DNA of 64,000 bases from a virus. Where the stretch lies: the IMG/VR virus record IMGVR_UViG_3300021365_000014, positions 2,379 to 66,378 of that record; one strand, 5' to 3'. Shown one piece after another: positions 1-64,000 of the stretch; positions within the stretch are counted from its first letter, which is position 1, and every line of letters begins with the position of its first letter. The notes beneath the pieces were generated by a model, which had not been told where the DNA came from, searched no databases, and saw only the letters and a list, made by a program, of their open reading frames with translations. The translations under genes and the position numbers were made by a program.

Positions 1-233
1 TGTTGGCCATGATGCACAACGATAACTACATCAAGAAGTTCAAGACCAACGAGATAATGGTCACTTTTGGCAATACAGACGACGGCAGGATCTTGTTAAA
101 CAAATTGAACGAGATGATTGCTAAGGAAAAAGGCACTTCTGTAAAAGAAATGGCCGCTGATCCTGATGCACCAGCACCAGCAAAGAAGACTACAAAGAAA
201 GCGGATGCCAAAAAGACAACCGCCAAAGAATAA
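1..233 (+). CDS. hypothetical protein, 3' part only (runs in from window edge), Lys/Ala-rich tail
   Basis: Open frame from the window start to TAA at 231-233; ends in a low-complexity AKKTTKKADAKK tail. Confidence 0.6.
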   Translation, partial: LAMMHNDNYIKKFKTNEIMVTFGNTDDGRILLNKLNEMIAKEKGTSVKEMAADPDAPAPAKKTTKKADAKKTTAKE

Positions 234-555
234 GACATGGGTACAACTGACGCAAGATTTCGTCAAGGAATGGCCGGAAGTTCTAGAAGGATTACAGTTT
301 CAGAACATGCCGGTCAAGTACCTGTTATACATAGACATCATACTTAAAAATAACATCACCATACACTACAACATCGCCAAAGAACTGCAAACCAAGAAAC
401 AGGAAACGATCGCTAGGTTCCTAAGGAAGACAATTGAACAGAACTACCTCAAGATAAAAAGTGTGGACATGAAATTCGATATTCCTACACTAAAGAAGGA
501 CATGGAGTCACGAACTTCGTTGGTGATGTCTAAGACTTTTAAAGATAATGTTTGA
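205..555 (+). CDS. hypothetical phage protein
   Basis: ORF 166..555. ATG at 205 (MPKRQPPK..WPEVLEG) is the more plausible start; overlaps the next gene's start. Confidence 0.65.
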   Translation: MPKRQPPKNKTWVQLTQDFVKEWPEVLEGLQFQNMPVKYLLYIDIILKNNITIHYNIAKELQTKKQETIARFLRKTIEQNYLKIKSVDMKFDIPTLKKDMESRTSLVMSKTFKDNV

Positions 556-1183
556 TAAAAAATTTCTCATAATAACTGCACACCCAGATGATCTAGAAAT
601 GGGCTGTGGTGGTCTTGTTGCTAAAATAAACAAGAACGGCGGTTCTGTCACCAATCTAATACTAGTAAAACCGTCAGTAGAACACAATGTTAACAGAGAC
701 GAACAAATAGTACGGAACGAATTAGAAAAAAGCAAGAGTGTGTTAAATTTTGAAACTGCAATATACGACACGCCGTTATATGATAATGGTAGGCCGAATC
801 TAACACTGACAAATAATTTAATATCATATGCTGAATCTTGCATCAACGAACACGAAATATTAATATCGCATTGGAGGGAAGACCACCACCAAGACCATAG
901 GGTGTGCTATGATGTGGCAAGAAGTATATCAAGGAAACACTTCAAACAATTTTGGTGCATGGACGAACCACCATACAATTTACACTACAAAAATTTTGAT
1001 TGTAATCACTATGTGGATATCACAGACTGTGTAGATCAAAAAAGGCAAGCTCTAGAATCATATAGTACATACTTTAATAACTTTTCAATTGATACCATTA
1101 TCGATTACAACAAATACAGGGGGAGTTTTTTAGGTGAAAACAAAGTTGCAGAAACATTTCATCTAATGTATAATAAGATATGA
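548..1183 (+). CDS. PIG-L/LmbE family N-acetylhexosamine deacetylase
   Basis: AHPDDLEMGCGG and DHHQDH metal-binding motifs; C-terminal YVDIT..K..AL..Y..AETF pattern. Confidence 0.9.
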   Translation: MFDKKFLIITAHPDDLEMGCGGLVAKINKNGGSVTNLILVKPSVEHNVNRDEQIVRNELEKSKSVLNFETAIYDTPLYDNGRPNLTLTNNLISYAESCINEHEILISHWREDHHQDHRVCYDVARSISRKHFKQFWCMDEPPYNLHYKNFDCNHYVDITDCVDQKRQALESYSTYFNNFSIDTIIDYNKYRGSFLGENKVAETFHLMYNKI

Positions 1184-2181
1184 AAATTTTAGTATTAGGA
1201 GGCTACGGATTCATAGGTAGTCATATTTGTCAGCAATTAAAAGCAGAAGGTCACACAATAGGAATAGTAGACTGTTATCATCAATACTACACATTTCCTG
1301 ATTGGGAATACCATCCTGTGTTAAATCAGAGGAAATCAATAACTGGAACTGACAATGAATACATCGGACAGATCGAGAACCTACAATTCATGGAGCAGAC
1401 GTTTGAGGATTTCAAACCGGACAGAGTAATACACGTGGCCACATATCCCAACGCAAGGATGGTCAAAAGAAATGTGCTTGACGCCACCAACAACATGGTC
1501 ACTGCCACCGCTTACATACTTGACCTATGTGTTAAACACAAAGTACAAAAAATTGTTTATGCATCAAGCAGTATGGTATACGGAGAGTTTGATAACAAGA
1601 TCCCGGACGAATCCGTTGTACCAAAACCAAACACACTCTATGGATCATACAAAAGGCAAGGCGAGATCATGTGCAAGATATGGCACAGAGAGTATGGACT
1701 GAACTACGTTATAATGAGACCTTCGGCGTTATACGGAGAGAAGGACACAATCACCAGAGTCATAAGCCAATTGACCAAGGCCGCACTCACCACGGGCGAG
1801 ATGACTGTGCAAGGGCCAGACAATAAATTAGACTTTAGTAATGTGCTTGATGTGGCAAAGTATTTTGCAATGGCGACCACTAACGAAGTAGTAAACGAGA
1901 CCTTTAACTGCACCAGGGGAAATGGTAGGAAGATAGTGCATGCCGCGGAAATCGTCAGAGACACACTAGGGGTTGGTGAGATCATTACCAAGCCACATGA
2001 CTCATTCTATCCAAACAGGGACACTCTCAACAGTGACAAGGCCAAGTCCATGCTGAACTTCAATCCAACTATAGATATCGAAGAGGGAATACCAAATTAC
2101 ATAAATTGGTTCATGAGACAGCCTTTTTATTTTGAGAATCTAGATATTAATAAAAAATTTCAGTTGGATACAGCGATTTAA
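1180..2181 (+). CDS. NAD-dependent nucleotide-sugar epimerase/dehydratase (extended SDR)
   Basis: GGYGFIG Rossmann motif, YASSSMVYG, catalytic YGSYK; ATGA overlap with the upstream gene. Confidence 0.92.
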   Translation: MKILVLGGYGFIGSHICQQLKAEGHTIGIVDCYHQYYTFPDWEYHPVLNQRKSITGTDNEYIGQIENLQFMEQTFEDFKPDRVIHVATYPNARMVKRNVLDATNNMVTATAYILDLCVKHKVQKIVYASSSMVYGEFDNKIPDESVVPKPNTLYGSYKRQGEIMCKIWHREYGLNYVIMRPSALYGEKDTITRVISQLTKAALTTGEMTVQGPDNKLDFSNVLDVAKYFAMATTNEVVNETFNCTRGNGRKIVHAAEIVRDTLGVGEIITKPHDSFYPNRDTLNSDKAKSMLNFNPTIDIEEGIPNYINWFMRQPFYFENLDINKKFQLDTAI

Positions 2182-3472
2182 ATTTGCTCCTGCAAAAATC
2201 CCATGTGTATGTTTGAAGTATGATGTCTTCATTATAATCACTTTTCTCAGTGAATTTTTTGCCATCCGTGGCACCTTTGGCCAACCATTCATTTTTGGTT
2301 TCTAACCATTTTTTCAATCTGTGCTGTGTCTCCACTGTGGGTTTTTTGTATTGCCATAACACTAACTTGGATACTTCTCTGAAAGCATTTTTCCATGCCG
2401 TGTAATTGTCGGGTGCCAACACAGTTTCGTTTGAAATGATAGGTACGACTTCGTGCGGTTGGGATAACGTGAAGTCCAAGATATTATCATCTGGCGTTTC
2501 CAGGCACAGTGTTTTATTGTACAAGTTGATGTTGAAGGTCCCGTACGCAATATTCAACTCCTGTAAATGTGCATAGAATATCCTGTGCCTTTTTGTCAAT
2601 GCCCTGTCAACAGTGTAATCAAACATGAAAGTTTCCTTGACCTTGCTCTTTGCAAAAACGGCATAAAAATATTCTGTGCTTGATGTTGTGGACGCTTGTT
2701 TGTATGCCTGTGTCCTACCGTCTACGTTGCGTATCCAATGCAGTTTATTTTTTAAGTTATTCTGATATACATGATTTTTAAGTAAGTCATAATTTTCTTG
2801 TTCAAATGGTTCTCCGTTTGAAATAAAGCAAATGTCAAAACAGTCTTTGTTGTCTGGGACACTAATGTTGTATATGAAGGGATAGTCATATATCTGTGTT
2901 TTTATATGTGACAGTGACTTGCCTGGCAAATAGAAAGTGTTGCCTGACCTGTATATCTTCAAGTCTTCCCAGTAAGACGGATAGAACAAACCATCATCCG
3001 AAGTATCTGAGTATTTCATGTATCTTGCTATTGGTATTTTGCATGTTGATATGTTTTCCATAACGTTGGACAAATCATAGTGTTGTTCCAGATAATCGAA
3101 ATCATAATCAAAATTGTGTGTATGATAATTGACATCTTTGTAATCACGCAGTAACTTTATGTCTTGGTCAGCAAATTGCCTAGGAAACAGGAACGTATCA
3201 CCCTCCTGCTGTAGTTCATTTGCCCAAACATGAACCTGGGTGGCTTGATGCTGTTCTGGAATGTAATCAAAATCAAAATCACTGTAATCAATTTTACTAC
3301 TCAACATCCATTGGTATCGTGTTTGTGTCTCCGGCAACATTCTTTTCGCAATTTCCAAATAACTGTCAACAAACGGTATGACCACCGCGTGGGGGAACAC
3401 AGACTTTATCACTGCTATATTGTCCCTGCTTTTACTGTTTCCAAAATCTATTGCTATGCAATCAAACACCAT
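2147..3472 (-). CDS. glycosyltransferase-like protein (C-terminal half paralogous to 14175..15074)
   Basis: FISNGEPFEQENY..VDGRTQAYK..AWKNAFREVSKL parallels YISFKEPNKEENW..VDGVVGFDNAHK..AFVAGYREGVKM. Confidence 0.55.
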   Translation of the reverse strand: MVFDCIAIDFGNSKSRDNIAVIKSVFPHAVVIPFVDSYLEIAKRMLPETQTRYQWMLSSKIDYSDFDFDYIPEQHQATQVHVWANELQQEGDTFLFPRQFADQDIKLLRDYKDVNYHTHNFDYDFDYLEQHYDLSNVMENISTCKIPIARYMKYSDTSDDGLFYPSYWEDLKIYRSGNTFYLPGKSLSHIKTQIYDYPFIYNISVPDNKDCFDICFISNGEPFEQENYDLLKNHVYQNNLKNKLHWIRNVDGRTQAYKQASTTSSTEYFYAVFAKSKVKETFMFDYTVDRALTKRHRIFYAHLQELNIAYGTFNINLYNKTLCLETPDDNILDFTLSQPHEVVPIISNETVLAPDNYTAWKNAFREVSKLVLWQYKKPTVETQHRLKKWLETKNEWLAKGATDGKKFTEKSDYNEDIILQTYTWDFCRSKFKSLYPTEIFY

Positions 3473-4544
3473 AGTACTCCTTGATGGAGTCGCAAACGTG
3501 TAAAACCTCGTCCTTCTTAAGGAAAGGATGTATGGGTAACGAAATCACGTCCTGACACAACTTTTCTGCATTTGGCATTTCCTGTCCGGTATCAAACATC
3601 TTCATCCTTGACATGGGTTGTGGATAATGTATTTGCGTTTGAATCTTTTTGGTATCAAGAAACGCCTTGAGTCCGTCCCTGTCTTGTGCCCTAATAACAA
3701 GTTTGTGATTATTTGATGTTGTGTCTGAACTTGATTCTATTGAACTTATTCCTATGTCATTTAATTTTTTTGTGTACCACTGCCTGACCTTTTTTGATCT
3801 AGACAACAAAGACTTATACTTGGAAAGTAAAAAATTCAAAACGTTGGCATGGTCATTGCTTAGGCATGAGTTGTATCCGTGTTCTAACTTGCCCGTGCCT
3901 TTGCCATGGTATCGCAGGCTACGGATAAACTTCGCTTCTTCGATGTCATCTGTGAGCACCATCCCCCCGTTGCCAAAACAAGGCAATGGTTTGCTTGGGG
4001 CGAAACTGAGACTGCTTATGTCACCCAACTTGCCACTTGGTATTTTTTTGTAAAAACTTCCGAGGCTCTGTGCGGCATCTTCTATCAGAGGTATTTTGTG
4101 TTTGTCACAGTACTGTCTTAGTCTATCGTAATCTGCAAGATTGCCAAATAGGTTCACGTACACCAATGCATCGGGTAAGATTGTGGCAGGTAGGTTTGCG
4201 ATCAATCCTTTCCTGTCAACATCAACGAAAGTAATTGTCGCCCCGGTCCTTTTGATCGCTTCCGCTGTGGCTAGATAACTGACCGCTGGACACAGTACAT
4301 TTGACCCTGGTCCTATTCCTTTGACCCTTAAAGAAAAATAAAGTGCGTCGGTGCCACTACCTACCGCTACTCCATATTTTCTCTTTGTGAATTTTGCTAC
4401 AGATTTTTCAAACTTGTCTAACCAAGATCCTTCTGTGTGGCTAGTACTAACAACATCACCTGATCTCCAAACTTCTTTTGCCCTACGTGTGATTCTCCAA
4501 CTGTAGGCATCATAGATCCTATCCACTCCACCAAACTTAATCAT
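3462..4544 (-). CDS. DegT/DnrJ/EryC1/StrS PLP-dependent sugar aminotransferase
   Basis: GSGTDAL, IEDAAQSLG, SFAPSKPL..GNGG (PLP lysine), IHYP, SLPIHPFL. Confidence 0.93.
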   Translation of the reverse strand: MIKFGGVDRIYDAYSWRITRRAKEVWRSGDVVSTSHTEGSWLDKFEKSVAKFTKRKYGVAVGSGTDALYFSLRVKGIGPGSNVLCPAVSYLATAEAIKRTGATITFVDVDRKGLIANLPATILPDALVYVNLFGNLADYDRLRQYCDKHKIPLIEDAAQSLGSFYKKIPSGKLGDISSLSFAPSKPLPCFGNGGMVLTDDIEEAKFIRSLRYHGKGTGKLEHGYNSCLSNDHANVLNFLLSKYKSLLSRSKKVRQWYTKKLNDIGISSIESSSDTTSNNHKLVIRAQDRDGLKAFLDTKKIQTQIHYPQPMSRMKMFDTGQEMPNAEKLCQDVISLPIHPFLKKDEVLHVCDSIKEYYGV

Positions 4545-4693
4545 CAGAATTCTTTCTTAACACCCACATGTGGATTCTCCACACAACTGTCGGTTATTTC
4601 TTTCACAGTCTCTTTCTTTAGATCTACAACACACGTCGCAGATGGTTTTATTCCACAACCAACTAACAACAACAAAATTATGATATACTTCAT
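4544..4693 (-). CDS. 49-aa putative lipoprotein (not in ORF track)
   Basis: Hand translation: MKYIIILLLLVGCGIKPSATCVVDLKKETVKEITDSCVENPHVGVKKEF*. Has a signal peptide with LVGC lipobox and fills the gap between flanking genes exactly. Confidence 0.75.
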   Translation of the reverse strand: MKYIIILLLLVGCGIKPSATCVVDLKKETVKEITDSCVENPHVGVKKEF

Positions 4694-6162
4694 CCTAGCA
4701 CTTTCACTCCATATTTGTTGGTAAATGCTTTACCATCTTCCCTGTCGTTCACGATCGGTTGTCCTTTTATGTTCAAACTGGTGTTCAAAAGTATGGGACA
4801 ACCTGTCTGTCGTTTCCATTCCGTCAACAACGCATGGAACCCTGGATTATCCGTCTTACGCACCGTTTGAACCCTGGAAGTGTGATCATGATGTATTATG
4901 GCAGGGAAGTCTTTACCATGCGTACACGCCGCTGTAAATTGCATATAAGGGGTGTTTTGGACTGCTGTAGGCAGGGTGAAATACTCATTTACATCCTCCT
5001 CTAATATGGCCGGAGCGAATGGTCTGAACTTCTGTCTTTTCTTGATCGAGTTTACCAAATCCTTGATGTCCTCACCCCGCGGGTCTGCCAACAGTGATCT
5101 ATTACCAAGTGCCCTTGGACCAAACTCCGCCCTGCCACTTGCAACTCCCACCATCTTGTTTTCCTTCAATTCTTTTATCAGTGCGTCCACAGGGTACTCG
5201 CCATCTATGTTGTGTCCAAGGAATGGGTGTTCCCACTTGAGGTGTCTCCTGTGGTGTGCGGCTATGCAACCCAGACTAGATCCTGCGTCACCTGGGTTTG
5301 GAATGATCCATATGTTGTCAAACAATCCCATGTTGGCCAATACCCTGTTCGCGGCACAGTTCAACGCTACACCACCTGCATACACGAGGTTACGTGATCC
5401 GTACTTACTTGCCCTGTGCCATAACTCTGCAAGGCACTCTTCTGTGACTGCTTGTATGCTGGCGGCTATGTCCATCACATCTGCATTTGGTTCCCAATCA
5501 CTCAATCCCCTGTGTAGATTCTTTTTGAGTTTGAATGGTGTCTGATGCACGAAGTCGTCATAGATTTTCTGTTTGTACTTTGGTGTTCCGTATGCGGCCA
5601 TGCCCATCAAGATGTACTCCTCTTCTGCAGGTTTTAGTCCACATCGATGCGTAAATGCACTGTAAAGTATTCCTATGCTGTGTGGATAGTTGAGTGTTTC
5701 TTTTCTCTCAATCCAAACTTTGTCAGCAGTTGATATACTAACTGTTTCCCATTCACCTATTGCGTCCACTGTGAGTATTGTTGCTCCTGTGTCCTTGAAC
5801 GGTGAAGTGAAGTATCCTGCCGCGGCGTGTGAGTCATGGTGTTTTACATATTCATCTATCTTGATATTAAAGTGATCCAAATGCCATTGTGGCATCTCTG
5901 TGTAACTTAATGCTGTAGCCCATTGTCCTGCGTACAACTGTCTTGTTTTCTTCAGCAAAGGTCTCTCGTAGTAAACAACCTTATCAAATGGTCCAAATGT
6001 TTTTGCCTCGTCAACTATCTTTTGGTTGAGATAATGATCGTTCTTGATCTTTGAATAACGTTCACTGTGTGCCGCCCACAGTATCTCACCTATGCCTGAA
6101 CTGTAATCCACAACAGCCATTGCGGCATCGTGGTTCATACAATTAATTCCAAGTATTCTCAT
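4690..6162 (-). CDS. carbamoyltransferase, NodU/CmcH/TobZ family
   Basis: HDAA, HHDSHAA, DAIGE, EYILMGMAAYG, GGVALNC, GDAGSSLG, EFGPRALGNRS, RPFAP, LLNTSLN. Confidence 0.95.
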   Translation of the reverse strand: MRILGINCMNHDAAMAVVDYSSGIGEILWAAHSERYSKIKNDHYLNQKIVDEAKTFGPFDKVVYYERPLLKKTRQLYAGQWATALSYTEMPQWHLDHFNIKIDEYVKHHDSHAAAGYFTSPFKDTGATILTVDAIGEWETVSISTADKVWIERKETLNYPHSIGILYSAFTHRCGLKPAEEEYILMGMAAYGTPKYKQKIYDDFVHQTPFKLKKNLHRGLSDWEPNADVMDIAASIQAVTEECLAELWHRASKYGSRNLVYAGGVALNCAANRVLANMGLFDNIWIIPNPGDAGSSLGCIAAHHRRHLKWEHPFLGHNIDGEYPVDALIKELKENKMVGVASGRAEFGPRALGNRSLLADPRGEDIKDLVNSIKKRQKFRPFAPAILEEDVNEYFTLPTAVQNTPYMQFTAACTHGKDFPAIIHHDHTSRVQTVRKTDNPGFHALLTEWKRQTGCPILLNTSLNIKGQPIVNDREDGKAFTNKYGVKVLG

Positions 6163-6310
6163 CTTGCTCCTTGTGCCATCCCATGTCTTCTATTTGTGTG
6201 CTGTTACACTTTGGACATACCCATCCTTCGTCTGTGTTAAAATCTTGTGCAAGATCTTGTGGTGCACCACGCCACTTACAATTATAACAGTACCAGTTCC
6301 ACCATGTCAT
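6143..6310 (-). CDS. 55-aa zinc-ribbon protein (not in ORF track)
   Basis: Hand translation: MTWWNWYCYNCKWRGAPQDLAQDFNTDEGWVCPKCNSTQIEDMGWHKEQDENTWN*. CxxC...CPxC; ATGA overlap with the upstream stop. Confidence 0.8.
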   Translation of the reverse strand: MTWWNWYCYNCKWRGAPQDLAQDFNTDEGWVCPKCNSTQIEDMGWHKEQDENTWN

Positions 6311-6879
6311 TTAATGCTCCAGGTGGTGTTCCGCCATTTTTCTGTGACCTTGCCTTTTAATTTCTCCCATTCGCTCAACTCTATGTCATACTCGAAATTC
6401 TGTGTGGTCAGGTTCACTTGTACTTCCTTGGCTCCGTTCTTTAGGTGGAACTTCCTGGCCATGTCCGTTAACGGACTCAGTGTAACCAGTCTACTAAGGT
6501 GATTAGACTCTTTGATCATCTTGTACACTTCGTTGACCATGTGCTTGCCGCCACCTTTCTTCTTGGCCCACACTGTGTAGGCTATCGCTATGGTGCCCTG
6601 TACACCTGCCCGGTGTATGGCCTGCATGGCGGCATCCCGACTCATTGCATCCATTTCCTCCACGCTCTTTGGGATATCATGTGTGAAAGCAAAACACATC
6701 ACAGCGGCTATGTCACCTTCCTCGTCCCTTATGCCGTAGATCTTCCTGCCATGCGATTGTCTGAATTCGAGACTCAACTCCGGCCTAACTGGATCTTCCG
6801 TGACATCTATGAACGGCAGTTCTATCAATTCGAACTTGGGCGACTTTTCCAGGGCCTTATAAATTTTTTTAAGCACCAT
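6307..6879 (-). CDS. GNAT-like acyltransferase (putative)
   Basis: YTVWAKKKGGGKHMV resembles GNAT motif A; ARKFHLKNGA resembles motif B. Confidence 0.5.
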   Translation of the reverse strand: MVLKKIYKALEKSPKFELIELPFIDVTEDPVRPELSLEFRQSHGRKIYGIRDEEGDIAAVMCFAFTHDIPKSVEEMDAMSRDAAMQAIHRAGVQGTIAIAYTVWAKKKGGGKHMVNEVYKMIKESNHLSRLVTLSPLTDMARKFHLKNGAKEVQVNLTTQNFEYDIELSEWEKLKGKVTEKWRNTTWSIK

Positions 6880-6880
6880 T

Positions 6881-6985
6881 TTATTTGTATATGAACGGGT
6901 CTTTCTTCTTCAGCTCTTTGAGCCTCTTCCTATATTTGATCTCTTGTCGAATCTTGTTCCATATGTTCTTAATCCAAGTAAACAT
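6881..6985 (-). CDS. 34-aa basic microprotein ending DPFIYK (not in ORF track)
   Basis: Hand translation: MFTWIKNIWNKIRQEIKYRKRLKELKKKDPFIYK*. TAATG coupling to the upstream gene; stop lies 1 nt before the next ATG. Confidence 0.75.
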   Translation of the reverse strand: MFTWIKNIWNKIRQEIKYRKRLKELKKKDPFIYK

Positions 6986-7779
6986 TATCTGTCTCCTATT
7001 AGTTTATTAAAAGTTGGTAACATTAATTGTACAGCATCTCGGTGTGCCTCGTCAAGTGGATGTGTTGTGCCACGTGGGTAGTCATTTAGCAGTGCCCATT
7101 GATTGAAACCCATCATCCTCTCTCCAAACGAGAACCATTTGGTAAAGTCTATCTCGCTATGCAATGCCGTTATGAAGGTGTCCTGGTCCTTGTGCTGTTC
7201 GAACTCATTGTAAAAAAGACTGTTGTCAGCCAGTGTGAACATGAATGGTATTTTCTTCTTCTCCAGGATGTTCTGTAACCAAATTATGCTCTTCCAACTG
7301 AGATAAGTCTCATGGTATTGGTTGGCCGCATACTTGTATATGGCTTCCGCGAAAGGCTTTACTCCGGTATCTATCATGGATTGTTGGTGTTTCTTCCAGT
7401 GTTCCTGCTGTGCCTCTGATCCCGACAGGGCCTGATGTCTCTCCGAGTCTGCCATGCTGGTGTCCCAAGGTGATATCGAGGTCCAACGTGTGTCCTCTAA
7501 TTGTTTGTGTCTGGGCATGGCCCAATCATACCTTGAAAGGAAACTCCACATCACGACCACACACCCTATATCATTATTGTTGGCTACTGTATTGAACACT
7601 CGTCTCGCTATGGCTTGGTTCCCTAGACCTCCAAATGCTGTACATAGGTATTCGTGTCCTGATTCTATAGACAATCCATGGGCCCAAGTCTTTTTTGATG
7701 GTGTTTTTCCGTCCACGTCGTCACTCAGCTCATTGCCCAGTGTGAAACTGCATCCGCCTGCTATTAATTTCTTAGTCAT
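6985..7779 (-). CDS. SGNH/GDSL-like hydrolase or O-acyltransferase
   Basis: N-terminal AGGCSFTLG (GDS-like block I), GLGN (block II-like), C-terminal THPLDEAH (block V-like HP). Confidence 0.6.
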   Translation of the reverse strand: MTKKLIAGGCSFTLGNELSDDVDGKTPSKKTWAHGLSIESGHEYLCTAFGGLGNQAIARRVFNTVANNNDIGCVVVMWSFLSRYDWAMPRHKQLEDTRWTSISPWDTSMADSERHQALSGSEAQQEHWKKHQQSMIDTGVKPFAEAIYKYAANQYHETYLSWKSIIWLQNILEKKKIPFMFTLADNSLFYNEFEQHKDQDTFITALHSEIDFTKWFSFGERMMGFNQWALLNDYPRGTTHPLDEAHRDAVQLMLPTFNKLIGDR

Positions 7780-8950
7780 AAATTTTTAAAATGTTATTTA
7801 AAAGTGGAAACATGTCTCCAAAATTTTCTTTCCTGTACTGATCGGTTTGTAGTATTCTTCTTTTTCTTTCTGCCCGTATCTCAGGTGTATCTCTGTCAAC
7901 GGCATTCATAAATCTTATGCTGGGTTGGTAGTCTGTGAGCATGTGATACCTATCAACCACAATATCCTTTACCTGTCTTGGCAGTGTCTGTATGTTGAAC
8001 ACATCTGGATCAAAGCAAGTGTTTACATAAAAAAACTTAGGTTGAAACTGTGCCACCCATAGTGCCATCTTGGCCCAATTGAACACATTGAATATATTCA
8101 CTGTCGAACATATTTGAAAATCCATATTATGAGTTTTCATTTCTTTAAACTTAACAAGGTTTTGATTTACTTCTCGCCATTTGGCAGGATGTCTCTGGTA
8201 CTCAAAAGGTTCTCCCACATCATCAATGCTGAACGCCACTTCCACATGTTTGAAATAACTCCATAGGTCAAATATTTCCTGTGGTGGCAACTGTGTGCCG
8301 TTGGTGTTGTAATGTATGTCTATGTTCTTGGCATATCCTTTCTCAACACAGTGAATCAATATCTTGAAGTGATCCTTAATCATGAACGGTTCGCCGCCTG
8401 TGAATTCAAAGTACTCCACGTGTTTGAGGTCCTCCTGCAACTCCTCGAAGAACTGTGGGTTTCGTTTTGGCCAGCCTCCCTCTTTCAGTTGCTTTCTTGC
8501 CACGGGATTATCTCCACCCTTGGCTGTCTCATAATCTATTTCTTCCTGTGCCCACTTTGAAGAACTCCACGATCCGCAAATCCTACATTTTAAATTACAT
8601 ACGTTGCCCAACTTAAAGTCGATGAATTTCAACGTTGGCTCGCTATTAGGTGTCCAGTTTTCTAAACTGCTACGCATTTTGTAAATTGAGTTTTGCCTTT
8701 TGGATGTTTTTCCGGCATCTTCTTCTTGCCAACAACTCTGGCAACCTTTAGGACGCTCGCCATCTCTGAACTTCTTTCTTAAAAGTTCCATGTATTCTGT
8801 TTGCTGTATTGATTTAAGGCTTTGTTCGTACACCTTTACACCAGGAATACTGCCCTTGTACAAACAACAAGGAGATGCACCGCCATTTACATCAACTTCC
8901 AGATGAGTCCACGGCAATGGGCACATGTTTGAATCTATATACTTGTCCAC
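7772..8950 (-). CDS. radical SAM protein with N-terminal twitch/SPASM-like Cys module (paralog 5)
   Basis: CNLKCRIC, FTGGEPF, YNTNGT, SIDD; N-terminal CPLPW..PCC..CQSC. Confidence 0.92.
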   Translation of the reverse strand: MDKYIDSNMCPLPWTHLEVDVNGGASPCCLYKGSIPGVKVYEQSLKSIQQTEYMELLRKKFRDGERPKGCQSCWQEEDAGKTSKRQNSIYKMRSSLENWTPNSEPTLKFIDFKLGNVCNLKCRICGSWSSSKWAQEEIDYETAKGGDNPVARKQLKEGGWPKRNPQFFEELQEDLKHVEYFEFTGGEPFMIKDHFKILIHCVEKGYAKNIDIHYNTNGTQLPPQEIFDLWSYFKHVEVAFSIDDVGEPFEYQRHPAKWREVNQNLVKFKEMKTHNMDFQICSTVNIFNVFNWAKMALWVAQFQPKFFYVNTCFDPDVFNIQTLPRQVKDIVVDRYHMLTDYQPSIRFMNAVDRDTPEIRAERKRRILQTDQYRKENFGDMFPLLNNILKIYD

Positions 8951-10218
8951 CAGTCTAAAACCCTTTCATCTCTGCTTAATATTTTTTTTATATCCTGTTT
9001 TCGTATCTTATCAATGTTTTCTTGTCTCTGTTTTCCTTTTTTAGTTGGTGTGAAGGTTTCTCTGTTTTTTAAATTCTTTATGACCTCTATCAGTGATCGT
9101 TGTTTTCTTGTGGCCAGAGGTTCGATGTATGCAAGTGCTTCGTCAATTATGGTGTGTAGCAGTTTTTTGGGCAGTGCTAATGGACTTAAAATTTCATCAT
9201 TGCTAAAGGTAAACATGACTTTTGTTAATATCTCTGTGTCCAACTCCCTGCTCAAATCAAACATGTTTTTTAGTTCTAGTAACCCAGGCATTGTGATCGT
9301 ATAATCTAATCTCATCTCTCTGGCTGTTTTTGCCACTGCCATTCCTTCTTTGAAATTGCGTAACCACTGTTCATAGTTTAATCCGTCTCTGATATACTCT
9401 CCAACTTCTCCTGTACCATCTAATGATGAACATATTTGCCAATCCTGGAACTGTGGCAGTAAGTCAAACAGTTTGATTCCCTTGAATGATGTCCTACTTA
9501 GATTCGTGTTGTATCTCACATACACTTCTTTTGCGAATCCTAGTTCTATTATCCTCTGCATGGCCTTCCAATGCATGTCCCACATCAACGGTTCTCCGCC
9601 GCACCAGTATATTTCTTTTATCCTTTTTGTTTCTACTGCTTCAACGAACTCCTGTACAACCTGTGTGTCTTGGAACTTTATGATCTGTTCTCTCAAAGGT
9701 GACGCCATCCATGGTTGTGATTCTTTGCTCCATGTTTTGTTCTTTCTAGATTCTGCTTCCCAACTACTGCTTAACATGTCTCCACACATCCTACATTTGA
9801 AATTGCATAGGTTGTTGAACCTGTAATCAAAACTGATGGTTTGCATTGTGGTGGCGCCTGTTTCGTCCGTGCTGTCGTATGCTTCGTCCACCCTGTCCTT
9901 GAACAATTGATTCCAATATGATCTGTATACATCTGTGTTCAATAACTTGTGATCACACACTTGGCATTCCGGTAATTCTTCACCTGCCATCATACGCAGT
10001 CTAACAGATTTCATGTGATCTGAATTCCAGTGTTCTTTTAGTGTAAGAGGTTTGTATTCCTTAGCATCGTTGCCTGTGTCTATGTACTGCTTGAAACTCT
10101 GTGCAGGCTCTCTGGATGCACAACACAAGCGTCTCTCTGTCTGTGGTGACAGGTACGTGTGCGTCCACGGTGCCATGCAGAATGTTTTGTTGCCTTCGCT
10201 GGGTTTAATTCGCTTCAT
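8935..10218 (-). CDS. radical SAM protein with N-terminal twitch/SPASM-like module (paralog 4)
   Basis: CNFKCRMC, GGEPL, YNTNL, SLDG..EYIRDG; N-terminal CMAPW..LCC..CQVC. Confidence 0.92.
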   Translation of the reverse strand: MKRIKPSEGNKTFCMAPWTHTYLSPQTERRLCCASREPAQSFKQYIDTGNDAKEYKPLTLKEHWNSDHMKSVRLRMMAGEELPECQVCDHKLLNTDVYRSYWNQLFKDRVDEAYDSTDETGATTMQTISFDYRFNNLCNFKCRMCGDMLSSSWEAESRKNKTWSKESQPWMASPLREQIIKFQDTQVVQEFVEAVETKRIKEIYWCGGEPLMWDMHWKAMQRIIELGFAKEVYVRYNTNLSRTSFKGIKLFDLLPQFQDWQICSSLDGTGEVGEYIRDGLNYEQWLRNFKEGMAVAKTAREMRLDYTITMPGLLELKNMFDLSRELDTEILTKVMFTFSNDEILSPLALPKKLLHTIIDEALAYIEPLATRKQRSLIEVIKNLKNRETFTPTKKGKQRQENIDKIRKQDIKKILSRDERVLDWWTSI

Positions 10219-11488
10219 ACAATTCCTTCAATTCAGGAAATGTCTCGAGGATATTTTCGTCTCTGATCACGTCCATCTTTTTCATTGTGTCTTTGAACTG
10301 TTGTATGTCTTTGTTGTTGTCTCTCCTCATCATGTAATTAAGTCCAGATTCGAATCCTTTAGTTGCCCTGGTGAGATTGTCTAAAGGACGCAACCATTCG
10401 AGATGTTTCTCTATTTTTTCTTTGACTTTTTGTTTGTAAGACTCTGGTAAGAGATCTATTCTCTGTGCATACGGATATTGAAGTAGGTTAAAATTAAAGT
10501 CTTGTGGTTTGAGTAGGCCTTGTTCAACCCAATTTCTATGGAAGTCTGATATGTGCAGTGCATTAATAAGTCCAACCGTGCTTGATATGTAGAAATCCAC
10601 TTTGGGGCAAACTTCTAACATTCGTTTTCTGTTTGCAACAACATCTTCCCATACAGTGCCTTTACGCATGTACTCTCCCCTGGCTCCCTCTGCGTCTAAA
10701 CTTGCACCTATCGATACGGAATCAAACTTGTTCCATAACTCTAAGACATCAATGTCTTTATATTTTGTCCTCGTGAAGTTTGTGTTATAAATTAATCTCA
10801 CGTGATACATTTTACGCCTATCTAGTTCTTTCAATATCCTATAGTGTTCTTCCATGATTATCGGTTCGCCACCTGCGAAGTAGAACTGTTCAACGTGTTC
10901 GAACTGTTCCAACATTTGATCCCATATGTCATCACTGCTTCTACCCACCTTCATGATCTTTGCATGACTCGGCGGAGCACCTGTAAGTTTTTTATGATCC
11001 TCGTACCAGTTTGAACTGAACCATGTGCCACAACTCCTGCAGGCCAGGTTACACAGGTTACTGAATCTAATATCCCAATACTTTATAACGAAGTCTGCTG
11101 TGCCGTCAGGCTGTGTGTTTTCTATCATGCTTATGTTGTGTCCAAAGTGTTTGTTCGAACTAAGACGCAGACTGAAGAATCCTGATTGCTCTTGATCATA
11201 ACATTTTGTACAGTGTTTGCTTTTTTTATTAGACAACATGTTTTGTCTTATCTGTCGCATATCTTTGCCATTGAAAACCATCTCCATCGAATCCTTGTTC
11301 AGATCGCCTACAGGATATTTGTCTAATGCGAAACAGCAAGGATATGCCCTGCCATCTGGAAATGCATGTATGTGCAACCAAGGCATCATGCAGAATGATT
11401 CACTGTCTAGCAACAACTCCTTCTCTTTAGGCGTCATGTCTTTGATCTTTAATTTCTCAGGCTCTTTCGCCCCGTACTCATATGCCAC
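10205..11488 (-). CDS. radical SAM protein with N-terminal twitch/SPASM-like module (paralog 3)
   Basis: CNLACRSC, FAGGEP, YNTNF, SLDA..EYMR; N-terminal CMMPW..PCC..CTKC. Confidence 0.92.
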   Translation of the reverse strand: MAYEYGAKEPEKLKIKDMTPKEKELLLDSESFCMMPWLHIHAFPDGRAYPCCFALDKYPVGDLNKDSMEMVFNGKDMRQIRQNMLSNKKSKHCTKCYDQEQSGFFSLRLSSNKHFGHNISMIENTQPDGTADFVIKYWDIRFSNLCNLACRSCGTWFSSNWYEDHKKLTGAPPSHAKIMKVGRSSDDIWDQMLEQFEHVEQFYFAGGEPIIMEEHYRILKELDRRKMYHVRLIYNTNFTRTKYKDIDVLELWNKFDSVSIGASLDAEGARGEYMRKGTVWEDVVANRKRMLEVCPKVDFYISSTVGLINALHISDFHRNWVEQGLLKPQDFNFNLLQYPYAQRIDLLPESYKQKVKEKIEKHLEWLRPLDNLTRATKGFESGLNYMMRRDNNKDIQQFKDTMKKMDVIRDENILETFPELKELYEAN

Positions 11489-12821
11489 GGTACCATTCTC
11501 CTATAATTGGGAAAGTCTTCTCGAAGTTCTTTCCTGATCGTTTGTCGTATTGACTGTAAAATGCTTTGAAGTCTTGCTGTAGTTTACTCTGCTCGGCCGC
11601 ACCCGAATGTGGTGTTTTGACAACATCCAAGTAATCTATAAGTCTCTGTGTTTGATTGATTTCCATGCCCTCTAACCATTTACTATTACTAGTTAAGAAC
11701 TTTACCAAGTCTCCTTTAAATTTATTTCTTAGGTCGTCTGGTAGTACAAGTGGTGATTGGAAACTTGGAAACCTCAATATGTTAAGCGTGAAGTTGACCT
11801 CCGGTCCGTACACTTTACTTGCACTCTTGAACCATACCATTTTCTCCAACAGTTGAGGCAATGACTCCAAACACAGTGCATTTATGGTACACATGTTATG
11901 GATCGCACGTGGAACTTTGTCCACCATCATGTGCAAGAAATTACTATGCCAATCTCCGTACACCAATCCGTCTCTGATGTATTCGGCTTGTCCAAACGTT
12001 GCTTCACAACTTGTGTACAGTTCAAATTTGTCAAACTTCTTTAGTTTTGTTTTGAGTCTGTCAATAATGCTCTGCTTTGCACCCAGGTTACTGTTGATTG
12101 CAAGTGTCATGTCAGGATTCATTTTGTCGCCCTGTGTCTCTATCCAGTCCAACAGTCTCCATAGGTTGGGGGACATCATTGGCTCTCCGCCTGTTATCCT
12201 CAGTTCATCAAGGCTCTTGTGTAGGTCTGTCTCCCACCATTTGTAGAATGCTTCAACGTAGGGATTGGTTTCGTCTTTTTTGTATGGCTCTGCACTTTCA
12301 TGACTGTGAGTGAAGTGATTACGTCCATCGGTTTTCATATCTGTGTATGGTCCTTGCCTCTTTATGTTGTTTGCCCACGTGGAACTGAATGCAGGATTAC
12401 AATATGTACAAGCAAAGTTACAGGTCCTGTCAAATGCTATTTCTAAAGTTTTTAAATTTACATCGGTGTTTGGGTCTGCCTTGTGTGCTTCATCTAATGA
12501 TTCATTTGAGAATATCTTGGATTTGTACACCCTGTCACTGATATTATCTCTGTTGATATCCTCTATCTTCCAGCAGTATTCACACCCTTTTGGTCTGTCG
12601 CCACACTGCATTTGTTTACGTTCCTGTTTCTTTTGTACTGTGTTGTGTATCGCACTTGGGTTTGTTTTGATTGCCTCTAGATCAATCTTGTGTGGAAGTG
12701 GATGGTGACAACTTGTGGTCATACCACTGCCCAACCATATAGTAGCATTGTACCACTTGGCTCCACAGAAACTTGCACTCTTTGGATCCAGTATTTGTTT
12801 TTTATATTCTAAATCATTCAT
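11478..12821 (-). CDS. radical SAM protein (paralog 2)
   Basis: CNFACTYC, ITGGEP, AEYIRDG; N-terminal CGAKW..SCHHP..CEYCW. Start placed at ATG 12821 (ATGA overlap). Confidence 0.92.
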   Translation of the reverse strand: MNDLEYKKQILDPKSASFCGAKWYNATIWLGSGMTTSCHHPLPHKIDLEAIKTNPSAIHNTVQKKQERKQMQCGDRPKGCEYCWKIEDINRDNISDRVYKSKIFSNESLDEAHKADPNTDVNLKTLEIAFDRTCNFACTYCNPAFSSTWANNIKRQGPYTDMKTDGRNHFTHSHESAEPYKKDETNPYVEAFYKWWETDLHKSLDELRITGGEPMMSPNLWRLLDWIETQGDKMNPDMTLAINSNLGAKQSIIDRLKTKLKKFDKFELYTSCEATFGQAEYIRDGLVYGDWHSNFLHMMVDKVPRAIHNMCTINALCLESLPQLLEKMVWFKSASKVYGPEVNFTLNILRFPSFQSPLVLPDDLRNKFKGDLVKFLTSNSKWLEGMEINQTQRLIDYLDVVKTPHSGAAEQSKLQQDFKAFYSQYDKRSGKNFEKTFPIIGEWYRGI

Positions 12822-14188
12822 GCGTTCATACACTCCTTCCAAAATTCTTCCATCTCAGGGAAGGTGTTAAGAAACCTTGTGAGACGTCTGCGATCGTGTT
12901 CGTTAAAAAAGGCGTAAAAGTTTTTTTTGTTTTGCGTACTTGCGTCCGCGTTTTCGCGCCAGTATGCGAGATTCCTCTGCATCTTCTGGATCTCGAAGTC
13001 CTTGAATATGTGTAGCCCGTTCGACTCTCCGGAGTTGGCCTGCATGTACTTGATGTTGTCCTCGTGTATTGATTGGTACGACTCGGGCAACATCGTTATC
13101 TGTTGCCATGCGGGTTGTCTCAGCAGTGGCACGTCAAACCACACACGCTGGTAGGTTTTCGAATACTTGGTTCTCAGTTCCAAGATCTTCTCTAACAGTT
13201 TGTCCATGCTTGTAATACTCAAATTGTTGTACGTGCATATGAAAGTGATTGAATTACGACCAGGTATCCTGTCCAAGAACTCCTCCACGTTGTCCATCAT
13301 GTAGGTGAAGTCCAGGCCGTCACGTATGTACTCAGCACGTTTGCCGAATGCGTCCACGCTCACAAACTGCATCATGTGTTCGACCTTCTCCTGCATACAT
13401 ATCTCCTGTGCCATGTTGAAATATTTCTCCTTCAGTTTCTTGTCCGGAGGACACATGTTGCTGGTCACGTTGAGGTGCAGGTCATCCTTGGGATTGTCTA
13501 TTATGTACTGAAACACCTTGTAGGTATTCACGTCCATCATGGGTTCACCACCGGTCATACGGAAGTGTTTGAGATTCTTGTACAGCGTTGGCCACCATTT
13601 CCAGAACGCGGTCACGTAAGGGTTCTCCTCCCTGTTGGGTATGGGCCTCCTTCGACCTTGGAAGTGTTCTGGTGCGTTGTGGGGAGGGGTGGTAGGATAT
13701 TCGCCGTATCTGTCCACCTCCTTGGCCCACGTGGTCGAGAACTGAGGTGAACAATAACTGCACTTGAAGTTACAAGCGTTGTTGAAGTTCACCTCAACAT
13801 ATCTCGGCGTCCAACTTGTGCTCATTGGATTCTTCCTGATCTGCTCGAAGTCCTGCATGGCCCATGGTTCACCTGAACGATAATGCCTGTCTGACATTTC
13901 GCCCGTGTCCTCCAGTTTCCAGCAGTAAGAACATCCTCCTGGACGTTCACCTTTAAGCATTTTGGATCTTTGATCTAGTTTCTCTGCGGTGTTGTGCAGT
14001 GCCGCGGGATTGGATTTGACTTGGTCAGCGTCTATCTCATGCAGTGGCGGATGGTAGCAACTGTTGGTCAATCCAGTTGGCAGGTGCAGTGAAGTCTGGT
14101 TCCACTTGGCCAGGCACATTGTTGGCGAAACTTCCTGTAGTTTATCCTTGGCCTTCAGTGCGTCTGACTTGTAATCACTTGTACTCAC
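12818..14188 (-). CDS. radical SAM protein (paralog 1)
   Basis: CNFKCSYC, MTGGEP, SVDA..AEYIRDG; N-terminal CLAKW..SCYHP..CSYCW. Start likely GTG at 14188, overlapping the upstream gene's end. Confidence 0.9.
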   Translation of the reverse strand: MSTSDYKSDALKAKDKLQEVSPTMCLAKWNQTSLHLPTGLTNSCYHPPLHEIDADQVKSNPAALHNTAEKLDQRSKMLKGERPGGCSYCWKLEDTGEMSDRHYRSGEPWAMQDFEQIRKNPMSTSWTPRYVEVNFNNACNFKCSYCSPQFSTTWAKEVDRYGEYPTTPPHNAPEHFQGRRRPIPNREENPYVTAFWKWWPTLYKNLKHFRMTGGEPMMDVNTYKVFQYIIDNPKDDLHLNVTSNMCPPDKKLKEKYFNMAQEICMQEKVEHMMQFVSVDAFGKRAEYIRDGLDFTYMMDNVEEFLDRIPGRNSITFICTYNNLSITSMDKLLEKILELRTKYSKTYQRVWFDVPLLRQPAWQQITMLPESYQSIHEDNIKYMQANSGESNGLHIFKDFEIQKMQRNLAYWRENADASTQNKKNFYAFFNEHDRRRLTRFLNTFPEMEEFWKECMNA

Positions 14189-15074
14189 GATCTTGCACTC
14201 CTTTGTTCCTGTGTATTGGCATGACAAACCTGTAGAACCTGCTGTCTTCTTCAGTGAACTCCGCAATAGGTATGTCCAATTGTTGTCTCAGACTGTTACC
14301 GTACATCACAAGTTCGTCATCAATATCGCTTTGTGCTATCTGGTTGTAGTACACCTCCATGCTGTCCAAGTCTCGCACTTTGTAAAGTTCATTGTTTGGT
14401 TCAAGCACTGTGTAGAAGCAACCCATCCTAGAGCCAAGCATGGCATATTTGCCATTCTCGATGTCTGCACCTATCGTACACCATGTGCTCAGAATGTTGA
14501 GGTTGTTCTTCCATATCTGTTTTGAATAATTCTTGGCTGTGATAGGCTTTCCTTTCTCGGTGCTCATCTTCACGCCTTCTCGGTAGCCTGCCACGAATGC
14601 CTGTTGTGGTGTTGCATTGATTACAGTCGTTGAATAACAGTTATGGAGGTTCTCGTGCGGCACTCCCCAGCAGAAGTCTATTTGGTTCTCCTCTGTTTCA
14701 GCATTTTCGTGTGTCTTCATTGACTTGCAGGTTTGCTTGTCCCATCCAACTATGCCACCGTTGCCGTAAACGAGTCCGTTTATGCTGTTCTTTGCCCTCC
14801 ATCTATGTACGGCCTTCCTGTCAGTCTTGTCCCAGGCAAGTGTCTCCAAAAGGAATTTCTCATCTATAATGTTGTCTCCGTCGACACTGATGAAGAAATC
14901 CGTTTCTGCTATGTCGGCCGCGGCCTTGTGTGCGTTGTCAAAACCCACCACTCCGTCAACACGCTTGGCCCATGGCACCTTGTTCTTTAGATCGGCCCAG
15001 TTTTCTTCTTTGTTTGGCTCCTTAAATGAAATGTATACGAAGTCGAGATCGCTTATTCTTGTTCCATTAGCCAT
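14175..15074 (-). CDS. GT-A fold glycosyltransferase-like protein
   Basis: AHKAAA...FFISVDGDN DxD motif in a GT2-like context. Confidence 0.65.
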   Translation of the reverse strand: MANGTRISDLDFVYISFKEPNKEENWADLKNKVPWAKRVDGVVGFDNAHKAAADIAETDFFISVDGDNIIDEKFLLETLAWDKTDRKAVHRWRAKNSINGLVYGNGGIVGWDKQTCKSMKTHENAETEENQIDFCWGVPHENLHNCYSTTVINATPQQAFVAGYREGVKMSTEKGKPITAKNYSKQIWKNNLNILSTWCTIGADIENGKYAMLGSRMGCFYTVLEPNNELYKVRDLDSMEVYYNQIAQSDIDDELVMYGNSLRQQLDIPIAEFTEEDSRFYRFVMPIHRNKGVQDREYK

Positions 15075-15355
15075 GCTTTGCCTCCCTCCACTATACCTGT
15101 GGGCCAGTGTATGTCGTCGTCCTGGAATACGTATCCTTTTTGTGTTTCCTTCAAGATTCTGTACTGCGTATTTGCCTTTGGTTTTGGTTTTAAAACTATC
15201 TCACTATCCTTGATCATTAGATTTTCTTCACCGTGCTGTTGTGCCCACTTTTTTTTCTCTAGGGTAACTTCGTGTTTTTCACCAGCAACAGTGATGTAGA
15301 ATTTTTTTTCAGGTCTACGTGGTGTCTTTGCTAACGCTTCAAATAATCCTGGCAT
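15053..15355 (-). CDS. hypothetical protein
   Basis: In-operon ORF; likely start MPGLFEAL at 15355. Confidence 0.65.
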   Translation of the reverse strand: MPGLFEALAKTPRRPEKKFYITVAGEKHEVTLEKKKWAQQHGEENLMIKDSEIVLKPKPKANTQYRILKETQKGYVFQDDDIHWPTGIVEGGKAWLMEQE

Positions 15356-16133
15356 GTAACTCCTTGTCGTGGTAGTGCCACACTCGATCAACACGTGTCT
15401 CACCTATGTACACCGCGTCTCCGGACTTGTTGGGGTAAAGATAATTGTTCTGATCCATGGCTCTCATTGTGTTATTCACTCCTGGCTTGTGATGTATAAA
15501 TTTAAACCATTCATAGTCGATCAAATCTTTCGCTGTTGGATCCATTATCCTGTAAGCAAGAGCAAACACAACATCTGTGCTAGGATATTTGTCATGACAG
15601 TCTATCAACATACTTGTCTTTACCTGGGTCCAATTTTTTACTATGTGTTTTGCGATTTCATAAAAGTTCTGTGCCTTTTTGCTCCTACGGAAATACATCA
15701 ATCCGTTGTAGATGTTGGGCAAGTGATTTCTCTCGAACAGTTTCCTGTATGGGGTATGTTTAATCACGTTACCTCGATAATCAAAGCAGTCAACACTGAA
15801 TAACAAATCGTGTTGCCACAAGTGATACCACCACCAATCTGTGTTGGTTGTCCATAACATGTCCGCTTCAAGTTTGATTGTGTGAGTGAAAGGGGAGATC
15901 TGGAACGCCTTGTGCTCGTTTGCCCACTTGATGTCATGTGCCGCACTGTCGTCTTGCCTCACCACTTTCACAACATCCACGTGTTCACTGTCGAACTTAC
16001 TTTTCTCATCTGTGATCACGCATATCTTGTTGTGCTTGTTCCAACGTTTTATGCTCTTTGCTAGAGTAATGGACAGTTCAACGTAGTCAGTCTTGTCATT
16101 GTTTTGTGCAAACCACAGAAATCCCCTAGACAT
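15339..16133 (-). CDS. GT-A (GT8/nucleotide-diphospho-sugar transferase-like) protein
   Basis: MSRGFLWFA..Y..LAKSIK..ITD; SPFTHTIKLEADM (DxD variant); paralog of the next gene. Confidence 0.6.
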   Translation of the reverse strand: MSRGFLWFAQNNDKTDYVELSITLAKSIKRWNKHNKICVITDEKSKFDSEHVDVVKVVRQDDSAAHDIKWANEHKAFQISPFTHTIKLEADMLWTTNTDWWWYHLWQHDLLFSVDCFDYRGNVIKHTPYRKLFERNHLPNIYNGLMYFRRSKKAQNFYEIAKHIVKNWTQVKTSMLIDCHDKYPSTDVVFALAYRIMDPTAKDLIDYEWFKFIHHKPGVNNTMRAMDQNNYLYPNKSGDAVYIGETRVDRVWHYHDKELHARII

Positions 16134-16878
16134 TGAATATCTCCTTATTAAGGACATGCACATCTTGATTTTCCACCCATGATATCTGATCATTGTATTT
16201 CCATGCGATACCTTCGTTGGTCATGTCAATCACTTCACAGTCTGGCGGCAGTGTCGGTAGTGCGAACGGCATCTTTTCATATCCAACAAATCCGTTTATC
16301 TGTTGCAGTGCCATTGCGAACAGATAATCATTACGTAGGTTCTTGGCATATATCCTGTACATCTCGTTGAAGTAAGAGTAGTTCTTCTTGATGTATTTTA
16401 CTGTGTCAAATATCTTCCTTACTTTTTCGTTTTTCTTAAACAGTAGCACAGTCGCCCACACCATGGGTATCATGCTCCACCTCCTGTGGTCGAACGTGTT
16501 CCTGCCTGTAAGATCATATGCTGTGTCTGGTACCAGGAAATCATATTCTGTGTCAAAGAGCTCTAACAAGTTATCCGTAAAACAGAAGTAGTCGATGTCC
16601 ATCACAAGTGTTTTGTCATAGGGAGAAAGTTCGTATGCAAGATGCCTGTCCACATTGTTCCAAGATTTTCCTAGTTTAGTGTTACCTAGTTCGGGTTCAA
16701 TAAATTTGTAATTTATTAAGCCTAATGGTTTGATTTTATTGAAAGTTTCAAAGTTAGTGACCACTGTGATTTCTACTTTGAGATTTTTCTTTACTAGGGC
16801 CACACACCTCTCCAGTATCTTGTGATACCGTGTGTGTTCAGTGTCAAAACAGAAAAGCAATACACCCCTGGACATCAT
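16126..16878 (-). CDS. GT-A (GT8-like) glycosyltransferase-like protein
   Basis: MSRGVLLF; SPYDKTLVMDIDY DxD motif; RNDY.F.MAL. Confidence 0.65.
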   Translation of the reverse strand: MMSRGVLLFCFDTEHTRYHKILERCVALVKKNLKVEITVVTNFETFNKIKPLGLINYKFIEPELGNTKLGKSWNNVDRHLAYELSPYDKTLVMDIDYFCFTDNLLELFDTEYDFLVPDTAYDLTGRNTFDHRRWSMIPMVWATVLLFKKNEKVRKIFDTVKYIKKNYSYFNEMYRIYAKNLRNDYLFAMALQQINGFVGYEKMPFALPTLPPDCEVIDMTNEGIAWKYNDQISWVENQDVHVLNKEIFNV

Positions 16879-17207
16879 GCGTCCTTTTTGGTGAATGTCT
16901 TGTATATCTGATGGTATGCGTTCAGGCTCTCTTGATTGCGTTCCACTAGGATCGATAGGAATTTCGCCGGGTCAGTGATCTCAACCGGATTGTTGTTTGT
17001 GTCCAACAAGTAGAAACTGTCCTGTGATTCCTTCAAGGTCCTCACCAGGCAGATCGTTGTGGGATCCGCACGGAAAAGATTCCCGTTATAGGCCAAAACC
17101 TGTCGTGAGTGTGCCTTCTCCAGAGCGTTGCGTTTGGCGACCGCTATGTCGTAAGATAGATCTGATTGTCGTTTGAGTTCGCGAATATCCATACCACAAT
17201 TATACAA
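16875..17207 (-). CDS. hypothetical protein
   Basis: 110-aa ORF heading the modification operon; LLDTNNNPVEI. Confidence 0.7.
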   Translation of the reverse strand: MYNCGMDIRELKRQSDLSYDIAVAKRNALEKAHSRQVLAYNGNLFRADPTTICLVRTLKESQDSFYLLDTNNNPVEITDPAKFLSILVERNQESLNAYHQIYKTFTKKDA

Positions 17208-17240
17208 TAATTATGGTGGAGAATCAACCTGGTAAAATTA

Positions 17241-18206
17241 TTATGTTGTAGTACCGTTGGCGTTGCCTTCGTTGCCTACCGAAGCGTGTGTGGGTGATGT
17301 CGTCAATCCCTCGTTGGTGTTTGGTGTTATCGCGAAAATGTTTGTAACCATCTTAGGAGTGTTTTTGATGTCCACCGCGATACCGCTTGTGTTTCCAGAG
17401 TCAAACTGGGTGTCATTGGCACCGTCTGTTGCCACCATCTTGATGACCAAGGTCACAGCACTTCCTACCGCCGCGTTAAGTTTGGCGAAAAGCTCAATGT
17501 TGTTGTCAGTGTAGTTCGCGTTGTCTGTAGTCAATTTGATCAAGGACGTGTAACTTGTTCCTAGGTCATGGAAACCATTAGCAAGACCGCTTGTTGTCAA
17601 ACTCTCACCTGAACCTGATCTTGTTGTTGCGTGTGCACCGATGTCGATGTTGCCCAGTGCCGCGCCTAGGTCTATGTAGGCCTGGTCTTTTGGACTGGTT
17701 GAGGACTGTGTGGTGCTGGTCACTATCCTGACCTTGCCGCCTGCGTTGAAGAAGTGTCTCATCCTGTCCGCAGTTGCCCACGTGATACTGTGTTCATGAG
17801 TGGCCGTGCTGTCCCAACCCTCTGATGCAGTGGTGATGGTCTGTAATGATGATGATGTTGTCAATGCCGTGGCGTTTGTTGAACCAGCCGCTACCGCCGC
17901 CGCCAAGTTGGCCAGGTCTGAGATCAATGCTGATCTTATGGCAATGGTGTCTCCCGCTGAAACTGATGATGATGTTATAGATGTGTTTGTATGGTTGGCA
18001 ATGTTGTCTAGTCCTGTGAATAGACTGTTCCAACTTGATGCCGCGACAGTGTCACCTGCCGAAACCGTTGCTATTGCTGATTCTCCCAGTCCGTATATCG
18101 TAGAGCCTGTGCCCGCGAAGTGATTGAATCCGAATGGATCTGAACTATTGTTTACGAATGCGTTGTATTCGTCATCTAAAATTGTATCACCTGCACTATA
18201 TGCCAT
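17241..18206 (-). CDS. virion structural protein (tail fibre/collar-associated)
   Basis: Ser/Thr/Ala-rich, MAY start like its neighbours, RHFFNAGG motif, located in the tail module. Confidence 0.65.
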   Translation of the reverse strand: MAYSAGDTILDDEYNAFVNNSSDPFGFNHFAGTGSTIYGLGESAIATVSAGDTVAASSWNSLFTGLDNIANHTNTSITSSSVSAGDTIAIRSALISDLANLAAAVAAGSTNATALTTSSSLQTITTASEGWDSTATHEHSITWATADRMRHFFNAGGKVRIVTSTTQSSTSPKDQAYIDLGAALGNIDIGAHATTRSGSGESLTTSGLANGFHDLGTSYTSLIKLTTDNANYTDNNIELFAKLNAAVGSAVTLVIKMVATDGANDTQFDSGNTSGIAVDIKNTPKMVTNIFAITPNTNEGLTTSPTHASVGNEGNANGTTT

Positions 18207-18210
18207 ATTG

Positions 18211-19839
18211 TTATTTTACTCCTATTACGCACTCTGTGAGTGCTGTTTCTTCGTAATATTTATCTTTAATCATACGCCCTATGACGTTGAAATGGTTGCA
18301 TTCGTCCGCTGTGGCCACACGTGCTTCGGCGTTTCCTGCAGAAACTAACCTGTCGCCTGCCTTGCCGGCGCCTTTGAGCTTGACGAAAACACGTCCTTTC
18401 AGCGCCACCATGGGGTGTGAGTCATTGTTTCCCGCCTGTGCGTTCATCAAGAATGCTGGAGATTCGGAGATCACACCAAATACAGCATCTGAAAGCTCTT
18501 CCTGGCATTTGGTTATCTCCGCTTCGCCACCTAATATCACTACGTCACCTACTTCCGTGTCACAATCTGCTTCATAACGCTCTGCCAAGTCAGCGTACAT
18601 GGCACTCGTTGTTGTTGCATGTACCACGTTAGCCCTGACGTCAACAAGAGTGGGTGCTGATAATTCGTTTTGGCCTCCTCCTGACTTGAATGCTGTCCAG
18701 GCTCCTCCCGCATTTCCATACGTTGTTGATCCATCATCAGCAAATGTTTCGTCCCACACCCAGTACAGGTTCTGTTCTGTGGCACTAGATGATTCACCTC
18801 TATTGACTTTCAATCCTGTGAAGTTAGGCATACCTGCGTTTGAAGATACGTTCCTGTTTAATTCTATTATGTTATCTTCCACAGACAGTGTGCTGGTGTT
18901 TATTATTGTATTTGTACCATCCACTGTCAGATCTCCTACCCTCAAGTGTTCAATCCTGCCTTGTGCTCCGTTGATTCTTAATGCTTCTTTAGTGACTCCG
19001 CCATCGTTGACCGTGAATATTATGTCCTTGTCTTGCGTGGTCTGTGCGATTGTGAAATCATCACTGGACAATGTCATCGTAATGTCATTGCCGGCACCTA
19101 GTCTTATACCATCGTCTGTTTGTATTGTGATTCTGCCTGTTGTTGTATCTGCTGAATCTGATCTTAGATAGTTTGCCGCGGCCACTCCGCCCAGTTCGTC
19201 TGAATCCGTTGCCGTGCCTCTGAATTTAGCAGATGTCACTGATGTTGAAAGTTGCACTCCTTGTGCCACTGAGGAGAAACCAGATGCTATCAATGCCGCA
19301 CCGTTTGTCTCCGTTGAACTGGGTGTGAATGCTATGTTTGAGACTACACCAACCACGGTATCATTCGCAACCATTTTTAATATTGATCTATTGACACCCG
19401 TGTTGTCTTCCAAAATTTCACTGGTGAACTGTGTTACACCAGAACCTGCCACCGTTGTAGGACCGATCAAGGTCCAAGCAGTGCCTGAATAAACATAAAG
19501 TTGGTTGTTCGTGGTATCAAACCATAGGTCACCCTGTACAGCATTGGTTGGTGATGTGGCAGAGTTAGTTGGTCCGCCTGCTGGTTTCCATTTATCTCCT
19601 GTCCAAACATTGATTCTTTTATTTGTTTTATCAAACCAAAGTTGTCCTTGCTGTTTGTTCGACGGTGCTGTTGTGTTGTTGAAATTCTCTAGGAGTTTTA
19701 CAAGGTTCTCGTTCAACCTCTCACCGAATCCTGCGTAACCTTTACCTATAAGTGTAAGGTCCGTGGTAGCGACATCGATTGTTCCATCGGCTAGCGTTAC
19801 CAATAAGGTTCCGAATGTGTTGTTTATCTTGTATGCCAT
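18211..19839 (-). CDS. tail fibre-like protein with C-terminal autocleaving chaperone-like domain
   Basis: N-terminus shared with 23156 and 24600 (GKGYAGFGE.LNENL..LLENF, GQLWFD); C-terminal YADLAERYEAD..GVIS..PA.LMN..VAL.GRV (peptidase G2/IMC-like). Confidence 0.75.
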   Translation of the reverse strand: MAYKINNTFGTLLVTLADGTIDVATTDLTLIGKGYAGFGERLNENLVKLLENFNNTTAPSNKQQGQLWFDKTNKRINVWTGDKWKPAGGPTNSATSPTNAVQGDLWFDTTNNQLYVYSGTAWTLIGPTTVAGSGVTQFTSEILEDNTGVNRSILKMVANDTVVGVVSNIAFTPSSTETNGAALIASGFSSVAQGVQLSTSVTSAKFRGTATDSDELGGVAAANYLRSDSADTTTGRITIQTDDGIRLGAGNDITMTLSSDDFTIAQTTQDKDIIFTVNDGGVTKEALRINGAQGRIEHLRVGDLTVDGTNTIINTSTLSVEDNIIELNRNVSSNAGMPNFTGLKVNRGESSSATEQNLYWVWDETFADDGSTTYGNAGGAWTAFKSGGGQNELSAPTLVDVRANVVHATTTSAMYADLAERYEADCDTEVGDVVILGGEAEITKCQEELSDAVFGVISESPAFLMNAQAGNNDSHPMVALKGRVFVKLKGAGKAGDRLVSAGNAEARVATADECNHFNVIGRMIKDKYYEETALTECVIGVK

Positions 19840-19842
19840 TGT

Positions 19843-20025
19843 CTAGTCGTTGTTTGATGCGTTGTCTCTGACTTCTGTCAAGAAACTCACATCGCCCACC
19901 AATTTGATCAAAATAGTTGCAAGTTCAGGTGTCAGCATAGCGTCAATCTTTGCTTCTTCTTCTGACGTCCACGCTGTCTCGTAATTTGCATTGATGTAGT
20001 CTGCGACTTCTTGTTTTGTTGCCAT
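19843..20025 (-). CDS. 60-aa acidic hypothetical protein
   Basis: ORF preceded by an AAGGAG RBS and an AATAAATA late-promoter-like motif. Confidence 0.7.
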   Translation of the reverse strand: MATKQEVADYINANYETAWTSEEEAKIDAMLTPELATILIKLVGDVSFLTEVRDNASNND

Positions 20026-20044
20026 TTAAATGTACTCCTTATGC

Positions 20045-20509
20045 TTATTTATTACGGTTGTCGATCTGCTCATCGTCGGATATCCAAGTTAAATCCTTAG
20101 AATAAGACCCATCTAGGTCTCGTAGGAAAGTCTTCACGTTGCTTTCCGTAAGCACCATATTATGGTATTTTGTGTATCTTTTGTGCAGTGCCTGTTCCTT
20201 GGTAGCAGTGTAAACGAGCTTTATTCCTTTAGTCTTTGCTAACTGCATTAAACTATCTATACATTTCTTGAGGCACTTGTGTGTGTTTCTTGGGTCAGCG
20301 TCCTTGTCTGTGACTATCCATTCCATGAAAGCAAACCGGGTGCCAACGCCTATATACAATCCACCAGCACACACTGGCTTCTCGTCGATCTCCACTATGA
20401 TTCCGTCAGGTGGCAGGCACTCCTTGGGCACCACACCAAATTCCCATTGATTCCACCATGTGGTTAATGTGTCATAATCTTTTTCTCTGTCCCACAATCT
20501 ATCTTGCAT
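20045..20509 (-). CDS. GNAT-like protein (putative)
   Basis: PVCAGGLY..AFMEWIVTD..L...AK.KG.KLVY pattern; size is consistent with a GNAT fold. Confidence 0.5.
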   Translation of the reverse strand: MQDRLWDREKDYDTLTTWWNQWEFGVVPKECLPPDGIIVEIDEKPVCAGGLYIGVGTRFAFMEWIVTDKDADPRNTHKCLKKCIDSLMQLAKTKGIKLVYTATKEQALHKRYTKYHNMVLTESNVKTFLRDLDGSYSKDLTWISDDEQIDNRNK

Positions 20510-21083
20510 TTTTCTGTATCACCATCTTGTTTACATTGAATGTTGACTCAAAACAGTAACTGACTGCTTCTGCTACTTCATCTGCTTTTAATTTTGGCAG
20601 ATTCTCCCAAAGGCCTTTAGTCATGTCTGTGTCTACCACATCTGGACAAACGTCATACACCGATAAAGGTTTAGAAATTAACTCTTCCTGTAATTCGTTT
20701 ATGTATTGTATCAATTCTTTTTTGATTTCACAATATTGTACATATTCGAACTTGTCCCAAATCTGGAATTCATTGTAGTCTGGTTCTTCTTCTATTCCAG
20801 ACGTGCTTGTTATCACTGCTACCTTCATCTTGTCAAACGAATGTCTGCCGTATATTTTTTTAAGAAGGGTCAACTGCCCTCTGTCTGCATGTGCATTCAA
20901 CACTACGAGGCCACAATCTTGTATTTTCTCTAATATCTTTTCTTGATCGTGTACTAGGTCAAAGCCATTACTTTTACTCATACCAACCACGTTGTATTTC
21001 TTTTTCTTGTAGAGGTCGCATATGGCCTTTCCGATACCTCTGCTATGTCCTATGACTGCTATTTTATTTTTTTCTAGATTCAT
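20499..21083 (-). CDS. short-chain dehydrogenase/reductase
   Basis: IAVIGHSRGIG, LNA, YCEIK (YxxxK), PDVVDTDM. Confidence 0.85.
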   Translation of the reverse strand: MNLEKNKIAVIGHSRGIGKAICDLYKKKKYNVVGMSKSNGFDLVHDQEKILEKIQDCGLVVLNAHADRGQLTLLKKIYGRHSFDKMKVAVITSTSGIEEEPDYNEFQIWDKFEYVQYCEIKKELIQYINELQEELISKPLSVYDVCPDVVDTDMTKGLWENLPKLKADEVAEAVSYCFESTFNVNKMVIQKNAR

Positions 21084-21729
21084 ATATGTCCACTAAATTT
21101 TCCAACCCTTCAAAACATTCAGAGTAGTGTTGGTAATATTTGTCAAACTTGTCTTTAGTGTACAGTGATTCTTTGTAAAAGTCAATTAATAACGTGGTTC
21201 TTGGCCCTGGATTGTTGTTGAAACCGTTGTGTAACTGTATGTCTGGTTGAAATATGAATGCTTCTCCTGTCTTCCATGTCATAAGTTCCTGTTTTTGTGT
21301 TTCAATATCCAAAACATACATGCCACTTTGCTCGCCACCCCCATCGTCGAGGCACATCTGGTAGCGCCATCCTCCTTCGTTATCTGTGTGGTTACCAATT
21401 TTGGTATTCGGGCCTACTGTCATTATGGCCACATTTGTTTTGTAGGGAAATTTTCTCAGTATCGAATACAGCATGGGATAGTCATTAAATGATTGTCCTT
21501 CGTGTTCTCCTGATTGTATGCCCAACGCTTGCCATTGCCCGTGTACATAGTCTCCCGACTTGTCATCAAAATCGTCTGGTAGTCCTCTTACACTGTCTGA
21601 GAAGTCCTCTGGATCTAAAAAAGTTTTGTTAGGTTGTGAGTCGAACTCGTGTTTGATGTTTTGCCAGTGTTTGTCTAACTGCCTAAAACATTCGCCTTGC
21701 TGTCCGTGGTAAAAACTTTTATCAAGCAT
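21064..21729 (-). CDS. aspartyl/asparaginyl beta-hydroxylase family 2OG-Fe(II) oxygenase
   Basis: W..IK.EF, GPNTKIGNHTD, WKTGEAFIF..D...HNGFN...R..LLID. Confidence 0.82.
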   Translation of the reverse strand: MLDKSFYHGQQGECFRQLDKHWQNIKHEFDSQPNKTFLDPEDFSDSVRGLPDDFDDKSGDYVHGQWQALGIQSGEHEGQSFNDYPMLYSILRKFPYKTNVAIMTVGPNTKIGNHTDNEGGWRYQMCLDDGGGEQSGMYVLDIETQKQELMTWKTGEAFIFQPDIQLHNGFNNNPGPRTTLLIDFYKESLYTKDKFDKYYQHYSECFEGLENLVDIYESRKK

Positions 21730-23149
21730 TCAGTATATTAACATTTTTATCATGTATCTGTCTATCATGATCCTGCCAATTACTAAAAAATTGTTCGCCG
21801 TGGTTTACTAATTCTTGTTGTTCACTTAATTCAAAGTAGTCTGTGAACTCCGTGTTGTTGATAATAATTCTTCTATTCTCGTTACCGAACACGTACACTA
21901 TAACTTCGTCGTCGCCTAATGATCTTCCTATCCTGCTGTTTTCTACTCTTACCCATGCACCATCTTCTTTGACCATGTGTGTTCCAGATACTTGTATACC
22001 GTTGTAATCATATAAATTGTCTATCAAGAACTTACCTGTCGCAAATACTTTGCCACCGACTGATACCGTGTCGCCTATGTCCACTTGCTCAACTGGTTTC
22101 AATGAACCATCGTGCATTGATATCATTGTGCCTGCTATGAAACAACCACCTCCAGATCCGCCTCCACCTGAACTTGATCCGCCCTCTGCGTCACCGAACC
22201 CGGCCGCTGTTGACACGAAAGATATCCCTGAATTGAACAAGGCCTTCCATACACCGCCTACTTTCATGTAACCTGCTGTCAAACGCTTCCAAGCACCCCC
22301 CACTTTGAAGAATCCTTCCGAAATTTCTTTCCATGCTCCGCCTACTTTGATGTTTCCTTGTACAGCAACGTTGAAAATCACTACTGCTTTTCCATCGCCA
22401 CCTGGCGAACTTGGACTGCCGCCAACTGCCACGCCTGCTGAATAGTGAGATTCACCTGTGCCTCCTGGTGTCACACCTGACCCATCACTAGATGAACCAC
22501 TCGATGGCACTAGATTCGAACCAGACTTACCACCGGTACCACCGTTGTCGCCTGTTCCGCCATCACCTGATGTTCCGCCGTCAACACCACCACCGCCGGC
22601 TCCACCACCACCACCGTCTCCGCTGTGATCCTTGCCGTTCTCTCCCAGTGTGCCTGGTGTGTTTGATGTTGCTGAGTTTGAGTTAATTCCTGCTGTTCCG
22701 TTTGAGCTCTTACCTGCTCCTGCTCCACCTCCGCCGCCTCCTGCGACTGCGATGTCTGTTCCGTCGATCCTTACTAGAGTGGCTCCTCCGCCACCTCCAC
22801 CTGAACCTGAATATGGTTGTGGTCCAGCGTTACCGCCTTCTCCACCTGAATATGCTGTTTTACTTTTTCCGTTAGTACCACCCGGTGCACCACCTCCCGA
22901 TGATCCACCTGCTCCACCACCACCAACTGCTACCTCTAGCGTTGTGTTGATCTGTCCTGATGAGATCGCTAAAGCAGTTTTTTTGACATGGTGTCCTGCG
23001 GCTCCTGTTCCTCCAGGTCCGCCAGCGTCTGAACCTCCGCCTCCGCCTGCGCCTGCCCAAAGGTATACGTCAATAGATGTTGTGCCCGCGGGAATGGTTG
23101 CCTGTTGTAGGGTACCTGTGTAGTTGAATGTCTTTACGACTGTTGGCAT
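21722..23149 (-). CDS. glycine-rich virion/tail protein with C-terminal Hint (hedgehog/intein-like) domain
   Basis: Gly-rich body, 3x KVGGxWK, then GGG|CFIAGTMI...KPVEQVDIGD...VSGTH (Hint blocks A and B). Confidence 0.85.
   Translation of the reverse strand: MPTVVKTFNYTGTLQQATIPAGTTSIDVYLWAGAGGGGGSDAGGPGGTGAAGHHVKKTALAISSGQINTTLEVAVGGGGAGGSSGGGAPGGTNGKSKTAYSGGEGGNAGPQPYSGSGGGGGGATLVRIDGTDIAVAGGGGGGAGAGKSSNGTAGINSNSATSNTPGTLGENGKDHSGDGGGGGAGGGGVDGGTSGDGGTGDNGGTGGKSGSNLVPSSGSSSDGSGVTPGGTGESHYSAGVAVGGSPSSPGGDGKAVVIFNVAVQGNIKVGGAWKEISEGFFKVGGAWKRLTAGYMKVGGVWKALFNSGISFVSTAAGFGDAEGGSSSGGGGSGGGCFIAGTMISMHDGSLKPVEQVDIGDTVSVGGKVFATGKFLIDNLYDYNGIQVSGTHMVKEDGAWVRVENSRIGRSLGDDEVIVYVFGNENRRIIINNTEFTDYFELSEQQELVNHGEQFFSNWQDHDRQIHDKNVNILNA
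22240..22352 (-). repeat. three tandem KVGG(A/V)WK peptide repeats within the Gly-rich Hint protein
   Basis: IKVGGAWKEISEGFFKVGGAWKRLTAGYMKVGGVWK, 14-aa period. Confidence 0.8.
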
Positions 23150-23155
23150 AAAGGA

Positions 23156-24589
23156 TTAAGCCTCCCTTACGAACCAGAGATCTCCGTTTGCACCTTGTCC
23201 AGATGTTGGTGCTGAAGTCTCAACGTATCTGTTTCCTGCGATACTGTTACTGCTGTCATCTGAGATTGTAGATCCACCCCAAAGTTTTAATGATTTAGCC
23301 ACCTGACCCGTAGTTGGTACTGCCACACTGGAATCACTTGTTGATGATGTTATGTCTGAACCGACTGCGGCCAAATTTACGTTTGTCACTGTTAACAAAC
23401 CTGCCGCTGTAGTTTTAAGCACTTTTTCTTTCGCCGAGTTACCGTCTGCAACTGCGTCTGCTAATCTAATTAGTTGTGAATATGTTCCGCCTTGTCCTGC
23501 AGTAAAGTGATTCTCTGATACATCATAGAACAATCTGGCATCGTCTGTGTCTGACGTTTCAATGATCATTCCTGAGTCCGCTTCACTGTTTCCTGAGTTT
23601 AATTTTATGAATGCGTCATCTACAAGATTGATCACACTTCCACTCTTATCAAACTCACCACTAACGGTTAAATTTCCAGTGACAGTCACATCACCAGTGA
23701 TGTCTATTCCGCCATCTGCACCTGTCAACTGTAGAGGCGTCTTTGTTACTCCGCCATCATTGACTGTGAATTTTAAATCTTTGTCTTGTGAAGTCTGTGC
23801 AACCGTGACGTCGTTGCTTGACACAGTAATACTTAATTCTTGTGCATCACCTATGATGACTCCGCTGTCTGTGTCTACTGTTAGTGCACCTGTCGTGGTG
23901 TCCGCCGCGTCTGTTCTTAAAAAGTTACCACCTGCTATCAATGTGCTTGAAGTGTTGGTTGTTCCTGATACATCTATTGTTGCGGCCTGTGTGTTTGTTC
24001 CTTCAAACACCGCACCTAGTGTAGAGTTCAATGTCAACCCTGCTTTGATTGAAGCGAATCCTGTCTGTGTATCACTCGGAGTAAACGTTTCTTTAGAAAG
24101 TATACCAACTCTCGTGTTACCTGCGTACATGGAACTAACAACTTTGTTACCTCCTGAACTGGCCAACGTCTCTATCTTCCATCCTGAAAGTGTCTGTCCT
24201 GATGTGTAAACTGGACCAACCAATAACCATGCTGACCCTGTGTAGACATAAACTTGATCATCATCACTGTCTATCCAAAGATCTCCTGCTGATGCTGAAG
24301 TTGGTTCTGATGCTTGTGCCTTTGCACCACCTGTTGGTTTGAAACTTGATCCATCATACACCTTTAGTTGATTGGTGTTGGTGTCCATCCATAGTTGCCC
24401 TCTGAGAGGTGCTGTTGGTGCCGACGTTGATGCTGTGTTCTCTAATAATTTAACTAGATTTTCGTTTAGGCCTTCTCCAAAACCTGAATAACTTTTTCCA
24501 AATAACTGAAGAGATGTGCTAGTATCTACTGTGCCGTCTGTGATTGTAGCAACTACTGTTCCGTCTGTTTTGTTTATTGTGTACGCCAT
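23156..24589 (-). CDS. tail fibre-like protein
   Basis: Same N-terminal module as 18211 and 24600; ends APTSGQGANGDLWF with no chaperone domain. Confidence 0.75.
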   Translation of the reverse strand: MAYTINKTDGTVVATITDGTVDTSTSLQLFGKSYSGFGEGLNENLVKLLENTASTSAPTAPLRGQLWMDTNTNQLKVYDGSSFKPTGGAKAQASEPTSASAGDLWIDSDDDQVYVYTGSAWLLVGPVYTSGQTLSGWKIETLASSGGNKVVSSMYAGNTRVGILSKETFTPSDTQTGFASIKAGLTLNSTLGAVFEGTNTQAATIDVSGTTNTSSTLIAGGNFLRTDAADTTTGALTVDTDSGVIIGDAQELSITVSSNDVTVAQTSQDKDLKFTVNDGGVTKTPLQLTGADGGIDITGDVTVTGNLTVSGEFDKSGSVINLVDDAFIKLNSGNSEADSGMIIETSDTDDARLFYDVSENHFTAGQGGTYSQLIRLADAVADGNSAKEKVLKTTAAGLLTVTNVNLAAVGSDITSSTSDSSVAVPTTGQVAKSLKLWGGSTISDDSSNSIAGNRYVETSAPTSGQGANGDLWFVREA

Positions 24590-24599
24590 TTGCTTATAT

Positions 24600-26096
24600 T
24601 TAGCACCTTCCTACTACTATATTAATTGTGCCTATTTCCTCCGAATCGTAATTTTCTAACGCTTTTCCTATCACTTCACCAACCTGTGGGTCGTGAGTTT
24701 TCTTTGCTACTCCATGGTTGTTAGGATCCGTAGACAACATATCCCCTTTGATAATGTGTCCTACTACTTTGCAAGGCACTTTACCCATAAGTGCAACAGG
24801 TTGTCCTGCTGATTCTGAATTCATCAAGTAAGCAGGTTTTTCGCTGATCACACCTGCAACTCTTGGGTCATTGCCTTCTGTTGAAATTGTGACTTCCTTC
24901 TCACCTCCGAACACCACGACAGTTCCTACTTCGTACTCTGAGTCAGTCTCATACACCTCAGCCAAGTCAGCGTACTGCGCCGATGTTGCTTTCGCATAAA
25001 CCGTGTTGTATTTCTTACTGCTTGAACCTATGTCGTAAGTTGTTGTTGTATCTGGCAATATCGCTTTTGATGTTAGATTGCCACCCATTGTGAGGGTTGT
25101 CATCGAGTTGGCACCTGTGCTGGTGATGTTACCCGTCACGTTGCCAGTTAGTGGTCCTGCGAACGCAGTAGATGTTGTTGTGCCTGAAATTTCTAGTTTT
25201 GTGGATGGTGTGATAGTACCTATACCAATCCTTGATTCAGAACCGTCTATGGTCATAACGGTAGTTGTTGTTCCTCCGTCGTTGACCTTGAATGTTATGT
25301 CCGTGTCCTGCACAGTGTTAGAAATTATTCCTCCAGATGCGTCCACCGTAACAGTTATATCTGAGTCAACACCTATGATCAATCCTGAGTCATTGGCTAT
25401 ACTGATCGTGCCTGATGTTGTGTCATTTGCGTTGGATCTAAAGAAGTTGGCCGCCGTTACCCCGCCCAATGCGTCTGCGTCAGTGGCCGTACCTGCAAAT
25501 TTTAAATCTGCTATGTCTGTTGATAAACTTATTCCTTTTGTTATCGACGAGAAACCTGCTATCGCTGATTTAGGAGTGAAAGTGTCTTCAGATATTATCG
25601 CTATGAGATTACCGTCATTGAATAATTTTGTTATGTTCTGTGATCCATCACTTGAATCCAATATAGTGTCGTATGTGAATCCATTCGTTGTTCCTGTGGA
25701 ACTAGGTGGTCCTACCAACACCGAAGATGTTCCGCTGTAGTAGAACATCTGTCCTGTGCCTGAATCTATCCAGATGTCTCCAGCCGCCATGTTGGATGGT
25801 GCATCTGATTGGTATGGTGCACTACCTCCCGCTGTCTGGAACGCTGAGCCGTTGTACACTTGTAATTTAGCATTCGTTGAGTCCCACCACAACTGTCCTT
25901 CTATGGGTTTGGTAGGAGCCGACGAGTTTGAAAAATTTTCTAACAAGTGCAGGAAATTCTCTGCTATGGATTCCCCATAACCTGCATATCCTTTACCTAT
26001 GAAACTGATATCAGTCTGAGTGTTTAGCACACCGTCCTGTACAGTGTACTGGTTCGGCGAACTAGAACTATTTGTCTTGTTTACAGTGTATGCCAT
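24600..26096 (-). CDS. tail fibre-like protein with C-terminal autocleaving chaperone-like domain
   Basis: Shared N-terminus; C-terminal SAQYADLAEVYETD..GVIS.KPAYLMN..VALMGKVPCKV. Confidence 0.75.
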   Translation of the reverse strand: MAYTVNKTNSSSSPNQYTVQDGVLNTQTDISFIGKGYAGYGESIAENFLHLLENFSNSSAPTKPIEGQLWWDSTNAKLQVYNGSAFQTAGGSAPYQSDAPSNMAAGDIWIDSGTGQMFYYSGTSSVLVGPPSSTGTTNGFTYDTILDSSDGSQNITKLFNDGNLIAIISEDTFTPKSAIAGFSSITKGISLSTDIADLKFAGTATDADALGGVTAANFFRSNANDTTSGTISIANDSGLIIGVDSDITVTVDASGGIISNTVQDTDITFKVNDGGTTTTVMTIDGSESRIGIGTITPSTKLEISGTTTSTAFAGPLTGNVTGNITSTGANSMTTLTMGGNLTSKAILPDTTTTYDIGSSSKKYNTVYAKATSAQYADLAEVYETDSEYEVGTVVVFGGEKEVTISTEGNDPRVAGVISEKPAYLMNSESAGQPVALMGKVPCKVVGHIIKGDMLSTDPNNHGVAKKTHDPQVGEVIGKALENYDSEEIGTINIVVGRC

Positions 26097-26821
26097 TAGT
26101 ATCCTGTGTTACCACCTGATGTTGTTCCACTCACTGTGTTTGATGTTGACAGTGCAGTCGAGCTAGTTTCAGTGAAAGTTGTTAAACTTTGAATCCTTAG
26201 AGTGTAATCAATCTGTATTAGTCTGTTCAATGACTTTTGTACCGGGTGGAAAATGACGTGTGTCAACAACTTGTTCGTTGACCCGTTTTCTGTACCTTCC
26301 CAACTCTTCAAACCTAGTTCATCGAACACATAGTCGCCATTAAAATCAGTTGTGTTGTCAAAAGCCGCCTGTCCAGTTGGTTCACCGTAGTCAAGTGTAC
26401 AAGTCACAACGATGTCTGTGTACTTGTTACCCGCTGTGTGTCTCACTTCCATCTTGTTCCTTGTGGTGTCTTTGTTGGTTGCACTATTGTCATCTACCAC
26501 TTTGTAATAAGTCTGGTTGTACAATGTTGCGTTTGTGCCAGTTGAATTTGGAGTAAGGTATGTGATTATACCTGTTGGGTCAACACTTGTACCACCATTA
26601 CCCAATGCAATCTCATGTACGAACCCTGTTGTTTTGTTTGCTAAAGAATTAGCAAGTGCCTGAGACATGTTCTCGTAGTGTATCGCATTTCTCTTGTCTA
26701 CGATAACTTCACCTGTCTCTGGATCTGAAATCTTGATATGCCCCGTCATCATAACACCCGTGTTATCCTGAGGCTTTTTGTTCTCTTCTTTTGCTTCTGT
26801 GGGTTTGTTGTCTTGTGTCAT
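26096..26821 (-). CDS. baseplate/tail structural protein
   Basis: GHIKI.D..TGEV.VDKRNAIH, FDELGL, LLTHVIFHPVQKSLNR; lies between the wedge and fibre genes. Confidence 0.65.
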   Translation of the reverse strand: MTQDNKPTEAKEENKKPQDNTGVMMTGHIKISDPETGEVIVDKRNAIHYENMSQALANSLANKTTGFVHEIALGNGGTSVDPTGIITYLTPNSTGTNATLYNQTYYKVVDDNSATNKDTTRNKMEVRHTAGNKYTDIVVTCTLDYGEPTGQAAFDNTTDFNGDYVFDELGLKSWEGTENGSTNKLLTHVIFHPVQKSLNRLIQIDYTLRIQSLTTFTETSSTALSTSNTVSGTTSGGNTGY

Positions 26822-26830
26822 CTAGTGTAT

Positions 26831-29800
26831 TTATTCAGGTGCGTTTGTAGGCTCGTTAGCAATGAATTTAGCCTGTTGTGTGCCGGAAGCCTGTAATCCT
26901 TTACCATCTGCTGGATTACCATCTAGTGCCGTGTACCATACCTGTCCTTTCTTGTGTAATACTTTTATCTGTGTGCCTGAAGCAGGTGCAGAGCTCAATG
27001 TCACTGCTGTTGTGCTTCCGTCCACAGAATAGTTGATAGTCGATCCATCCTCGCTAGTGAGCAACAATCGTTGGCCACCAATGAATATGTCTAACTCACT
27101 AGCGGATGATGGTGCTTGTGATAGTGCGAATGTTAGTGTGCTACCGTCACCTGTGAAGGTGTTGGTGTACACAGTGTCCGCATAAGGGATGGTTTGAGTA
27201 CCAGACGCATCTACCACTTCCGTGCCTGATCCATGCTCCTTAATTCCTGTTCCCAGGGTACCACGTCTAAGTTGTCCCAACGTGTTACCTGTTTTTGTAA
27301 AGTATTCTATTCTCTCTTTGTCTATGAACACAACGCCTGGGGTGTTGCTGGCAATATTTGGTGTAAGCAATACACTACCATCTTCCACAGTAAATGTCTG
27401 TGTGCTTTCTGTCATGTCCAGTACCAATTTTGTTGTTGCTGTTTTGGATATACGTTTGTAGAACGTCCTGTTCAACATGTCTTTGAATATCCTAAAGCCT
27501 GTGGCACTTACTGCAGAGTCTAGTGCAAAATACAACACGTCTAATCTGTCTGTGGCAACTATTGTTCTACCAAGTACCGTTATAGTATTTCTGTTTAACG
27601 TGTAGTCATATCCTTGAACAAGTTGTTCGCCATTGAGCCACACAAACGTATAAGCCTCGTTAAGAGGTTCGAATCTTAAATTAAATTTACCTGCTACTGT
27701 GTAAGGGTATGCCGCAGAACTAGACACTGTCCCAGCCAACACTTCACGTCTTTGTTTTGAACCAAGAGCGTTGTTAATTGTTGTTACAGAAAGCACATCA
27801 TTGACCGAAATAGGATTTCCATCTGCAGACAGTTGAACTGGATTTAAAATTATGTCAGTGCCTTCGTTGTAGTATTGATAGTCCACCAATGTTGTTATTG
27901 CAACAAGATCATTGGCACTAGGAGCATTTGTAAACACTATTCTGTCAGGACTTCCTGCGATATCAGTTGTGAGCGATGATGAGTCTGAACTACTTGTTGT
28001 GTCATCTGCTGTAGTAACAGTGCCTGCTAGATCAACAGTGTAGTCTGTGTTCAGATTCTGTTGGACTCCGTTTAAATGCACCTGTATCTGTGCGGCACTT
28101 GTAATATTTTTACTAGGGTCAATTGTTGAATCATCTCCTAGAGGATTTGTCCAAGAAGAATCTTCTCCTATCCCAGTCAAATTAGTGAACAAGAATCTTG
28201 TTGTTGTTCCATCTCCTAAATAGTAACTAACATCAGGTCCACGGAGCATTTTTCCATCTAATTCTATTATGGTTAGACCAGAGAATGGTCCTATTGCTCC
28301 CGGTGGATAAGTCAAAGTATATCTGTTTGTTGAACCGTCATATGTGATTGCCTGATTCCTTACACTTGCAAAACTTCTAGTGCTTGTGGTTGACTTGTTG
28401 AAACCTGCTATCTGTATGTAAGAACTTGCCGCCGGTGCCGAATCGAAAACGACTGTAATGGTATTTGCTCTTGTCGTTGTTGTGTATGCTGTTGTAGGAA
28501 CTCCGTCCACGGTTACGTAGATGTCTGAGGACGTAGAATCTAGATTGAATTCACCTCTTGTAGAAGTCAAGAACGATGTTGTACTTCCATCGCCTGTGAA
28601 AGTGTTTAGTACTCTGTAGTTCTCACCTGATATTGCAAAAACTTTTGTTGATATAATGCTGTTGTTTACAGGTGCTGTGTCAAATGTTATAGTTTTGTTC
28701 GCCACATCTATTGTGTAATCATTAATTGTAGAATCCAATGCACTGCCTTTTTGTATCACGCCGTCAACGGCCACGGTCACTGATCCTAAGGATCCTGGGA
28801 AATTTCCAATGCTGAATGTTGTTGTGCTTCCGTCACCTTTGTAATTTTTCTCACTTATGAAAGGAACTCCTGACTCTGGTGAAGTGTACACCTTTATATC
28901 TAGTGTATCGAACAACTGACCAGGAACAGTTTCTTCAGGTGCGTAACTAGTATCTGGTGAAACAAGAGCATCACCTTCTAGAACAATGTCACTCGGTGCA
29001 TGTCCTAGTGCTGATGTGAAAAGTCCACCTTTGACTATCGAATCTAGTGTCCTGTCATCAGTCGGTGTCAATACTCCGTCATCATCAAAAGGTATGAACT
29101 CTACTAGAGCATTTTCTTCTGGTAGTTCACTTATTGCAAATGTCACTGTTGAACCATCACCTCTGATAACATCAGGGAGTTTTTTCCTTGTGCTATCATC
29201 CTGCGTGATGTACACTTGATAAACTTCTGTTGTGGCAGGTGCAGTGTCAAAAGTAAAGTCATCATTCACTCCGTTTGCTCTGAATGCCTTTATCCTAGAG
29301 TCTCCATAGTTGTCCCATGGGAAATCATACCAACCCGCTTTGTCCCAACCTGCTTCTTGGCTGAATAGTAATCCTGTGACCATCGTTCCACCATAGTCAA
29401 CGCCTGTCATCACTTGATCCAGTTCATTTCCTGGCATTCCTGCTCCTGGCGTGTAGAAACCTTTGGTCCTGTCAGCGGCTGTAAGTCCTGTCTCATCGCC
29501 GTACACCTTGTAAACACTACCGACGTTGTCGTCGAAGTCTGTTGATGATGTGAATGCACTGGTAACTTTATAAAGTTGGTTGTTGTACCTTAACAGGTCA
29601 TTGTAAGCATAGTTTGTGTTGGCCGCCCAATCAACAACTCTAGATGTGCTGGACACCCTGTCGAATTTTATTGTCGTGTCAAAGTCTCTTACCAGGTCGT
29701 TGGCCAAATTAGCATATGCCCTTGCTGTGTCTGACGGCGTTGACCCGTCATCAGCACCACCTGTGATGACAACCATCGGAGTGGCTGTGTAATTTGCCCC

Positions 29801-32800
29801 TTTGCCTGTAAGTGTAATTTTAGTGACCTTACCATCCTGCACTGTTGCCGTTGCCGTGGCCGCGGTTGTGCTTGGAGTCTCATACATTTTGTACGCACCT
29901 GATCTGGTGCTGGTAGGAGTGATAGTTGTGCTTGGACCATAAAACAATCCAGAGAAGCCGTCGAAGCCGTACGTGTTGGTGGTTCCTGCACCTCCGTTTT
30001 GACTGTCCCATACTTTTGCTTGAGTCTCACTGCTGAATAAAGGATAATAGTACCCGTAACTGCCAGACGTCGACCCTCTATTGCTGGTTGCTTGTATCTG
30101 GAATGGACCTGTTGATGCCACAGTACCACCAACTATGTTTACTGTAGGTGCCTTGGTGTATCCAGATCCGCCATTGATAATTGTTATTGATGAAACATAT
30201 TTCTTATGGTAATCGTTCCACATCTGCCAAGGGTATTCAGTCAACTTCGCAGTGTCGAGACTTACATTCAAAGGTCTTATTTTTCCAGTACTTTCGTCAT
30301 AAAAAGTTGGATTGTCAAAGTCTGTGTATATGCCGTCTTGAGTCTCCGTCTTGTCATAGCCTAGTGTGTATTCCCTTAATTTTGTGTGGAAAGGTTTTAC
30401 TTCGTTGATGTAACTTTCTATCCAAGAGTCTGTGCCAGTGGTGTAAGACTTCCGTTGGTCTAATTGTCTTACAGTGTTCTTAGCATTTATGAATGAAGTT
30501 TTAAACATCCAATCCACATACGTCTGTTCTGAAAGCACTTTTCGTAATCCTGTGAAGAACAATGTATTGTATTCTATTGCTAGATCATTGATGAATAAAT
30601 CATCCCTCAGTGCCGTAAGTATTTTCCTAGTTTCCTGGCTTGGTTCCTGGTCAAAGAAGTTGCCATCGAATGTGTCCTCGCCTGCGAAGCCGGATGCATC
30701 TTGGCTGTAGTCGTAAAGTTTAGTGCTCAATCTGATGGTTCCGTTTTCTGTTCCAACGTTTTCCCATCCTGTGGCGGTCTTCATGAACAGTTTCCATCCA
30801 CCTGTGTCTGCACTCGTTACTTTGACGTGTTTGCCTATGGCAAGATCAAGCGTGTTCAGATCGTACTGGTATGTGACCTGTTTGTCAATCTTGGTGTTGT
30901 CATCATGCGCCATGTCACCGTCTGTCTTGTACCAATCCGTGTAACTCCAATATGCACTAGTGTTATAAGTCTGTACTTTTGTTCTTGTGAATTCTGTACC
31001 GTCCCATTGGTATATCGCCCAAAGGTTGTTTGCTGTCTCGTCTGCTTTGACCAAGTAGTTCACGGTTCCCGAAAGATCTGCTGTGTTGAGGTAAGTCAGT
31101 TCTGCATATGTATCAACTGTTGCGTCCCATTCGCCACTCTGTGCTGTGGGTTCTGGTTCCTTGGAGTCTAAATTTGTTAAATTGACCTGGCCCACCAACT
31201 GATGTTTTTTCAACACACTGTTTGCGTAGTCTATGATCTCTTTTAGTGCATTATACCTATCAACATACCAACTCTGTCTCGGCCTTACTTTGTTACCGTA
31301 TCTCTCGTTTACTGGTAGGTTTAGATCTGGTACCACGTCGCCGGCAGTGTTTTTTCCTATCAGAGAGTCCCACCAACGTGTTTCTATCTGATGACCTGGC
31401 CTGTAGTCGGCATCGCCTTCCCTGACCAATTTCCAAACACTGTGTGAATCACCCTCGAACGTGTTTGCTCTTATATCTATGTTAAGCACTACATCGTCAT
31501 TGGTTAAATTTGAGATGTTATTCAATAGTAATTTGTTGGTGTCTGTGATAGAATAGTATTTGAAGCCAAATCCCCTTGGGTTTGTGATCAAGTTGGCCAC
31601 AAAGGCCACTGTGTTCTTCCTGTGTTGGTGAGCGTGCCTGTCATTCCTTGTATGGTGGCCTGTTGGCAATGTTGTCTTGTCTTTGACCCAGTAGTAGTAA
31701 TAGTTAACAAATGTGTCTAATCTAGAATCATATTTTTGTACTACTGTGTATTGAGAATCATCACCATATAATGCTGTTCCTGATATTGTTGTTGCGGTGC
31801 CCTCAACCCTCCTGTTCCATTCGCTTGGCAGTAATAGAGATTCCACCCATTCATAAATGTCTATGCTGGAACCCGGGAATGTTTGTCCCCAGTGGTTGTG
31901 TTTGTATTCCTGTGTGTCTTGCTCGTACCATAACCATTTTACCGTTGACAGATTCCACCATACTTCGCCTACATGATCGTCGGCCCATGGCGTACTGGTG
32001 TTCGCATTGTCTCCAACGTTGTAAGTCGCCGGATCCCATGCAGTTTTGATGTCTATTTCCCTATCTGCTACACCCAATATTCGACCCTTGACAGGATCAT
32101 ACAGGTCATAGTAGTCTCGTAGTTGTTTTGATTTATTATCGAACTCAAAAACTTTTCCTAATTTATCTGTGTCCATCAGTGCTGTCTCTGTCACTAGATT
32201 CTTCCATGCGTACTCGCCATTGACTGTGAGATCATAGCAAGACACTGTTCCGTCATTAACTATCTTCGTGCTACCGTCTGTTGCTGTGTTACCGTCGTCA
32301 TTAGGTGCCCCAACGAAAACTGAATTGTCAATCATGCAAACGCCTCTGCCAAAGTCATCGTCTGCTGTGACATTGTCTGCCATTAGTCTATCATCCACAA
32401 CAAATTTTGTGTTGTACATGGTTGCCGTGAACGCCCCTCCGGATCCTATGTTGCTGTCCACTATGGTAGTGTCCTGTAGGTCAAATGTTGTCTCGCCTGC
32501 GTCAAATTTTATCTCTCTGTCACTTGCGAAGCGTTCCGCACCTATGACAGCCCTTGTGCCATTGCTGTTCAATGAAAGGCTAGTACCAAACTTCATGTTA
32601 GTGCTTGATTCAGGAGCATTTATAGTTTGCTGTAGCGTGTAAGTGTTTGTGGAATCGTCTGCGTTCCATTTGTAATAATACACGGCACCAGAATCTGGAT
32701 GAACCGTTCCGTCCACACCCGGTGCGCCTATTATAAGTGTGGTGCCGTCTTTGCTCATTGCTATGGATTCGCCAAATGCTGTGTTAATGCTTGAACCATC

Positions 32801-35800
32801 TGATGCCACACCTGTCAGGGTTTGTGCCAGTGCGAATGAATTTTGTGTGCTACCATCATTGCTCTGTGACGTCTTGATGAATATCTCTACCTTGCCCGCG
32901 TTGCCAGGTGCCAGTGAGCTGACAGCCAGTATGTCACCGTTGTCGTTGGCCTGAATCCTGTGTCCGAATCTCTGTCCGGAACCACCCGCTGGTGCCTCTA
33001 TTGTGTAGTCCTGTGTCCATGTGTCATAGGTTGATCCGTCCGCACCCACTCCCCATGTGTACATGTACACCCTACCTTGATCATTGTCATGGCCTGGTGC
33101 TGATACAAATAGATACTTGTCTGTTGTTGTCCTCACTGAACTTGCACCTGGCTCAGAAATTTTATGTGACCATCCAAAGTTAGCATTCTCATTTAACGTA
33201 GAACCATCTGTTGGTGCCCTTACAGTGTCAAGTAAACCATATTTGAATGTGCTTGGATCCCATATGTAAATTTTTACAAGTCCTGAATCAAGGAACCTTG
33301 TGCTACCGTCGGCGCCTACTGCGTTGGTGTATGGTGCGCCAGCAACCACAAAATTCTCATCTGTGCTGATAGACAAAGATTCACCAAGTCTACTGGTGTT
33401 GTCGTCGTTGTCTGTCATCGTTGCTGTTGACTGCGTCTGTAAAGTGGCTCCTGCTTCCGTCGAAGACCTGAACAGGAAATGCACCTCACCTTGTCCTTTA
33501 CCTGGTGCTGATGCTATCACTGTCCTTCCGTCATTACGTGCCACAACCCTGTGGCCGAACTCCTGTTCTGCTGTGCTGGCATCTGGTGATAGTACTATCG
33601 CTGACGTGTATGGATCCTGTTTCTCGTACACACGCCACAGTCCTGAACTGTCCGCGTCCGCGAACACCTTGTCTCCCGGCTGTTCTATGGCGTCATTTTT
33701 GTCTGTGTAGTTCTCGAAATCTATTAAATCATTTACATTGTCCATGGACGCCAACCTAACAGATATGAACTTGTAGATGTTTCCGTAACTGTCTGCCGTT
33801 GATCCGTCCTCCAGTGCGGGGATGAATCCCACGTTGCCGTCGTAATCTATGATCACCGTCTTGTGATCAGGTGTTGCACTGATCTGGTACACACCGTTGA
33901 GTGTTGCTTCCTCGCTGTTGGATATGCCAAAGTAGTCCGCCTGTGTCGTTGTTGAGCCTGCCGTCAAGTTGTGGGAGCCAGTGAACGTGATCTCCAACTG
34001 TGAGGCATCATTTATCAAGTGTAGATCTGCTATCTTTATGCCAGCACTGGTGATCCTGAACACGTCCCAATCATTATTGCTCTTGTTGGCAACCCATATC
34101 AGGTCATGTGTTGTTACAGCGTTCATGTCCAAATTCAGTATCTCGTCGATGTTGAACGCAGTGTGTTGTACCTGTTGCGGTTGAGGATATCCTGCGGTCT
34201 TGAACACCTGTGCTGTGTCCCTGCTGACGCCTTCTTTTGTGTAGTCCAATCTCTTGAATGTGGTCGATGCCGTGTACTCAACCGGCTTGTAGTAGAAGTT
34301 GTCTTTGACTATCCCATCCGATCTTGCATATTCAACCGTGTCATTGGATGTGTCCAACAATTCAATGCTCTGTGGATCTGCTGTGATCTCGTCATCTTTC
34401 AAGACTATCTGTATGTTCTCTATGGAATCTGTGTTACCGAAGTTACCTGTACGTATCATCCATTCCGGATACAGGTCCAGAGTGATGTCCTCTCCCTCGT
34501 ACTTGGCCTTCAATATCTTGTCTATGGCGTTCTGTGTGCCCTTCTCCCTGATGTAGCCTTGGTAGAACTTGTACTGCGACACGTCATTGACGAAAAGGTT
34601 CTCCAGGTAGTCCCTTGATTGGTATCCTGTGAGCCTCTGTGCCAACTGCTGTTGCGATTCGTCGAAGTTGTTGGTCTCTAAATCATAGAAGTCGTTGAAC
34701 TGTGCTATCTTGTACTCGAAGTTGGGTATCAACTGTGGTGCTGGTTTCTCATCTTTGAGTGTCCAGTTGGTTTTTTCGAAAGTAGCACCCGAGTTGTGAT
34801 TGGTCTTTGCCACGTAGAACTTGCCTTGGTACTCCACGCTGTCGCCGATCCTGTAGTCTGTGTTGGCCGTCCAGTATGTGACCTGTGCGGCGTCAAACAC
34901 GAAGCCAGGTGCGTAGTAGTCTCCATTCCACCCTCCTGTCTTCCAACCCACCAGTTTCAATCTCTGTTGTCTGAATCCTGTGAATGGATCATAAATGATG
35001 TCTGCGAACACTGTGCTGTTGTCAAACAACAAAACGTGTTCCTTCTGTACGGTATTAAGTGCTATGTTGTACAGTCCAACGGTGTCGGATTTGATCCCTA
35101 GTTCAAAAGTCTTACCTATTCTTTTGGTAGATATCTCACTGACATCTATCTTCCTACCGCCGGAGTCTAGTAGTGAATAGTCTCCTGCCAGGTTTCTCAG
35201 TTTCCCCACAATGCTGTTGTTGGTGTCTAGTTCGAAACCATCCGCGGCCGGAGAAACGGTTATTGCTGATCCTGGTGACCACTCCTGTGTGGTCCAAAAT
35301 AAAAATTCTCGTACAGCATTTGACCAGTTTAGTGTTTCTTTTATTTCGTTCGAGAACTTGTTGAATCGGAATCCTTGTGATTCAAGCCATTGTCCATAGC
35401 CAAACAAGAAATCAGCAACATCCTGTATAGTGTCAAACACGTGACCATATGGGATGGTGTGTGTGATACTTTGGTATGCGGTGTACTGCTCTACTACCGC
35501 TGATCCCTCGACAGACACTGCTGTTGCTGTCGTGGTCTTGACCGGATAGTTGAAATTGAAATATGGTTTGGTAGTGCTGTAACCCAACACCTTGTATCCT
35601 CCCAGTATAGTGGAACCATCCTGACTGATATCTGTGTTCTTCTCTATCAGCACACCAGAATATTGGAAACTCTCTACAGGATTTGATGTCCTGAAAAGTA
35701 TCTTGTAGTTTTCATCCGGGATGAATTTTGATCCTGACTTAGATCCTGGTGACACACTATCTGTTAAGATTTTTATGTTGTCTTTGTCGGTGAATCCGCC

Positions 35801-38800
35801 CAACTTGTAGGATAGTTGTACAGATAAGTTCTTCATCTTATCATAATAGAAAGTTTTACTGTCTATGTTCCTCGATATCATGTAATTGACCACAAAGGGT
35901 TGGTATCCTGCCGTCTGGTATCTTGTCGTTACACCTGTTGCTGTATTTGTTTCCGTTTCTAGATGATATTTCGCTGTTGCTAGTGTGTTCCTAATACCAG
36001 TATCTGTGTTGATCTGGTTACCTGCAACGTTCGTCGTCAATCTAGATGGATCAAAAAGATTAGAGAAGAACTTAGCAGGTTTAGTCAGTGCCAATGCTTT
36101 AATGACCGTGAATGGGTAAGCACTGGATCTCCTCCATGCCGTCTCCGCTGGTGCTTGATCGCCAAACTTCCATGCGTTCTGTCTTCCTGGTATATCAAAG
36201 TTGTCAACTAGTCCCGCCGCCAGTGGATCTAAAAGATTACCTGATGCGTCAACAGGTAGGTAGTCCCTGATCGAAGGTTTCCCGTATCTGCCTGTCTGTG
36301 TTGCAACAGCGTTCCATAATACATCATTACCTGATGTGTATGGAGCGGTTCCGTAGGTCGCGTCCCACGTGCTAGGCTTCTCTGAATGGCCCAGCATCTC
36401 CCATGGCCTAACATGTGGAGCATCTGTGTCGTAGAAATATTTGTATATGCCTCTCCAGTGTCCTGGTAGGTTCTCATCAATCAGTCTGCCTTTTGATCTA
36501 GCATAATTGTACGTGAAAGGTGATCCCTCCGTGAACGCAGTGTTGTTGATGTACTGCACATTGTTACGGCCTGCCCACTGATAGAAGTCTGGTCCCATCA
36601 CCCCGTCCACTTCTTGTAGTGTGTACTCCGTTGATGTGAAAGCACTTGGCAACACATCGTGTATGTCTACCAAAGTGGCATCATAGGTTACTTTGATGTT
36701 GTTGTAGATCCTTTTTTCTAACTCTAATATTAAATCATCACGTTCATCTCCATACGCCTTGATTATGGAACCGTCGTGCTTACGGATCACTGCCGTGTCT
36801 GTGAGATACGTGGTATCTGTGAATGTCTCCGGTGTGAACTTGGCATACATTCCCAGTTTAGTCGGCGACGGTGGCATGTAACTGCCTGTGGTGTCTGTGT
36901 AATCTTTGATAACAATCTTGTCACCTTCGGCTAGGGCCTTGCTAATGCTGACACTGTCGTCTGTTGTGCTGAAAGTGTAATCTGTGCCCAACAACAACTG
37001 CACATCATTCAAGTAAACATAGACTGCCCTATTGCTCAAAGTCGTTATGTCGTGTTGTGAGTCCAGTGCATAGTCTGTCTGTGATGATCCCATCACTGTG
37101 TATGATCTGGTTGAAACGTTTTCTCCCCAACCTACCATGTCTTCGTAGTAGAACGGGAAACCACTATTTCTACCTGGTGTTATGGCCGCGATTATCTCGT
37201 CAACCCTGTCAGCGGCAACTCCCTCGTATGCCGTACCTGTTGTATGTGTTAAGAATGCGTTGTACCATTTCTCGTATTCCTGGCTGACATAATCTATTGA
37301 CGAAATCATGTTGGAATTCTGATCCGCCAAACCAAATATGGCCGGAAGCAATGGTCCTTCGTGTTGGTGTATGCTACCGCCTTTCAATCTCGCATCTGGC
37401 TTGTCTCGTAGATTTGAAAGTCCTGGTATCGCTCCTGTAACATCTTGATTCTTGTCAAGTATGTCTCTGACATGGGCCAGTATCTGACCAAATGTAAATG
37501 TGCCCAACTGTTGGTTGAGACCGTTTGTCGCTAAATTTTCCGGGATCTCGTATATGCCCTTGTCAGCGATCTTTTCAGCACTACTATGTCCTGCAATCCG
37601 GATCTGATCATCGACTTCCAGGGCGTTATTAAATTTTACGTATTTGTTTTTTGTTCCTGTTTCTAGTGTGTAATCGGTGGTCAGTGTCTTACGCGAACCA
37701 TTGACCGATACCGATAATTCAAGATCTGTTAGGTCCGCTGAATTCTTGTAGAAGTCAACGGGGAACAACTGCTTCTCAGTTGCGTCGACTATGAAAGTCC
37801 TGATCACCCGCTGTTTGCTTTCCGTCGTCCTTTTGATCCAGGCACCCCTTGAATTGTGCGTTGACCTGCCTGTCGTGTAGTGCAAGTGACCCTCGGCCAA
37901 GTTCTTTGTGATTGTGGACGTTCCGCTCTTGTAAGTGAAGGTTCCTGATGTGTGATCTGAATCGAATACGATGTCTCCCACGTTGTTGATGGTGTTGTAT
38001 TTTACCTTGATACCAAGCACCGTGTCAGTGGTTGCCGTGTCAGACGTTGCGAAAGCAAAAACCTTTGCTCCAGCGAAAGTTGAATTGGGATATGTCGTAG
38101 CATCATCGAACGAGATGTGATTGTTATCCCACATACCGAACAACGGCTGTTGGTTGACGCCTGTTTTCTGTTGTGCTTCTTCAAAAGTTTCAGTAGTATC
38201 GTCGTAGTAAAAAGTTTTTCCCTGGTTTGTTGTTCCAAACTCTATGAAAATAGAATCATTGCTGGTTGGCGTGGCATCAGATGCCTCTGTTAAGTTTATG
38301 ACCTGTGTAGAATCTCCCGCTGTGACGAAATTCACATCATAAATCTTGTTCTTTACTATGGGATCCGTGTCCGCCGCGAACACTACCCTCATTCCGTTAG
38401 CAAGTGCTAGTCCGTCAATGATGTAACCAGTCTGCTTGACAACATCACTGAAGGCGTCTGTGGTCACTGTGTCATAAAGTGTCACTGATTTTTTAGCAAC
38501 AGTTCCATGATTGTAAAGTTCTAATCCAGAGTCAAATTCTATGATGGGTCTTTTTGCCCTGTCGTCCTCATTAAGCACAGGAGTGTGCCCACCTATCCTT
38601 GCAGTTTCCTCAATAACTGCTCTATGGAACCATCTGTTGTATCTAGACCATGCATTTTGATCCTGAGAATCCCTCTTGATTGTGATGTAGTCTTTGTTGT
38701 CTGGAGTGTAGTACGCTTTCGCATATGGTCGTGAATCGTATCCTACTTGGTCATAGAGTATAGTTGATTCTGTAGCGTAACTGCCAGGTGTAATCAAGTC

Positions 38801-39856
38801 TTCAACATCAGTAAGTGTGATAGAATCACCAACTCCTTCTACGTAATATTCTTTATTCTGGTAAGCCGATGGTACCAACGAATTGGTGAATTTAATTTTC
38901 ATGCCATTTGAAAGATCTAAAGTCCTTAGGCTATAGTTTTTTACACCTATGATATCATCTTCTACGTTGATAGTAGTAGTGCTTACAACATCTCGTATCT
39001 GTAATATGCCGTACATGGCATCATGGTTTCCGCACTGATAGTATAAAGTGTCTGGTGCACCTGTGGTGGGAACTGTGAATGTGACAGTTCCGTAATCTGC
39101 TCCATTGTTGGTAACTCCTGTATCGAATATCGTTGATGTAGAGCCGTCCTCTGATACCTTGCTCTTGTATGGCTCGGTCATTATCCAGAAAGGATGTCCT
39201 TTGGCGTTCACATCAAACTTATAAGTGTTTCCCCTGTAAAGCGTCAGTATGGGATTATTCTCGTTCTCCCTGTGTGTAAAGTTGTAGGCCCCTTGTGCCA
39301 AATTCTCAACCGAATACTCGATAACCGCACTGGGTCCAACCGAATCTATCTCTAATGCTCCAGGCCCTTCTGGTATCCAGTAGTACTCTCTGTAGTTGAC
39401 CAATTTGTCATAGTCTATCGCCGGGTTCCATGAGTACACAGTCTCTTTGTTCAATCTGTCATGGTTATTGACCTTGCCTCCTAAGTACTTGATCTGGTTT
39501 ATGTAATCATCGTACGTTCCGGTGAACTTGACTTGATCTTCGGGATTGACCGATGTTGTGTCTCTGTCTGTATATGTCACAGTAGGCTCTAACTGATATG
39601 CGAACCTATCTCTACTTGTGGCAGTGATATATCTGTCACTGACTTTTCTTGTGTAAGCATCCTGTCTTCCTATGTAACCGTCTAGTCTCTCCAGTGAACC
39701 TTTCTGTACCAACGGATCCATTGTGCTGGCCAGGAAACGTTGATTGGCGTCTGTCCTGTAGAAAGCAGGTAGGTGCTGAACTGTACGCCTGTACTCGTTG
39801 TTGTCCTGTTTGACAACTTCGTTATTGGTTAAAGCGTTGGTGGGATTGTCTGCCAT
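26831..39856 (-). CDS. giant (4341 aa) baseplate wedge/structural protein, gp7-like position
   Basis: Uninterrupted 13 kb ORF directly after the gp6-like gene; contains FG-GAP-like propeller repeats, GDGSTxTF repeats and a cupredoxin-like motif. Confidence 0.75.
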   Translation of the reverse strand: MADNPTNALTNNEVVKQDNNEYRRTVQHLPAFYRTDANQRFLASTMDPLVQKGSLERLDGYIGRQDAYTRKVSDRYITATSRDRFAYQLEPTVTYTDRDTTSVNPEDQVKFTGTYDDYINQIKYLGGKVNNHDRLNKETVYSWNPAIDYDKLVNYREYYWIPEGPGALEIDSVGPSAVIEYSVENLAQGAYNFTHRENENNPILTLYRGNTYKFDVNAKGHPFWIMTEPYKSKVSEDGSTSTIFDTGVTNNGADYGTVTFTVPTTGAPDTLYYQCGNHDAMYGILQIRDVVSTTTINVEDDIIGVKNYSLRTLDLSNGMKIKFTNSLVPSAYQNKEYYVEGVGDSITLTDVEDLITPGSYATESTILYDQVGYDSRPYAKAYYTPDNKDYITIKRDSQDQNAWSRYNRWFHRAVIEETARIGGHTPVLNEDDRAKRPIIEFDSGLELYNHGTVAKKSVTLYDTVTTDAFSDVVKQTGYIIDGLALANGMRVVFAADTDPIVKNKIYDVNFVTAGDSTQVINLTEASDATPTSNDSIFIEFGTTNQGKTFYYDDTTETFEEAQQKTGVNQQPLFGMWDNNHISFDDATTYPNSTFAGAKVFAFATSDTATTDTVLGIKVKYNTINNVGDIVFDSDHTSGTFTYKSGTSTITKNLAEGHLHYTTGRSTHNSRGAWIKRTTESKQRVIRTFIVDATEKQLFPVDFYKNSADLTDLELSVSVNGSRKTLTTDYTLETGTKNKYVKFNNALEVDDQIRIAGHSSAEKIADKGIYEIPENLATNGLNQQLGTFTFGQILAHVRDILDKNQDVTGAIPGLSNLRDKPDARLKGGSIHQHEGPLLPAIFGLADQNSNMISSIDYVSQEYEKWYNAFLTHTTGTAYEGVAADRVDEIIAAITPGRNSGFPFYYEDMVGWGENVSTRSYTVMGSSQTDYALDSQHDITTLSNRAVYVYLNDVQLLLGTDYTFSTTDDSVSISKALAEGDKIVIKDYTDTTGSYMPPSPTKLGMYAKFTPETFTDTTYLTDTAVIRKHDGSIIKAYGDERDDLILELEKRIYNNIKVTYDATLVDIHDVLPSAFTSTEYTLQEVDGVMGPDFYQWAGRNNVQYINNTAFTEGSPFTYNYARSKGRLIDENLPGHWRGIYKYFYDTDAPHVRPWEMLGHSEKPSTWDATYGTAPYTSGNDVLWNAVATQTGRYGKPSIRDYLPVDASGNLLDPLAAGLVDNFDIPGRQNAWKFGDQAPAETAWRRSSAYPFTVIKALALTKPAKFFSNLFDPSRLTTNVAGNQINTDTGIRNTLATAKYHLETETNTATGVTTRYQTAGYQPFVVNYMISRNIDSKTFYYDKMKNLSVQLSYKLGGFTDKDNIKILTDSVSPGSKSGSKFIPDENYKILFRTSNPVESFQYSGVLIEKNTDISQDGSTILGGYKVLGYSTTKPYFNFNYPVKTTTATAVSVEGSAVVEQYTAYQSITHTIPYGHVFDTIQDVADFLFGYGQWLESQGFRFNKFSNEIKETLNWSNAVREFLFWTTQEWSPGSAITVSPAADGFELDTNNSIVGKLRNLAGDYSLLDSGGRKIDVSEISTKRIGKTFELGIKSDTVGLYNIALNTVQKEHVLLFDNSTVFADIIYDPFTGFRQQRLKLVGWKTGGWNGDYYAPGFVFDAAQVTYWTANTDYRIGDSVEYQGKFYVAKTNHNSGATFEKTNWTLKDEKPAPQLIPNFEYKIAQFNDFYDLETNNFDESQQQLAQRLTGYQSRDYLENLFVNDVSQYKFYQGYIREKGTQNAIDKILKAKYEGEDITLDLYPEWMIRTGNFGNTDSIENIQIVLKDDEITADPQSIELLDTSNDTVEYARSDGIVKDNFYYKPVEYTASTTFKRLDYTKEGVSRDTAQVFKTAGYPQPQQVQHTAFNIDEILNLDMNAVTTHDLIWVANKSNNDWDVFRITSAGIKIADLHLINDASQLEITFTGSHNLTAGSTTTQADYFGISNSEEATLNGVYQISATPDHKTVIIDYDGNVGFIPALEDGSTADSYGNIYKFISVRLASMDNVNDLIDFENYTDKNDAIEQPGDKVFADADSSGLWRVYEKQDPYTSAIVLSPDASTAEQEFGHRVVARNDGRTVIASAPGKGQGEVHFLFRSSTEAGATLQTQSTATMTDNDDNTSRLGESLSISTDENFVVAGAPYTNAVGADGSTRFLDSGLVKIYIWDPSTFKYGLLDTVRAPTDGSTLNENANFGWSHKISEPGASSVRTTTDKYLFVSAPGHDNDQGRVYMYTWGVGADGSTYDTWTQDYTIEAPAGGSGQRFGHRIQANDNGDILAVSSLAPGNAGKVEIFIKTSQSNDGSTQNSFALAQTLTGVASDGSSINTAFGESIAMSKDGTTLIIGAPGVDGTVHPDSGAVYYYKWNADDSTNTYTLQQTINAPESSTNMKFGTSLSLNSNGTRAVIGAERFASDREIKFDAGETTFDLQDTTIVDSNIGSGGAFTATMYNTKFVVDDRLMADNVTADDDFGRGVCMIDNSVFVGAPNDDGNTATDGSTKIVNDGTVSCYDLTVNGEYAWKNLVTETALMDTDKLGKVFEFDNKSKQLRDYYDLYDPVKGRILGVADREIDIKTAWDPATYNVGDNANTSTPWADDHVGEVWWNLSTVKWLWYEQDTQEYKHNHWGQTFPGSSIDIYEWVESLLLPSEWNRRVEGTATTISGTALYGDDSQYTVVQKYDSRLDTFVNYYYYWVKDKTTLPTGHHTRNDRHAHQHRKNTVAFVANLITNPRGFGFKYYSITDTNKLLLNNISNLTNDDVVLNIDIRANTFEGDSHSVWKLVREGDADYRPGHQIETRWWDSLIGKNTAGDVVPDLNLPVNERYGNKVRPRQSWYVDRYNALKEIIDYANSVLKKHQLVGQVNLTNLDSKEPEPTAQSGEWDATVDTYAELTYLNTADLSGTVNYLVKADETANNLWAIYQWDGTEFTRTKVQTYNTSAYWSYTDWYKTDGDMAHDDNTKIDKQVTYQYDLNTLDLAIGKHVKVTSADTGGWKLFMKTATGWENVGTENGTIRLSTKLYDYSQDASGFAGEDTFDGNFFDQEPSQETRKILTALRDDLFINDLAIEYNTLFFTGLRKVLSEQTYVDWMFKTSFINAKNTVRQLDQRKSYTTGTDSWIESYINEVKPFHTKLREYTLGYDKTETQDGIYTDFDNPTFYDESTGKIRPLNVSLDTAKLTEYPWQMWNDYHKKYVSSITIINGGSGYTKAPTVNIVGGTVASTGPFQIQATSNRGSTSGSYGYYYPLFSSETQAKVWDSQNGGAGTTNTYGFDGFSGLFYGPSTTITPTSTRSGAYKMYETPSTTAATATATVQDGKVTKITLTGKGANYTATPMVVITGGADDGSTPSDTARAYANLANDLVRDFDTTIKFDRVSSTSRVVDWAANTNYAYNDLLRYNNQLYKVTSAFTSSTDFDDNVGSVYKVYGDETGLTAADRTKGFYTPGAGMPGNELDQVMTGVDYGGTMVTGLLFSQEAGWDKAGWYDFPWDNYGDSRIKAFRANGVNDDFTFDTAPATTEVYQVYITQDDSTRKKLPDVIRGDGSTVTFAISELPEENALVEFIPFDDDGVLTPTDDRTLDSIVKGGLFTSALGHAPSDIVLEGDALVSPDTSYAPEETVPGQLFDTLDIKVYTSPESGVPFISEKNYKGDGSTTTFSIGNFPGSLGSVTVAVDGVIQKGSALDSTINDYTIDVANKTITFDTAPVNNSIISTKVFAISGENYRVLNTFTGDGSTTSFLTSTRGEFNLDSTSSDIYVTVDGVPTTAYTTTTRANTITVVFDSAPAASSYIQIAGFNKSTTSTRSFASVRNQAITYDGSTNRYTLTYPPGAIGPFSGLTIIELDGKMLRGPDVSYYLGDGTTTRFLFTNLTGIGEDSSWTNPLGDDSTIDPSKNITSAAQIQVHLNGVQQNLNTDYTVDLAGTVTTADDTTSSSDSSSLTTDIAGSPDRIVFTNAPSANDLVAITTLVDYQYYNEGTDIILNPVQLSADGNPISVNDVLSVTTINNALGSKQRREVLAGTVSSSAAYPYTVAGKFNLRFEPLNEAYTFVWLNGEQLVQGYDYTLNRNTITVLGRTIVATDRLDVLYFALDSAVSATGFRIFKDMLNRTFYKRISKTATTKLVLDMTESTQTFTVEDGSVLLTPNIASNTPGVVFIDKERIEYFTKTGNTLGQLRRGTLGTGIKEHGSGTEVVDASGTQTIPYADTVYTNTFTGDGSTLTFALSQAPSSASELDIFIGGQRLLLTSEDGSTINYSVDGSTTAVTLSSAPASGTQIKVLHKKGQVWYTALDGNPADGKGLQASGTQQAKFIANEPTNAPE

Positions 39857-42800
39857 TAGTATCCTGACCCACTACTGCCGGTGCTTGAACCGGAACCTGT
39901 TGTAGTAGAGCCTGACACTGCTGATCCTGTCGTGGTGTTGGTCGTGGCAGTTGATGTTGATGTGACCACAGTGCCAGAAGACGCCAGTTGGTTGGCTCCC
40001 AGTGCTGTTATGATTGACACATCATCAACGGTGGCCCCACTGATGAAAATCTCGTCTGCCGCTGAGTCAATTTGGAACAAGGACCCAAAACCCTGTCCTG
40101 ACTGGTTGGGCACAATGACCGCTGTCAACAAGTCTGGTGCTAGTTCATTGTGTATGTAAGCGGCCAATTCTGTAAAATAAAAAGCGTCTCCAAAATCCCA
40201 GTTGTCCAGTGCGAAGAATTCGTTTATCGCGGCGATCACTCTGGTCTTGATCACTGCGTCTGACACATTGGTCTTTGGATTTTTTACAACCTTGAAAGTT
40301 GCCTGTAGTTGTTCGTCTGCATTTGAACCAAACAAAATTTTGTATTTTACTGGATGGTAAATGATTTGATCAGATAAAGATTTCAATGGATCGAGTGTGC
40401 CTGAGTAGTTGATTCTCAACTGGTCTGCTGTTGCTACAATTGGTTTCGATCCGCCTTCCTGTAACCATATCCTGAACAGGTTATCATAGGTCCTCTCCAA
40501 TAGGTACACATCAACAATGTTAGACACGCTGGGATCTATCCTGGTTTCCTGCCCGGCATGGTGTTTGTATTGGAAGTTAATTGAACTCCTGCCCTTCCTT
40601 GCTGTGTAGTCCGTTGTCGTGGTCAAAGTATTAGTTGTAGAACTGTACTTCTTGATCACGTCCTCGGCGCTGTCATAGAAGTAAAATAATTGCTCGTCTG
40701 TATAAGTCGACGTGTTTAAATTTATGTCTGTTTCCTTTTCAGCAACAATGAAGTTGGTTGATGCGTATGGTCTGAATCTTTCAATTGCGTCATATGATGT
40801 GTACTTCTCAAAGAAAACGAATTTTGTGGATTCTGAAAGTGTTGGTTCAACGTATATGTCAAACAGTTCAGGATTGTCCACAACACCGTCATCGTCCGCA
40901 TCAAAGAAACCAACCTTAACTTTCCTGTTGTCCTGGAAACCGTCTACCTCTGTCACCACATCAACTACCTGCCAAGTGATTGGGTATCCAACACTGTTTC
41001 CTGTTGAAACGATACTGTTTGTTTTTAGTATTTTTACCGTGTCTTTCACACTCCTGCCTGTTGTGTAGTCGTAAATTTTTTCTTCCACGTCATAGTGGAA
41101 CTTGTTCTGCGACTCTGATTCGAAAATGTAATCCAGTTTCCTGTATTGTACAGTGTAGGTGTTTCCGTTGTTGGTAAATTTAAACCACCAACTGGCATCC
41201 GCGTTTGTTCCTGTGGTTGAACCTGTGTTACCAAGACTGAATGTTGAACTGGTGCTTAGGTTCGTAGAAGTGATTACCTTCCATGTTTCTGAATCTGTGT
41301 CATATCGTAAACCAAATTCCTCATAGGCCTCTATCCTGTCTATCATATCTGCTTCGAGCGTTGCACTGAACGATGTGGTCAGATTTGGAATTATTGCATT
41401 GATTACAGAACCGTTTGGCACTATGTTATTAAGTGTTACTGGACCAACACCCGACTCTAGGTTTCCTACTCCGCCGTTGGCTCCATCAAGAACCACTTCA
41501 CCTATCTTGGCCCATAACCTGTCTTCTGCGTTGTCCGTGGTCGATGTTACCAATGTACCGTTCAGGAACTTCCTTGTGTCTGGCGCTGTGAATTTTACCA
41601 ATGCACCTGGTTTAGCGAACTTCATGTTGGAAGTTGCATAATCACCTATGACCAACGCTCCACCGGAAGTGAAATAACCTGTGTTGGTGTTCGTAGATGT
41701 TGTAGTTGAATTCCATGTTGCGGAAAGTGTGCTGGCATCTTTGGTTCCGTACTTCAAGTAGTAGAACTGTCTGGCGTATGCTTCTTTCAATTTTGCTTCA
41801 ACAGATGTGTCTATTGTGGACTGTATGTCACTCCTGTTGTTGAATGTGAAAGTGAACTGCTGTACTGATTCCTCCCTGTACAGTATGCCGTCCTCGGCGA
41901 ACACGCTCACGTTCGAATATGCTCCTGTAGGATCAAGTATCTCTTTTGCCCTGCTTATACCTGATGCTGATCTGTTAACGGATCTAACCTTCACTATCTC
42001 CTGTGACGCACTCAAAGGTACCACTTGGTAGTCCTCTGCCGTGATCATCCTGTTCTGTGAGTAGTATACCTGTGCCGCTTTCTCTTTGATTGAGTCATTT
42101 GACTCGGTCGCCGCTGAATTGTAAACGCTGGCCTTGAGGCCCACACTCATGGTCAAACTCTGCTGTGCACCGTTGGCGTCCGTGTATGGCACGGTCAACT
42201 GTACGTTCTGCATGTCCGATGACTGTATCGCATACTTGGCGTTGTCACTGACTCTGTAGTAGGTCCTGAAGTTGCCCAGAGGTATGTTTGAGAAGTTGCC
42301 GTCTCCGAACACAAAGTCAATCGCGTCGTTGTTCTTGGTCACTACATTGAAAGTGTTTCTCTCTGCTTTTGACAGGGAGTTATAAATGGCATTGTTGCCT
42401 GACAATGATGGCACCTTGGTCCAAGATTCAGACAACTGTCCGAACTGGTCCAACTTGTACAGCCACACGTCCGTGTCGTTTATGTTGGATGTTTCAATAC
42501 TTTTAACATAATTTGTGATCGCTGTGTCCACATTGAACTCTTGGTTCTGCATTGTCCCTTGTTTGAACAGGAAGAAGAATCCTGTGTTGTTGGAACTGTC
42601 TCCGGATCCGTCGGTCCTATAAGTGTAGGTCAATCCTGTGCCAGGCACAGGTGATGATTCGTATATGCTGTCTGAATCTGTTATGGTACTTGATACAATT
42701 TCGAATGATCTCGATATGCCTCCCACTGACTTCTGGAACTTGAATATGGGTAGGTCCAATTGGTTTGAACTCAATGTGTAAACTTCTGTTGTAATTCCAC

Positions 42801-43338
42801 CTATGGTGCCTGATTCCCTAGGATTGCCAAAAAGTTGTCCTGTTTGATTGGCCGCATTTAATATGGTTGTGAACTGCTCTCTGTAGTTTGCATTTGCCGA
42901 ATCGTTCCAAATTATGTTTGAGTTTGCCAGATTTGTTCCTGTGCTGTCTTGAACATCTTGTGTTGTAGATATCGAATCTATCTTCAACATTCCCGTTGCA
43001 GGTTTGTTTCTCTTGGCGTTGTAGTTGATCAACCTCGCCAATCTTAGAACACTGTTTCTTCTCTCCGCGGTCTCAAGGAAGTTCTCCCTGGCGTTTAGAT
43101 CAACCCTGAATGAAAGTGCCTGTGAAATATAAGCAATAAGATCTATCAGGGCCACGTACTCAGAACTCTCAACGAAATCGTTGAAATCATCTGGGTAGTT
43201 CTCTTTGAGATAGGCCACCATGGTCCTTCTCAAGGTCTCGAAGTCGTATGATTTGAAATCTGCCTGTTGGAAAGCCTGGTAGATTTTCCTCCAATCTTCC
43301 GCTACTAATAATCTGTTCTGTCTATCTGTTGTGGCCAT
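39856..43338 (-). CDS. gp6: baseplate wedge subunit (T4 gp6-like)
   Basis: DFETLR..M..YL, DFNDF.ESS, ENFLETAERR.SV..LA..INY, ES..SIK..A...Y.SQNRM.TAEDY; follows gp25. Confidence 0.85.
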   Translation of the reverse strand: MATTDRQNRLLVAEDWRKIYQAFQQADFKSYDFETLRRTMVAYLKENYPDDFNDFVESSEYVALIDLIAYISQALSFRVDLNARENFLETAERRNSVLRLARLINYNAKRNKPATGMLKIDSISTTQDVQDSTGTNLANSNIIWNDSANANYREQFTTILNAANQTGQLFGNPRESGTIGGITTEVYTLSSNQLDLPIFKFQKSVGGISRSFEIVSSTITDSDSIYESSPVPGTGLTYTYRTDGSGDSSNNTGFFFLFKQGTMQNQEFNVDTAITNYVKSIETSNINDTDVWLYKLDQFGQLSESWTKVPSLSGNNAIYNSLSKAERNTFNVVTKNNDAIDFVFGDGNFSNIPLGNFRTYYRVSDNAKYAIQSSDMQNVQLTVPYTDANGAQQSLTMSVGLKASVYNSAATESNDSIKEKAAQVYYSQNRMITAEDYQVVPLSASQEIVKVRSVNRSASGISRAKEILDPTGAYSNVSVFAEDGILYREESVQQFTFTFNNRSDIQSTIDTSVEAKLKEAYARQFYYLKYGTKDASTLSATWNSTTTSTNTNTGYFTSGGALVIGDYATSNMKFAKPGALVKFTAPDTRKFLNGTLVTSTTDNAEDRLWAKIGEVVLDGANGGVGNLESGVGPVTLNNIVPNGSVINAIIPNLTTSFSATLEADMIDRIEAYEEFGLRYDTDSETWKVITSTNLSTSSTFSLGNTGSTTGTNADASWWFKFTNNGNTYTVQYRKLDYIFESESQNKFHYDVEEKIYDYTTGRSVKDTVKILKTNSIVSTGNSVGYPITWQVVDVVTEVDGFQDNRKVKVGFFDADDDGVVDNPELFDIYVEPTLSESTKFVFFEKYTSYDAIERFRPYASTNFIVAEKETDINLNTSTYTDEQLFYFYDSAEDVIKKYSSTTNTLTTTTDYTARKGRSSINFQYKHHAGQETRIDPSVSNIVDVYLLERTYDNLFRIWLQEGGSKPIVATADQLRINYSGTLDPLKSLSDQIIYHPVKYKILFGSNADEQLQATFKVVKNPKTNVSDAVIKTRVIAAINEFFALDNWDFGDAFYFTELAAYIHNELAPDLLTAVIVPNQSGQGFGSLFQIDSAADEIFISGATVDDVSIITALGANQLASSGTVVTSTSTATTNTTTGSAVSGSTTTGSGSSTGSSGSGY

Positions 43339-43352
43339 TGTAATTACAATGG

Positions 43353-43360
43353 TATTTATA
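43353..43360 (-). promoter_or_regulatory. T4-type late promoter TATAAATA
   Basis: Exact TATAAATA on the minus strand, 14 nt upstream of the gp6-like ATG. Confidence 0.8.
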
Positions 43361-43380
43361 TGTTAGGAAATGTGCGTATA

Positions 43381-43797
43381 TTAAGATAGGCGTAACAACG
43401 AATTCTCATCGAAGTTGAATCTCAGTTTCTCTGTGATGTTCAGAGGAACATAGGTTATAGTGGCCTGTATGGCTATGCCCTTGTCCGCTTCCGTGACCAA
43501 GATCTCCTCTGTGGAAATACGTGGATCTGCGTTCAAATTAGCGGTTATGTCCTCCACTATGGCGTCCTTGAGTTGTTCTGTGAATGGTTCAAATATGGCA
43601 TCGTATATGATGGTGCCGAACTCTGGATTCTCTACCCTCTCGCCCTTACGCACACTTAATCTGTTAATGAGGTCTTGCTTGGCTACCTCGAAGTCGTACA
43701 GTTTGAAGTTCTGCTTGTCCGCACGTGAACTGAAACCCTTGAAGGTCACTGACTTGTTTGATAGTCCGTTGCCTGATCCTGAATCTCCGTATGCCAT
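43381..43797 (-). CDS. gp25: baseplate wedge subunit / sheath initiator (gp25-like)
   Basis: KQDLINRL..RKGERV.NPEFG..I...FEP, DPRI. Confidence 0.9.
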   Translation of the reverse strand: MAYGDSGSGNGLSNKSVTFKGFSSRADKQNFKLYDFEVAKQDLINRLSVRKGERVENPEFGTIIYDAIFEPFTEQLKDAIVEDITANLNADPRISTEEILVTEADKGIAIQATITYVPLNITEKLRFNFDENSLLRLS

Positions 43798-43813
43798 ATG
43801 CTATATTTACTCC

Positions 43814-45589
43814 CTAAAATCGGAAGAAACTCCTCACTGCACTAATCGCCTGATTTTTTAAACTTGCTACCTGTCCTTGAACGAAACTCATCACCGCCTC
43901 CTTTGGATCTAAATTTATTAGTTTATTGATAGCATCTGCCTTTGCCACGAGCGTGTTTAGATTCTTTATGGGCAGTTTGATCTTGTCGTTCAGTTTCACA
44001 ACCTTGCCTAGTTTGTCTGCCACTGCTTTAATGCTTGGCTGTTTTAATAGTTCCGCCTTAATTATTTTTAATTCTGTCGCTGACAGTTCTGGACTGGTTG
44101 CCTTGATCTCTGCCATTGCTTCATTGATGTATGCCTTTGTCCTCTGTGTGCTACTCTGCCTGTCATATGGCTCGTGAGTGACAAAGTCAGACACGGTGGT
44201 CTTGTTCTCGATCTTGTTTGGTTTTCCCTGCGGTAATGGATTATCGTCGTCGATGTCTATCAAGCCGTCGGTGACCTTTATGCCTATGGCATCTGGTTTC
44301 AACCAACCTGGCCCCCATGCACTGCTGGCGCCGACCGAATTAAAATGTACCTGTGATCCTGCTAGATCTATCCTGCCGCCTGCACCATGTAGTTGTGTTC
44401 CGTCCGTAAATGACGATATCCCGTCCCTTGCGTAGTTCCTGACCGAACCTTTCTGGGAACTGTTCAGTATGCCTTTCTCTCCCATCGCAAACACATAACC
44501 TTCTGCATTAAGGGCCACGTTTGTCTCAGAAGTAAAATTTATCGCACCCTTGGCATGGAAGTTGATGTTCATGTCTGAGTGTAGGTTGAAGTCCCTGCCC
44601 GACCTCATGTTTATACCGCCGTCGGAGTAAACACTTACTGTGCCGTCCGTGTCCATCTCTATGAAAGCCTTGCCCGAACCATTGGCAAGGTACACCACAC
44701 CCTCTGAGTCGTTCATCAGCAGTTGATGTCCTGATGCGGTCCTCAATCTTGTGAGTTGGTTGGTGCCATCCGCGGCACCGTCGTCCATGACGAAACTGTG
44801 TCCTGGATCCCTGTCCGTCTGTACTTTGGTGTTGTCCAACCCTATGTTCAACTCTCGTGAGTCTGGACGTATCCTGCCAGGAGTGTTGATACCAAAAACC
44901 CTGCTTGGAGATTCACGTCTGGCTGACGATGATGTTGTACCCCTCACCGTGTCCTGTACCAGTCCCTGTTTCTTGAGTTGGTCTGCTAGAACATCATTGA
45001 CAGGATATTTCCATTTGTCTATGTTCTGTAAAATTTCGCCTGGTGCGTACAATCGCTGATTCTTCTCACCCGCTGGTAAAAATTCTGTTCCGTAATCTGC
45101 CAACTTGCTGGTCTCCGATGCCTCCTGTGCCTCCGCGGCCTTGGATGTGTTGACCGAGGCACCATGGCCTGGCACCTGTTGATTGACCAGGGGTTTCTGC
45201 ACACAACCTATCCAGAAGGCACTGGCGTTGGACTGTTCTCCCTTGGCGAATATCACCAACACGTCCGTGTCCACGTCCGGTGGTACCGCCCACATGCCGT
45301 AACTGTGTTGTGTTTCCTTGTATAGGTAAGGGTCGATCTCAGACACCGCATTGATGCTTTTCGCACCGTAGAACGGTGACAGGTACTGGCACCATATTAT
45401 CTGGCTGGAAGTTGGATTAGTGGTCTGACTCAGTGCTGGTATGTTCACACCCAGTCTGCCCATCTTGAGGGGATCGTTGGTCACTTTTACCGTAGCAATG
45501 TACGGACCTGGATCGTTGTCAATGTATTTCTCATTGAAGCTCTTCTGGTTGTCCTGTGTGTCCGTGAATCCTGCTGAAGTGTATGCCAT
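43814..45589 (-). CDS. baseplate hub/spike protein (gp5/VgrG OB-fold-like)
   Basis: DPLKMGRL.V.IP, YGMWAVPPD..T.VLV.F, RLRTASGHQLLMND, beta-helix-like C-terminal strands. Confidence 0.75.
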   Translation of the reverse strand: MAYTSAGFTDTQDNQKSFNEKYIDNDPGPYIATVKVTNDPLKMGRLGVNIPALSQTTNPTSSQIIWCQYLSPFYGAKSINAVSEIDPYLYKETQHSYGMWAVPPDVDTDVLVIFAKGEQSNASAFWIGCVQKPLVNQQVPGHGASVNTSKAAEAQEASETSKLADYGTEFLPAGEKNQRLYAPGEILQNIDKWKYPVNDVLADQLKKQGLVQDTVRGTTSSSARRESPSRVFGINTPGRIRPDSRELNIGLDNTKVQTDRDPGHSFVMDDGAADGTNQLTRLRTASGHQLLMNDSEGVVYLANGSGKAFIEMDTDGTVSVYSDGGINMRSGRDFNLHSDMNINFHAKGAINFTSETNVALNAEGYVFAMGEKGILNSSQKGSVRNYARDGISSFTDGTQLHGAGGRIDLAGSQVHFNSVGASSAWGPGWLKPDAIGIKVTDGLIDIDDDNPLPQGKPNKIENKTTVSDFVTHEPYDRQSSTQRTKAYINEAMAEIKATSPELSATELKIIKAELLKQPSIKAVADKLGKVVKLNDKIKLPIKNLNTLVAKADAINKLINLDPKEAVMSFVQGQVASLKNQAISAVRSFFRF

Positions 45590-45593
45590 ATTT

Positions 45594-47777
45594 TTATATT
45601 AGTCCCTCAAAATTCTGTTTTGCAAATTCTTTAGCATTATCGATTAGTTCTGATTTTTTGTCATTAATTTTTTTTTCAATATTTACACTGTCTTTGATCT
45701 CGGTTATGCTTTTTATGGAGGCGTTTGTCAACAACGGTACTGCACCCTCGCCCTGTTGGTTGTTGAACCTGCTACAGTGCAGTGTCTGTAGGAACTGTCC
45801 GTTGTCGAATTTGGTGTCTATCTTGTTGACCTGGTACAGTCCATTGAAGAACAGGTTCTCGTCCCTTACTTTGTCTATGCCGGAGAACATTGTTCCCTCT
45901 TTTTCATTTATGTCTGCAGGCAGACGATATCTCACGCTGATTATGGGTTGGAATCGGTCAGCGTTGAAACTGGCTGATGCTGTGTCGAATGATTCATCCT
46001 TGGCGCCGAATGACTTGCCGTCCTCTTGTATGGGCACGTACATGTCCTGGCAGATGTAGGTGGGATCTCCCAGTATCTCCAGTTCGATCCTCATCATGTC
46101 CACCTCAGGATTGGTAAGGTAATCATAGAACTGCTGGGCCTTGTTGGCCTCCCCTGACAGTGTCTTCACTGTGTTGGCACCCTTGATGGATGATGGATAT
46201 TGTCTCAGGGGCAACAGTGGTTCTGGATCACGCTCCCTGCCGAACACGTTCTTGAATGCTTCTGTCAGCGGTGCGAACAGTCCCTTCTCTGTGTCACTCT
46301 TGTCGTCACCCCTCAAATTCCTCAGGTAGTAAGCGGTCTTGTAGTTGATACGTAGACCCTGCACGTCAACGTTGTCGCCGGTGTAGATGTAGTCATATTC
46401 CTTGTGTACCTTGCGACCCCAGTCCACGTTGGCTATGCTGACCCCGGGACCAACGAACTTAAGGATGTGTATCTTGTAGGGTATGGCCTTGTATGTGATG
46501 GTCTTTGGATGCATCTTGGTTATGGGATCGATCTTGCTGGTGTCCGTGTACACAGTGGTCTTGATCTTGAACCAGTCTATGTACTGGTTGTTGAACAGTA
46601 TCTTCTCGAATTCCTTGCTCTTGATTATGGAGGCCACCTTCTCCTTGGTGAGGCTCTCCTTGGTGTAGTCGGTGTTGGACCTGATGTATGTGGTCCAGAA
46701 ATCGTTGGCCAACTCCTGATAATGGAATCCGGCCCTAATGGCATCCTCGAAGAACTTAGTGACTGCTATGCCCGAACTGGCCTGTGCAGACATGGTGTTC
46801 TGTCTAGGTGGGGGTGCATCAAAGTCTGAATTTAAACCAGAAAAGTCTTCTTGGTTTTGTGCTACCGATCCGGCGCTGTTAGTGGTGCCTGCTGTGTTCT
46901 TGTACTGTAATCCTTTTTTCTCAAGTTCACCGTCTATCTCGAACTTGTAGATGTCTGGATAATACCTCCGCTGTTCTTCGATCTCCTGTTTCATCTGATC
47001 GGACAAGGCACGTTCCGCGGCCGCGGCCCATTGATAAGGATCATTTCCTTCGATGGGCATAGCAGTACGTGGATACTTGAACCTGTCATCGAACGCAAGG
47101 TCGGTGTATGGCACCGCCATTATCTGATATCTGGCACCACCCTCGTTGACGTCGAAGTCCACCCTGCTGATCAGTATGGGTATCTTACGTGTGTGGCTCT
47201 TGTTGGTGCTGTGTTTGGCGTATGGTCTTCCCTGCTCATCGAACCCCTTGAACTCTATGGTCAGCAACATGGGTGCGTCTTGGTAGTCTAGGAAACCGTT
47301 GATCGCAGTCGCGGCCCTGACCTTCTCTATGAAAGTGATACCGTATGGTTCGTGTATCTCGAATTCCATCTTCGTAAAGTTTCCTAGGTTACGTTCCGCG
47401 TTGGGTCCAACCGTTGACACCATGTTGACGTTCTCTATGAACAGGTCATGTGCCCTGTCCAATATCTCTATGCTGTCTTGGTATTGCTCGTAGTATTTGG
47501 TTATTTCATCAGCCTTTATCAAAGTCCTAAAAAGTGCATTGTCCTGGGTGGTCCTAAAGTCCTTGTACTGTCTTGGTTGCACGTTGGCCTTACCTATGCC
47601 TCCGGTACGTGCCACTATGTCATGCACAGGGTTGGTCAGGAACTTGGCTGTCCGGATCTCCTGCTCCGTGATGCCACTCAGTGTGAATATGGTGTTGAAC
47701 GATGCGTACTGGTGAAGCACGTTGGGTTTCAAGAAAGGTTTGCTGGCAGAACCTGATGTGGTGTATTTCTCCGCCAT
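45594..47777 (-). CDS. baseplate hub protein (gp27/late-control D-like position)
   Basis: Lies between LysM/gp53-like and gp5-like genes; C-terminal LEILGDP and GLYQV..I...F..GQF.QTL. Confidence 0.6.
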   Translation of the reverse strand: MAEKYTTSGSASKPFLKPNVLHQYASFNTIFTLSGITEQEIRTAKFLTNPVHDIVARTGGIGKANVQPRQYKDFRTTQDNALFRTLIKADEITKYYEQYQDSIEILDRAHDLFIENVNMVSTVGPNAERNLGNFTKMEFEIHEPYGITFIEKVRAATAINGFLDYQDAPMLLTIEFKGFDEQGRPYAKHSTNKSHTRKIPILISRVDFDVNEGGARYQIMAVPYTDLAFDDRFKYPRTAMPIEGNDPYQWAAAAERALSDQMKQEIEEQRRYYPDIYKFEIDGELEKKGLQYKNTAGTTNSAGSVAQNQEDFSGLNSDFDAPPPRQNTMSAQASSGIAVTKFFEDAIRAGFHYQELANDFWTTYIRSNTDYTKESLTKEKVASIIKSKEFEKILFNNQYIDWFKIKTTVYTDTSKIDPITKMHPKTITYKAIPYKIHILKFVGPGVSIANVDWGRKVHKEYDYIYTGDNVDVQGLRINYKTAYYLRNLRGDDKSDTEKGLFAPLTEAFKNVFGRERDPEPLLPLRQYPSSIKGANTVKTLSGEANKAQQFYDYLTNPEVDMMRIELEILGDPTYICQDMYVPIQEDGKSFGAKDESFDTASASFNADRFQPIISVRYRLPADINEKEGTMFSGIDKVRDENLFFNGLYQVNKIDTKFDNGQFLQTLHCSRFNNQQGEGAVPLLTNASIKSITEIKDSVNIEKKINDKKSELIDNAKEFAKQNFEGLI

Positions 47778-47778
47778 G

Positions 47779-48078
47779 TTATATTCCTAGGTCTGAGTTG
47801 ACGTTGCTGGGTTTAGGCAACTGTATGGTCACTCCTGGTTTGAAGTCGTATATTGGATCCTCTATCTGGTCTGGGTTACGCTGTGCGAACACCCACCAAA
47901 GCCTCGGTGAGCCATAAAGGTCATAGGCCAACAGGTCTGGCCTGTATGCGTAGGTCCTCTCAATGGTGTAACTCTGATCGTCATCCTCCGCCGTGATAGT
48001 CCTGGGCACGAATGTTTCCAGGTTCACATCATTCTGTGGTGTCGAGAAGTAAGGTGATGTTGAAGAATACTTTGCCAT
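47779..48078 (-). CDS. gp53: baseplate wedge protein (gp53/LysM-like)
   Basis: YRPDLLAYDLYGSPRLWWVFA.RN. Confidence 0.8.
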   Translation of the reverse strand: MAKYSSTSPYFSTPQNDVNLETFVPRTITAEDDDQSYTIERTYAYRPDLLAYDLYGSPRLWWVFAQRNPDQIEDPIYDFKPGVTIQLPKPSNVNSDLGI

Positions 48079-48899
48079 TAGATGAATCCTATCTCGTCTG
48101 TGCCTTTACCGTTCAATTCGCCACGTGCGAATTGTGACAGTGAGAAGTTCTTGATTGATTCCCTGCTGTAGATTGGTGTAACCAGCACTGATATGTTTGA
48201 CAGTGTGGGTGCCCAGGTCTGTGATTCTGCGTTGATATCAAAACCTACGTCAGGGCCATTTGATTGCCTGTAAGGTGAATTTGATTGTTTGGTTGAGATG
48301 TAGTCGATGCCCGGTCTGAGTTCCACGTTGAACGTGTTCACTATCACTGGTACCTTGCTGAACATGTGATCACCATAACCTGACATGTGCATGATCGGTG
48401 GTGGATTGCCTTTCAACGCCTGTTCCTTGCCAAAGTACATTTTGGTTATGGTCCTCAGGAAGTTCACGGTTGCCACCCAGTGCTTGGCGTCATCTGAATT
48501 CTGCACGGGGAACTCTCCGATTATGTTCATGGAGTCCACTTGTGAGTTCTGGTATGCCTGGAACGGGTAGTTGCTGTGTGTCTGTGCCAGGGGGTTGTAG
48601 TTGGCCGAATGCTGTATCACCACCGCTGGTGTCAATGGCCAGAATATGCCACGTGAAGGCACCAGTGGCGCCAATAATTCGTTGTTGGCCAGTATGGAGT
48701 CGTAGACCGCGTCTGCACCGTTTGGTATCTGCAGTCTCACACGCCAGTCTGTTTTGTCCGAACGTCCGGACCATTTGGCCCTGGACTGCACTATCCTGGA
48801 ATCCGTGGAAATACCAGCACCCGTGAGCCTGCCCAGGGTCTTGTTGAATATGCCCCCTCCCACGTTCTTGACTATCTTGCCTATGTCTCCAAATGCCAT
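48078..48899 (-). CDS. baseplate tail-tube initiator/cap-like protein (gp48/gp54-like)
   Basis: TP...HSANY....THSNY, GNPPP....GYG...F..VPV.V..F; first gene of the baseplate operon. Confidence 0.6.
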   Translation of the reverse strand: MAFGDIGKIVKNVGGGIFNKTLGRLTGAGISTDSRIVQSRAKWSGRSDKTDWRVRLQIPNGADAVYDSILANNELLAPLVPSRGIFWPLTPAVVIQHSANYNPLAQTHSNYPFQAYQNSQVDSMNIIGEFPVQNSDDAKHWVATVNFLRTITKMYFGKEQALKGNPPPIMHMSGYGDHMFSKVPVIVNTFNVELRPGIDYISTKQSNSPYRQSNGPDVGFDINAESQTWAPTLSNISVLVTPIYSRESIKNFSLSQFARGELNGKGTDEIGFI

Positions 48900-48906
48900 T
48901 ATATGG

Positions 48907-48935
48907 TTGCTTTCCTTTGTAAAATTTCGTATACT
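48907..48935 (+). promoter_or_regulatory. sigma70-like promoter for the late sigma factor gene
   Basis: TTGCTT-17 nt-TATACT upstream of ATG 49018. Confidence 0.55.
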
Positions 48936-48942
48936 TTAACTA

Positions 48943-48950
48943 TATTTATA
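48943..48950 (-). promoter_or_regulatory. T4-type late promoter TATAAATA
   Basis: Exact motif on the minus strand ~45 nt upstream of the baseplate operon start (48899). Confidence 0.8.
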
Positions 48951-49017
48951 GGCATTATTTTAGGCGCACTTAATTCACCATACGACACGAATCAACACAA
49001 TATAAAGAGAACAAATT

Positions 49018-50001
49018 ATGAAGAGAGTCAAGTACCTAAACAACCGAGATCTACTGGCACAGATACACGCCAGCAAAAACACCTACTGCTCATACGTCGC
49101 ACCCGAGGACGCACAGTATGACCTCATAGTGCCCAACCTAAAGAAGGTCAACGCCAGTGCGGTGGCGCAGGCACGTAAGGCCAAGGCCAAGCGTTTGACA
49201 CAGGAAGCGTGGGAAGAGGCCAAAGCGGCGGGACTTAAAAAGATAAAATTAGTGGACTACACTGTCAGTCCTAGGAAAATTGAAAAAACGGATCTGGTGT
49301 TCAGGGTCATGATGTTTGATCACGTGCCCATGGACGACGAGAGAAAGAAGAATCCCAAGACCACGGCGGATCATCACAGCAAGGTGAACTTCCCTCCGTT
49401 CCAGCACTACAAGTTTGACAAAAACGGCAAACTGGTGTGCGTGGGCAAAAGCCACTGGGTGGGCGGAATGAGCAACGGTCATTTCTCTGCCGACCATGGC
49501 AAGATGACCAACCAACTGGCCATGATGTACATGAAACTTTGTGAGAGATATGGTACCAGGGCCAACTGGAGAGGATACACCTACAATGACGAGATGCAAT
49601 CACAGGCGTTGATGCAATTGAGTCAGATAGGACTACAGTTTGACGAATCAAAGTCCGACAACCCATTCGCATACTACACGGCCGCAATCACAAACAGTTT
49701 CACGAGGATACTGAACATTGAGAAAAAGAACCAAGCGATCAGGGACGACCTGTTGGAGTTCAACGGCATGATGCCCAGTTTCACGAGACAGAATGAGAAT
49801 GAGACCGCAGGACCGTCATACCAGAAGAGAATGAAGACCGCACACGGTGATGTGCATGAGGTCAACAAGACCACCTTAAAGAAGTTAAACAAGACTTTAA
49901 AGAAAAAAGGCAAACTGGACTCTGATGATTTTGACGACGTGCAATTCAAAAACAAGATAGACATGACCAATCATAAACCCGTAGTCAAGAAGAAATGGTA
50001 A
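49018..50001 (+). CDS. gp55: late-transcription sigma factor (T4 gp55-like)
   Basis: YLNNRDLL, NWRGYTYNDEM, FDE.KS.NPFAYYT....NSF.R.L..EKK; adjacent to gp47/gp46 as in T4-like phages. Confidence 0.8.
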   Translation: MKRVKYLNNRDLLAQIHASKNTYCSYVAPEDAQYDLIVPNLKKVNASAVAQARKAKAKRLTQEAWEEAKAAGLKKIKLVDYTVSPRKIEKTDLVFRVMMFDHVPMDDERKKNPKTTADHHSKVNFPPFQHYKFDKNGKLVCVGKSHWVGGMSNGHFSADHGKMTNQLAMMYMKLCERYGTRANWRGYTYNDEMQSQALMQLSQIGLQFDESKSDNPFAYYTAAITNSFTRILNIEKKNQAIRDDLLEFNGMMPSFTRQNENETAGPSYQKRMKTAHGDVHEVNKTTLKKLNKTLKKKGKLDSDDFDDVQFKNKIDMTNHKPVVKKKW

Positions 50002-50005
50002 AAAT

Positions 50006-51025
50006 ATGTTTTTCAAAAAGGTAGCCTGTTTCACGGACATACACTTCGGACTCAAAGGCAACAGTCGTATACACAACGATGACTGTGAGGAGTTCGTCAA
50101 GTGGTTCATAGCACAGGCAAAGGCAGAAGGTTGTGAGACTTGCATATTCCTTGGCGACTGGCACCATCACAGATCAGCAACAAACGTTTCCACGATGAAC
50201 TACACAGTTTCCAACATGGAGAGACTGGGTGCGGCATTCGAGAAAGTGTACGTGATAATGGGCAATCATGACCTGTACTACAGAGACAAGAGAGAAATCA
50301 ATTCCATGGAGTACATCAGGAACATTCCAAACATACACATTGTCAACGAATGGCTAGTGGAGGATGATGTTGCCATACTTCCATGGATCGTGGAAGACGA
50401 ATGGAAGAAGATCGAAAAGATGAAACAGAAATACGTGTTCGGACACTTCGAACTGCCGTACTTCAAGATGAACGCCATGGTAGAGATGCCTGACGTGGGC
50501 GGAATACAAACTGATCACTTCGCAGGATGTGGCAAGGTGTTCTCAGGACACTTCCACAAGAGGCAGTACATGAAGAATGTCACATACATGGGCAACGCCT
50601 TCCCACACAACTACGCAGATGCCTGGGATGACGACAGGGGCATGATGATACTGGAATACGGAGGGGAACCTAAGTTCGTCAACTGGCCAGACATGCCAAG
50701 GTACATCACGATAAAAGTTTCAGAACTATTGGAAGATCCAGACAAGTATCTCAAACCAAAGATGTATGTGAGGGTCACACTTGATATAAAAATTTCATAC
50801 GAGGAAGCAAACTTCGTGAGGGAAACATTCATAGACAAGTATCAACTGAGGGAACTACAACTGATCCCGGAACAGGTGGACAACGCACAGCAACCATTGG
50901 TGGAAGTGCAGAAGTTTGACAGCGTGGATCAGATCGTAATCAAACAGTTACAGGGTGTGGACTCAGAAGTCTATGACAAAAACGTACTAACAGCAATTTA
51001 CAACGACCTGGATGTTACAAGTTAG
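50006..51025 (+). CDS. gp47: recombination endonuclease subunit (Mre11/SbcD, gp47)
   Basis: DIHFG, GDWHH, GNHD, GHFE, SGHFH metallophosphoesterase motifs. Confidence 0.93.
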   Translation: MFFKKVACFTDIHFGLKGNSRIHNDDCEEFVKWFIAQAKAEGCETCIFLGDWHHHRSATNVSTMNYTVSNMERLGAAFEKVYVIMGNHDLYYRDKREINSMEYIRNIPNIHIVNEWLVEDDVAILPWIVEDEWKKIEKMKQKYVFGHFELPYFKMNAMVEMPDVGGIQTDHFAGCGKVFSGHFHKRQYMKNVTYMGNAFPHNYADAWDDDRGMMILEYGGEPKFVNWPDMPRYITIKVSELLEDPDKYLKPKMYVRVTLDIKISYEEANFVRETFIDKYQLRELQLIPEQVDNAQQPLVEVQKFDSVDQIVIKQLQGVDSEVYDKNVLTAIYNDLDVTS

Positions 51026-51755
51026 CAATATAAAAATAAAACTGATGGACAATGCACTGGCAAGGAAATGGCTGGAACTTTATCAGAGCCTCGATATCGC
51101 TCCAGATCAAATAATACACAACACCGGGATCAGCGACGGCGACTTTGCCAACAAAATAAAAGAAGCAAATAGACTATTTGGTTTTGATTGGCCCACCAAT
51201 CCAAGCACTCAAGCAGATTACAACATGATGCACAAGGACATAGAAACTGCACCAAAAGACAAGGCTGACCTTTTGCAAAGTATACACAACGACCTGCACG
51301 TCAAGGAATCCCATGGCAGTGAAGCAAGTCACATCCAAATTGTGTGGTCCGAGAGCCTTGGACAGTTTTATAAAAAGAAGCCAATATCGATCGATATGCC
51401 AGACGACGCAGAATCCTTCAAAAAGTCAATCAACCATGGCGACGTGTATCTAGGATATCCACATGTTGGAAAATCACCGGAAGTGTGCATGTTGCAGAAT
51501 GACATCAGTGACTTGCCGCAGACCTGCAGGATACACAATAAAATTGTTTGTGACGTTTTGATAAGCCTTAGCAATCAAACCTGTAACACCGATGATGACC
51601 TTCTTTCGTGGTATGAAGAAAATAAAATCACTATGTTTACCAAGGAAGAGATGTTAAAATATAATGGCTGGGCCAAAATTGGAGAAGTTGTAAACAAAGA
51701 CGATTTGCAAAGCATAGATAAGGAAAATTTAAAAATAAGTTATGCCAACGATTAG
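51012..51755 (+). CDS. hypothetical protein
   Basis: 247-aa ORF inserted between gp47 and gp46; GDVYLGYPHVGKSP. Confidence 0.7.
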   Translation: MLQVSNIKIKLMDNALARKWLELYQSLDIAPDQIIHNTGISDGDFANKIKEANRLFGFDWPTNPSTQADYNMMHKDIETAPKDKADLLQSIHNDLHVKESHGSEASHIQIVWSESLGQFYKKKPISIDMPDDAESFKKSINHGDVYLGYPHVGKSPEVCMLQNDISDLPQTCRIHNKIVCDVLISLSNQTCNTDDDLLSWYEENKITMFTKEEMLKYNGWAKIGEVVNKDDLQSIDKENLKISYAND

Positions 51756-51975
51756 TAAAAAGAAATTGATAAAAGTTTTGAAAGGTGACTTCGAGGAACC
51801 TGTAACTAAACAATCACTTTTGGACCAACTTGCAAAACCTGTAACACAGGAGGAGTGGTTGAAAGGATATAAGAGATGGGTTGAACAACACACACTTTCA
51901 ACTCCTCCGGAAGTTTATGAGGCAATAGAGAACGTAGGCAAAAAGAAACGTAGGAAAAAGAATGTTAACGATTAA
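51742..51975 (+). CDS. hypothetical protein
   Basis: 77-aa ORF overlapping both neighbours by 14 nt. Confidence 0.6.
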   Translation: MPTISKKKLIKVLKGDFEEPVTKQSLLDQLAKPVTQEEWLKGYKRWVEQHTLSTPPEVYEAIENVGKKKRRKKNVND

Positions 51976-53737
51976 GGAAATAACAGTCAAGAACTTCATG
52001 AGTGTGGGCAACCAGGCCCAAGCCATAGACTTCTCCAATAAAAGCCTAGTGCTTGTTATCGGTGAGAACATGGACCTAGGTGGTGATGACGCGGGTGCCA
52101 GGAACGGTACCGGTAAGACTACTATCATCAATGCATTGAGTTATGTGTTTTTTGGCGAAGCACTAACAAACATTAGAAGAGACAACCTTGTAAACAAGAC
52201 CAACGAGAAAGGCATGTTGGTCAGTGTTAAGTTTGTGAAAAACGGAATAACCTACACAATCGAGAGAGGACGTAAACCGCAGATATTTAGATTCTATGCC
52301 AATGACATAGAACAAAAAACAGAGAGCAACGAAGCACAAGGTGAAAACAGAGAAACACAAGTGGAAATAAACAAACTGATGGGTATGACCCATTCCATGT
52401 TCAAGAACATAATTGCACTTAACACGTACACACAACCGTTCCTTTCCACCAAACAGGCAGAACAGAGAGAAATAATAGAACAACTGCTGGGTATAACACT
52501 ACTCTCACAGAAAGCAGACCTGTTGAAAGAAAAACAAAAGGCAACAAAACAAATGCTCACGGAAGAGAAGATGCGTATAGACGCTAAAGTTGCCTCGAAT
52601 GAAAAGATACAGGAGTCGATAGAAAGTTTGAAAATAAGATCAAACGCTTGGGTAAGTCAGAAAGATGAAGACATAAAAAGTTTCAAAGAAGCGATTGCAG
52701 AACTGGAAAAAGTGGACAGTGAAATCGAGATAGAGAAACACAAGAAACTACAGAAGAGGAATGAACTACAGACCATGCTGAGGAGCCTCGAGAAGGAGAA
52801 AGCGTATCATGAGGATTCCCTGACAAAAGCGGAAAGCACTGTGACAAAGACAAATACAGATCTCGAATACGCGGAACAACAGAAATGTCCAACGTGCGAA
52901 CAGGAACTGCACGACGACAAGCACACGCACCTCGTGGACAGACTCAAAGTGCAACTGACAGAATCCACTGACTACGTGACGAAACTGAAATCAGATCTTG
53001 CGAAAATACAAGAAGGCATAGATGAGGTGGGAGATCTCGGACAGGTACCTGAGACGTATTATGACACCATAGACGAGGCGTACAATCACAAGGGCTCGTT
53101 ACAGGACCTAAAGAGACAGTTGGAACAGACAGAGAAAAAAGAAGACACTTACGCAGAACAGATAGCAGAGATGACCAAGTCCGCGATACAGGAAGTGGAC
53201 TACGAGAAGGCCAACGAGCTGGAGGACCTGCACAGGCACCAGGAGTTCTTGTACAAATTGCTGACAGCGAAAGACTCGTTCATAAGGACAAGAATCATAG
53301 AACAGAACTTGACATACCTGAACCAACGATTGGCATACTTCCTGGGTAAGGTAAAACTACCACACACAGTCACTTTCCAATCAGACCTAAGTGTGCGTAT
53401 CGAGGAACTGGGCAGGGAACTGGACTTCGATAATTTAAGTAGGGGCGAAAGAAACAGATTGATCCTGAGTCTGAGTTGGGCATTCAGAGATGTGTGGGAG
53501 AGCCTTTATCAACAGATCAACTTGCTGTTCATTGACGAGCTTGTAGACGCAGGCATGGATATATCCGGTGTTGAGAGTTCAATGGCGGTGTTGAAGGACA
53601 TGAGCAGGACACAGAAGAAAAACATATTTTTGATATCCCACAAGGACGAATTAGTGAGTAGGGTGAACAGTGTGCTGAAAGTTGTAAAAGAGAATGGCTT
53701 CACAAATTATGCAAACGACGTTGATATCATCGTATAA
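51962..53737 (+). CDS. gp46: recombination ATPase subunit (Rad50/SbcC, gp46)
   Basis: KNFMS, Walker A NGTGKTT, CPTC zinc hook, LSRGE signature, LLFIDE Walker B, ISH. Confidence 0.95.
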   Translation: MLTIKEITVKNFMSVGNQAQAIDFSNKSLVLVIGENMDLGGDDAGARNGTGKTTIINALSYVFFGEALTNIRRDNLVNKTNEKGMLVSVKFVKNGITYTIERGRKPQIFRFYANDIEQKTESNEAQGENRETQVEINKLMGMTHSMFKNIIALNTYTQPFLSTKQAEQREIIEQLLGITLLSQKADLLKEKQKATKQMLTEEKMRIDAKVASNEKIQESIESLKIRSNAWVSQKDEDIKSFKEAIAELEKVDSEIEIEKHKKLQKRNELQTMLRSLEKEKAYHEDSLTKAESTVTKTNTDLEYAEQQKCPTCEQELHDDKHTHLVDRLKVQLTESTDYVTKLKSDLAKIQEGIDEVGDLGQVPETYYDTIDEAYNHKGSLQDLKRQLEQTEKKEDTYAEQIAEMTKSAIQEVDYEKANELEDLHRHQEFLYKLLTAKDSFIRTRIIEQNLTYLNQRLAYFLGKVKLPHTVTFQSDLSVRIEELGRELDFDNLSRGERNRLILSLSWAFRDVWESLYQQINLLFIDELVDAGMDISGVESSMAVLKDMSRTQKKNIFLISHKDELVSRVNSVLKVVKENGFTNYANDVDIIV

Positions 53738-53746
53738 TTATACATT

Positions 53747-55087
53747 ATGTCATCGCCCTTAAAAGTAGTTATTACCACTATACCTTTTATTGACTGGAAT
53801 ACCCCGATAAGTTCTCCAGCGTACCTCAGTGCCCTACTAAACAATCACGGCGTGGATTGTGTTGGTCTTGATCTTAACATAGAAATATACAACAAAATAA
53901 AAAATGATCCACTAAGAAATCTCTATCTGGATTTCTTTTACCATCAAAAAATAGATGCAAAAATTTACAAGTCGTTGTCAGACATGCTGTATCATTATGC
54001 GAAAAAAATATTGGAACACCGACCAACACACATAGGTTTGAGTCTTTTCACCCATGACAGCCAAGTGTTTACTGTATGGCTGTGTCACTTGTTACAAAAG
54101 ATCGCTCCCAAAATTAAAATCATAATCGGAGGACCCGGCCTGTACACACTGTCACAGAAAAAGAACGTCAGTTTTCCCGAAAGCCTCAGATCCTCAGGTT
54201 TAATAGATCACTTCATCGTTGGCGATGTCACTAGCAATCTAATCGCCTATTTCAAGGAGGGTATCAAAGAATCTAATATGAATGTAGTTGCACAACAGGA
54301 TCTAGAATTTCATAACATCGTTACCCCAAATTATGACCACTATGATTTTTTCAACTACGAACACAAACGACTTCCAATCGTTGACAGCAGAGGATGTGTG
54401 CAGAAATGTGAGTTCTGCGACGTGATCGAATTTTGGAAGAAATTCCAATACCTGTCGGCACAAAATGTGTTTTCACAAATGCAGGAACTTATAGAAAAAT
54501 ACAACATATATCGTTTCGATTTTGCCAGCAGTATTTCAAACGGTAACCTAGTCGAATTTACGAAACTTATAAGGATGATTGCACAATATAACAGAGGCAA
54601 GGTCTTCAGTAAACAAATACACTGGAATGGAAATTTTATAATCAGGAAAAAAGGAAGGCACACGGACTTACTTTTCAATGACATAAAAGAGAGTAACGGA
54701 AGATTAATATGTGGCGTTGAAAGTCTAAGTTCTACCGCAAGAATAAAATTAGGCAAAAACTTTACCAACGAAGATCTCGATGATCACTTAGTGCAGTGTA
54801 AGGCACATGGCGTACAGATCGATCTGCTGATGATCGCGGCCTACCATACCGAGACACAAGAAGACTATGCAGATGCTTTACAGTGGTTCGAAACACACAA
54901 GAATTACGCAGGGTCTGTAATCACACGTGTCCAGATGACACTGTTGGGAATATTAGACGGTACAAAACTTTCACGTGATGTAGATCTAAAACGATTCAAC
55001 GATGGTCGTGAAGCCCGTGAGGTACACGCAAACAAACTTTATGAAAAGGCAAAACAATGTGGTTTCCACGTAGACAAATTTTGGTAG
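53747..55087 (+). CDS. cobalamin-binding-domain radical SAM protein
   Basis: N-terminal PAYL..L...G...DLN and IIIGGP; SRGCVQKCEFC; GVESLS. Confidence 0.85.
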   Translation: MSSPLKVVITTIPFIDWNTPISSPAYLSALLNNHGVDCVGLDLNIEIYNKIKNDPLRNLYLDFFYHQKIDAKIYKSLSDMLYHYAKKILEHRPTHIGLSLFTHDSQVFTVWLCHLLQKIAPKIKIIIGGPGLYTLSQKKNVSFPESLRSSGLIDHFIVGDVTSNLIAYFKEGIKESNMNVVAQQDLEFHNIVTPNYDHYDFFNYEHKRLPIVDSRGCVQKCEFCDVIEFWKKFQYLSAQNVFSQMQELIEKYNIYRFDFASSISNGNLVEFTKLIRMIAQYNRGKVFSKQIHWNGNFIIRKKGRHTDLLFNDIKESNGRLICGVESLSSTARIKLGKNFTNEDLDDHLVQCKAHGVQIDLLMIAAYHTETQEDYADALQWFETHKNYAGSVITRVQMTLLGILDGTKLSRDVDLKRFNDGREAREVHANKLYEKAKQCGFHVDKFW

Positions 55088-55497
55088 AGGTTTTCCTACA
55101 GCACTCAGGAAAATTTAAAAATAGTGATCCAAAGGTGTTTTGTAAATCGGGACTAGAATCGTTGGTAAGTTCTAACGCCGAAGGCAACCTACAAAGGTTA
55201 TCGATCGAGGTCGAAGCACCTGATCAATTTCTGATAGACGCCACCAACACAGAGTCCACCGAGTGCCATATATCCAAAGTGACCATGGACGGTATTGAAA
55301 TCAATACAGAAAACATGCAAAAAGTTTTTAAAATTGCTATCAATAAAAATAATTTGCCAGTATCATTTGATAACGTACAAAATTACCAAATAAAAGTCGG
55401 CGACAGATTGTCGAAACACTCTTATATGCTGTTTGACATATGGGCAAATGATTCTATAACTTATTTGCTATCAATTGGTAATAAAATAAATTGGTAA
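55057..55497 (+). CDS. hypothetical protein
   Basis: 146-aa ORF overlapping the end of the radical SAM gene. Confidence 0.55.
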   Translation: MWFPRRQILVEVFLQHSGKFKNSDPKVFCKSGLESLVSSNAEGNLQRLSIEVEAPDQFLIDATNTESTECHISKVTMDGIEINTENMQKVFKIAINKNNLPVSFDNVQNYQIKVGDRLSKHSYMLFDIWANDSITYLLSIGNKINW

Positions 55498-55551
55498 AGC
55501 GACTGTTTTTCCGAAGAGAATGGCGCCTAGAATACGCAAATTACGTAGAAA

Positions 55552-56382
55552 TCATGGTGTAATCTTACCTAATACGTTTCCTGTAGAATATAGTTGTTGT
55601 GCTTTATCCTTTACAACATAAAAGAACATAGACGGTTCAAGATCTAATTTGTTGCAAATTTTGGTCACTGTGTCATCGTATTTTTCCCAACCATAATCAC
55701 GCGGAATATTGTCAATCATGTATGAACCACAAGCAGTGGTCAGTTCGTTGTACTTTCGTTGGGAACTGATGAGAGTGCATGAGTCCATGCTTCTTTGCCT
55801 GGACCATCTCAACCCTATTCTGTTCCACGTCAAGTTGTACTTAGACATACTCATCGCGAATGATTTAATATTAGGATGATCAAAATCAAAGTTAAAACCT
55901 TTTGCGGCTACCATCCAAGCGGCGTCGATATGGATATCGATTTTTTTCTCTTCGCATTCTTTTAAGACATCTTGCCATTCTGGTCTATCTCCGTAATAAT
56001 AATTTGGCAATGATACTATCAAAGGTACCCCAGGTTTAAGTTGTCCCGGATTTGTTGGTTGTTTTCCCATCAAACGATAGTAAGCGTAATCTCTATCAAG
56101 CACTTGTATGTTCCACTTATTTTTACTTGCAAGACTTTCTATGAAGTGTGTGCAACCCATAATGATATCAACACAAGGAAAACTGTCCCAGCCATGTAGA
56201 TCATTTAATTTGGTTGACTTGAACCATTCGCTGGCCTTGGCAACAAAGTCATCGTGTGAGATGGATTTCTGTGGATTATCGTACCATTCCTGCTTAAGAC
56301 CGATTAGATGTTTGTCTTCTAAAGGCAATAATTTTTTATCGAGGTGTTCTAATTGCAAACTACCTATACCTGACATACACAC
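55552..56382 (-). CDS. PLP-dependent transferase-fold protein (truncated aminotransferase-like)
   Basis: VSLP, IHIDAAW, SMSKYN..RIG match the class I/II PLP-binding pattern (D-x-A, S-x-S-K, R-x-G). Confidence 0.65.
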   Translation of the reverse strand: MCMSGIGSLQLEHLDKKLLPLEDKHLIGLKQEWYDNPQKSISHDDFVAKASEWFKSTKLNDLHGWDSFPCVDIIMGCTHFIESLASKNKWNIQVLDRDYAYYRLMGKQPTNPGQLKPGVPLIVSLPNYYYGDRPEWQDVLKECEEKKIDIHIDAAWMVAAKGFNFDFDHPNIKSFAMSMSKYNLTWNRIGLRWSRQRSMDSCTLISSQRKYNELTTACGSYMIDNIPRDYGWEKYDDTVTKICNKLDLEPSMFFYVVKDKAQQLYSTGNVLGKITP

Positions 56383-56914
56383 TCTTTCTTGTTCCTTTTG
56401 TAACTTCGCCTGCAGGTCCGTGCCTGCTGTCTTTGGTGTTCAACAAAGCATATCCTGTGTTCGATTCGTACTGAAAAGTTTTCAATGCATTATTATCATC
56501 ATCAAATAAGGACGTGCCTATGTTATCATCACCCAAATAAATTTGAACTGCAAGTTTTATCCTAGAATCATCGATGTGTGGCCCCATGTAATATCCTATA
56601 TTATCCAGCCATATGTCAACACTTTCAAATTTCAAATCAGTATTAAATTTTTTTTCCAATGTCTTTGTAATTGGTCTGTGCATGAAAAGTATTTTCAATT
56701 TTTTAATGATCTCTTCTTTTTCGTCCACCCTACTCCTAGAACTTTTCTCCTGTTTTTCCAAGGGCACTAAATTTAATTTTCCAAGATTTTTCAATTGGTC
56801 TAACAGTCCTTTACCAAAGAAATCTCGGTATTCTTGGTAATACTTTCCATTTATATTGACCAAAGGTGCATTTTCTATTGACAAAACCACATCTTGTGTG
56901 CTTAAATTAAACAT
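56360..56914 (-). CDS. 2OG-Fe(II) oxygenase superfamily protein
   Basis: IWLD..GYYMGPHIDD..AVQIYL..GT..N.GY...N...SRHG...R.S (HxD..H..R). Confidence 0.78.
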   Translation of the reverse strand: MFNLSTQDVVLSIENAPLVNINGKYYQEYRDFFGKGLLDQLKNLGKLNLVPLEKQEKSSRSRVDEKEEIIKKLKILFMHRPITKTLEKKFNTDLKFESVDIWLDNIGYYMGPHIDDSRIKLAVQIYLGDDNIGTSLFDDDNNALKTFQYESNTGYALLNTKDSRHGPAGEVTKGTRKSVYVRYR

Positions 56915-56957
56915 ATGTTAATTAATTATATCGTACGAACATAGGAAGGAAAAAAAT

Positions 56958-57152
56958 ATGTCAAATGAAACACATGACGCTATCATGACAGCGATTCAAA
57001 CTTACTCAGAAGAGAATGGGAAGTTTGTTGATAAGGGTGTAAAAGCCTCTGCAACAAGGGCCAGAAAGGCCTTGGCAGAATTATCGAAACTGATCAAAGC
57101 GAGAAGAAAAGAAATTCAAGAAGTTAAGAACGCGGCCAAGACAGCGGCGTAA
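56958..57152 (+). CDS. small basic histone H1-like (Hc1-type) DNA-binding protein
   Basis: KF.DKGVKASATRARKAL.EL.KL.KARRKEI; upstream AGGAAGGA RBS. Confidence 0.7.
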   Translation: MSNETHDAIMTAIQTYSEENGKFVDKGVKASATRARKALAELSKLIKARRKEIQEVKNAAKTAA

Positions 57153-57180
57153 TCGATCAATTGAATTGCAATTCTAAATA

Positions 57181-57211
57181 GCCTCCGGCTTTACTTGTCG
57201 GAGGTTTTTTT
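57181..57211 (+). terminator. rho-independent terminator
   Basis: GCCTCCGGC-TTTACTT-GTCGGAGGT hairpin followed by a T-tract, between convergent genes. Confidence 0.85.
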
Positions 57212-57617
57212 ATGACTTGAGGATTCCCTTGCCATGCACCCTCACTCGGATGTGGCCATTATAATAATCATTAGTTTCCAGGACCTTACGTGCAAACTGT
57301 TCACGTGCTTCCACGTATGACAGTTCCGCCTTGGACTTACAGTAGAAAAGTATTTCCCTCGTGAATTTGTCTTTTCCAAGTTTGTTTACATCAATTGTGA
57401 GATCATCACTTGATCCGTAGTAGTCCTGCCAGTCTGAATCCACTTTGTACCTACGCTTGTTCTTTCTGCCTTTGAGTGGTGGTCTAGATCTTTTGAATCT
57501 CGCCAGTTTCTTACCTATGTACATCCTGCCGTTGGTTGTGTTTGTTATGAGATAAACAAATCCCACAACATCCTCCGGCATCGTGGTAATTTCATTTCCT
57601 TGGTACATCCAATGCAT
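57210..57617 (-). CDS. GIY-YIG family nuclease (small, standalone)
   Basis: GFVYLITNTTNGRMYIGKK, YYGSS, F.REIL, E, YYN; likely start MHWMYQG at 57617. Confidence 0.85.
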   Translation of the reverse strand: MHWMYQGNEITTMPEDVVGFVYLITNTTNGRMYIGKKLARFKRSRPPLKGRKNKRRYKVDSDWQDYYGSSDDLTIDVNKLGKDKFTREILFYCKSKAELSYVEAREQFARKVLETNDYYNGHIRVRVHGKGILKS

Positions 57618-57669
57618 GATGGTATTTAAAGCCAAAAAGATTGACCTAAAAAGAAAACTCATATAAACA

Positions 57670-58110
57670 AGTGCGATAGGCAAACAAAACTTCTCAAAAA
57701 TTTCCAACAGGCAAACATAGCATCGCAACCAGTGAGCAAGGAAATGCGGCTAACAAGCGACAGGTGAATCCTTAGATGCACACAGCAAAAAATGATGGGG
57801 CTCTTAGAAAAAGTTAATCCCCAGGTCTGCCAAGAACTATTATACAGGGGTTTGGTGGGCTCGCGTTGTAATGAATGAGCAAATGGGTACAGCACAACCG
57901 CCCAACTACGGTAGCGATGTATAGTGACTGCGAACTCACCACAGGGTTCAAGTCGGTTCGGCTAGAAATAGCCGAATTGTGACTGCTCATCTACCACAGG
58001 GCACGCAATATGCGTACACCGTTTATTTTTCACTTTGCGTAAGCGTAAATTAAGAAACGAAACGAGCGTAAGCGAAGTTTCAGATGGCGTAAGCCGTCTC
58101 TGACGATCCA
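57670..58110 (+). ncRNA. candidate structured non-coding RNA or cis element (alternatively a replication origin)
   Basis: ~500 nt gap without a credible ORF, containing GNRA-capped hairpins, a duplicated GTGACTGC-N6-ACCACAGGG module and 3x GCGTAAGC. Boundaries are approximate. Confidence 0.5.
57924..58001 (+). repeat. direct repeat GTGACTGC-N6-ACCACAGGG x2 (55-nt period) flanking a perfect hairpin
   Basis: Copies at 57924-57946 and 57979-58001; hairpin TTCGGCTA-GAAA-TAGCCGAA at 57957-57976. Confidence 0.85.
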
Positions 58111-58124
58111 TTAAGTACTGCACA

Positions 58125-58895
58125 ATGGAACTAATCTTCGATCACACACTGGGCAAACAGGAACACCAGGACATCGTGATATGCCGACCCATGGCCATAG
58201 TGGACATCGACGAGGAACACGAGGCGTTGGACCATGGATGGTTGGCGCTGGACCACCCGGTCATGAACCGTGAGGTTTTCTACCAATCACGTAGCACACG
58301 CATAAACCTGGACCTGTACAAGCCACGATACAAACGACACGAGTACCAGGGCGACGAGATCGGCGTGAAAATAATAGACGCATCCGAGATGGTGAAACTG
58401 TTGGGACTGCCGCACATCTACAAGCAATACATGGAGAGAAAAAAATTTACGCAGGACTACGACCCATTCGCACACTACCACCCACGTGACCAGTTCATGA
58501 TATTCTACACAGGATCCGCTGACAACATCATCGGGTTCACCAAACAGAAGCGTTACCGTTGGGAGGCGGAGCACTACAGCACCATAGACAGTTATGACTC
58601 CAAGGACCTGCACGGCCTGGAGAGCGTGTTGCACGCCAACACGGTGCCCATATCGGAAGTGACGCTGGACATGGAGATAGAGTGGGCCGCCAACAACTAC
58701 GTCAGTTACTTCTACATGGGATCGGGATATGAGACCTCATCGGAGTACAAGGCCAACTACCGGGGATTCGAGTGGTGGACGGGCACGGAGTGGAGCCGCA
58801 ACAAGAAGCAGTACCGTAGGTTGTGTAAGAGGGACTCTAGGATCGAGTCTTTGCGGGATCTCGGAAACCTTTCACTGATTCCAGATAAGTCTTAG
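58125..58895 (+). CDS. arginyl/leucyl-tRNA--protein transferase-like protein (ATE1/Bpt-like)
   Basis: ALDHGW..Y.SRSTRINL N-terminal pattern; C-terminal YFYMGSGY..SS.YKANY.GFEWW resembles the ATE_C YYLGY...M.YK..Y.P.E motif. Confidence 0.6.
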   Translation: MELIFDHTLGKQEHQDIVICRPMAIVDIDEEHEALDHGWLALDHPVMNREVFYQSRSTRINLDLYKPRYKRHEYQGDEIGVKIIDASEMVKLLGLPHIYKQYMERKKFTQDYDPFAHYHPRDQFMIFYTGSADNIIGFTKQKRYRWEAEHYSTIDSYDSKDLHGLESVLHANTVPISEVTLDMEIEWAANNYVSYFYMGSGYETSSEYKANYRGFEWWTGTEWSRNKKQYRRLCKRDSRIESLRDLGNLSLIPDKS

Positions 58896-59364
58896 ACCAA
58901 TTTTTATAGTAGGGACCGGCCTCCAACATCTCGGAATACCTGTTCAGTTTGCTCAGTCTCTGTGCCAGGAACAGTATGTAATGACCGTTGTTGAGTTTGA
59001 CCGTTTTTACCTTCTCAGAAATTTTGGGATGGTCCTCCAGCACCACCACATCACGGGGCATGAATGCCTGGTTCAACCTGTCAGCGATAGCCACGGTCTC
59101 CTTGGCCGTGTACTGGTCCGGTTCCGCTATGATCACTAACACGTCCTTCTTGTCAAAGTCGAAGTCCCAGATGTGTGTGAATATGGTGCCGAACTCACCT
59201 ATGCCGTCAAGTTCTAAAAATTTTACCTTGCCATCCACTATGGCCTTCTGTGCGTATGGACACGGTGGCAGGTCGCCGAATATGGGATTGGGTTTCGTTA
59301 CGAAATCCTTAATCCAAGTCCGTATCGTCTGTGTTGGTGTCTGTTTTTTGTGTCGAGTCGTCAT
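58837..59364 (-). CDS. hypothetical protein (DUF1415-like CPYA motif)
   Basis: WI..FV..P....PPCPYA.KA, DHP, L.QR...L, YY..W. Confidence 0.6.
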   Translation of the reverse strand: MTTRHKKQTPTQTIRTWIKDFVTKPNPIFGDLPPCPYAQKAIVDGKVKFLELDGIGEFGTIFTHIWDFDFDKKDVLVIIAEPDQYTAKETVAIADRLNQAFMPRDVVVLEDHPKISEKVKTVKLNNGHYILFLAQRLSKLNRYSEMLEAGPYYKNWSKTYLESVKGFRDPAKTRS

Positions 59365-59626
59365 GTATGTCCTTGATCTTCTCTAGTGCCTCATCTAGCA
59401 GTCGTGCCTTGGTGTCTAGTTTGGCCTTGAGTTCCGCTATCTCCTTGTTCTGCTCACCTATCTTTTGTCCACAACTGTGGACGTCCTGTTCTCTGTGTTC
59501 CAGTTTGATCAACATCTGCTTCATCCGGCTCTCTTTGGATTTCATTTTATCCAGAGTGTCATCACGGTCTTTTGTGATTTCTGCGAGTTCGGCTTTTAGT
59601 TCCTTGACTAGGTCTTTGTCGGACAT
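59309..59626 (-). CDS. coiled-coil hypothetical protein
   Basis: 105-aa ORF with a heptad-rich sequence. Confidence 0.7.
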   Translation of the reverse strand: MSDKDLVKELKAELAEITKDRDDTLDKMKSKESRMKQMLIKLEHREQDVHSCGQKIGEQNKEIAELKAKLDTKARLLDEALEKIKDIHDDSTQKTDTNTDDTDLD

Positions 59627-59678
59627 ATGTAAGTGTTAATTATCTGCATTTTGGAATACCATAATAGTATACTATATT

Positions 59679-59900
59679 CTAGAAGAAAGGTTGACCGCTT
59701 TTCTTGGTGGTCTCGAGATTGTCTTTTACCAGTTGTGCAATGATCTCACGTTCCGTTGGACTCAACCCCATGGCCTCCGAGTATGAAAGTCCGCCCCTCA
59801 TGTACCAACTGATCTTTACCAATTCATGTTTCAATTCCTTTTGACCGTTCTCCATGTCCTTCAGGGTCTTGATGATGTCAGATTCCGATTGTGAAAGCAA
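59679..59900 (-). CDS. tail/baseplate assembly chaperone C-terminal part (gp51/gpT-like), probably reached by -1 frameshift
   Basis: ISWYMRGGLSYSEAM.LS..ER..I; lies in the -1 frame behind a T TTT TTC slippery site. Confidence 0.7.
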   Translation of the reverse strand: MLSQSESDIIKTLKDMENGQKELKHELVKISWYMRGGLSYSEAMGLSPTEREIIAQLVKDNLETTKKSGQPFF

Positions 59901-59902
59901 GG

Positions 59903-60757
59903 TTATACGAAAAAATTTGATGTGTCGAAAGTTACGGGTACCTCGTAAGTTGCCGGTGCACCTTTCTTGATCTGGTCTTCGGTGGCTTTCAGTTTAAGTG
60001 GTTTCACCGCCCCTTGTCCACGCAGTTGTGTCAACTTGTCCTCTATCTCTTTTATTAAAATTGCGTTTGCATTTTCTACGAATTCTTTTATATGGGCAGG
60101 ATCGGTTATCTCAGTCCCGTCGGTCATTGTGATGCTGTTAATGTTTTTCAAAAGTATAGATGCATTTAAATCTGTAAGGGTCTTAAAGGCATCGTTAAAT
60201 CTCTTTGCTTTTTCCTCGTCTGACAGTTGTGAATCCTGAATCGCACTGTACATCTTCTGTTGTTGGAAAGTCTGTAGGGACGTTGATGTCATGTCATTGT
60301 ATGTCAGAGGTCTGACAGTGATCTTCAAACCGTCTTTCAACACAATGTCACTGTTCACCTTCGTGGATCTCAACTGATCCAGTATTGCAGGAAGATTTAC
60401 TGTGTGCGACACATTCTCGTTAGCACCCGGTACCGTGAAATTGATCTCCATGGTCTCACCGTAAGTGGCGATCCTTATGGCAACCAGTATAGTGTCCAAG
60501 TCATAACTTTTGATCTGCCATGCGTCCTTGATGTCTGGCACACAACTCTGTATCACGTCTACCACACCCTGGCCATTCATAAGTGCATCAGGTGTCTTGA
60601 ATCTGATCTCATCCTTGGCCGTCATGGGCATCACGCCTAATTCACCGGTCTGTGCTGGTGTAATAACATGAGGTGGATAGTCGGTACCCGACGGTAACGA
60701 CACGTATATGGCCGGCTGTCTGAAGTACTTGTTTAATGGGTTGTTATTTTCCGTCAT
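59903..60757 (-). CDS. baseplate hub/tail assembly chaperone (T4 gp26-like)
   Basis: NPL.KYFRQP.IY..LPS, V.PMTAKDE...KTPDALMNG, D.D.IL.AIRIATYG, ends FD.SNFF. Confidence 0.75.
   Translation of the reverse strand: MTENNNPLNKYFRQPAIYVSLPSGTDYPPHVITPAQTGELGVMPMTAKDEIRFKTPDALMNGQGVVDVIQSCVPDIKDAWQIKSYDLDTILVAIRIATYGETMEINFTVPGANENVSHTVNLPAILDQLRSTKVNSDIVLKDGLKITVRPLTYNDMTSTSLQTFQQQKMYSAIQDSQLSDEEKAKRFNDAFKTLTDLNASILLKNINSITMTDGTEITDPAHIKEFVENANAILIKEIEDKLTQLRGQGAVKPLKLKATEDQIKKGAPATYEVPVTFDTSNFFV
59909..59915 (-). promoter_or_regulatory. -1 programmed ribosomal frameshift slippery heptamer T TTT TTC
   Basis: AAT TTT TTC GTA TAA in frame 0; the -1 frame reads TTT TTT CGT ATA ACC TTG CTT TCA into ORF 59679..59900. 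Confidence 0.7.
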
Positions 60758-60766
60758 TTTTTATTC

Positions 60767-60774
60767 TATAAATA
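60767..60774 (+). promoter_or_regulatory. T4-type late promoter TATAAATA (tape measure gene)
   Basis: Exact motif ~65 nt upstream of ATG 60838. Confidence 0.78.
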
Positions 60775-60799
60775 TACACTAACAGCGTATAGGTGTCAA

Positions 60800-60807
60800 T
60801 ATTTATA
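60800..60807 (-). promoter_or_regulatory. T4-type late promoter TATAAATA (gp26-like gene)
   Basis: Exact motif on the minus strand ~43 nt upstream of ATG 60757. Confidence 0.78.
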
Positions 60808-60837
60808 TGCGTACAAAAAGGGCGAAAAACTAACCGT

Positions 60838-62931
60838 ATGGACCAAGAATTAAGAGAACTACTGAAACAGGTAATCGACGACCCTAACATCCGTAAGGCC
60901 CGGGAGGAGGCCTACAAGCAAAAATTAAAAGAAACAAAGAACGGACTAGAAGCCAACAAACTTAAACTTAAAGAAATACAGGAACTGAGGAGAACCCTAT
61001 CTCTTTATGTGAAAGATCAGGACAAGAGAAGAGAATTAATTGGGATCATTGACAAACAGATAGATTCCACAGAAAATCTAATTGACCAAAATGAGAAAAT
61101 ATTAGAAACTTCCAAGAAACTTGGAGACAGTTTCGTAGGATTAGGCAAAGCGGCATTTCGGGGAGAAGGATCCATTAGTGCATTCACAGACAATGTGAAA
61201 GGACTAGGACTTCTCGGTAACAGATTAGATGTTAATATCGAGACGTTTAGGCAACTGTCACAGTCGGGTGCTAACTTTGGACAGAGCATAGTTGAACTGA
61301 GGACGGCGGCGGCAAGTGCGGCACTGCCATTGGACGACTTCGCGGCCTTGGTTGCAAACAATTCACAGAACTTGGCGGCCCTGTTCGGATCAACAACTCA
61401 AGGTGCACAAGCCATTGCAAGATTAGGAGCACAGACCAGAGAACTTGGCATAGAAAGATTGGCTCCGTTGGGACTTACAGTTGATGAAATAAATGAAACT
61501 TTGCTATTGAACTTGGATTCGCAAAGAAGAACAGGAATACTTAACACACTGACTGATCAGCAAAGGACTCAAAGTGCTATAAATTTTGCGGAACAGTTAG
61601 ACAGACTGGCAAAACTAACAGGACAACAAAGGGACGAACTTAGACAACAAATAGAACAACAACAATCGAATGAAAGATTTCAAGCGGCACTTCAGGGACA
61701 GACAGACGAGACACGTCAGAGGCTACAAGGATTTGCGGCAACAGTGGGAGGCATATCACCTCAGTTGGCAGAAGGCTTCCAAGACCTAATAGCAAACGCA
61801 GGTGTCCCGGTAACGGAATCCGCACTTGCACTCGTGCAAAACATTCCAGAGGCACAAAACATAATAAGAAGTCTAATTAACGGAACTGTTTCGGCAGAAC
61901 AAGCCTTGGTCGGAATTAGAGATGCATCAGCATCAAGTATAGACAGATTTAGAAAAGCCACTGTCACAGGACAGGTAGAATTTTTATCACTGCAAGGTGG
62001 CATAATTGAATTGGGCAGAAGGGTAACTGACACAGGTGCGGTGTTCGACGAACAGAATAAATCGGCTACAAGTCTAGTCAAGAACCTGACAACATTCGAA
62101 CAGGCGACGAAGGTCTTATCAAGCCAGTTCCAATCAATCGAGACGGGACTGCTACAGGCATTTGGACCATTGCTAGGAGGACTGGTGGGTGGCATACAAA
62201 CTACATTCGGAGCCGGCGGAGCATTGGCAGTGGCCCTTGGAAAAGCACCGGGTCTGACCGCAGGATTAATCACGGCAGGATTGGCAGGCAAATATCTATT
62301 CACTGAAGCCAAGAACGTTGCCATAATCGCCGCTGGTACGGCCTTGGGACAAAGAGGAATGATAGGCAAGTTAGGTGGTTTAATGGGTGCAGGTAAAAAA
62401 GGTCTAGGTGTTGCAGGAAAAGGGCTAGGAGTTATAGGCGGCGGTACTGCACTATTAGGAGGGGCCACCCAGGCAGGTACGGCCGAAACAACAGAAGGAA
62501 AAATTGCAGGAATTGTTACAAGTGCAATAGGTGGAGCATTGACTGGTCTAGCCTTTGGTGGTATCCCAGGTGCTATTGCCGGCGGACTCGGGGGACTTGC
62601 TTTAGGAGGCGTGAGTGCTTTTGCAGGTGGAAAACAATTTGGTGGCGGCATGGATGAAGGTAAAACTTACCTGGTTGGTGAGAGAGGACCTGAAATGGTC
62701 ACTTCTGGAACCAAATCAACAGTGACCTCAAACAACGATCTTAAGAGCACATTTGACACATCCGCACTGGAGACCAAGATGGCAAGCCTAGTCACAGAGA
62801 TGAATAGTGCGAATAAGACTCTCACTAGTATGGTAAATGGCGTAAATACCCTTGTAGCAGTAGAATCCAGGGCCTTGAAAGCAGTTGAAACGACAGCACG
62901 TAAAGACCGTAACCAAGTTGGACTGGTTTAG
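60838..62931 (+). CDS. tape measure protein-like
   Basis: Long helical Ala/Gln/Leu-rich body (LDRLAKLTGQQR), Gly/Ala hydrophobic stretch, FGG....YLVGERGPE motif; divergent from the chaperone genes. Start MDQELRE at 60838. Confidence 0.75.
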   Translation: MDQELRELLKQVIDDPNIRKAREEAYKQKLKETKNGLEANKLKLKEIQELRRTLSLYVKDQDKRRELIGIIDKQIDSTENLIDQNEKILETSKKLGDSFVGLGKAAFRGEGSISAFTDNVKGLGLLGNRLDVNIETFRQLSQSGANFGQSIVELRTAAASAALPLDDFAALVANNSQNLAALFGSTTQGAQAIARLGAQTRELGIERLAPLGLTVDEINETLLLNLDSQRRTGILNTLTDQQRTQSAINFAEQLDRLAKLTGQQRDELRQQIEQQQSNERFQAALQGQTDETRQRLQGFAATVGGISPQLAEGFQDLIANAGVPVTESALALVQNIPEAQNIIRSLINGTVSAEQALVGIRDASASSIDRFRKATVTGQVEFLSLQGGIIELGRRVTDTGAVFDEQNKSATSLVKNLTTFEQATKVLSSQFQSIETGLLQAFGPLLGGLVGGIQTTFGAGGALAVALGKAPGLTAGLITAGLAGKYLFTEAKNVAIIAAGTALGQRGMIGKLGGLMGAGKKGLGVAGKGLGVIGGGTALLGGATQAGTAETTEGKIAGIVTSAIGGALTGLAFGGIPGAIAGGLGGLALGGVSAFAGGKQFGGGMDEGKTYLVGERGPEMVTSGTKSTVTSNNDLKSTFDTSALETKMASLVTEMNSANKTLTSMVNGVNTLVAVESRALKAVETTARKDRNQVGLV

Positions 62932-62966
62932 GTTGCTAAAATGAATAAAAAAGTGTAATATAAAGC

Positions 62967-64000
62967 ATGGCTTGGAAAAAATATTTTAAAGACGCAAACA
63001 TGTCTCCCATCAGTGGAGAGAAGGTACCCAACTTCGCAAAAAGGAACTACAGTTCTTACTTGCCGGATGTGTACACAGGACACCCCAACAGGATACAGAG
63101 ATACTTCCAGTATGACAGATGGATTCAGACTCGGAGATCAACGCGGCACTAGACATCCTGGCAGAATTCTCAACACAGAAGAACACAGAGAACGAAACTC
63201 CTTTTGATCTTGTGTTCAAGGACGAGACCACAGAACACGAAGTGAAACTTTTAAAGAAGGCTTTGCAACAATGGACGAAATCTAATCAGTTCAACAAGAG
63301 AATCTTCAGGATTTTCAGGAACGCACTGAAGTACGGAGATTGTTTCTTCGTCAGGGATCCGGAAACAAACAAATGGTTGTACATCGACAACGCCAAAGTT
63401 GACAGGATCGTTGTGAATGAGTCCGAGGGCAAGAAGCCTGAACAGTATGTGATCAGAGACATCAACCCTAACCTACAGAGATTATCAGCAACACAGATAA
63501 CACCCAACCAAACGTACGGTGGCGGTGGAACAACCGGTGGTGGTACAGCGGCATATGGTTCAAGTTATGCCAATGCAGGTGCTACAAACAACATGTCGGG
63601 ATTCGCAGGTGGAAACGCAGGTGGAAGATTCTACAAAACGATGAATGCGTACAACATAAACGCAGAGCACGTGATTCATATGTCAATGTCAGATGGATTA
63701 GACAACCTATTCCCATTTGGACAGTCAGTGTTGGAACAAGTTTTCAAAGTCTACAAACAGAAAGAACTATTAGAAGACGCAATCATAATCTACAGGGTAC
63801 AGAGAGCACCTGAAAGAAGGGTATTCTACATTGACGTAGGTAACATGCCTACACACTTGGCGATGCAGTTCGTCGAGAGAGTCAAAAACGAAATAAACCA
63901 AAGAAGAATTCCGAGTGCATCGGGGGGAGCAAACTTCATAGATGCAACATACAACCCAATGTCAATAAACGAAGATTACTTCTTCCCACAGACAGCAGAA
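62967..64000 (+). CDS. gp20: portal protein (T4 gp20-like), partial, with apparent 1-nt frameshift at ~63117
   Basis: The frame from 63119 reads MDSDSEINAALDILAEF...YGD.F...LEDAIIIYRVQRAPERRVFYIDVGNMP...EDYFFP to the window end. The N-terminus MAWKKYF..RYFQYD is one base out of frame. Confidence 0.9.

Follow-up and report, generated by a model that had tools for sequence, protein, structure and literature searches.

What does an intein-like self-processing domain do at the end of a virion-locus protein, and do the enzymes encoded beside it take part? The question is raised by an uncultured giant phage of marine origin: in its tail-fibre region a Gly-rich protein ends in such a domain and is followed by genes resembling an oxygenase, an SDR and an acyltransferase. 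The original prediction for the window (the whole stretch of 64,000 nucleotides that was analysed) was that the domain forms a thioester as in Hedgehog, and that the protein may be ligated at its C-terminus to a molecule made or tailored by these enzymes, or cross-linked to another protein. The reading which we tentatively favour, as possible rather than probable, is that a virion-locus protein with a self-processing Hint cap forms a unit with a dedicated GNAT-fold partner, here joined by an AspH-type oxygenase and an SDR.

Table 1. Features of the Hint locus in the window; residue numbers refer to the 475-aa protein.
Feature	Position	Strand	Basis or remark
Gly-rich protein with C-terminal Hint cap	21722..23149	minus	ORF, 475 aa; stop codon 21722-21724
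Cargo part, residues 1-335	22145..23149	minus	Composition and motif positions
Cys336 codon (TGT), predicted nucleophile, Hint position 1	22142..22144	minus	ORF and alignments
Putative Hint core, residues 336-438: CFIAGT (block A), SGTH (block B), FTDY end	21836..22144	minus	AlphaFold2 and Foldseek
37-aa C-terminal extension, residues 439-475, ending ...NILNA	21725..21835	minus	Predicted single long helix
AspH-type 2-oxoglutarate/Fe(II) oxygenase, 221 aa, accessory	21064..21729	minus	PF05118
Short SDR-type oxidoreductase, 194 aa, accessory	20499..21083	minus	PF00106
p154, 154-aa GNAT-fold protein, core Hint partner	20045..20509	minus	Model, fold search, synteny
60-aa gene, conserved neighbour outside the cassette	19843..20025	minus	Synteny
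Next fibre gene, 542 aa	18211..19839	minus	Ends in a self-cleaving module of another kind (intramolecular chaperone)

The cargo part of the 475-aa protein runs from a glycine-rich domain through three KVGGxWK repeats (about residues 264-307) to a Gly/Ser linker, ...GGSSSGGGGSGGG, which ends at Gly335 and directly adjoins CFIAGT; residues 1-336 include 107 Gly (32%). A search for homologues gave 600 proteins at E <= 0.001; those listed, 120 in number, are full-length (473-479 aa), come from marine metagenomes and are 76-89% identical to the query. PF21722 is precomputed on 3 of these 120, and PHROG matches on the 475-aa protein are confined to the KVGGxWK repeats. The ORF translation agrees exactly with the Cys codon and the CFIAGT originally placed after a flexible linker. 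It also puts the predicted block B SGTH at residues 388-391 (nt 21977-21988) and the FTDY expected instead of HN at residues 435-438 (nt 21836-21847), and gives 37 aa for the extension first estimated at about 35. Four short genes on the same strand separate this gene from the next fibre gene, overlapping or adjacent as had been described: the 221-aa gene overlaps the Hint gene by 8 nt, the 194-aa gene overlaps the 221-aa gene by 20 nt, the 154-aa gene overlaps the 194-aa gene by 11 nt, and the 60-aa gene follows after a gap of 19 nt.

In Pfam the domain falls below the gathering threshold for every Hint family, with block A alone matched. The sub-threshold matches are to Hom_end_hint (E 0.0033, 17.9 bits against a cut-off of 32.1), Hint_2 (E 0.012, 16.4 bits against 28.4) and Hint (E 0.021, 14.9 bits against 29.7). 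The AlphaFold2 model of the Hint module has a mean pLDDT of 88.6 and a pTM of 0.81; its beta-core occupies model residues 8-110, where pLDDT is mostly above 90, and the helix of the extension lies at model residues 113-146. On comparison with the PDB using Foldseek, all nine matches at E <= 0.001 fall on inteins or on BIL or Vint domains, and so do the weaker ones listed, the top matches being BIL2 (6y75/6tmm), Vint (8r2c), a BIL domain (2lwy) and many inteins. Alignments A1 and A3 show no variation at Cys336, and in A2 and A5 its conservation is at least 90%. His391 of block B is invariant in alignments of 26, 37 and 89 rows, although the T-x-x-H motif to which it belongs reads S-G-T-H here, Ser replacing Thr. 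The original Hint assignment is therefore backed by the AlphaFold2 and Foldseek results together with the conserved Cys and block B His; judged by its predicted structure, the domain is a genuine Hint fold, beyond chance, and one that Pfam alone would miss. A canonical splicing intein was considered and rejected, as the domain ends in Thr436-Asp437-Tyr438 without His-Asn and is followed by a tail of 37 aa in place of a real C-extein; lacking both His-Asn and a downstream nucleophile, it should be unable to splice.

A search with the Hint module returned 1761 representative proteins (protein clusters at 50% identity) at E <= 0.001, including 107 at E <= 1e-30. The match lies at the extreme C-terminus in nearly all of the 150 listed, the lengths of which differ widely, and most of these relatives also match the 37-aa extension, in which positions E, Q, L, F, W and N are conserved across the family. 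By sequence comparison the module is a shuffled C-terminal cap.

The 154-aa protein, p154, was originally called a GNAT. It has no Pfam match, but its model and the PDB fold matches agree with that name. Among 24 members of the p154 family no GNAT family of Pfam was matched at E <= 1, and a profile search of PDB sequences gave no match. The model (pLDDT 87.9) has a GNAT-like order of strands and helices and finds 340 PDB matches at E <= 0.001, every listed one being a GNAT acyltransferase (TM 0.54-0.67). The family is virus-only among its ESM Atlas matches, and one related Atlas cluster carries PF00583 on 12% of its members. GNAT enzymes hold the pyrophosphate of acetyl-CoA in a loop that connects strand 4 to helix 3 and reads Q/R-x-x-G-x-G/A. 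This motif was not seen in p154 on inspection by eye of alignments A4 and A8, the corresponding segment being without a conserved Gly. Cys47 is the sole Cys invariant in close relatives, yet it is Ala in the distant group, and a universal catalytic Cys is therefore absent from the family.

The association of p154 with the Hint module was followed from both sides, and the co-occurrence across phages that had been proposed as a check proved positive for this protein. Starting from the Hint module, 80 loci were compared. The synteny of the window is shared by 38 of them, of which 35 hold all four genes (Hint, oxygenase, SDR and p154) and three are cut by contig ends. The other 42 are unrelated phage loci with different cargo proteins, and in 41 of these a p154 homologue, 34-62% identical, starts at the end of the Hint gene; at the lone exception the contig ends 85 nt past the Hint stop. 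Starting from p154, a same-strand Hint module lies upstream in 79 of 80 loci (adjacent in 42, at about 1.2 kb in 37), and the remaining locus starts at a contig end. The Hint and p154 ORFs overlap in all 36 loci in which both were called. At 'FADYGEV'-type loci, with about 40% Hint identity, a p154-like gene comes next in five of five (HMM E 1e-16 to 1e-19), whilst at L190, one distant Hint locus, the Hint gene is not followed by p154. p154 is an obligate or almost obligatory partner of the Hint module, and no published description of such a Hint-GNAT pairing was found in the literature. Genes like p154 but more distant (27-33% identical) are present in 78 records of cultured phages. Two were examined, those of Cellulophaga phage phi46:3 and Maribacter phage Panino, and in both the gene follows a structural gene without a Hint module, so the GNAT family is able to function where no Hint thioester is available.

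The names first given to the other two enzymes hold, both Pfam matches being above cut-off: PF05118 (Asp/Asn beta-hydroxylase) matches the oxygenase at E 1.6e-11 with 44.7 bits against 22.6, and PF00106 the SDR at E 4.3e-9 with 36.6 bits against 26.6. In the oxygenase H114, D116, H167 and R177, presumably the metal and 2OG ligands, are invariant in five sequences down to 50% identity, and the SDR motifs GH[ST][RK]GIGK, TSTSG and Y-x-x-x-K are conserved in nine. All 47 viral loci found with an oxygenase of this clade have the Hint module directly upstream, on at least two unrelated cargo proteins; the SDR and then p154 lie downstream in 44, the other three being cut by contig ends. Neither enzyme occurs in any of the 42 distant Hint-GNAT loci, nor in the four orthologous loci of related giant phages that were examined. 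They are an optional insert between Hint and p154.

Orthologous loci thus exist in three states, with all four genes, with Hint and GNAT only, or with neither. In three loci of the same phage group (L021, L024 and L025) the same cargo and Gly linker carry another C-terminal domain, and Hint, oxygenase, SDR and p154 are all absent. These three may represent a single event and prove little alone, since one recombination can remove or add adjacent genes together. The 60-aa gene is kept in all three, as it is in the two-gene loci L127, L129, L141 and L152; it was rejected as a member of the cassette because it remains where Hint and the enzymes are missing. The original expectation that the enzymes would be linked to Hint genes elsewhere is therefore borne out for the p154 core and for the oxygenase clade, but neither a single four-gene block nor the inclusion of the 60-aa gene survives.

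A second lineage, comprising 7 of the 47 oxygenase loci, carries four genes that are 47-49% identical to those of the window, with a second oxygenase paralogue at two loci. Its cargo is the N-terminal part of VrlC, a protein encoded by one CDS of 2001 aa in Pelagibacter phage HTVC008M, and the cassette lies between the two VrlC halves. The C-terminal part aligns to intact VrlC from its residue 6, has no Hint HMM match and is without a C-terminal intein half. Neither the Hint tree nor the p154 tree, the latter a quick version, unites the four-gene cassettes in a single clade; the two trees have many small clades in common, while the cargo proteins differ.

Most likely, the Hint domain makes a thioester at Gly335 and detaches, with the GNAT partner acting on the intermediate. 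Cys336 would attack the Gly335 carbonyl in an N-to-S acyl shift, leaving the cargo hanging on Hint as a thioester, a step to which the fold points, together with the conservation of Cys1 and of the His in block B. A nucleophile from outside would then resolve the thioester, and the part comprising Hint and the helix (about 140 aa) would be discarded. p154, probably made in step with the Hint protein by virtue of its overlapping or abutting frame, would act on the thioester intermediate, most likely by guiding an amine to it, from either a protein N-terminus or a lysine, so that the cargo is coupled and not merely cut; less likely, it would trap or regulate the intermediate. Synteny and the usual transfer by GNAT enzymes from thioester to amine point to this role, and the GNAT partner suggests an amine acceptor. 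The oxygenase and SDR may be optional tailoring enzymes of the same pathway, as their exclusive co-occurrence indicates.

An amine-directed precedent for the phage module is provided by its best structural match (Foldseek E 3e-5), BIL2 of the BUBL1 polyubiquitin-like locus of Tetrahymena thermophila (6y75, 6tmm), which is likewise a non-canonical Hint domain. According to the published account, BIL2 of the BUBL locus forms Lys isopeptide bonds without ATP, its upstream domain moving from a thioester to a lysine amine (PMC8616854). BIL2 is flanked by two ubiquitin-like domains and retains a C-terminal Asn (its structure was solved as a C1A-N143A mutant), whereas the phage module is terminal, ends in Thr-Asp-Tyr followed by the 37-aa helix and has a separate GNAT-fold gene; identity in the structural alignment is only 18-19%. 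The BIL domain of Clostridium thermocellum (2lwy; E 1e-3, TM 0.57-0.60) offers a further case of a small Hint fold in a non-intein setting. BIL domains, in work associated with Amitai in 2003 and Dassa in 2004, reportedly cleave or splice without a nucleophile in the C-terminal flank. The published BIL types belong to bacterial secreted or surface proteins, whereas the phage family has a conserved tail helix of its own, and the BIL literature found mentions no GNAT, oxygenase or SDR as an obligate partner.

A plainer alternative, somewhat unlikely in our judgement though the strongest of its rivals, is that the cap simply cleaves itself off: Hint and helix would be a removable module for folding, assembly or targeting, detached by hydrolysis, whilst the GNAT, oxygenase and SDR, merely co-transcribed, act on other targets, acetylating or hydroxylating proteins of the virion for instance. 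The last 149 aa of the neighbouring 542-aa fibre protein match Peptidase_G2 IMC with E 4.6e-7 and 29.9 bits (cut-off 25); this locus thus makes use of C-terminal modules that can be removed. Fibre and tailspike chaperones of the Peptidase_G2/S74 type resemble the Hint cap as self-removing C-terminal modules of fibre-locus proteins, but are unrelated to it in fold and chemistry, with neither a thioester nor a partner enzyme. N-terminal cleavage is reported for type A BIL domains, which speaks for the same explanation, as do the distant p154-like GNATs beside structural genes without Hint. In the cultured podophage HTVC033P, moreover, the flanking genes are directly adjacent, the cargo homologue adjoining the gene that elsewhere comes after p154; ligation to the downstream product is thus no general rule. 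Self-cleavage alone leaves unexplained, however, why close p154 relatives are tied to Hint in overlapping frames, why the oxygenase clade occurs only between Hint and p154, and why the enzymes are jointly absent where Hint is absent.

A bolder form of the favoured Hint-GNAT unit, which we regard as doubtful, is a two-protein, ATP-independent phage protein ligase. p154, built like an N-terminal acetyltransferase, would transfer a whole virion protein, as its C-terminal Gly thioester, onto the N-terminus or a lysine of another, and so stitch particle proteins together post-translationally; the VrlC halves would be rejoined in this way, with either the acceptor or the junction tailored by the oxygenase and SDR.

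The Hedgehog-like route of the original prediction now appears improbable. It would have the thioester resolved by a small-molecule nucleophile made or tailored by the oxygenase, SDR and GNAT, giving a small C-terminal adduct, with the 37-aa helix as the adduct-recognition region. The phage module does share with Hedgehog and other Hog proteins (1at0) a Gly|Cys-Phe junction, a conserved extra region after the core and, by prediction, a thioester resolved from outside; linkage of the enzymes to the Hint gene is strict, and the Asp of FTDY is invariant, at the position of the intein Asn beside the active site. Yet 1at0 is only a weak structural match (E 0.021, rank 43), and the sterol-recognition region of Hedgehog has no similarity in the phage module, of which the separate GNAT-fold helper points to an amine, and not to a sterol hydroxyl, as the nucleophile. 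Most Hint-p154 loci, including all 42 distant ones and the four orthologous two-gene loci, are without oxygenase and SDR, and the core reaction therefore needs no product of theirs. Furthermore, AspH-type oxygenases typically have protein side chains as their targets, hydroxylation of protein residues or of lipid A being the main activity in PF05118, and three enzymes are few for a dedicated metabolite.

Least probable of all is a selfish element of intein-like Hint and p154, landing at the 3' end of or inside virion genes, with Hint only removing the scar and the other genes serving the element: it would suit the very many unrelated cargo proteins, the split of VrlC at a linker and the small clades common to Hint and p154, but the cassette includes no nuclease or recombinase, p154 having a GNAT fold, the C-terminal VrlC half is without a C-terminal intein part, and the cassette has remained stable in a large and varied set of phages whose proteins are 64-98% identical. 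Split inteins offer known cases of a divided gene into which an element is inserted, as in the fractured genes with a free-standing endonuclease (Dassa et al. 2009, PMC2677866). VrlC resembles these in being divided into two ORFs, with Hint ending the first half and foreign genes between. It differs in that the Hint domain is complete and not an N-terminal half, the second half has no intein part, and the intervening genes encode the GNAT-fold protein, with or without oxygenase and SDR, in place of an endonuclease.

The viral Hint-cap loci examined come from marine phages, among them relatives of the pelagiphages, and are surrounded by capsid, ejection-protein, baseplate or fibre genes; the maturation of these abundant Hint-capped particle proteins is apparently undescribed. 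The window contributes a natural series of states at a single locus (no cap; cap and GNAT; cap, GNAT, oxygenase and SDR), and the second lineage a cassette that splits an essential virion gene, VrlC; together they make the question directly testable. The Hint module and its enzymes suggest that virion proteins are matured or coupled by a route not yet described. A cap that did no more than release itself would represent a new family of removable assembly modules. If instead the GNAT steers the thioester onto an amine, this would be a new, energy-free protein-coupling chemistry, of interest to research on virion assembly and to protein engineering as an alternative to sortase, split-intein and SpyTag-type ligation.

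The glycine-rich protein ends in a C-terminal Hint module, and the sequence statements made about it in the original prediction are all correct, the reading-frame layout and residue positions having been rechecked. The reading frame encodes 475 residues, glycine making up 32% of residues 1–336, and the end of the Gly/Ser linker (...GGGGSGGG) abuts CFIAGT, which begins with Cys336. SGTH occupies residues 388–391 and FTDY residues 435–438, followed by a tail of 37 residues. Four small genes lie downstream, the first three of which overlap the gene preceding them by 8, 20 and 11 nt respectively. Pfam gave only sub-threshold matches to three Hint families, confined to the first ~30 residues of the domain, and a sequence search of the PDB with the Hint domain returned weak matches to the PI-SceI and VMA1 inteins and to NEQ068. 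Used as the query of an exhaustive HMMER search, the C-terminal 147 residues recovered a Hint-module family of 1761 representative proteins at E ≤ 0.001, including 107 at E ≤ 1e-30. In nearly all of the 150 listed relatives the match falls at the extreme C-terminus, in proteins of very different lengths.

A model of the module, folded with 89 family sequences as the alignment (mean pLDDT 88.6, pTM 0.81), consists of a beta-core at model residues 8–110 and a single long helix at 113–146. When compared with the PDB using Foldseek, its nine matches at E ≤ 0.001 were all intein, BIL or Vint domains, and the weaker matches listed were also Hint domains. The top match was BIL2 of the Tetrahymena BUBL1 locus (E 3e-5), and others included a class 3 split intein, a Tetrahymena Vint domain and a C. 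thermocellum BIL, whilst the Hedgehog C-terminal domain, to which the phage domain had originally been likened, is a weak structural match (E 0.021). Cys1, the block B His and the Asp of the F-T/A-D-Y motif are invariant or nearly so in the family alignments. Since the His-Asn pair is absent and no nucleophile follows the domain, the phage Hint domain is, by its sequence, not a splicing intein. Many family members carry tandem Hint domains (for example proteins P0123–P0128 and P0139–P0142, and viral loci L127, L141 and L152); in these the upstream unit keeps His-Asn, ending in ...VVHNKG immediately before the CF of the terminal Hint.

Of the downstream products, the one of 221 residues is an oxygenase of the Asp/Asn beta-hydroxylase type (PF05118), whose H114, D116, H167 and R177 stay unchanged in relatives as low as 50% identical. 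The 194-residue product is a short member of the SDR family that conserves the glycine loop, the TSTSG stretch and Y-x-x-x-K. The 154-residue product, p154, found no match in Pfam or among PDB sequences in profile and sequence searches. Its model, folded with 24 relatives (pLDDT 87.9), has the strand-helix order of GNAT proteins and gives 340 PDB matches at E ≤ 0.001; all those listed are GNAT acyltransferases, N-terminal acetyltransferases included. A glycine-containing CoA loop is a typical GNAT feature, and none was seen in the p154 alignments, read by eye. The ESM Atlas clusters nearest to p154 are all viral. Cys47 of p154 was considered as a catalytic thioester acceptor and dropped, the residue being Ala in the distant group.

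The linkage of these genes was followed in co-occurrence scans from five starting points, seeded by short patterns that reach no further than moderately distant relatives; the contigs overlap between scans, and the counts stand for each scan and are not additive. Among 24 viral loci encoding relatives of the whole protein, 20 carry Hint, oxygenase, SDR, p154, the 60-residue gene and the fibre gene in the window's order, one ends at a contig edge and three (L021, L024 and L025) are Hint-less. These three have the same cargo and glycine linker but a different C-terminal domain of ~130 residues (RVICTWL...); Hint, oxygenase, SDR and p154 are all absent from them, and the 60-residue and fibre genes are retained. 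The Hint-module scan used alignment A3, which is closer than the wide alignment A1. Within the best 80 of its 177 confirmed matches, 38 show the window's synteny (35 complete, 3 cut by contig ends), and the remaining 42 differ in cargo protein and in neighbourhood. None of these 42 loci has an oxygenase or SDR match, and in 41 a p154 homologue (34–62% identical) starts where the Hint gene ends; in the sole exception the contig stops 85 nt past the Hint stop. Hint and p154 reading frames overlap in all 36 loci where the ORF caller found both. Searching from p154, an upstream Hint module on the same strand was found in 79 of the best 80 of 179 confirmed matches, adjacent in 42 and at ~1.2 kb in 37, the remaining contig beginning 70 nt before p154. 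A distant Hint subtype (~40% identity, seven loci) is directly followed by a p154-like gene in five cases (HMM E 1e-16 to 1e-19); the full four-gene cassette is present in one, and p154 is absent from one (L190). All 47 oxygenase-seeded loci have a Hint module directly upstream, and SDR then p154 follow in 44, the other three being cut by contig ends. The co-occurrence of Hint genes with these enzymes across phages, proposed as a check in the original prediction, is thus found for p154 and for the oxygenase.

The four related giant-phage contigs that were compared (L127, L129, L141 and L152) hold an orthologous locus lacking the oxygenase and SDR, in which the order is fibre gene, glycine-rich protein with Hint, p154, 60-residue gene, fibre gene and the genes that come next. 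Because such two-gene loci exist beside the window's form and the Hint-less form, three states of the locus can be distinguished: Hint, oxygenase, SDR and p154, as in the window; Hint and p154, as in these four contigs; and neither Hint nor p154, where a different domain forms the C-terminus of the cargo protein, as in L021, L024 and L025. Across these states p154 always accompanies Hint. Oxygenase and SDR form an optional insertion separating the two, and the 60-residue gene is independent of them all. The four neighbours of the Hint gene had been treated as one cassette. This view stands for p154, but not for the oxygenase and SDR, which the two-gene loci do without, nor for the 60-residue gene, which the Hint-less loci keep.

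A second lineage is represented by seven of the 47 oxygenase loci (L231–L237; L189 and L236 are one contig), which come from another phage type and whose Hint, oxygenase, SDR and p154 are each 47–49% identical to those of the window. An extra oxygenase paralogue of 244 residues (33% identical) brings the cassette to five genes in L235 and L237, where it is placed after SDR and before p154. The cargo here is the N-terminal part (>1150 residues) of the virion protein VrlC, and the gene straight after p154 encodes the C-terminal part, the PHROG profile positions being contiguous. Pelagibacter phage HTVC008M encodes VrlC undivided, in a CDS of 2001 residues, to which the N-part aligns up to residue 1456 and the C-part from 1479. 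VrlC is split likewise in locus L169, where the gap holds Hint and p154 only. No intein C-part was found on the C-terminal half of VrlC, either by alignment to intact VrlC or with the Hint HMM. The idea that the gene after p154 always encodes the missing half of the cargo is true for VrlC and fails in the cultured pelagiphage HTVC033P, where homologues of a podophage cargo and its downstream gene are plain neighbours without Hint or p154. A role for the downstream gene as acceptor from its Met-Ala start was also rejected: most share this start, but so do the window's three fibre genes and other neighbouring ORFs. A single horizontal origin of the four-gene cassette was discarded, the two four-gene lineages not being grouped in trees. 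The ~130-residue domain of the Hint-less loci (RVICTWL or RVICTEL) found no match to Pfam, PHROG or named Atlas families, and in locus L064 it forms a free-standing ORF right after p154; this may, more weakly, be an echo of the VrlC-type split.

In small phages, Hint-capped proteins are encoded beside portal, terminase, major head, ejection-protein or transglycosylase-bearing genes and, to judge by these neighbourhoods, Hint caps sit on several kinds of particle protein. A pattern scan of the genomes of 185,579 prokaryote species, reaching close relatives only, found one Hint-module locus, L242, whose module is 86% identical to the window's. Its contig, of 15 kb, belongs to a metagenome-assembled genome labelled Verrucomicrobia and is probably phage DNA binned with a cellular genome. 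Among cultured phages, nothing matched the DNA of the 3.3-kb region, and the Hint module as a protein query drew just two weak matches, both in block A and both from Vibrio phages. Distant p154-like genes (27–33% identical) are present in 78 records of cultured phages, most of which infect Flavobacteriia, and in the two cultured phages inspected the gene follows a structural gene without a Hint module. A full-text literature search, with most subscription journals outside its range, turned up no report that connects Hint or intein-like domains with a GNAT gene in phages, and none that treats VrlC together with inteins.

The window covers most of its source contig, whose 66,378 bases CheckV rates as 19% complete; simple arithmetic on these figures gives about 350 kb for the whole genome, suggesting a very large phage. 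The Hint gene and its cassette lie within a long minus-strand run of virion genes, which around the cassette includes three fibre-like paralogues, a 4341-residue ORF and a baseplate-spike-like gene. An N-terminal domain is common to all three paralogues, and the 498-residue member has PHROG tail-fibre C-terminal families in common with the fibre adjoining the cassette. At its C-terminus the latter carries an intramolecular chaperone of the Peptidase_G2 type (E 4.6e-7), a kind of self-cleaving module. Genes of 299, 284 and 250 residues adjoin the fibre locus; none has a Pfam match, and only the 284-residue product matches a PHROG, a family of unknown function. Just past the fibre locus stand four tandem paralogues of 427, 427, 454 and 482 residues, all matching Radical_SAM and two also SPASM. 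SPASM radical SAM enzymes often have peptides or proteins as their modification targets, and the array is a hint, as a second sign, of heavy post-translational chemistry in this phage.

Coordinates of features in the window and in the viral sequences compared with it
Feature	Sequence	Coordinates	Strand
Fibre-like paralogue, 498 residues	window	24600-26096	-
Fibre-like paralogue	window	23156-24589	-
Glycine-rich protein with Hint module	window	21722-23149	-
Codon of Cys336	window	22142-22144	-
p154	window	20045-20509	-
60-residue gene	window	19843-20025	
Fibre-like paralogue adjoining cassette	window	18211-19839	-
Genes of 299, 284 and 250 residues	window	14175-16878	-
Four Radical_SAM paralogues	window	8935-14266	-
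RVICT domain	L021	about 7003-7398	
RVICT domain	L024, L025	about 6979-7401	
RVICT domain, free-standing	L064	4979-5371	
Second oxygenase paralogue	L235, L237	5153-5887	
Intact VrlC	HTVC008M (KC465899.1)	37918-43923	

The conserved Cys1 and block B His, together with the fold, make an N-to-S acyl shift between Gly335 and Cys336 the likely first step. As the missing His-Asn precludes splicing, an outside nucleophile would have to resolve the cargo thioester. Four findings suggest that the GNAT takes part in the same process as Hint: the strict linkage of p154 in both directions, the overlap of the two reading frames, the absence of both genes from the Hint-less loci and the small clades shared by the Hint and p154 trees, which were compared using a quick version of the latter. 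The nearest relative of the Hint module with a solved structure is described as coupling its upstream domain to lysines without ATP (PMC8616854). In the phage, p154 would steer an amine onto the protein thioester. Acyl transfer from a thioester to an amine is the chemistry of GNAT enzymes, and it is this, along with the ATP-independent lysine coupling, that favours an amine as acceptor. The whole proposal, of a Hint thioester with p154 steering an amine onto the cargo, is made tentatively, at slightly less than even confidence.

The main rival is plain hydrolytic self-removal of Hint, with the enzymes acting on something else. The GNAT relatives that exist without Hint speak for it, as does the intramolecular-chaperone module on the neighbouring fibre, and it is considered somewhat unlikely. 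Resolution of the thioester by a small molecule, as first envisaged, has fared less well: the observation behind it is confirmed and the enzyme linkage partly upheld, but most Hint–p154 loci are without the oxygenase and SDR, which weakens this route and renders it improbable. A purely selfish cassette is also improbable, no nuclease being present. There is a somewhat better than even chance that the oxygenase and SDR serve as tailoring enzymes within the Hint–p154 pathway, since the oxygenase clade was found nowhere else in these scans and occurs on two unrelated cargo proteins. The Hint/BIL domain is of a known kind; the two- to five-gene cassette around it is apparently undescribed, and there is a minor, if appreciable, chance that it constitutes a new protein-coupling system.

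Follow-up and report, generated by a model that had tools for sequence, protein, structure and literature searches.

A gap between two genes of a marine jumbo phage

The stretch of DNA analysed here, 64,000 nucleotides of IMG/VR record IMGVR_UViG_3300021365_000014 (the window), is a piece of a marine jumbo phage. CheckV assigns a completeness of 19% to the 66-kb source record, which puts the genome size at roughly 350 kb, and the baseplate hub protein of the window shares ~33% identity with the hubs of PA5oct-like and other jumbo phages. Between a minus-strand gene for a GIY-YIG nuclease and a plus-strand gene for a 256-aa protein, p256, both of which read normally in table 11, lies an intergenic gap (Table 1). 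By a crude measure, ATG-initiated ORFs of at least 70 aa across the whole window, the ORF-free stretch at this gap spans 462 nt compared with 295 nt for the runner-up, so that the description of the locus in the first-pass annotation as the largest gene-free gap is borne out.

The GIY-YIG protein matches Pfam family PF19835 (SegE_GIY-YIG) with 125.5 bits (cut-off 25, E 1.9e-36) over residues 4–124 of 136; it consists of the catalytic domain alone and has no other domain. Its homologues in two related loci (L106 and L114; loci are denoted by L and a number) also pass the PF19835 cut-off. For p256, no Pfam family was found even at E 10, nor a PHROG match, nor a tblastn match among 50,697 GenBank phage records. 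In the ESM Atlas, clusters resembling p256 carry ATE_C, and a 143-aa relative in L106 reaches 24.1 bits with ATE_C, just below the cut-off of 25. The best Foldseek match of the AlphaFold model of p256 (pLDDT 78.1, pTM 0.80) is human ATE1 (E 2e-6, query-normalised TM-score 0.49; 0.48–0.51 for yeast ATE1), and MprF/aaPGS and FemX are matched at E 2e-5 to 1e-4. As modelled, p256 folds like aminoacyl-tRNA-dependent transferases; ATE1, MprF/aaPGS and FemX all move an amino acid from aminoacyl-tRNA. Sequence searches of the PDB with both neighbours gave nothing useful. The labels proposed for the two flanks from the window alone, GIY-YIG nuclease and aminoacyl-tRNA protein transferase, agree with the Pfam match of the former and the structural matches of the latter.

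Table 1. Features of the gap and its neighbours (window coordinates; paired strands are separated by a slash)
Feature	Position	Strand	Remarks
SegE-type GIY-YIG nuclease gene, 136 aa	57210-57620	-	Pfam PF19835
Intergenic gap	57621-58124		between the GIY-YIG gene (-) and the 256-aa ORF (+)
Promoter-like region	57641-57668	+	-35 TTGACC 57641-46, 16-nt spacer, -10-like TATAAA 57663-68
Proposed ncRNA gene, ~430 nt	57675-58103	+	both ends approximate; conservation and covariation
A-rich 5' leader	57678-57717	+	AGGCAAACA at 57678 and 57709; AGGCA two to three times in relatives
5' domain	57720-57779	+	P1 57720-24/57775-79, P2 57738-41/57770-73, P3 57749-51/57756-58
P4 around P4a	57796-57823	+	P4 57796-800/57819-23, P4a 57804-06/57815-17; P4 paired in 98.8% of cells
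P5, long hairpin	57824-57861	+	57824-34/57851-61, 57837-38/57847-48; apical loop 57839-46
Pseudoknot PK1	57839-57925	+	P5 loop 57839-46 with 57918-25, 8 bp
Conserved core	57862-57917	+	junction 57862-78, P6, P7, P8
P6	57879-80/57914-15	+	tandem G-A on its flanks
P7	57884-88/57900-04	+	invariant 11-nt loop
P8	57905-06/57911-12	+	in conserved core
Module M1	57924-57949	+	GTGACTGC, probable hairpin 57932-35/57946-49, loop with 6-mer 57938-43 (A-C-CAC-A)
P9 hairpin, 11 bp, GAAA loop	57954-57979	+	between modules M1 and M2
Module M2	57979-58003	+	GTGACTGC, then identical variable 6-mer 57993-98
Variable segment	58003-58058	+	hairpin P10 (~58003-15), U/A-rich linker
3' domain	58059-58099	+	P11 and P12
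P11	58059-63/58077-81	+	G-A/G-A internal loop, cap 58066-67/58072-73
P12	58082-88/58093-99	+	GTAA loop
p256 gene, 256 aa	58125-58895	+	ATE1/FemX/MprF-type fold (model)

Within the gap, the motifs singled out by the first-pass annotation were traced in the window and in its relatives. TTGACC is found at 57641, and the -35 and -10 elements are kept in relatives; AGGCAAACA occurs twice (57678 and 57709), as does GTGACTGC-N6-ACCACAGGG (57924 and 57979); the GAAA hairpin at 57957–57976 is perfect over 8 bp, and AGATGGC-GTAA-GCCGTCT is present at 58082–58099. ATGAGCA exists as well, one base to the left of the place given for it (57875–57881), and TGCTCAT lies at 57984. The pairing suggested between these two is not supported: ATGAGCA varies without compensation, and 57879–80 pair with 57914–15 instead. 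The three copies of GCGTAAGC are where they had been placed, those at 58066 and 58087 forming the apical parts of two conserved hairpins, whereas the copy at 58037 falls in a variable and dispensable segment. The CCA at 58108–58110 is real but is not kept in relatives.

The gap holds the gene of a structured RNA

With p256 as the query, 67 IMG/VR loci were fetched, and blastn among these loci revealed the element at 78–96% identity in more than 50 contigs. In L051–L053 the element has 78–81% nucleotide identity to that of the window, and the GIY-YIG and p256 proteins encoded there are 48–57% identical to those of the window. A 19-mer (57885–57903) is unchanged in all members found, an invariance that is partly circular since the 19-mer served as the search key for all distant members; scanning IMG/VR with this 19-nt core yielded at least 119 viral contigs. 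From the loci, the 19-mer matches listed included, 96 distinct full-length sequences were pooled, with 44–96% identity to the window. The sequencing runs that contain the stretch are marine or seawater metagenomes in 20 out of 20 cases and come from 14 studies. Additional genes separate the element from the GIY-YIG gene in L007, L015, L022, L032, L034 and L038 and from p256 in L002, L009, L015 and L046, implying that the element is a separable unit.

Neither the element nor the 6 kb around it has a blastn match among the 50,697 GenBank phage records. A covariance model, R1, corresponding to 57822–58002, had no match in Vibrio phage 2.275.O and a single weak one (E 0.07), in an unrelated place, in PA5oct, both cultured relatives picked by their baseplate hub; the gene-poor stretch beside the hub of PA5oct has no Rfam match. 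R1 detected no second copy in the window and no RNA in L056–L067, whose p256 relatives are 27–32% identical. Scanning 185,579 prokaryote genomes for the 19-mer identified seven places. L188 and L192–L194 are true members on short MAG contigs, and L189–L191 were dismissed as chance matches of the 19-mer in high-GC coding DNA; neither kind points to a host. The 19-nt core is also a handy marker, which reveals phage contigs binned into unrelated MAGs.

Folding of the single sequence exceeds chance only modestly on the plus strand (z -2.0; 3 of 100 shuffles folded equally well; z -0.5 on the minus strand), and the case for the element is made by conservation and covariation in its relatives. An unbiased RNAalifold prediction from 34 sequences contains 71 pairs, and double changes occur at 22 of these. 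When mutual information was computed over the 96 sequences, the RNAalifold helices came out again, along with a long-range pairing between 57839–46 and 57918–25. The curated structure, comprising 15 helix segments and 75 pairs, was counted on 50 non-redundant sequences (alignment A2). Standard pairs are formed in 96.8% of cells, against 81.9% in shuffled alignments; changes on both sides are seen in 49 of the 75 pairs (mean of 36.6 in shuffles), and compensatory-change cells number 567 (144 ± 13 in shuffles). None of 500 shuffles attained the observed values, and when partners were slid by 1–3 columns only 31–39% of cells could pair. Moreover, 64 unpaired positions are conserved at 96% or more. 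The paired cells of the structure amount to 96.8% on the plus strand versus 89.2% on the minus strand, and G-U cells are far more common than A-C cells (317 versus 36), which assigns the structure to the plus strand. The gap is therefore the gene of a structured ncRNA of ~430 nt, encoded on the plus strand. The first-pass annotation had proposed exactly a novel ncRNA with selection at the RNA level on this strand, and 49 compensatory pairs out of 75 together with the excess of G-U over A-C cells uphold it. It had also named an Rfam scan and a covariation analysis of homologues as checks: the former gave no match, so that the novelty stands, and the latter found covariation at values that 0 of the 500 shuffles reach.

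The fold has three parts (Table 1): a 5' domain of three helices, a central domain whose invariant core is enclosed by an 8-bp pseudoknot made by the loop of the long hairpin, and a 3' domain of two hairpins. The A-rich leader at 57678–57717 precedes them; no pairing partner was found for it. In the 5' domain, P1 and P2 are paired in 95.2% and 95.0% of cells and have three compensatory pairs each; P3 is the weak point, with 69% of cells paired and an uncertain register that differs among subfamilies. P4 and P4a are backed by mutual information (57798–57821 and 57805–57816). In P5, 11 of 13 pairs are compensatory and 97.5% of cells are paired. The corresponding values for PK1 are 6 of 8 pairs and 98.2%, and its pairing is retained with wholly different letters in distant subfamilies. 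P9, the hairpin between the two modules discussed below, pairs in 98.9% of cells and has five compensatory pairs. The segment at 58003–58058 is missing in L051, L052, L102, L109, L165 and L169 and is terminator-like in other members. The 3' domain is retained in distant members; all five pairs of P11 are compensatory, and 97.7% of P12 cells are paired. Two further pairings were considered and discarded, as neither shows covariation: that of GTGAGCA in J1/2 with M2, predicted by RNAalifold, and that of CATCT in M2 with the 5' strand of P12, as an antiterminator.

Upstream of the structure, the alignment shows that the -35 element and an A/T-rich stretch preceding it are kept across most of the main family, with the spacer present in two sequence versions; the A/T-rich -10-like hexamer 16 nt past the -35 is also conserved. 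A consensus promoter scan did not call the site at 57641–57668, probably because its second hexamer ends in A and not in T. Four RNA libraries yielded contigs that cover the element, although these carry neither strand nor end information and may include DNA. They start at 57650 in X15 and at 57686 in X18, and in both runs the GIY-YIG gene has zero cover; in X16 the entire region is covered. Gaps in the cover of X15, X18 and X19 are no evidence of silence. X15 contigs continue into p256 (57858–58158, then 58149–58448), so that in the lineage of the window the RNA may double as a 5' leader. We regard these contigs as a weak hint of expression and read-through. A T-rich tail follows P12 in 20 of the 50 sequences and is absent in the window.

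Comparison with known RNAs placed the element in no described family. Rfam 15 (4227 models) had nothing at the gathering threshold in the whole 64-kb window; at E up to 10, the region 57400–58300 returned three chance-level matches far under threshold, and at E up to 0.1 the loci of five divergent members returned no match. ARAGORN detected no tRNA or tmRNA gene, either in the window or among 60 related loci. RNase P RNA, group I and II introns, 6S, SRP and further ubiquitous RNAs were set aside, given the lack of an Rfam match and of an interrupted gene flanking the element. Likenesses to conserved regions of RNase P, box C/D motifs and CsrA sites fared no better: the segments in question either form local pairs that covary or are not kept from one subfamily to the next. 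A T-box leader was likewise not recognised by its covariance model, RF00230, in the window or in the five divergent members. Few RNAs are this large and intricate and have dozens of unpaired nucleotides that never vary; the ones whose roles are known, such as ribosomal RNA, RNase P, self-splicing introns and tmRNA, perform sophisticated biochemistry.

The closest analogues in kind are GOLLD and ROOL, large orphan RNAs that occur beside phage genes. They too are several hundred nucleotides long, contain many covarying helices and pseudoknots, have many invariant unpaired nucleotides and are phage-borne. The present RNA, however, matches neither Rfam model in sequence or structure and differs in context, residing in marine jumbo phages beside the baseplate hub region (for GOLLD and ROOL, see the cryo-EM paper PMC12286853). 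A catalogue of candidate structured RNAs from IMG/VR intergenic regions (PMC10690425), likewise built on covariation and on the same source collection, lists motifs of 29–151 nt, so that at most fragments of the ~430-nt RNA could figure there. A full-text literature search retrieved no description of this RNA, with the proviso that fragments may figure in the supplementary tables of PMC10690425, nor did it find the 19-mer as text. Collectively, a new family of large pseudoknotted ncRNAs, widespread in uncultured marine jumbo phages and belonging to no Rfam 15 family, is well supported. At ~430 nt, with a pseudoknot and with members on at least 119 marine jumbo-phage contigs, it amounts to a new class of RNA.

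Twin modules that switch together

The RNA carries two direct repeats of 23 bp, one on each side of P9 and 55 bp apart, which constantly differ from each other at 6 of 23 positions. A module begins with a conserved head, which in the window reads GTGACTGC; a short segment that is constant for each copy comes next, and then the variable 6-mer, R-N-[NNN]-A. M1 probably forms a hairpin of 4–5 bp with the 6-mer in its loop, a tentative assignment made by eye from partial compensation; M2, judged in the same way, may form a similar hairpin that is less clear. All 87 aligned members carry the same 6-mer in M1 as in M2. A tree from which the module columns were left out requires at least 10 switches of the 6-mer, or at least 6 if only the triplet is counted, numbers that whole-block recombination (M1-P9-M2) could inflate as counts of independent switches. 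In the wider set of 105 distinct segments parsed, 100 have the same 6-mer in both modules. L184 is the sole confirmed mismatch, by one base. L076, L081, L086 and L114, counted as mismatches, and the unparsed L089 are distant members mis-parsed by the pattern, and a shared motif is visible by eye in L081, L086, L114 and L089; the close relatives L114 and L086 even add one more joint switch. The triplets are CAC, TAC, ATG and GTG, with GCA/ACA (L114/L086) and GAA (L089) in distant members, and an A follows the triplet in every case. To our knowledge, twin co-varying specificity loops have no counterpart in GOLLD or ROOL.

Mutual information disclosed no segment complementary to the modules inside the RNA, and a search of the flanks for reverse complements of the 7-mer found 96 where ~86 were expected. 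With no complement in the RNA or in the nearby genome, the simplest reading is that the modules are two equivalent sites for an external, lineage-specific partner. Furthermore, exchanges between CAC and TAC and between ATG and GTG would be wobble-neutral to a fixed partner, and their strict concert thus argues that the partner itself changes; a changing partner fits host tRNAs only awkwardly. A CRISPR-like mini-array or repeat mimic was also considered and rejected, as the ‘spacer’ is P9, a hairpin that is conserved and covaries, and the repeats constantly differ at 6 of 23 positions. ACCACAGG is present eight times in the window where 3.2 copies would be expected; the remaining six all lie on the minus strand within genes, and the excess was judged uninformative.

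Possible roles of the RNA

We lean, by a little over an even chance, towards an ncRNA that is mainly a trans-acting scaffold with twin partner-binding loops. According to this proposal, the RNA would act mainly in trans as a folded scaffold that displays two equivalent modules, one on either side of the GAAA hairpin; each module would present the same specificity sequence, a variable triplet plus an invariant A, and the RNA would bind two copies of one partner that differs among phage lineages. A tRNA is an attractive candidate in view of the triplet-plus-A pattern and of the neighbouring gene for a tRNA-dependent transferase. Our preferred partner, though unlikely on balance, is the anticodon loop of a particular tRNA, read like a specifier codon; a dimeric RNA-binding protein is about equally likely. 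Any three letters, however, can pass as a codon. A tRNA partner would link the RNA to the aminoacyl-tRNA-transferase-like gene that is usually beside it. In a fuller form that we hold to be rather doubtful, the twin loops, each with its codon-like triplet plus A, would bind two molecules of a single tRNA species by their anticodon loops, and the captured tRNA would be selected, held or reported for the neighbouring aminoacyl-tRNA-dependent transferase. If true, jumbo phages would possess a double-headed analogue of the T-box that acts in trans, its triplet re-tuned at least 10 times as lineages switched target. The strictly joint switching of the twin loops provides an experimental handle, since swapping the triplet should expose the partner, and the transferase-like neighbour hints at unexplored dealings of giant phages with host tRNA.

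Two readings would dispense with a structured RNA altogether. The minus-strand frame at 57662–58123 runs for 154 codons with one TAG only, and could in principle be a hidden protein gene with stop-codon reassignment. Yet indels relative to the window leave remainders of 1, 2 and 0 modulo 3 in 418, 80 and 141 cases, column variability has no three-base period (0.209, 0.194, 0.179), the flanking genes are normal in table 11 and the substitutions track RNA pairing; the coding reading is rejected, its chance being practically nil. The other reading takes the two direct repeats as protein-binding sites in DNA (origin iterons, operators or the homing site of the nuclease). Indeed, repeated sites that change in concert are typical of DNA sites co-evolving with a binding protein, and the modules themselves show little RNA pairing. 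Against this, the surrounding 350 nt change by compensatory pairs, including the 317 G-U cells valid only as plus-strand RNA, and the pseudoknot covaries across 80 nt. Moreover, GC-skew has no turn at the element. The replication origin or priming signal offered as an alternative in the first-pass annotation is not supported. A DNA-level element is thus very improbable and a DNA-only role is rejected; the modules might nevertheless double as a DNA site.

Readings that tie the RNA to one of its neighbours deserve more weight, and the distribution of these genes bears on both. Among the 70 loci with enough downstream sequence, 51 have an ATE-like gene no more than 3.5 kb downstream, which directly follows on the plus strand in 46, and 19 have none there; every listed locus of the latter kind has a baseplate hub gene downstream of the RNA. 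The RNA could be a cis-acting leader, namely the long 5' UTR of this gene, in which a signal (perhaps a tRNA, via the triplet loops) chooses between termination at P12 and read-through in T-box-like manner. T-box RNAs have a variable triplet followed by a conserved purine in a loop, G-A motifs beside helices and a terminal hairpin ahead of an aminoacyl-tRNA-related gene. The present RNA likewise has a loop triplet plus purine, G-A motifs by its helices and a terminal hairpin, after which comes, in both, a gene dealing with aminoacyl-tRNA; such a gene, a consumer of aminoacyl-tRNA, would be a plausible target for tRNA sensing. The T-rich tails that follow P12 in 20 of 50 sequences and the X15 contigs bridging the element and p256 point the same way. 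T-box leaders, by contrast, have one triplet loop and not two identical ones, they are carried by Gram-positive bacteria and not by phages, and many members of the present family are without the downstream gene. Neither a T-box sequence nor a covarying antiterminator was detected in this RNA, no alternative pairing that competes with P12 covaries, and the Rfam T-box model has no match. In L114, L089, L093, L100, L069, L072 and L183 the genes 3' of the RNA are on the opposite strand; in L071, L134 and L160, three of the 19 loci without one downstream, the ATE-like gene is upstream instead, in the first two of these on the other strand; and in L002, L009, L015 and L046 inserted genes precede p256. 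A cis-acting leader fits the window's own lineage and not the members that lack a downstream gene, and as an account of the family we consider it unlikely, if still the strongest of the rivals. The nuclease could alternatively form one unit with the RNA, which would target or restrain it, or the nuclease would cut at the module sequences. Of 108 distinct loci, 101 have a GIY-YIG homologue no more than 3.5 kb upstream of the RNA (on the minus strand in 94 and on the plus strand in 7). The most divergent subfamilies are among them, with the gene flipped to the plus strand in L106 and L114, and no further domain accompanies the GIY-YIG fold of the protein. Synteny extends over the whole neighbourhood, however, which makes adjacency alone weak evidence; the gene is missing in 7 of the 108 loci and split from the RNA by inserted genes in at least 18, and the 6-nt variable stretch is too short for a guide. 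GIY-YIG enzymes are DNA nucleases, and we know of no RNA-guided one. Such a partnership is improbable, more so than a cis-acting leader.

In T4-like phages, free-standing Seg-type GIY-YIG homing endonuclease genes occur, some of them among structural RNA genes. The SegE-family gene described here similarly adjoins a highly conserved RNA gene, and most simply it is a Seg-like homing endonuclease parked by that gene. It differs in being present in 94% of loci and not sporadically, in being kept in the most divergent subfamilies and in encoding only 136 aa, without an extra DNA-binding domain. This near-universal presence and minimal size may leave room for a functional pairing with the RNA.

Contigs that carry or begin within the RNA element

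Full-length copies of the structured RNA are found on four short contigs of 2–10 kb (L188, L192, L193 and L194), which had been placed in metagenome-assembled genome bins labelled Neomarinimicrobiota, Pacearchaeota, Pseudobdellovibrionaceae and Betaproteobacteria. These are most likely mis-binned phage contigs, and their labels offer no evidence on the host. At least ten IMG/VR contigs (L005, L006, L012, L013, L014, L019, L025, L042, L045 and L049) have their position 1 inside the element, a sign that metagenomic assembly tends to be interrupted at this conserved sequence, common to co-occurring strains with differing flanks. In the cultured relative PA5oct (L196), a 1.3-kb stretch (6526–7870), in which all annotated ORFs are tiny, lies two genes downstream of the baseplate hub gene; it contains no match to Rfam or to R1, the covariance model of window positions 57822–58002.

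Possible tertiary contact and the opposite strand

Within the RNA, pair 57958–57975 of the GAAA-loop hairpin P9 covaries with position 57874 of the conserved junction. Such covariation could reflect a base triple, or it could stem from common ancestry within a single clade. Opposite the RNA gene runs a frame of 154 codons with one TAG as its sole interruption; indel and periodicity tests ruled it out as a coding sequence.

Neighbouring genes

The top PHROG family of the GIY-YIG protein, phrog_447 (E 5e-41), is labelled 'NAD synthetase', in conflict with both the Pfam GIY-YIG assignment and the four other PHROG matches, labelled homing endonuclease. In L050, the homologue (2664–3401) of p256, the 256-aa protein with an ATE1/FemX/MprF fold, contains an in-frame stop. 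The accessory block upstream of the RNA encodes a B12-binding radical SAM protein, a 276-aa protein weakly resembling PLP enzymes and two unknown proteins. The histone H1-like protein is 79–100% identical across loci, and its gene has the top summed contig depth in the RNA-library run X15.

Features surrounding the RNA gene, in window coordinates
Feature	Position	Strand	Remarks
Variable accessory block	53747–56914		upstream; content varies from locus to locus
Histone H1-like Hc1 protein	56958–57152	+	64 aa; Pfam E 6e-12
GIY-YIG protein	57210–57620	-	
Frame opposite the RNA gene	57662–58123	-
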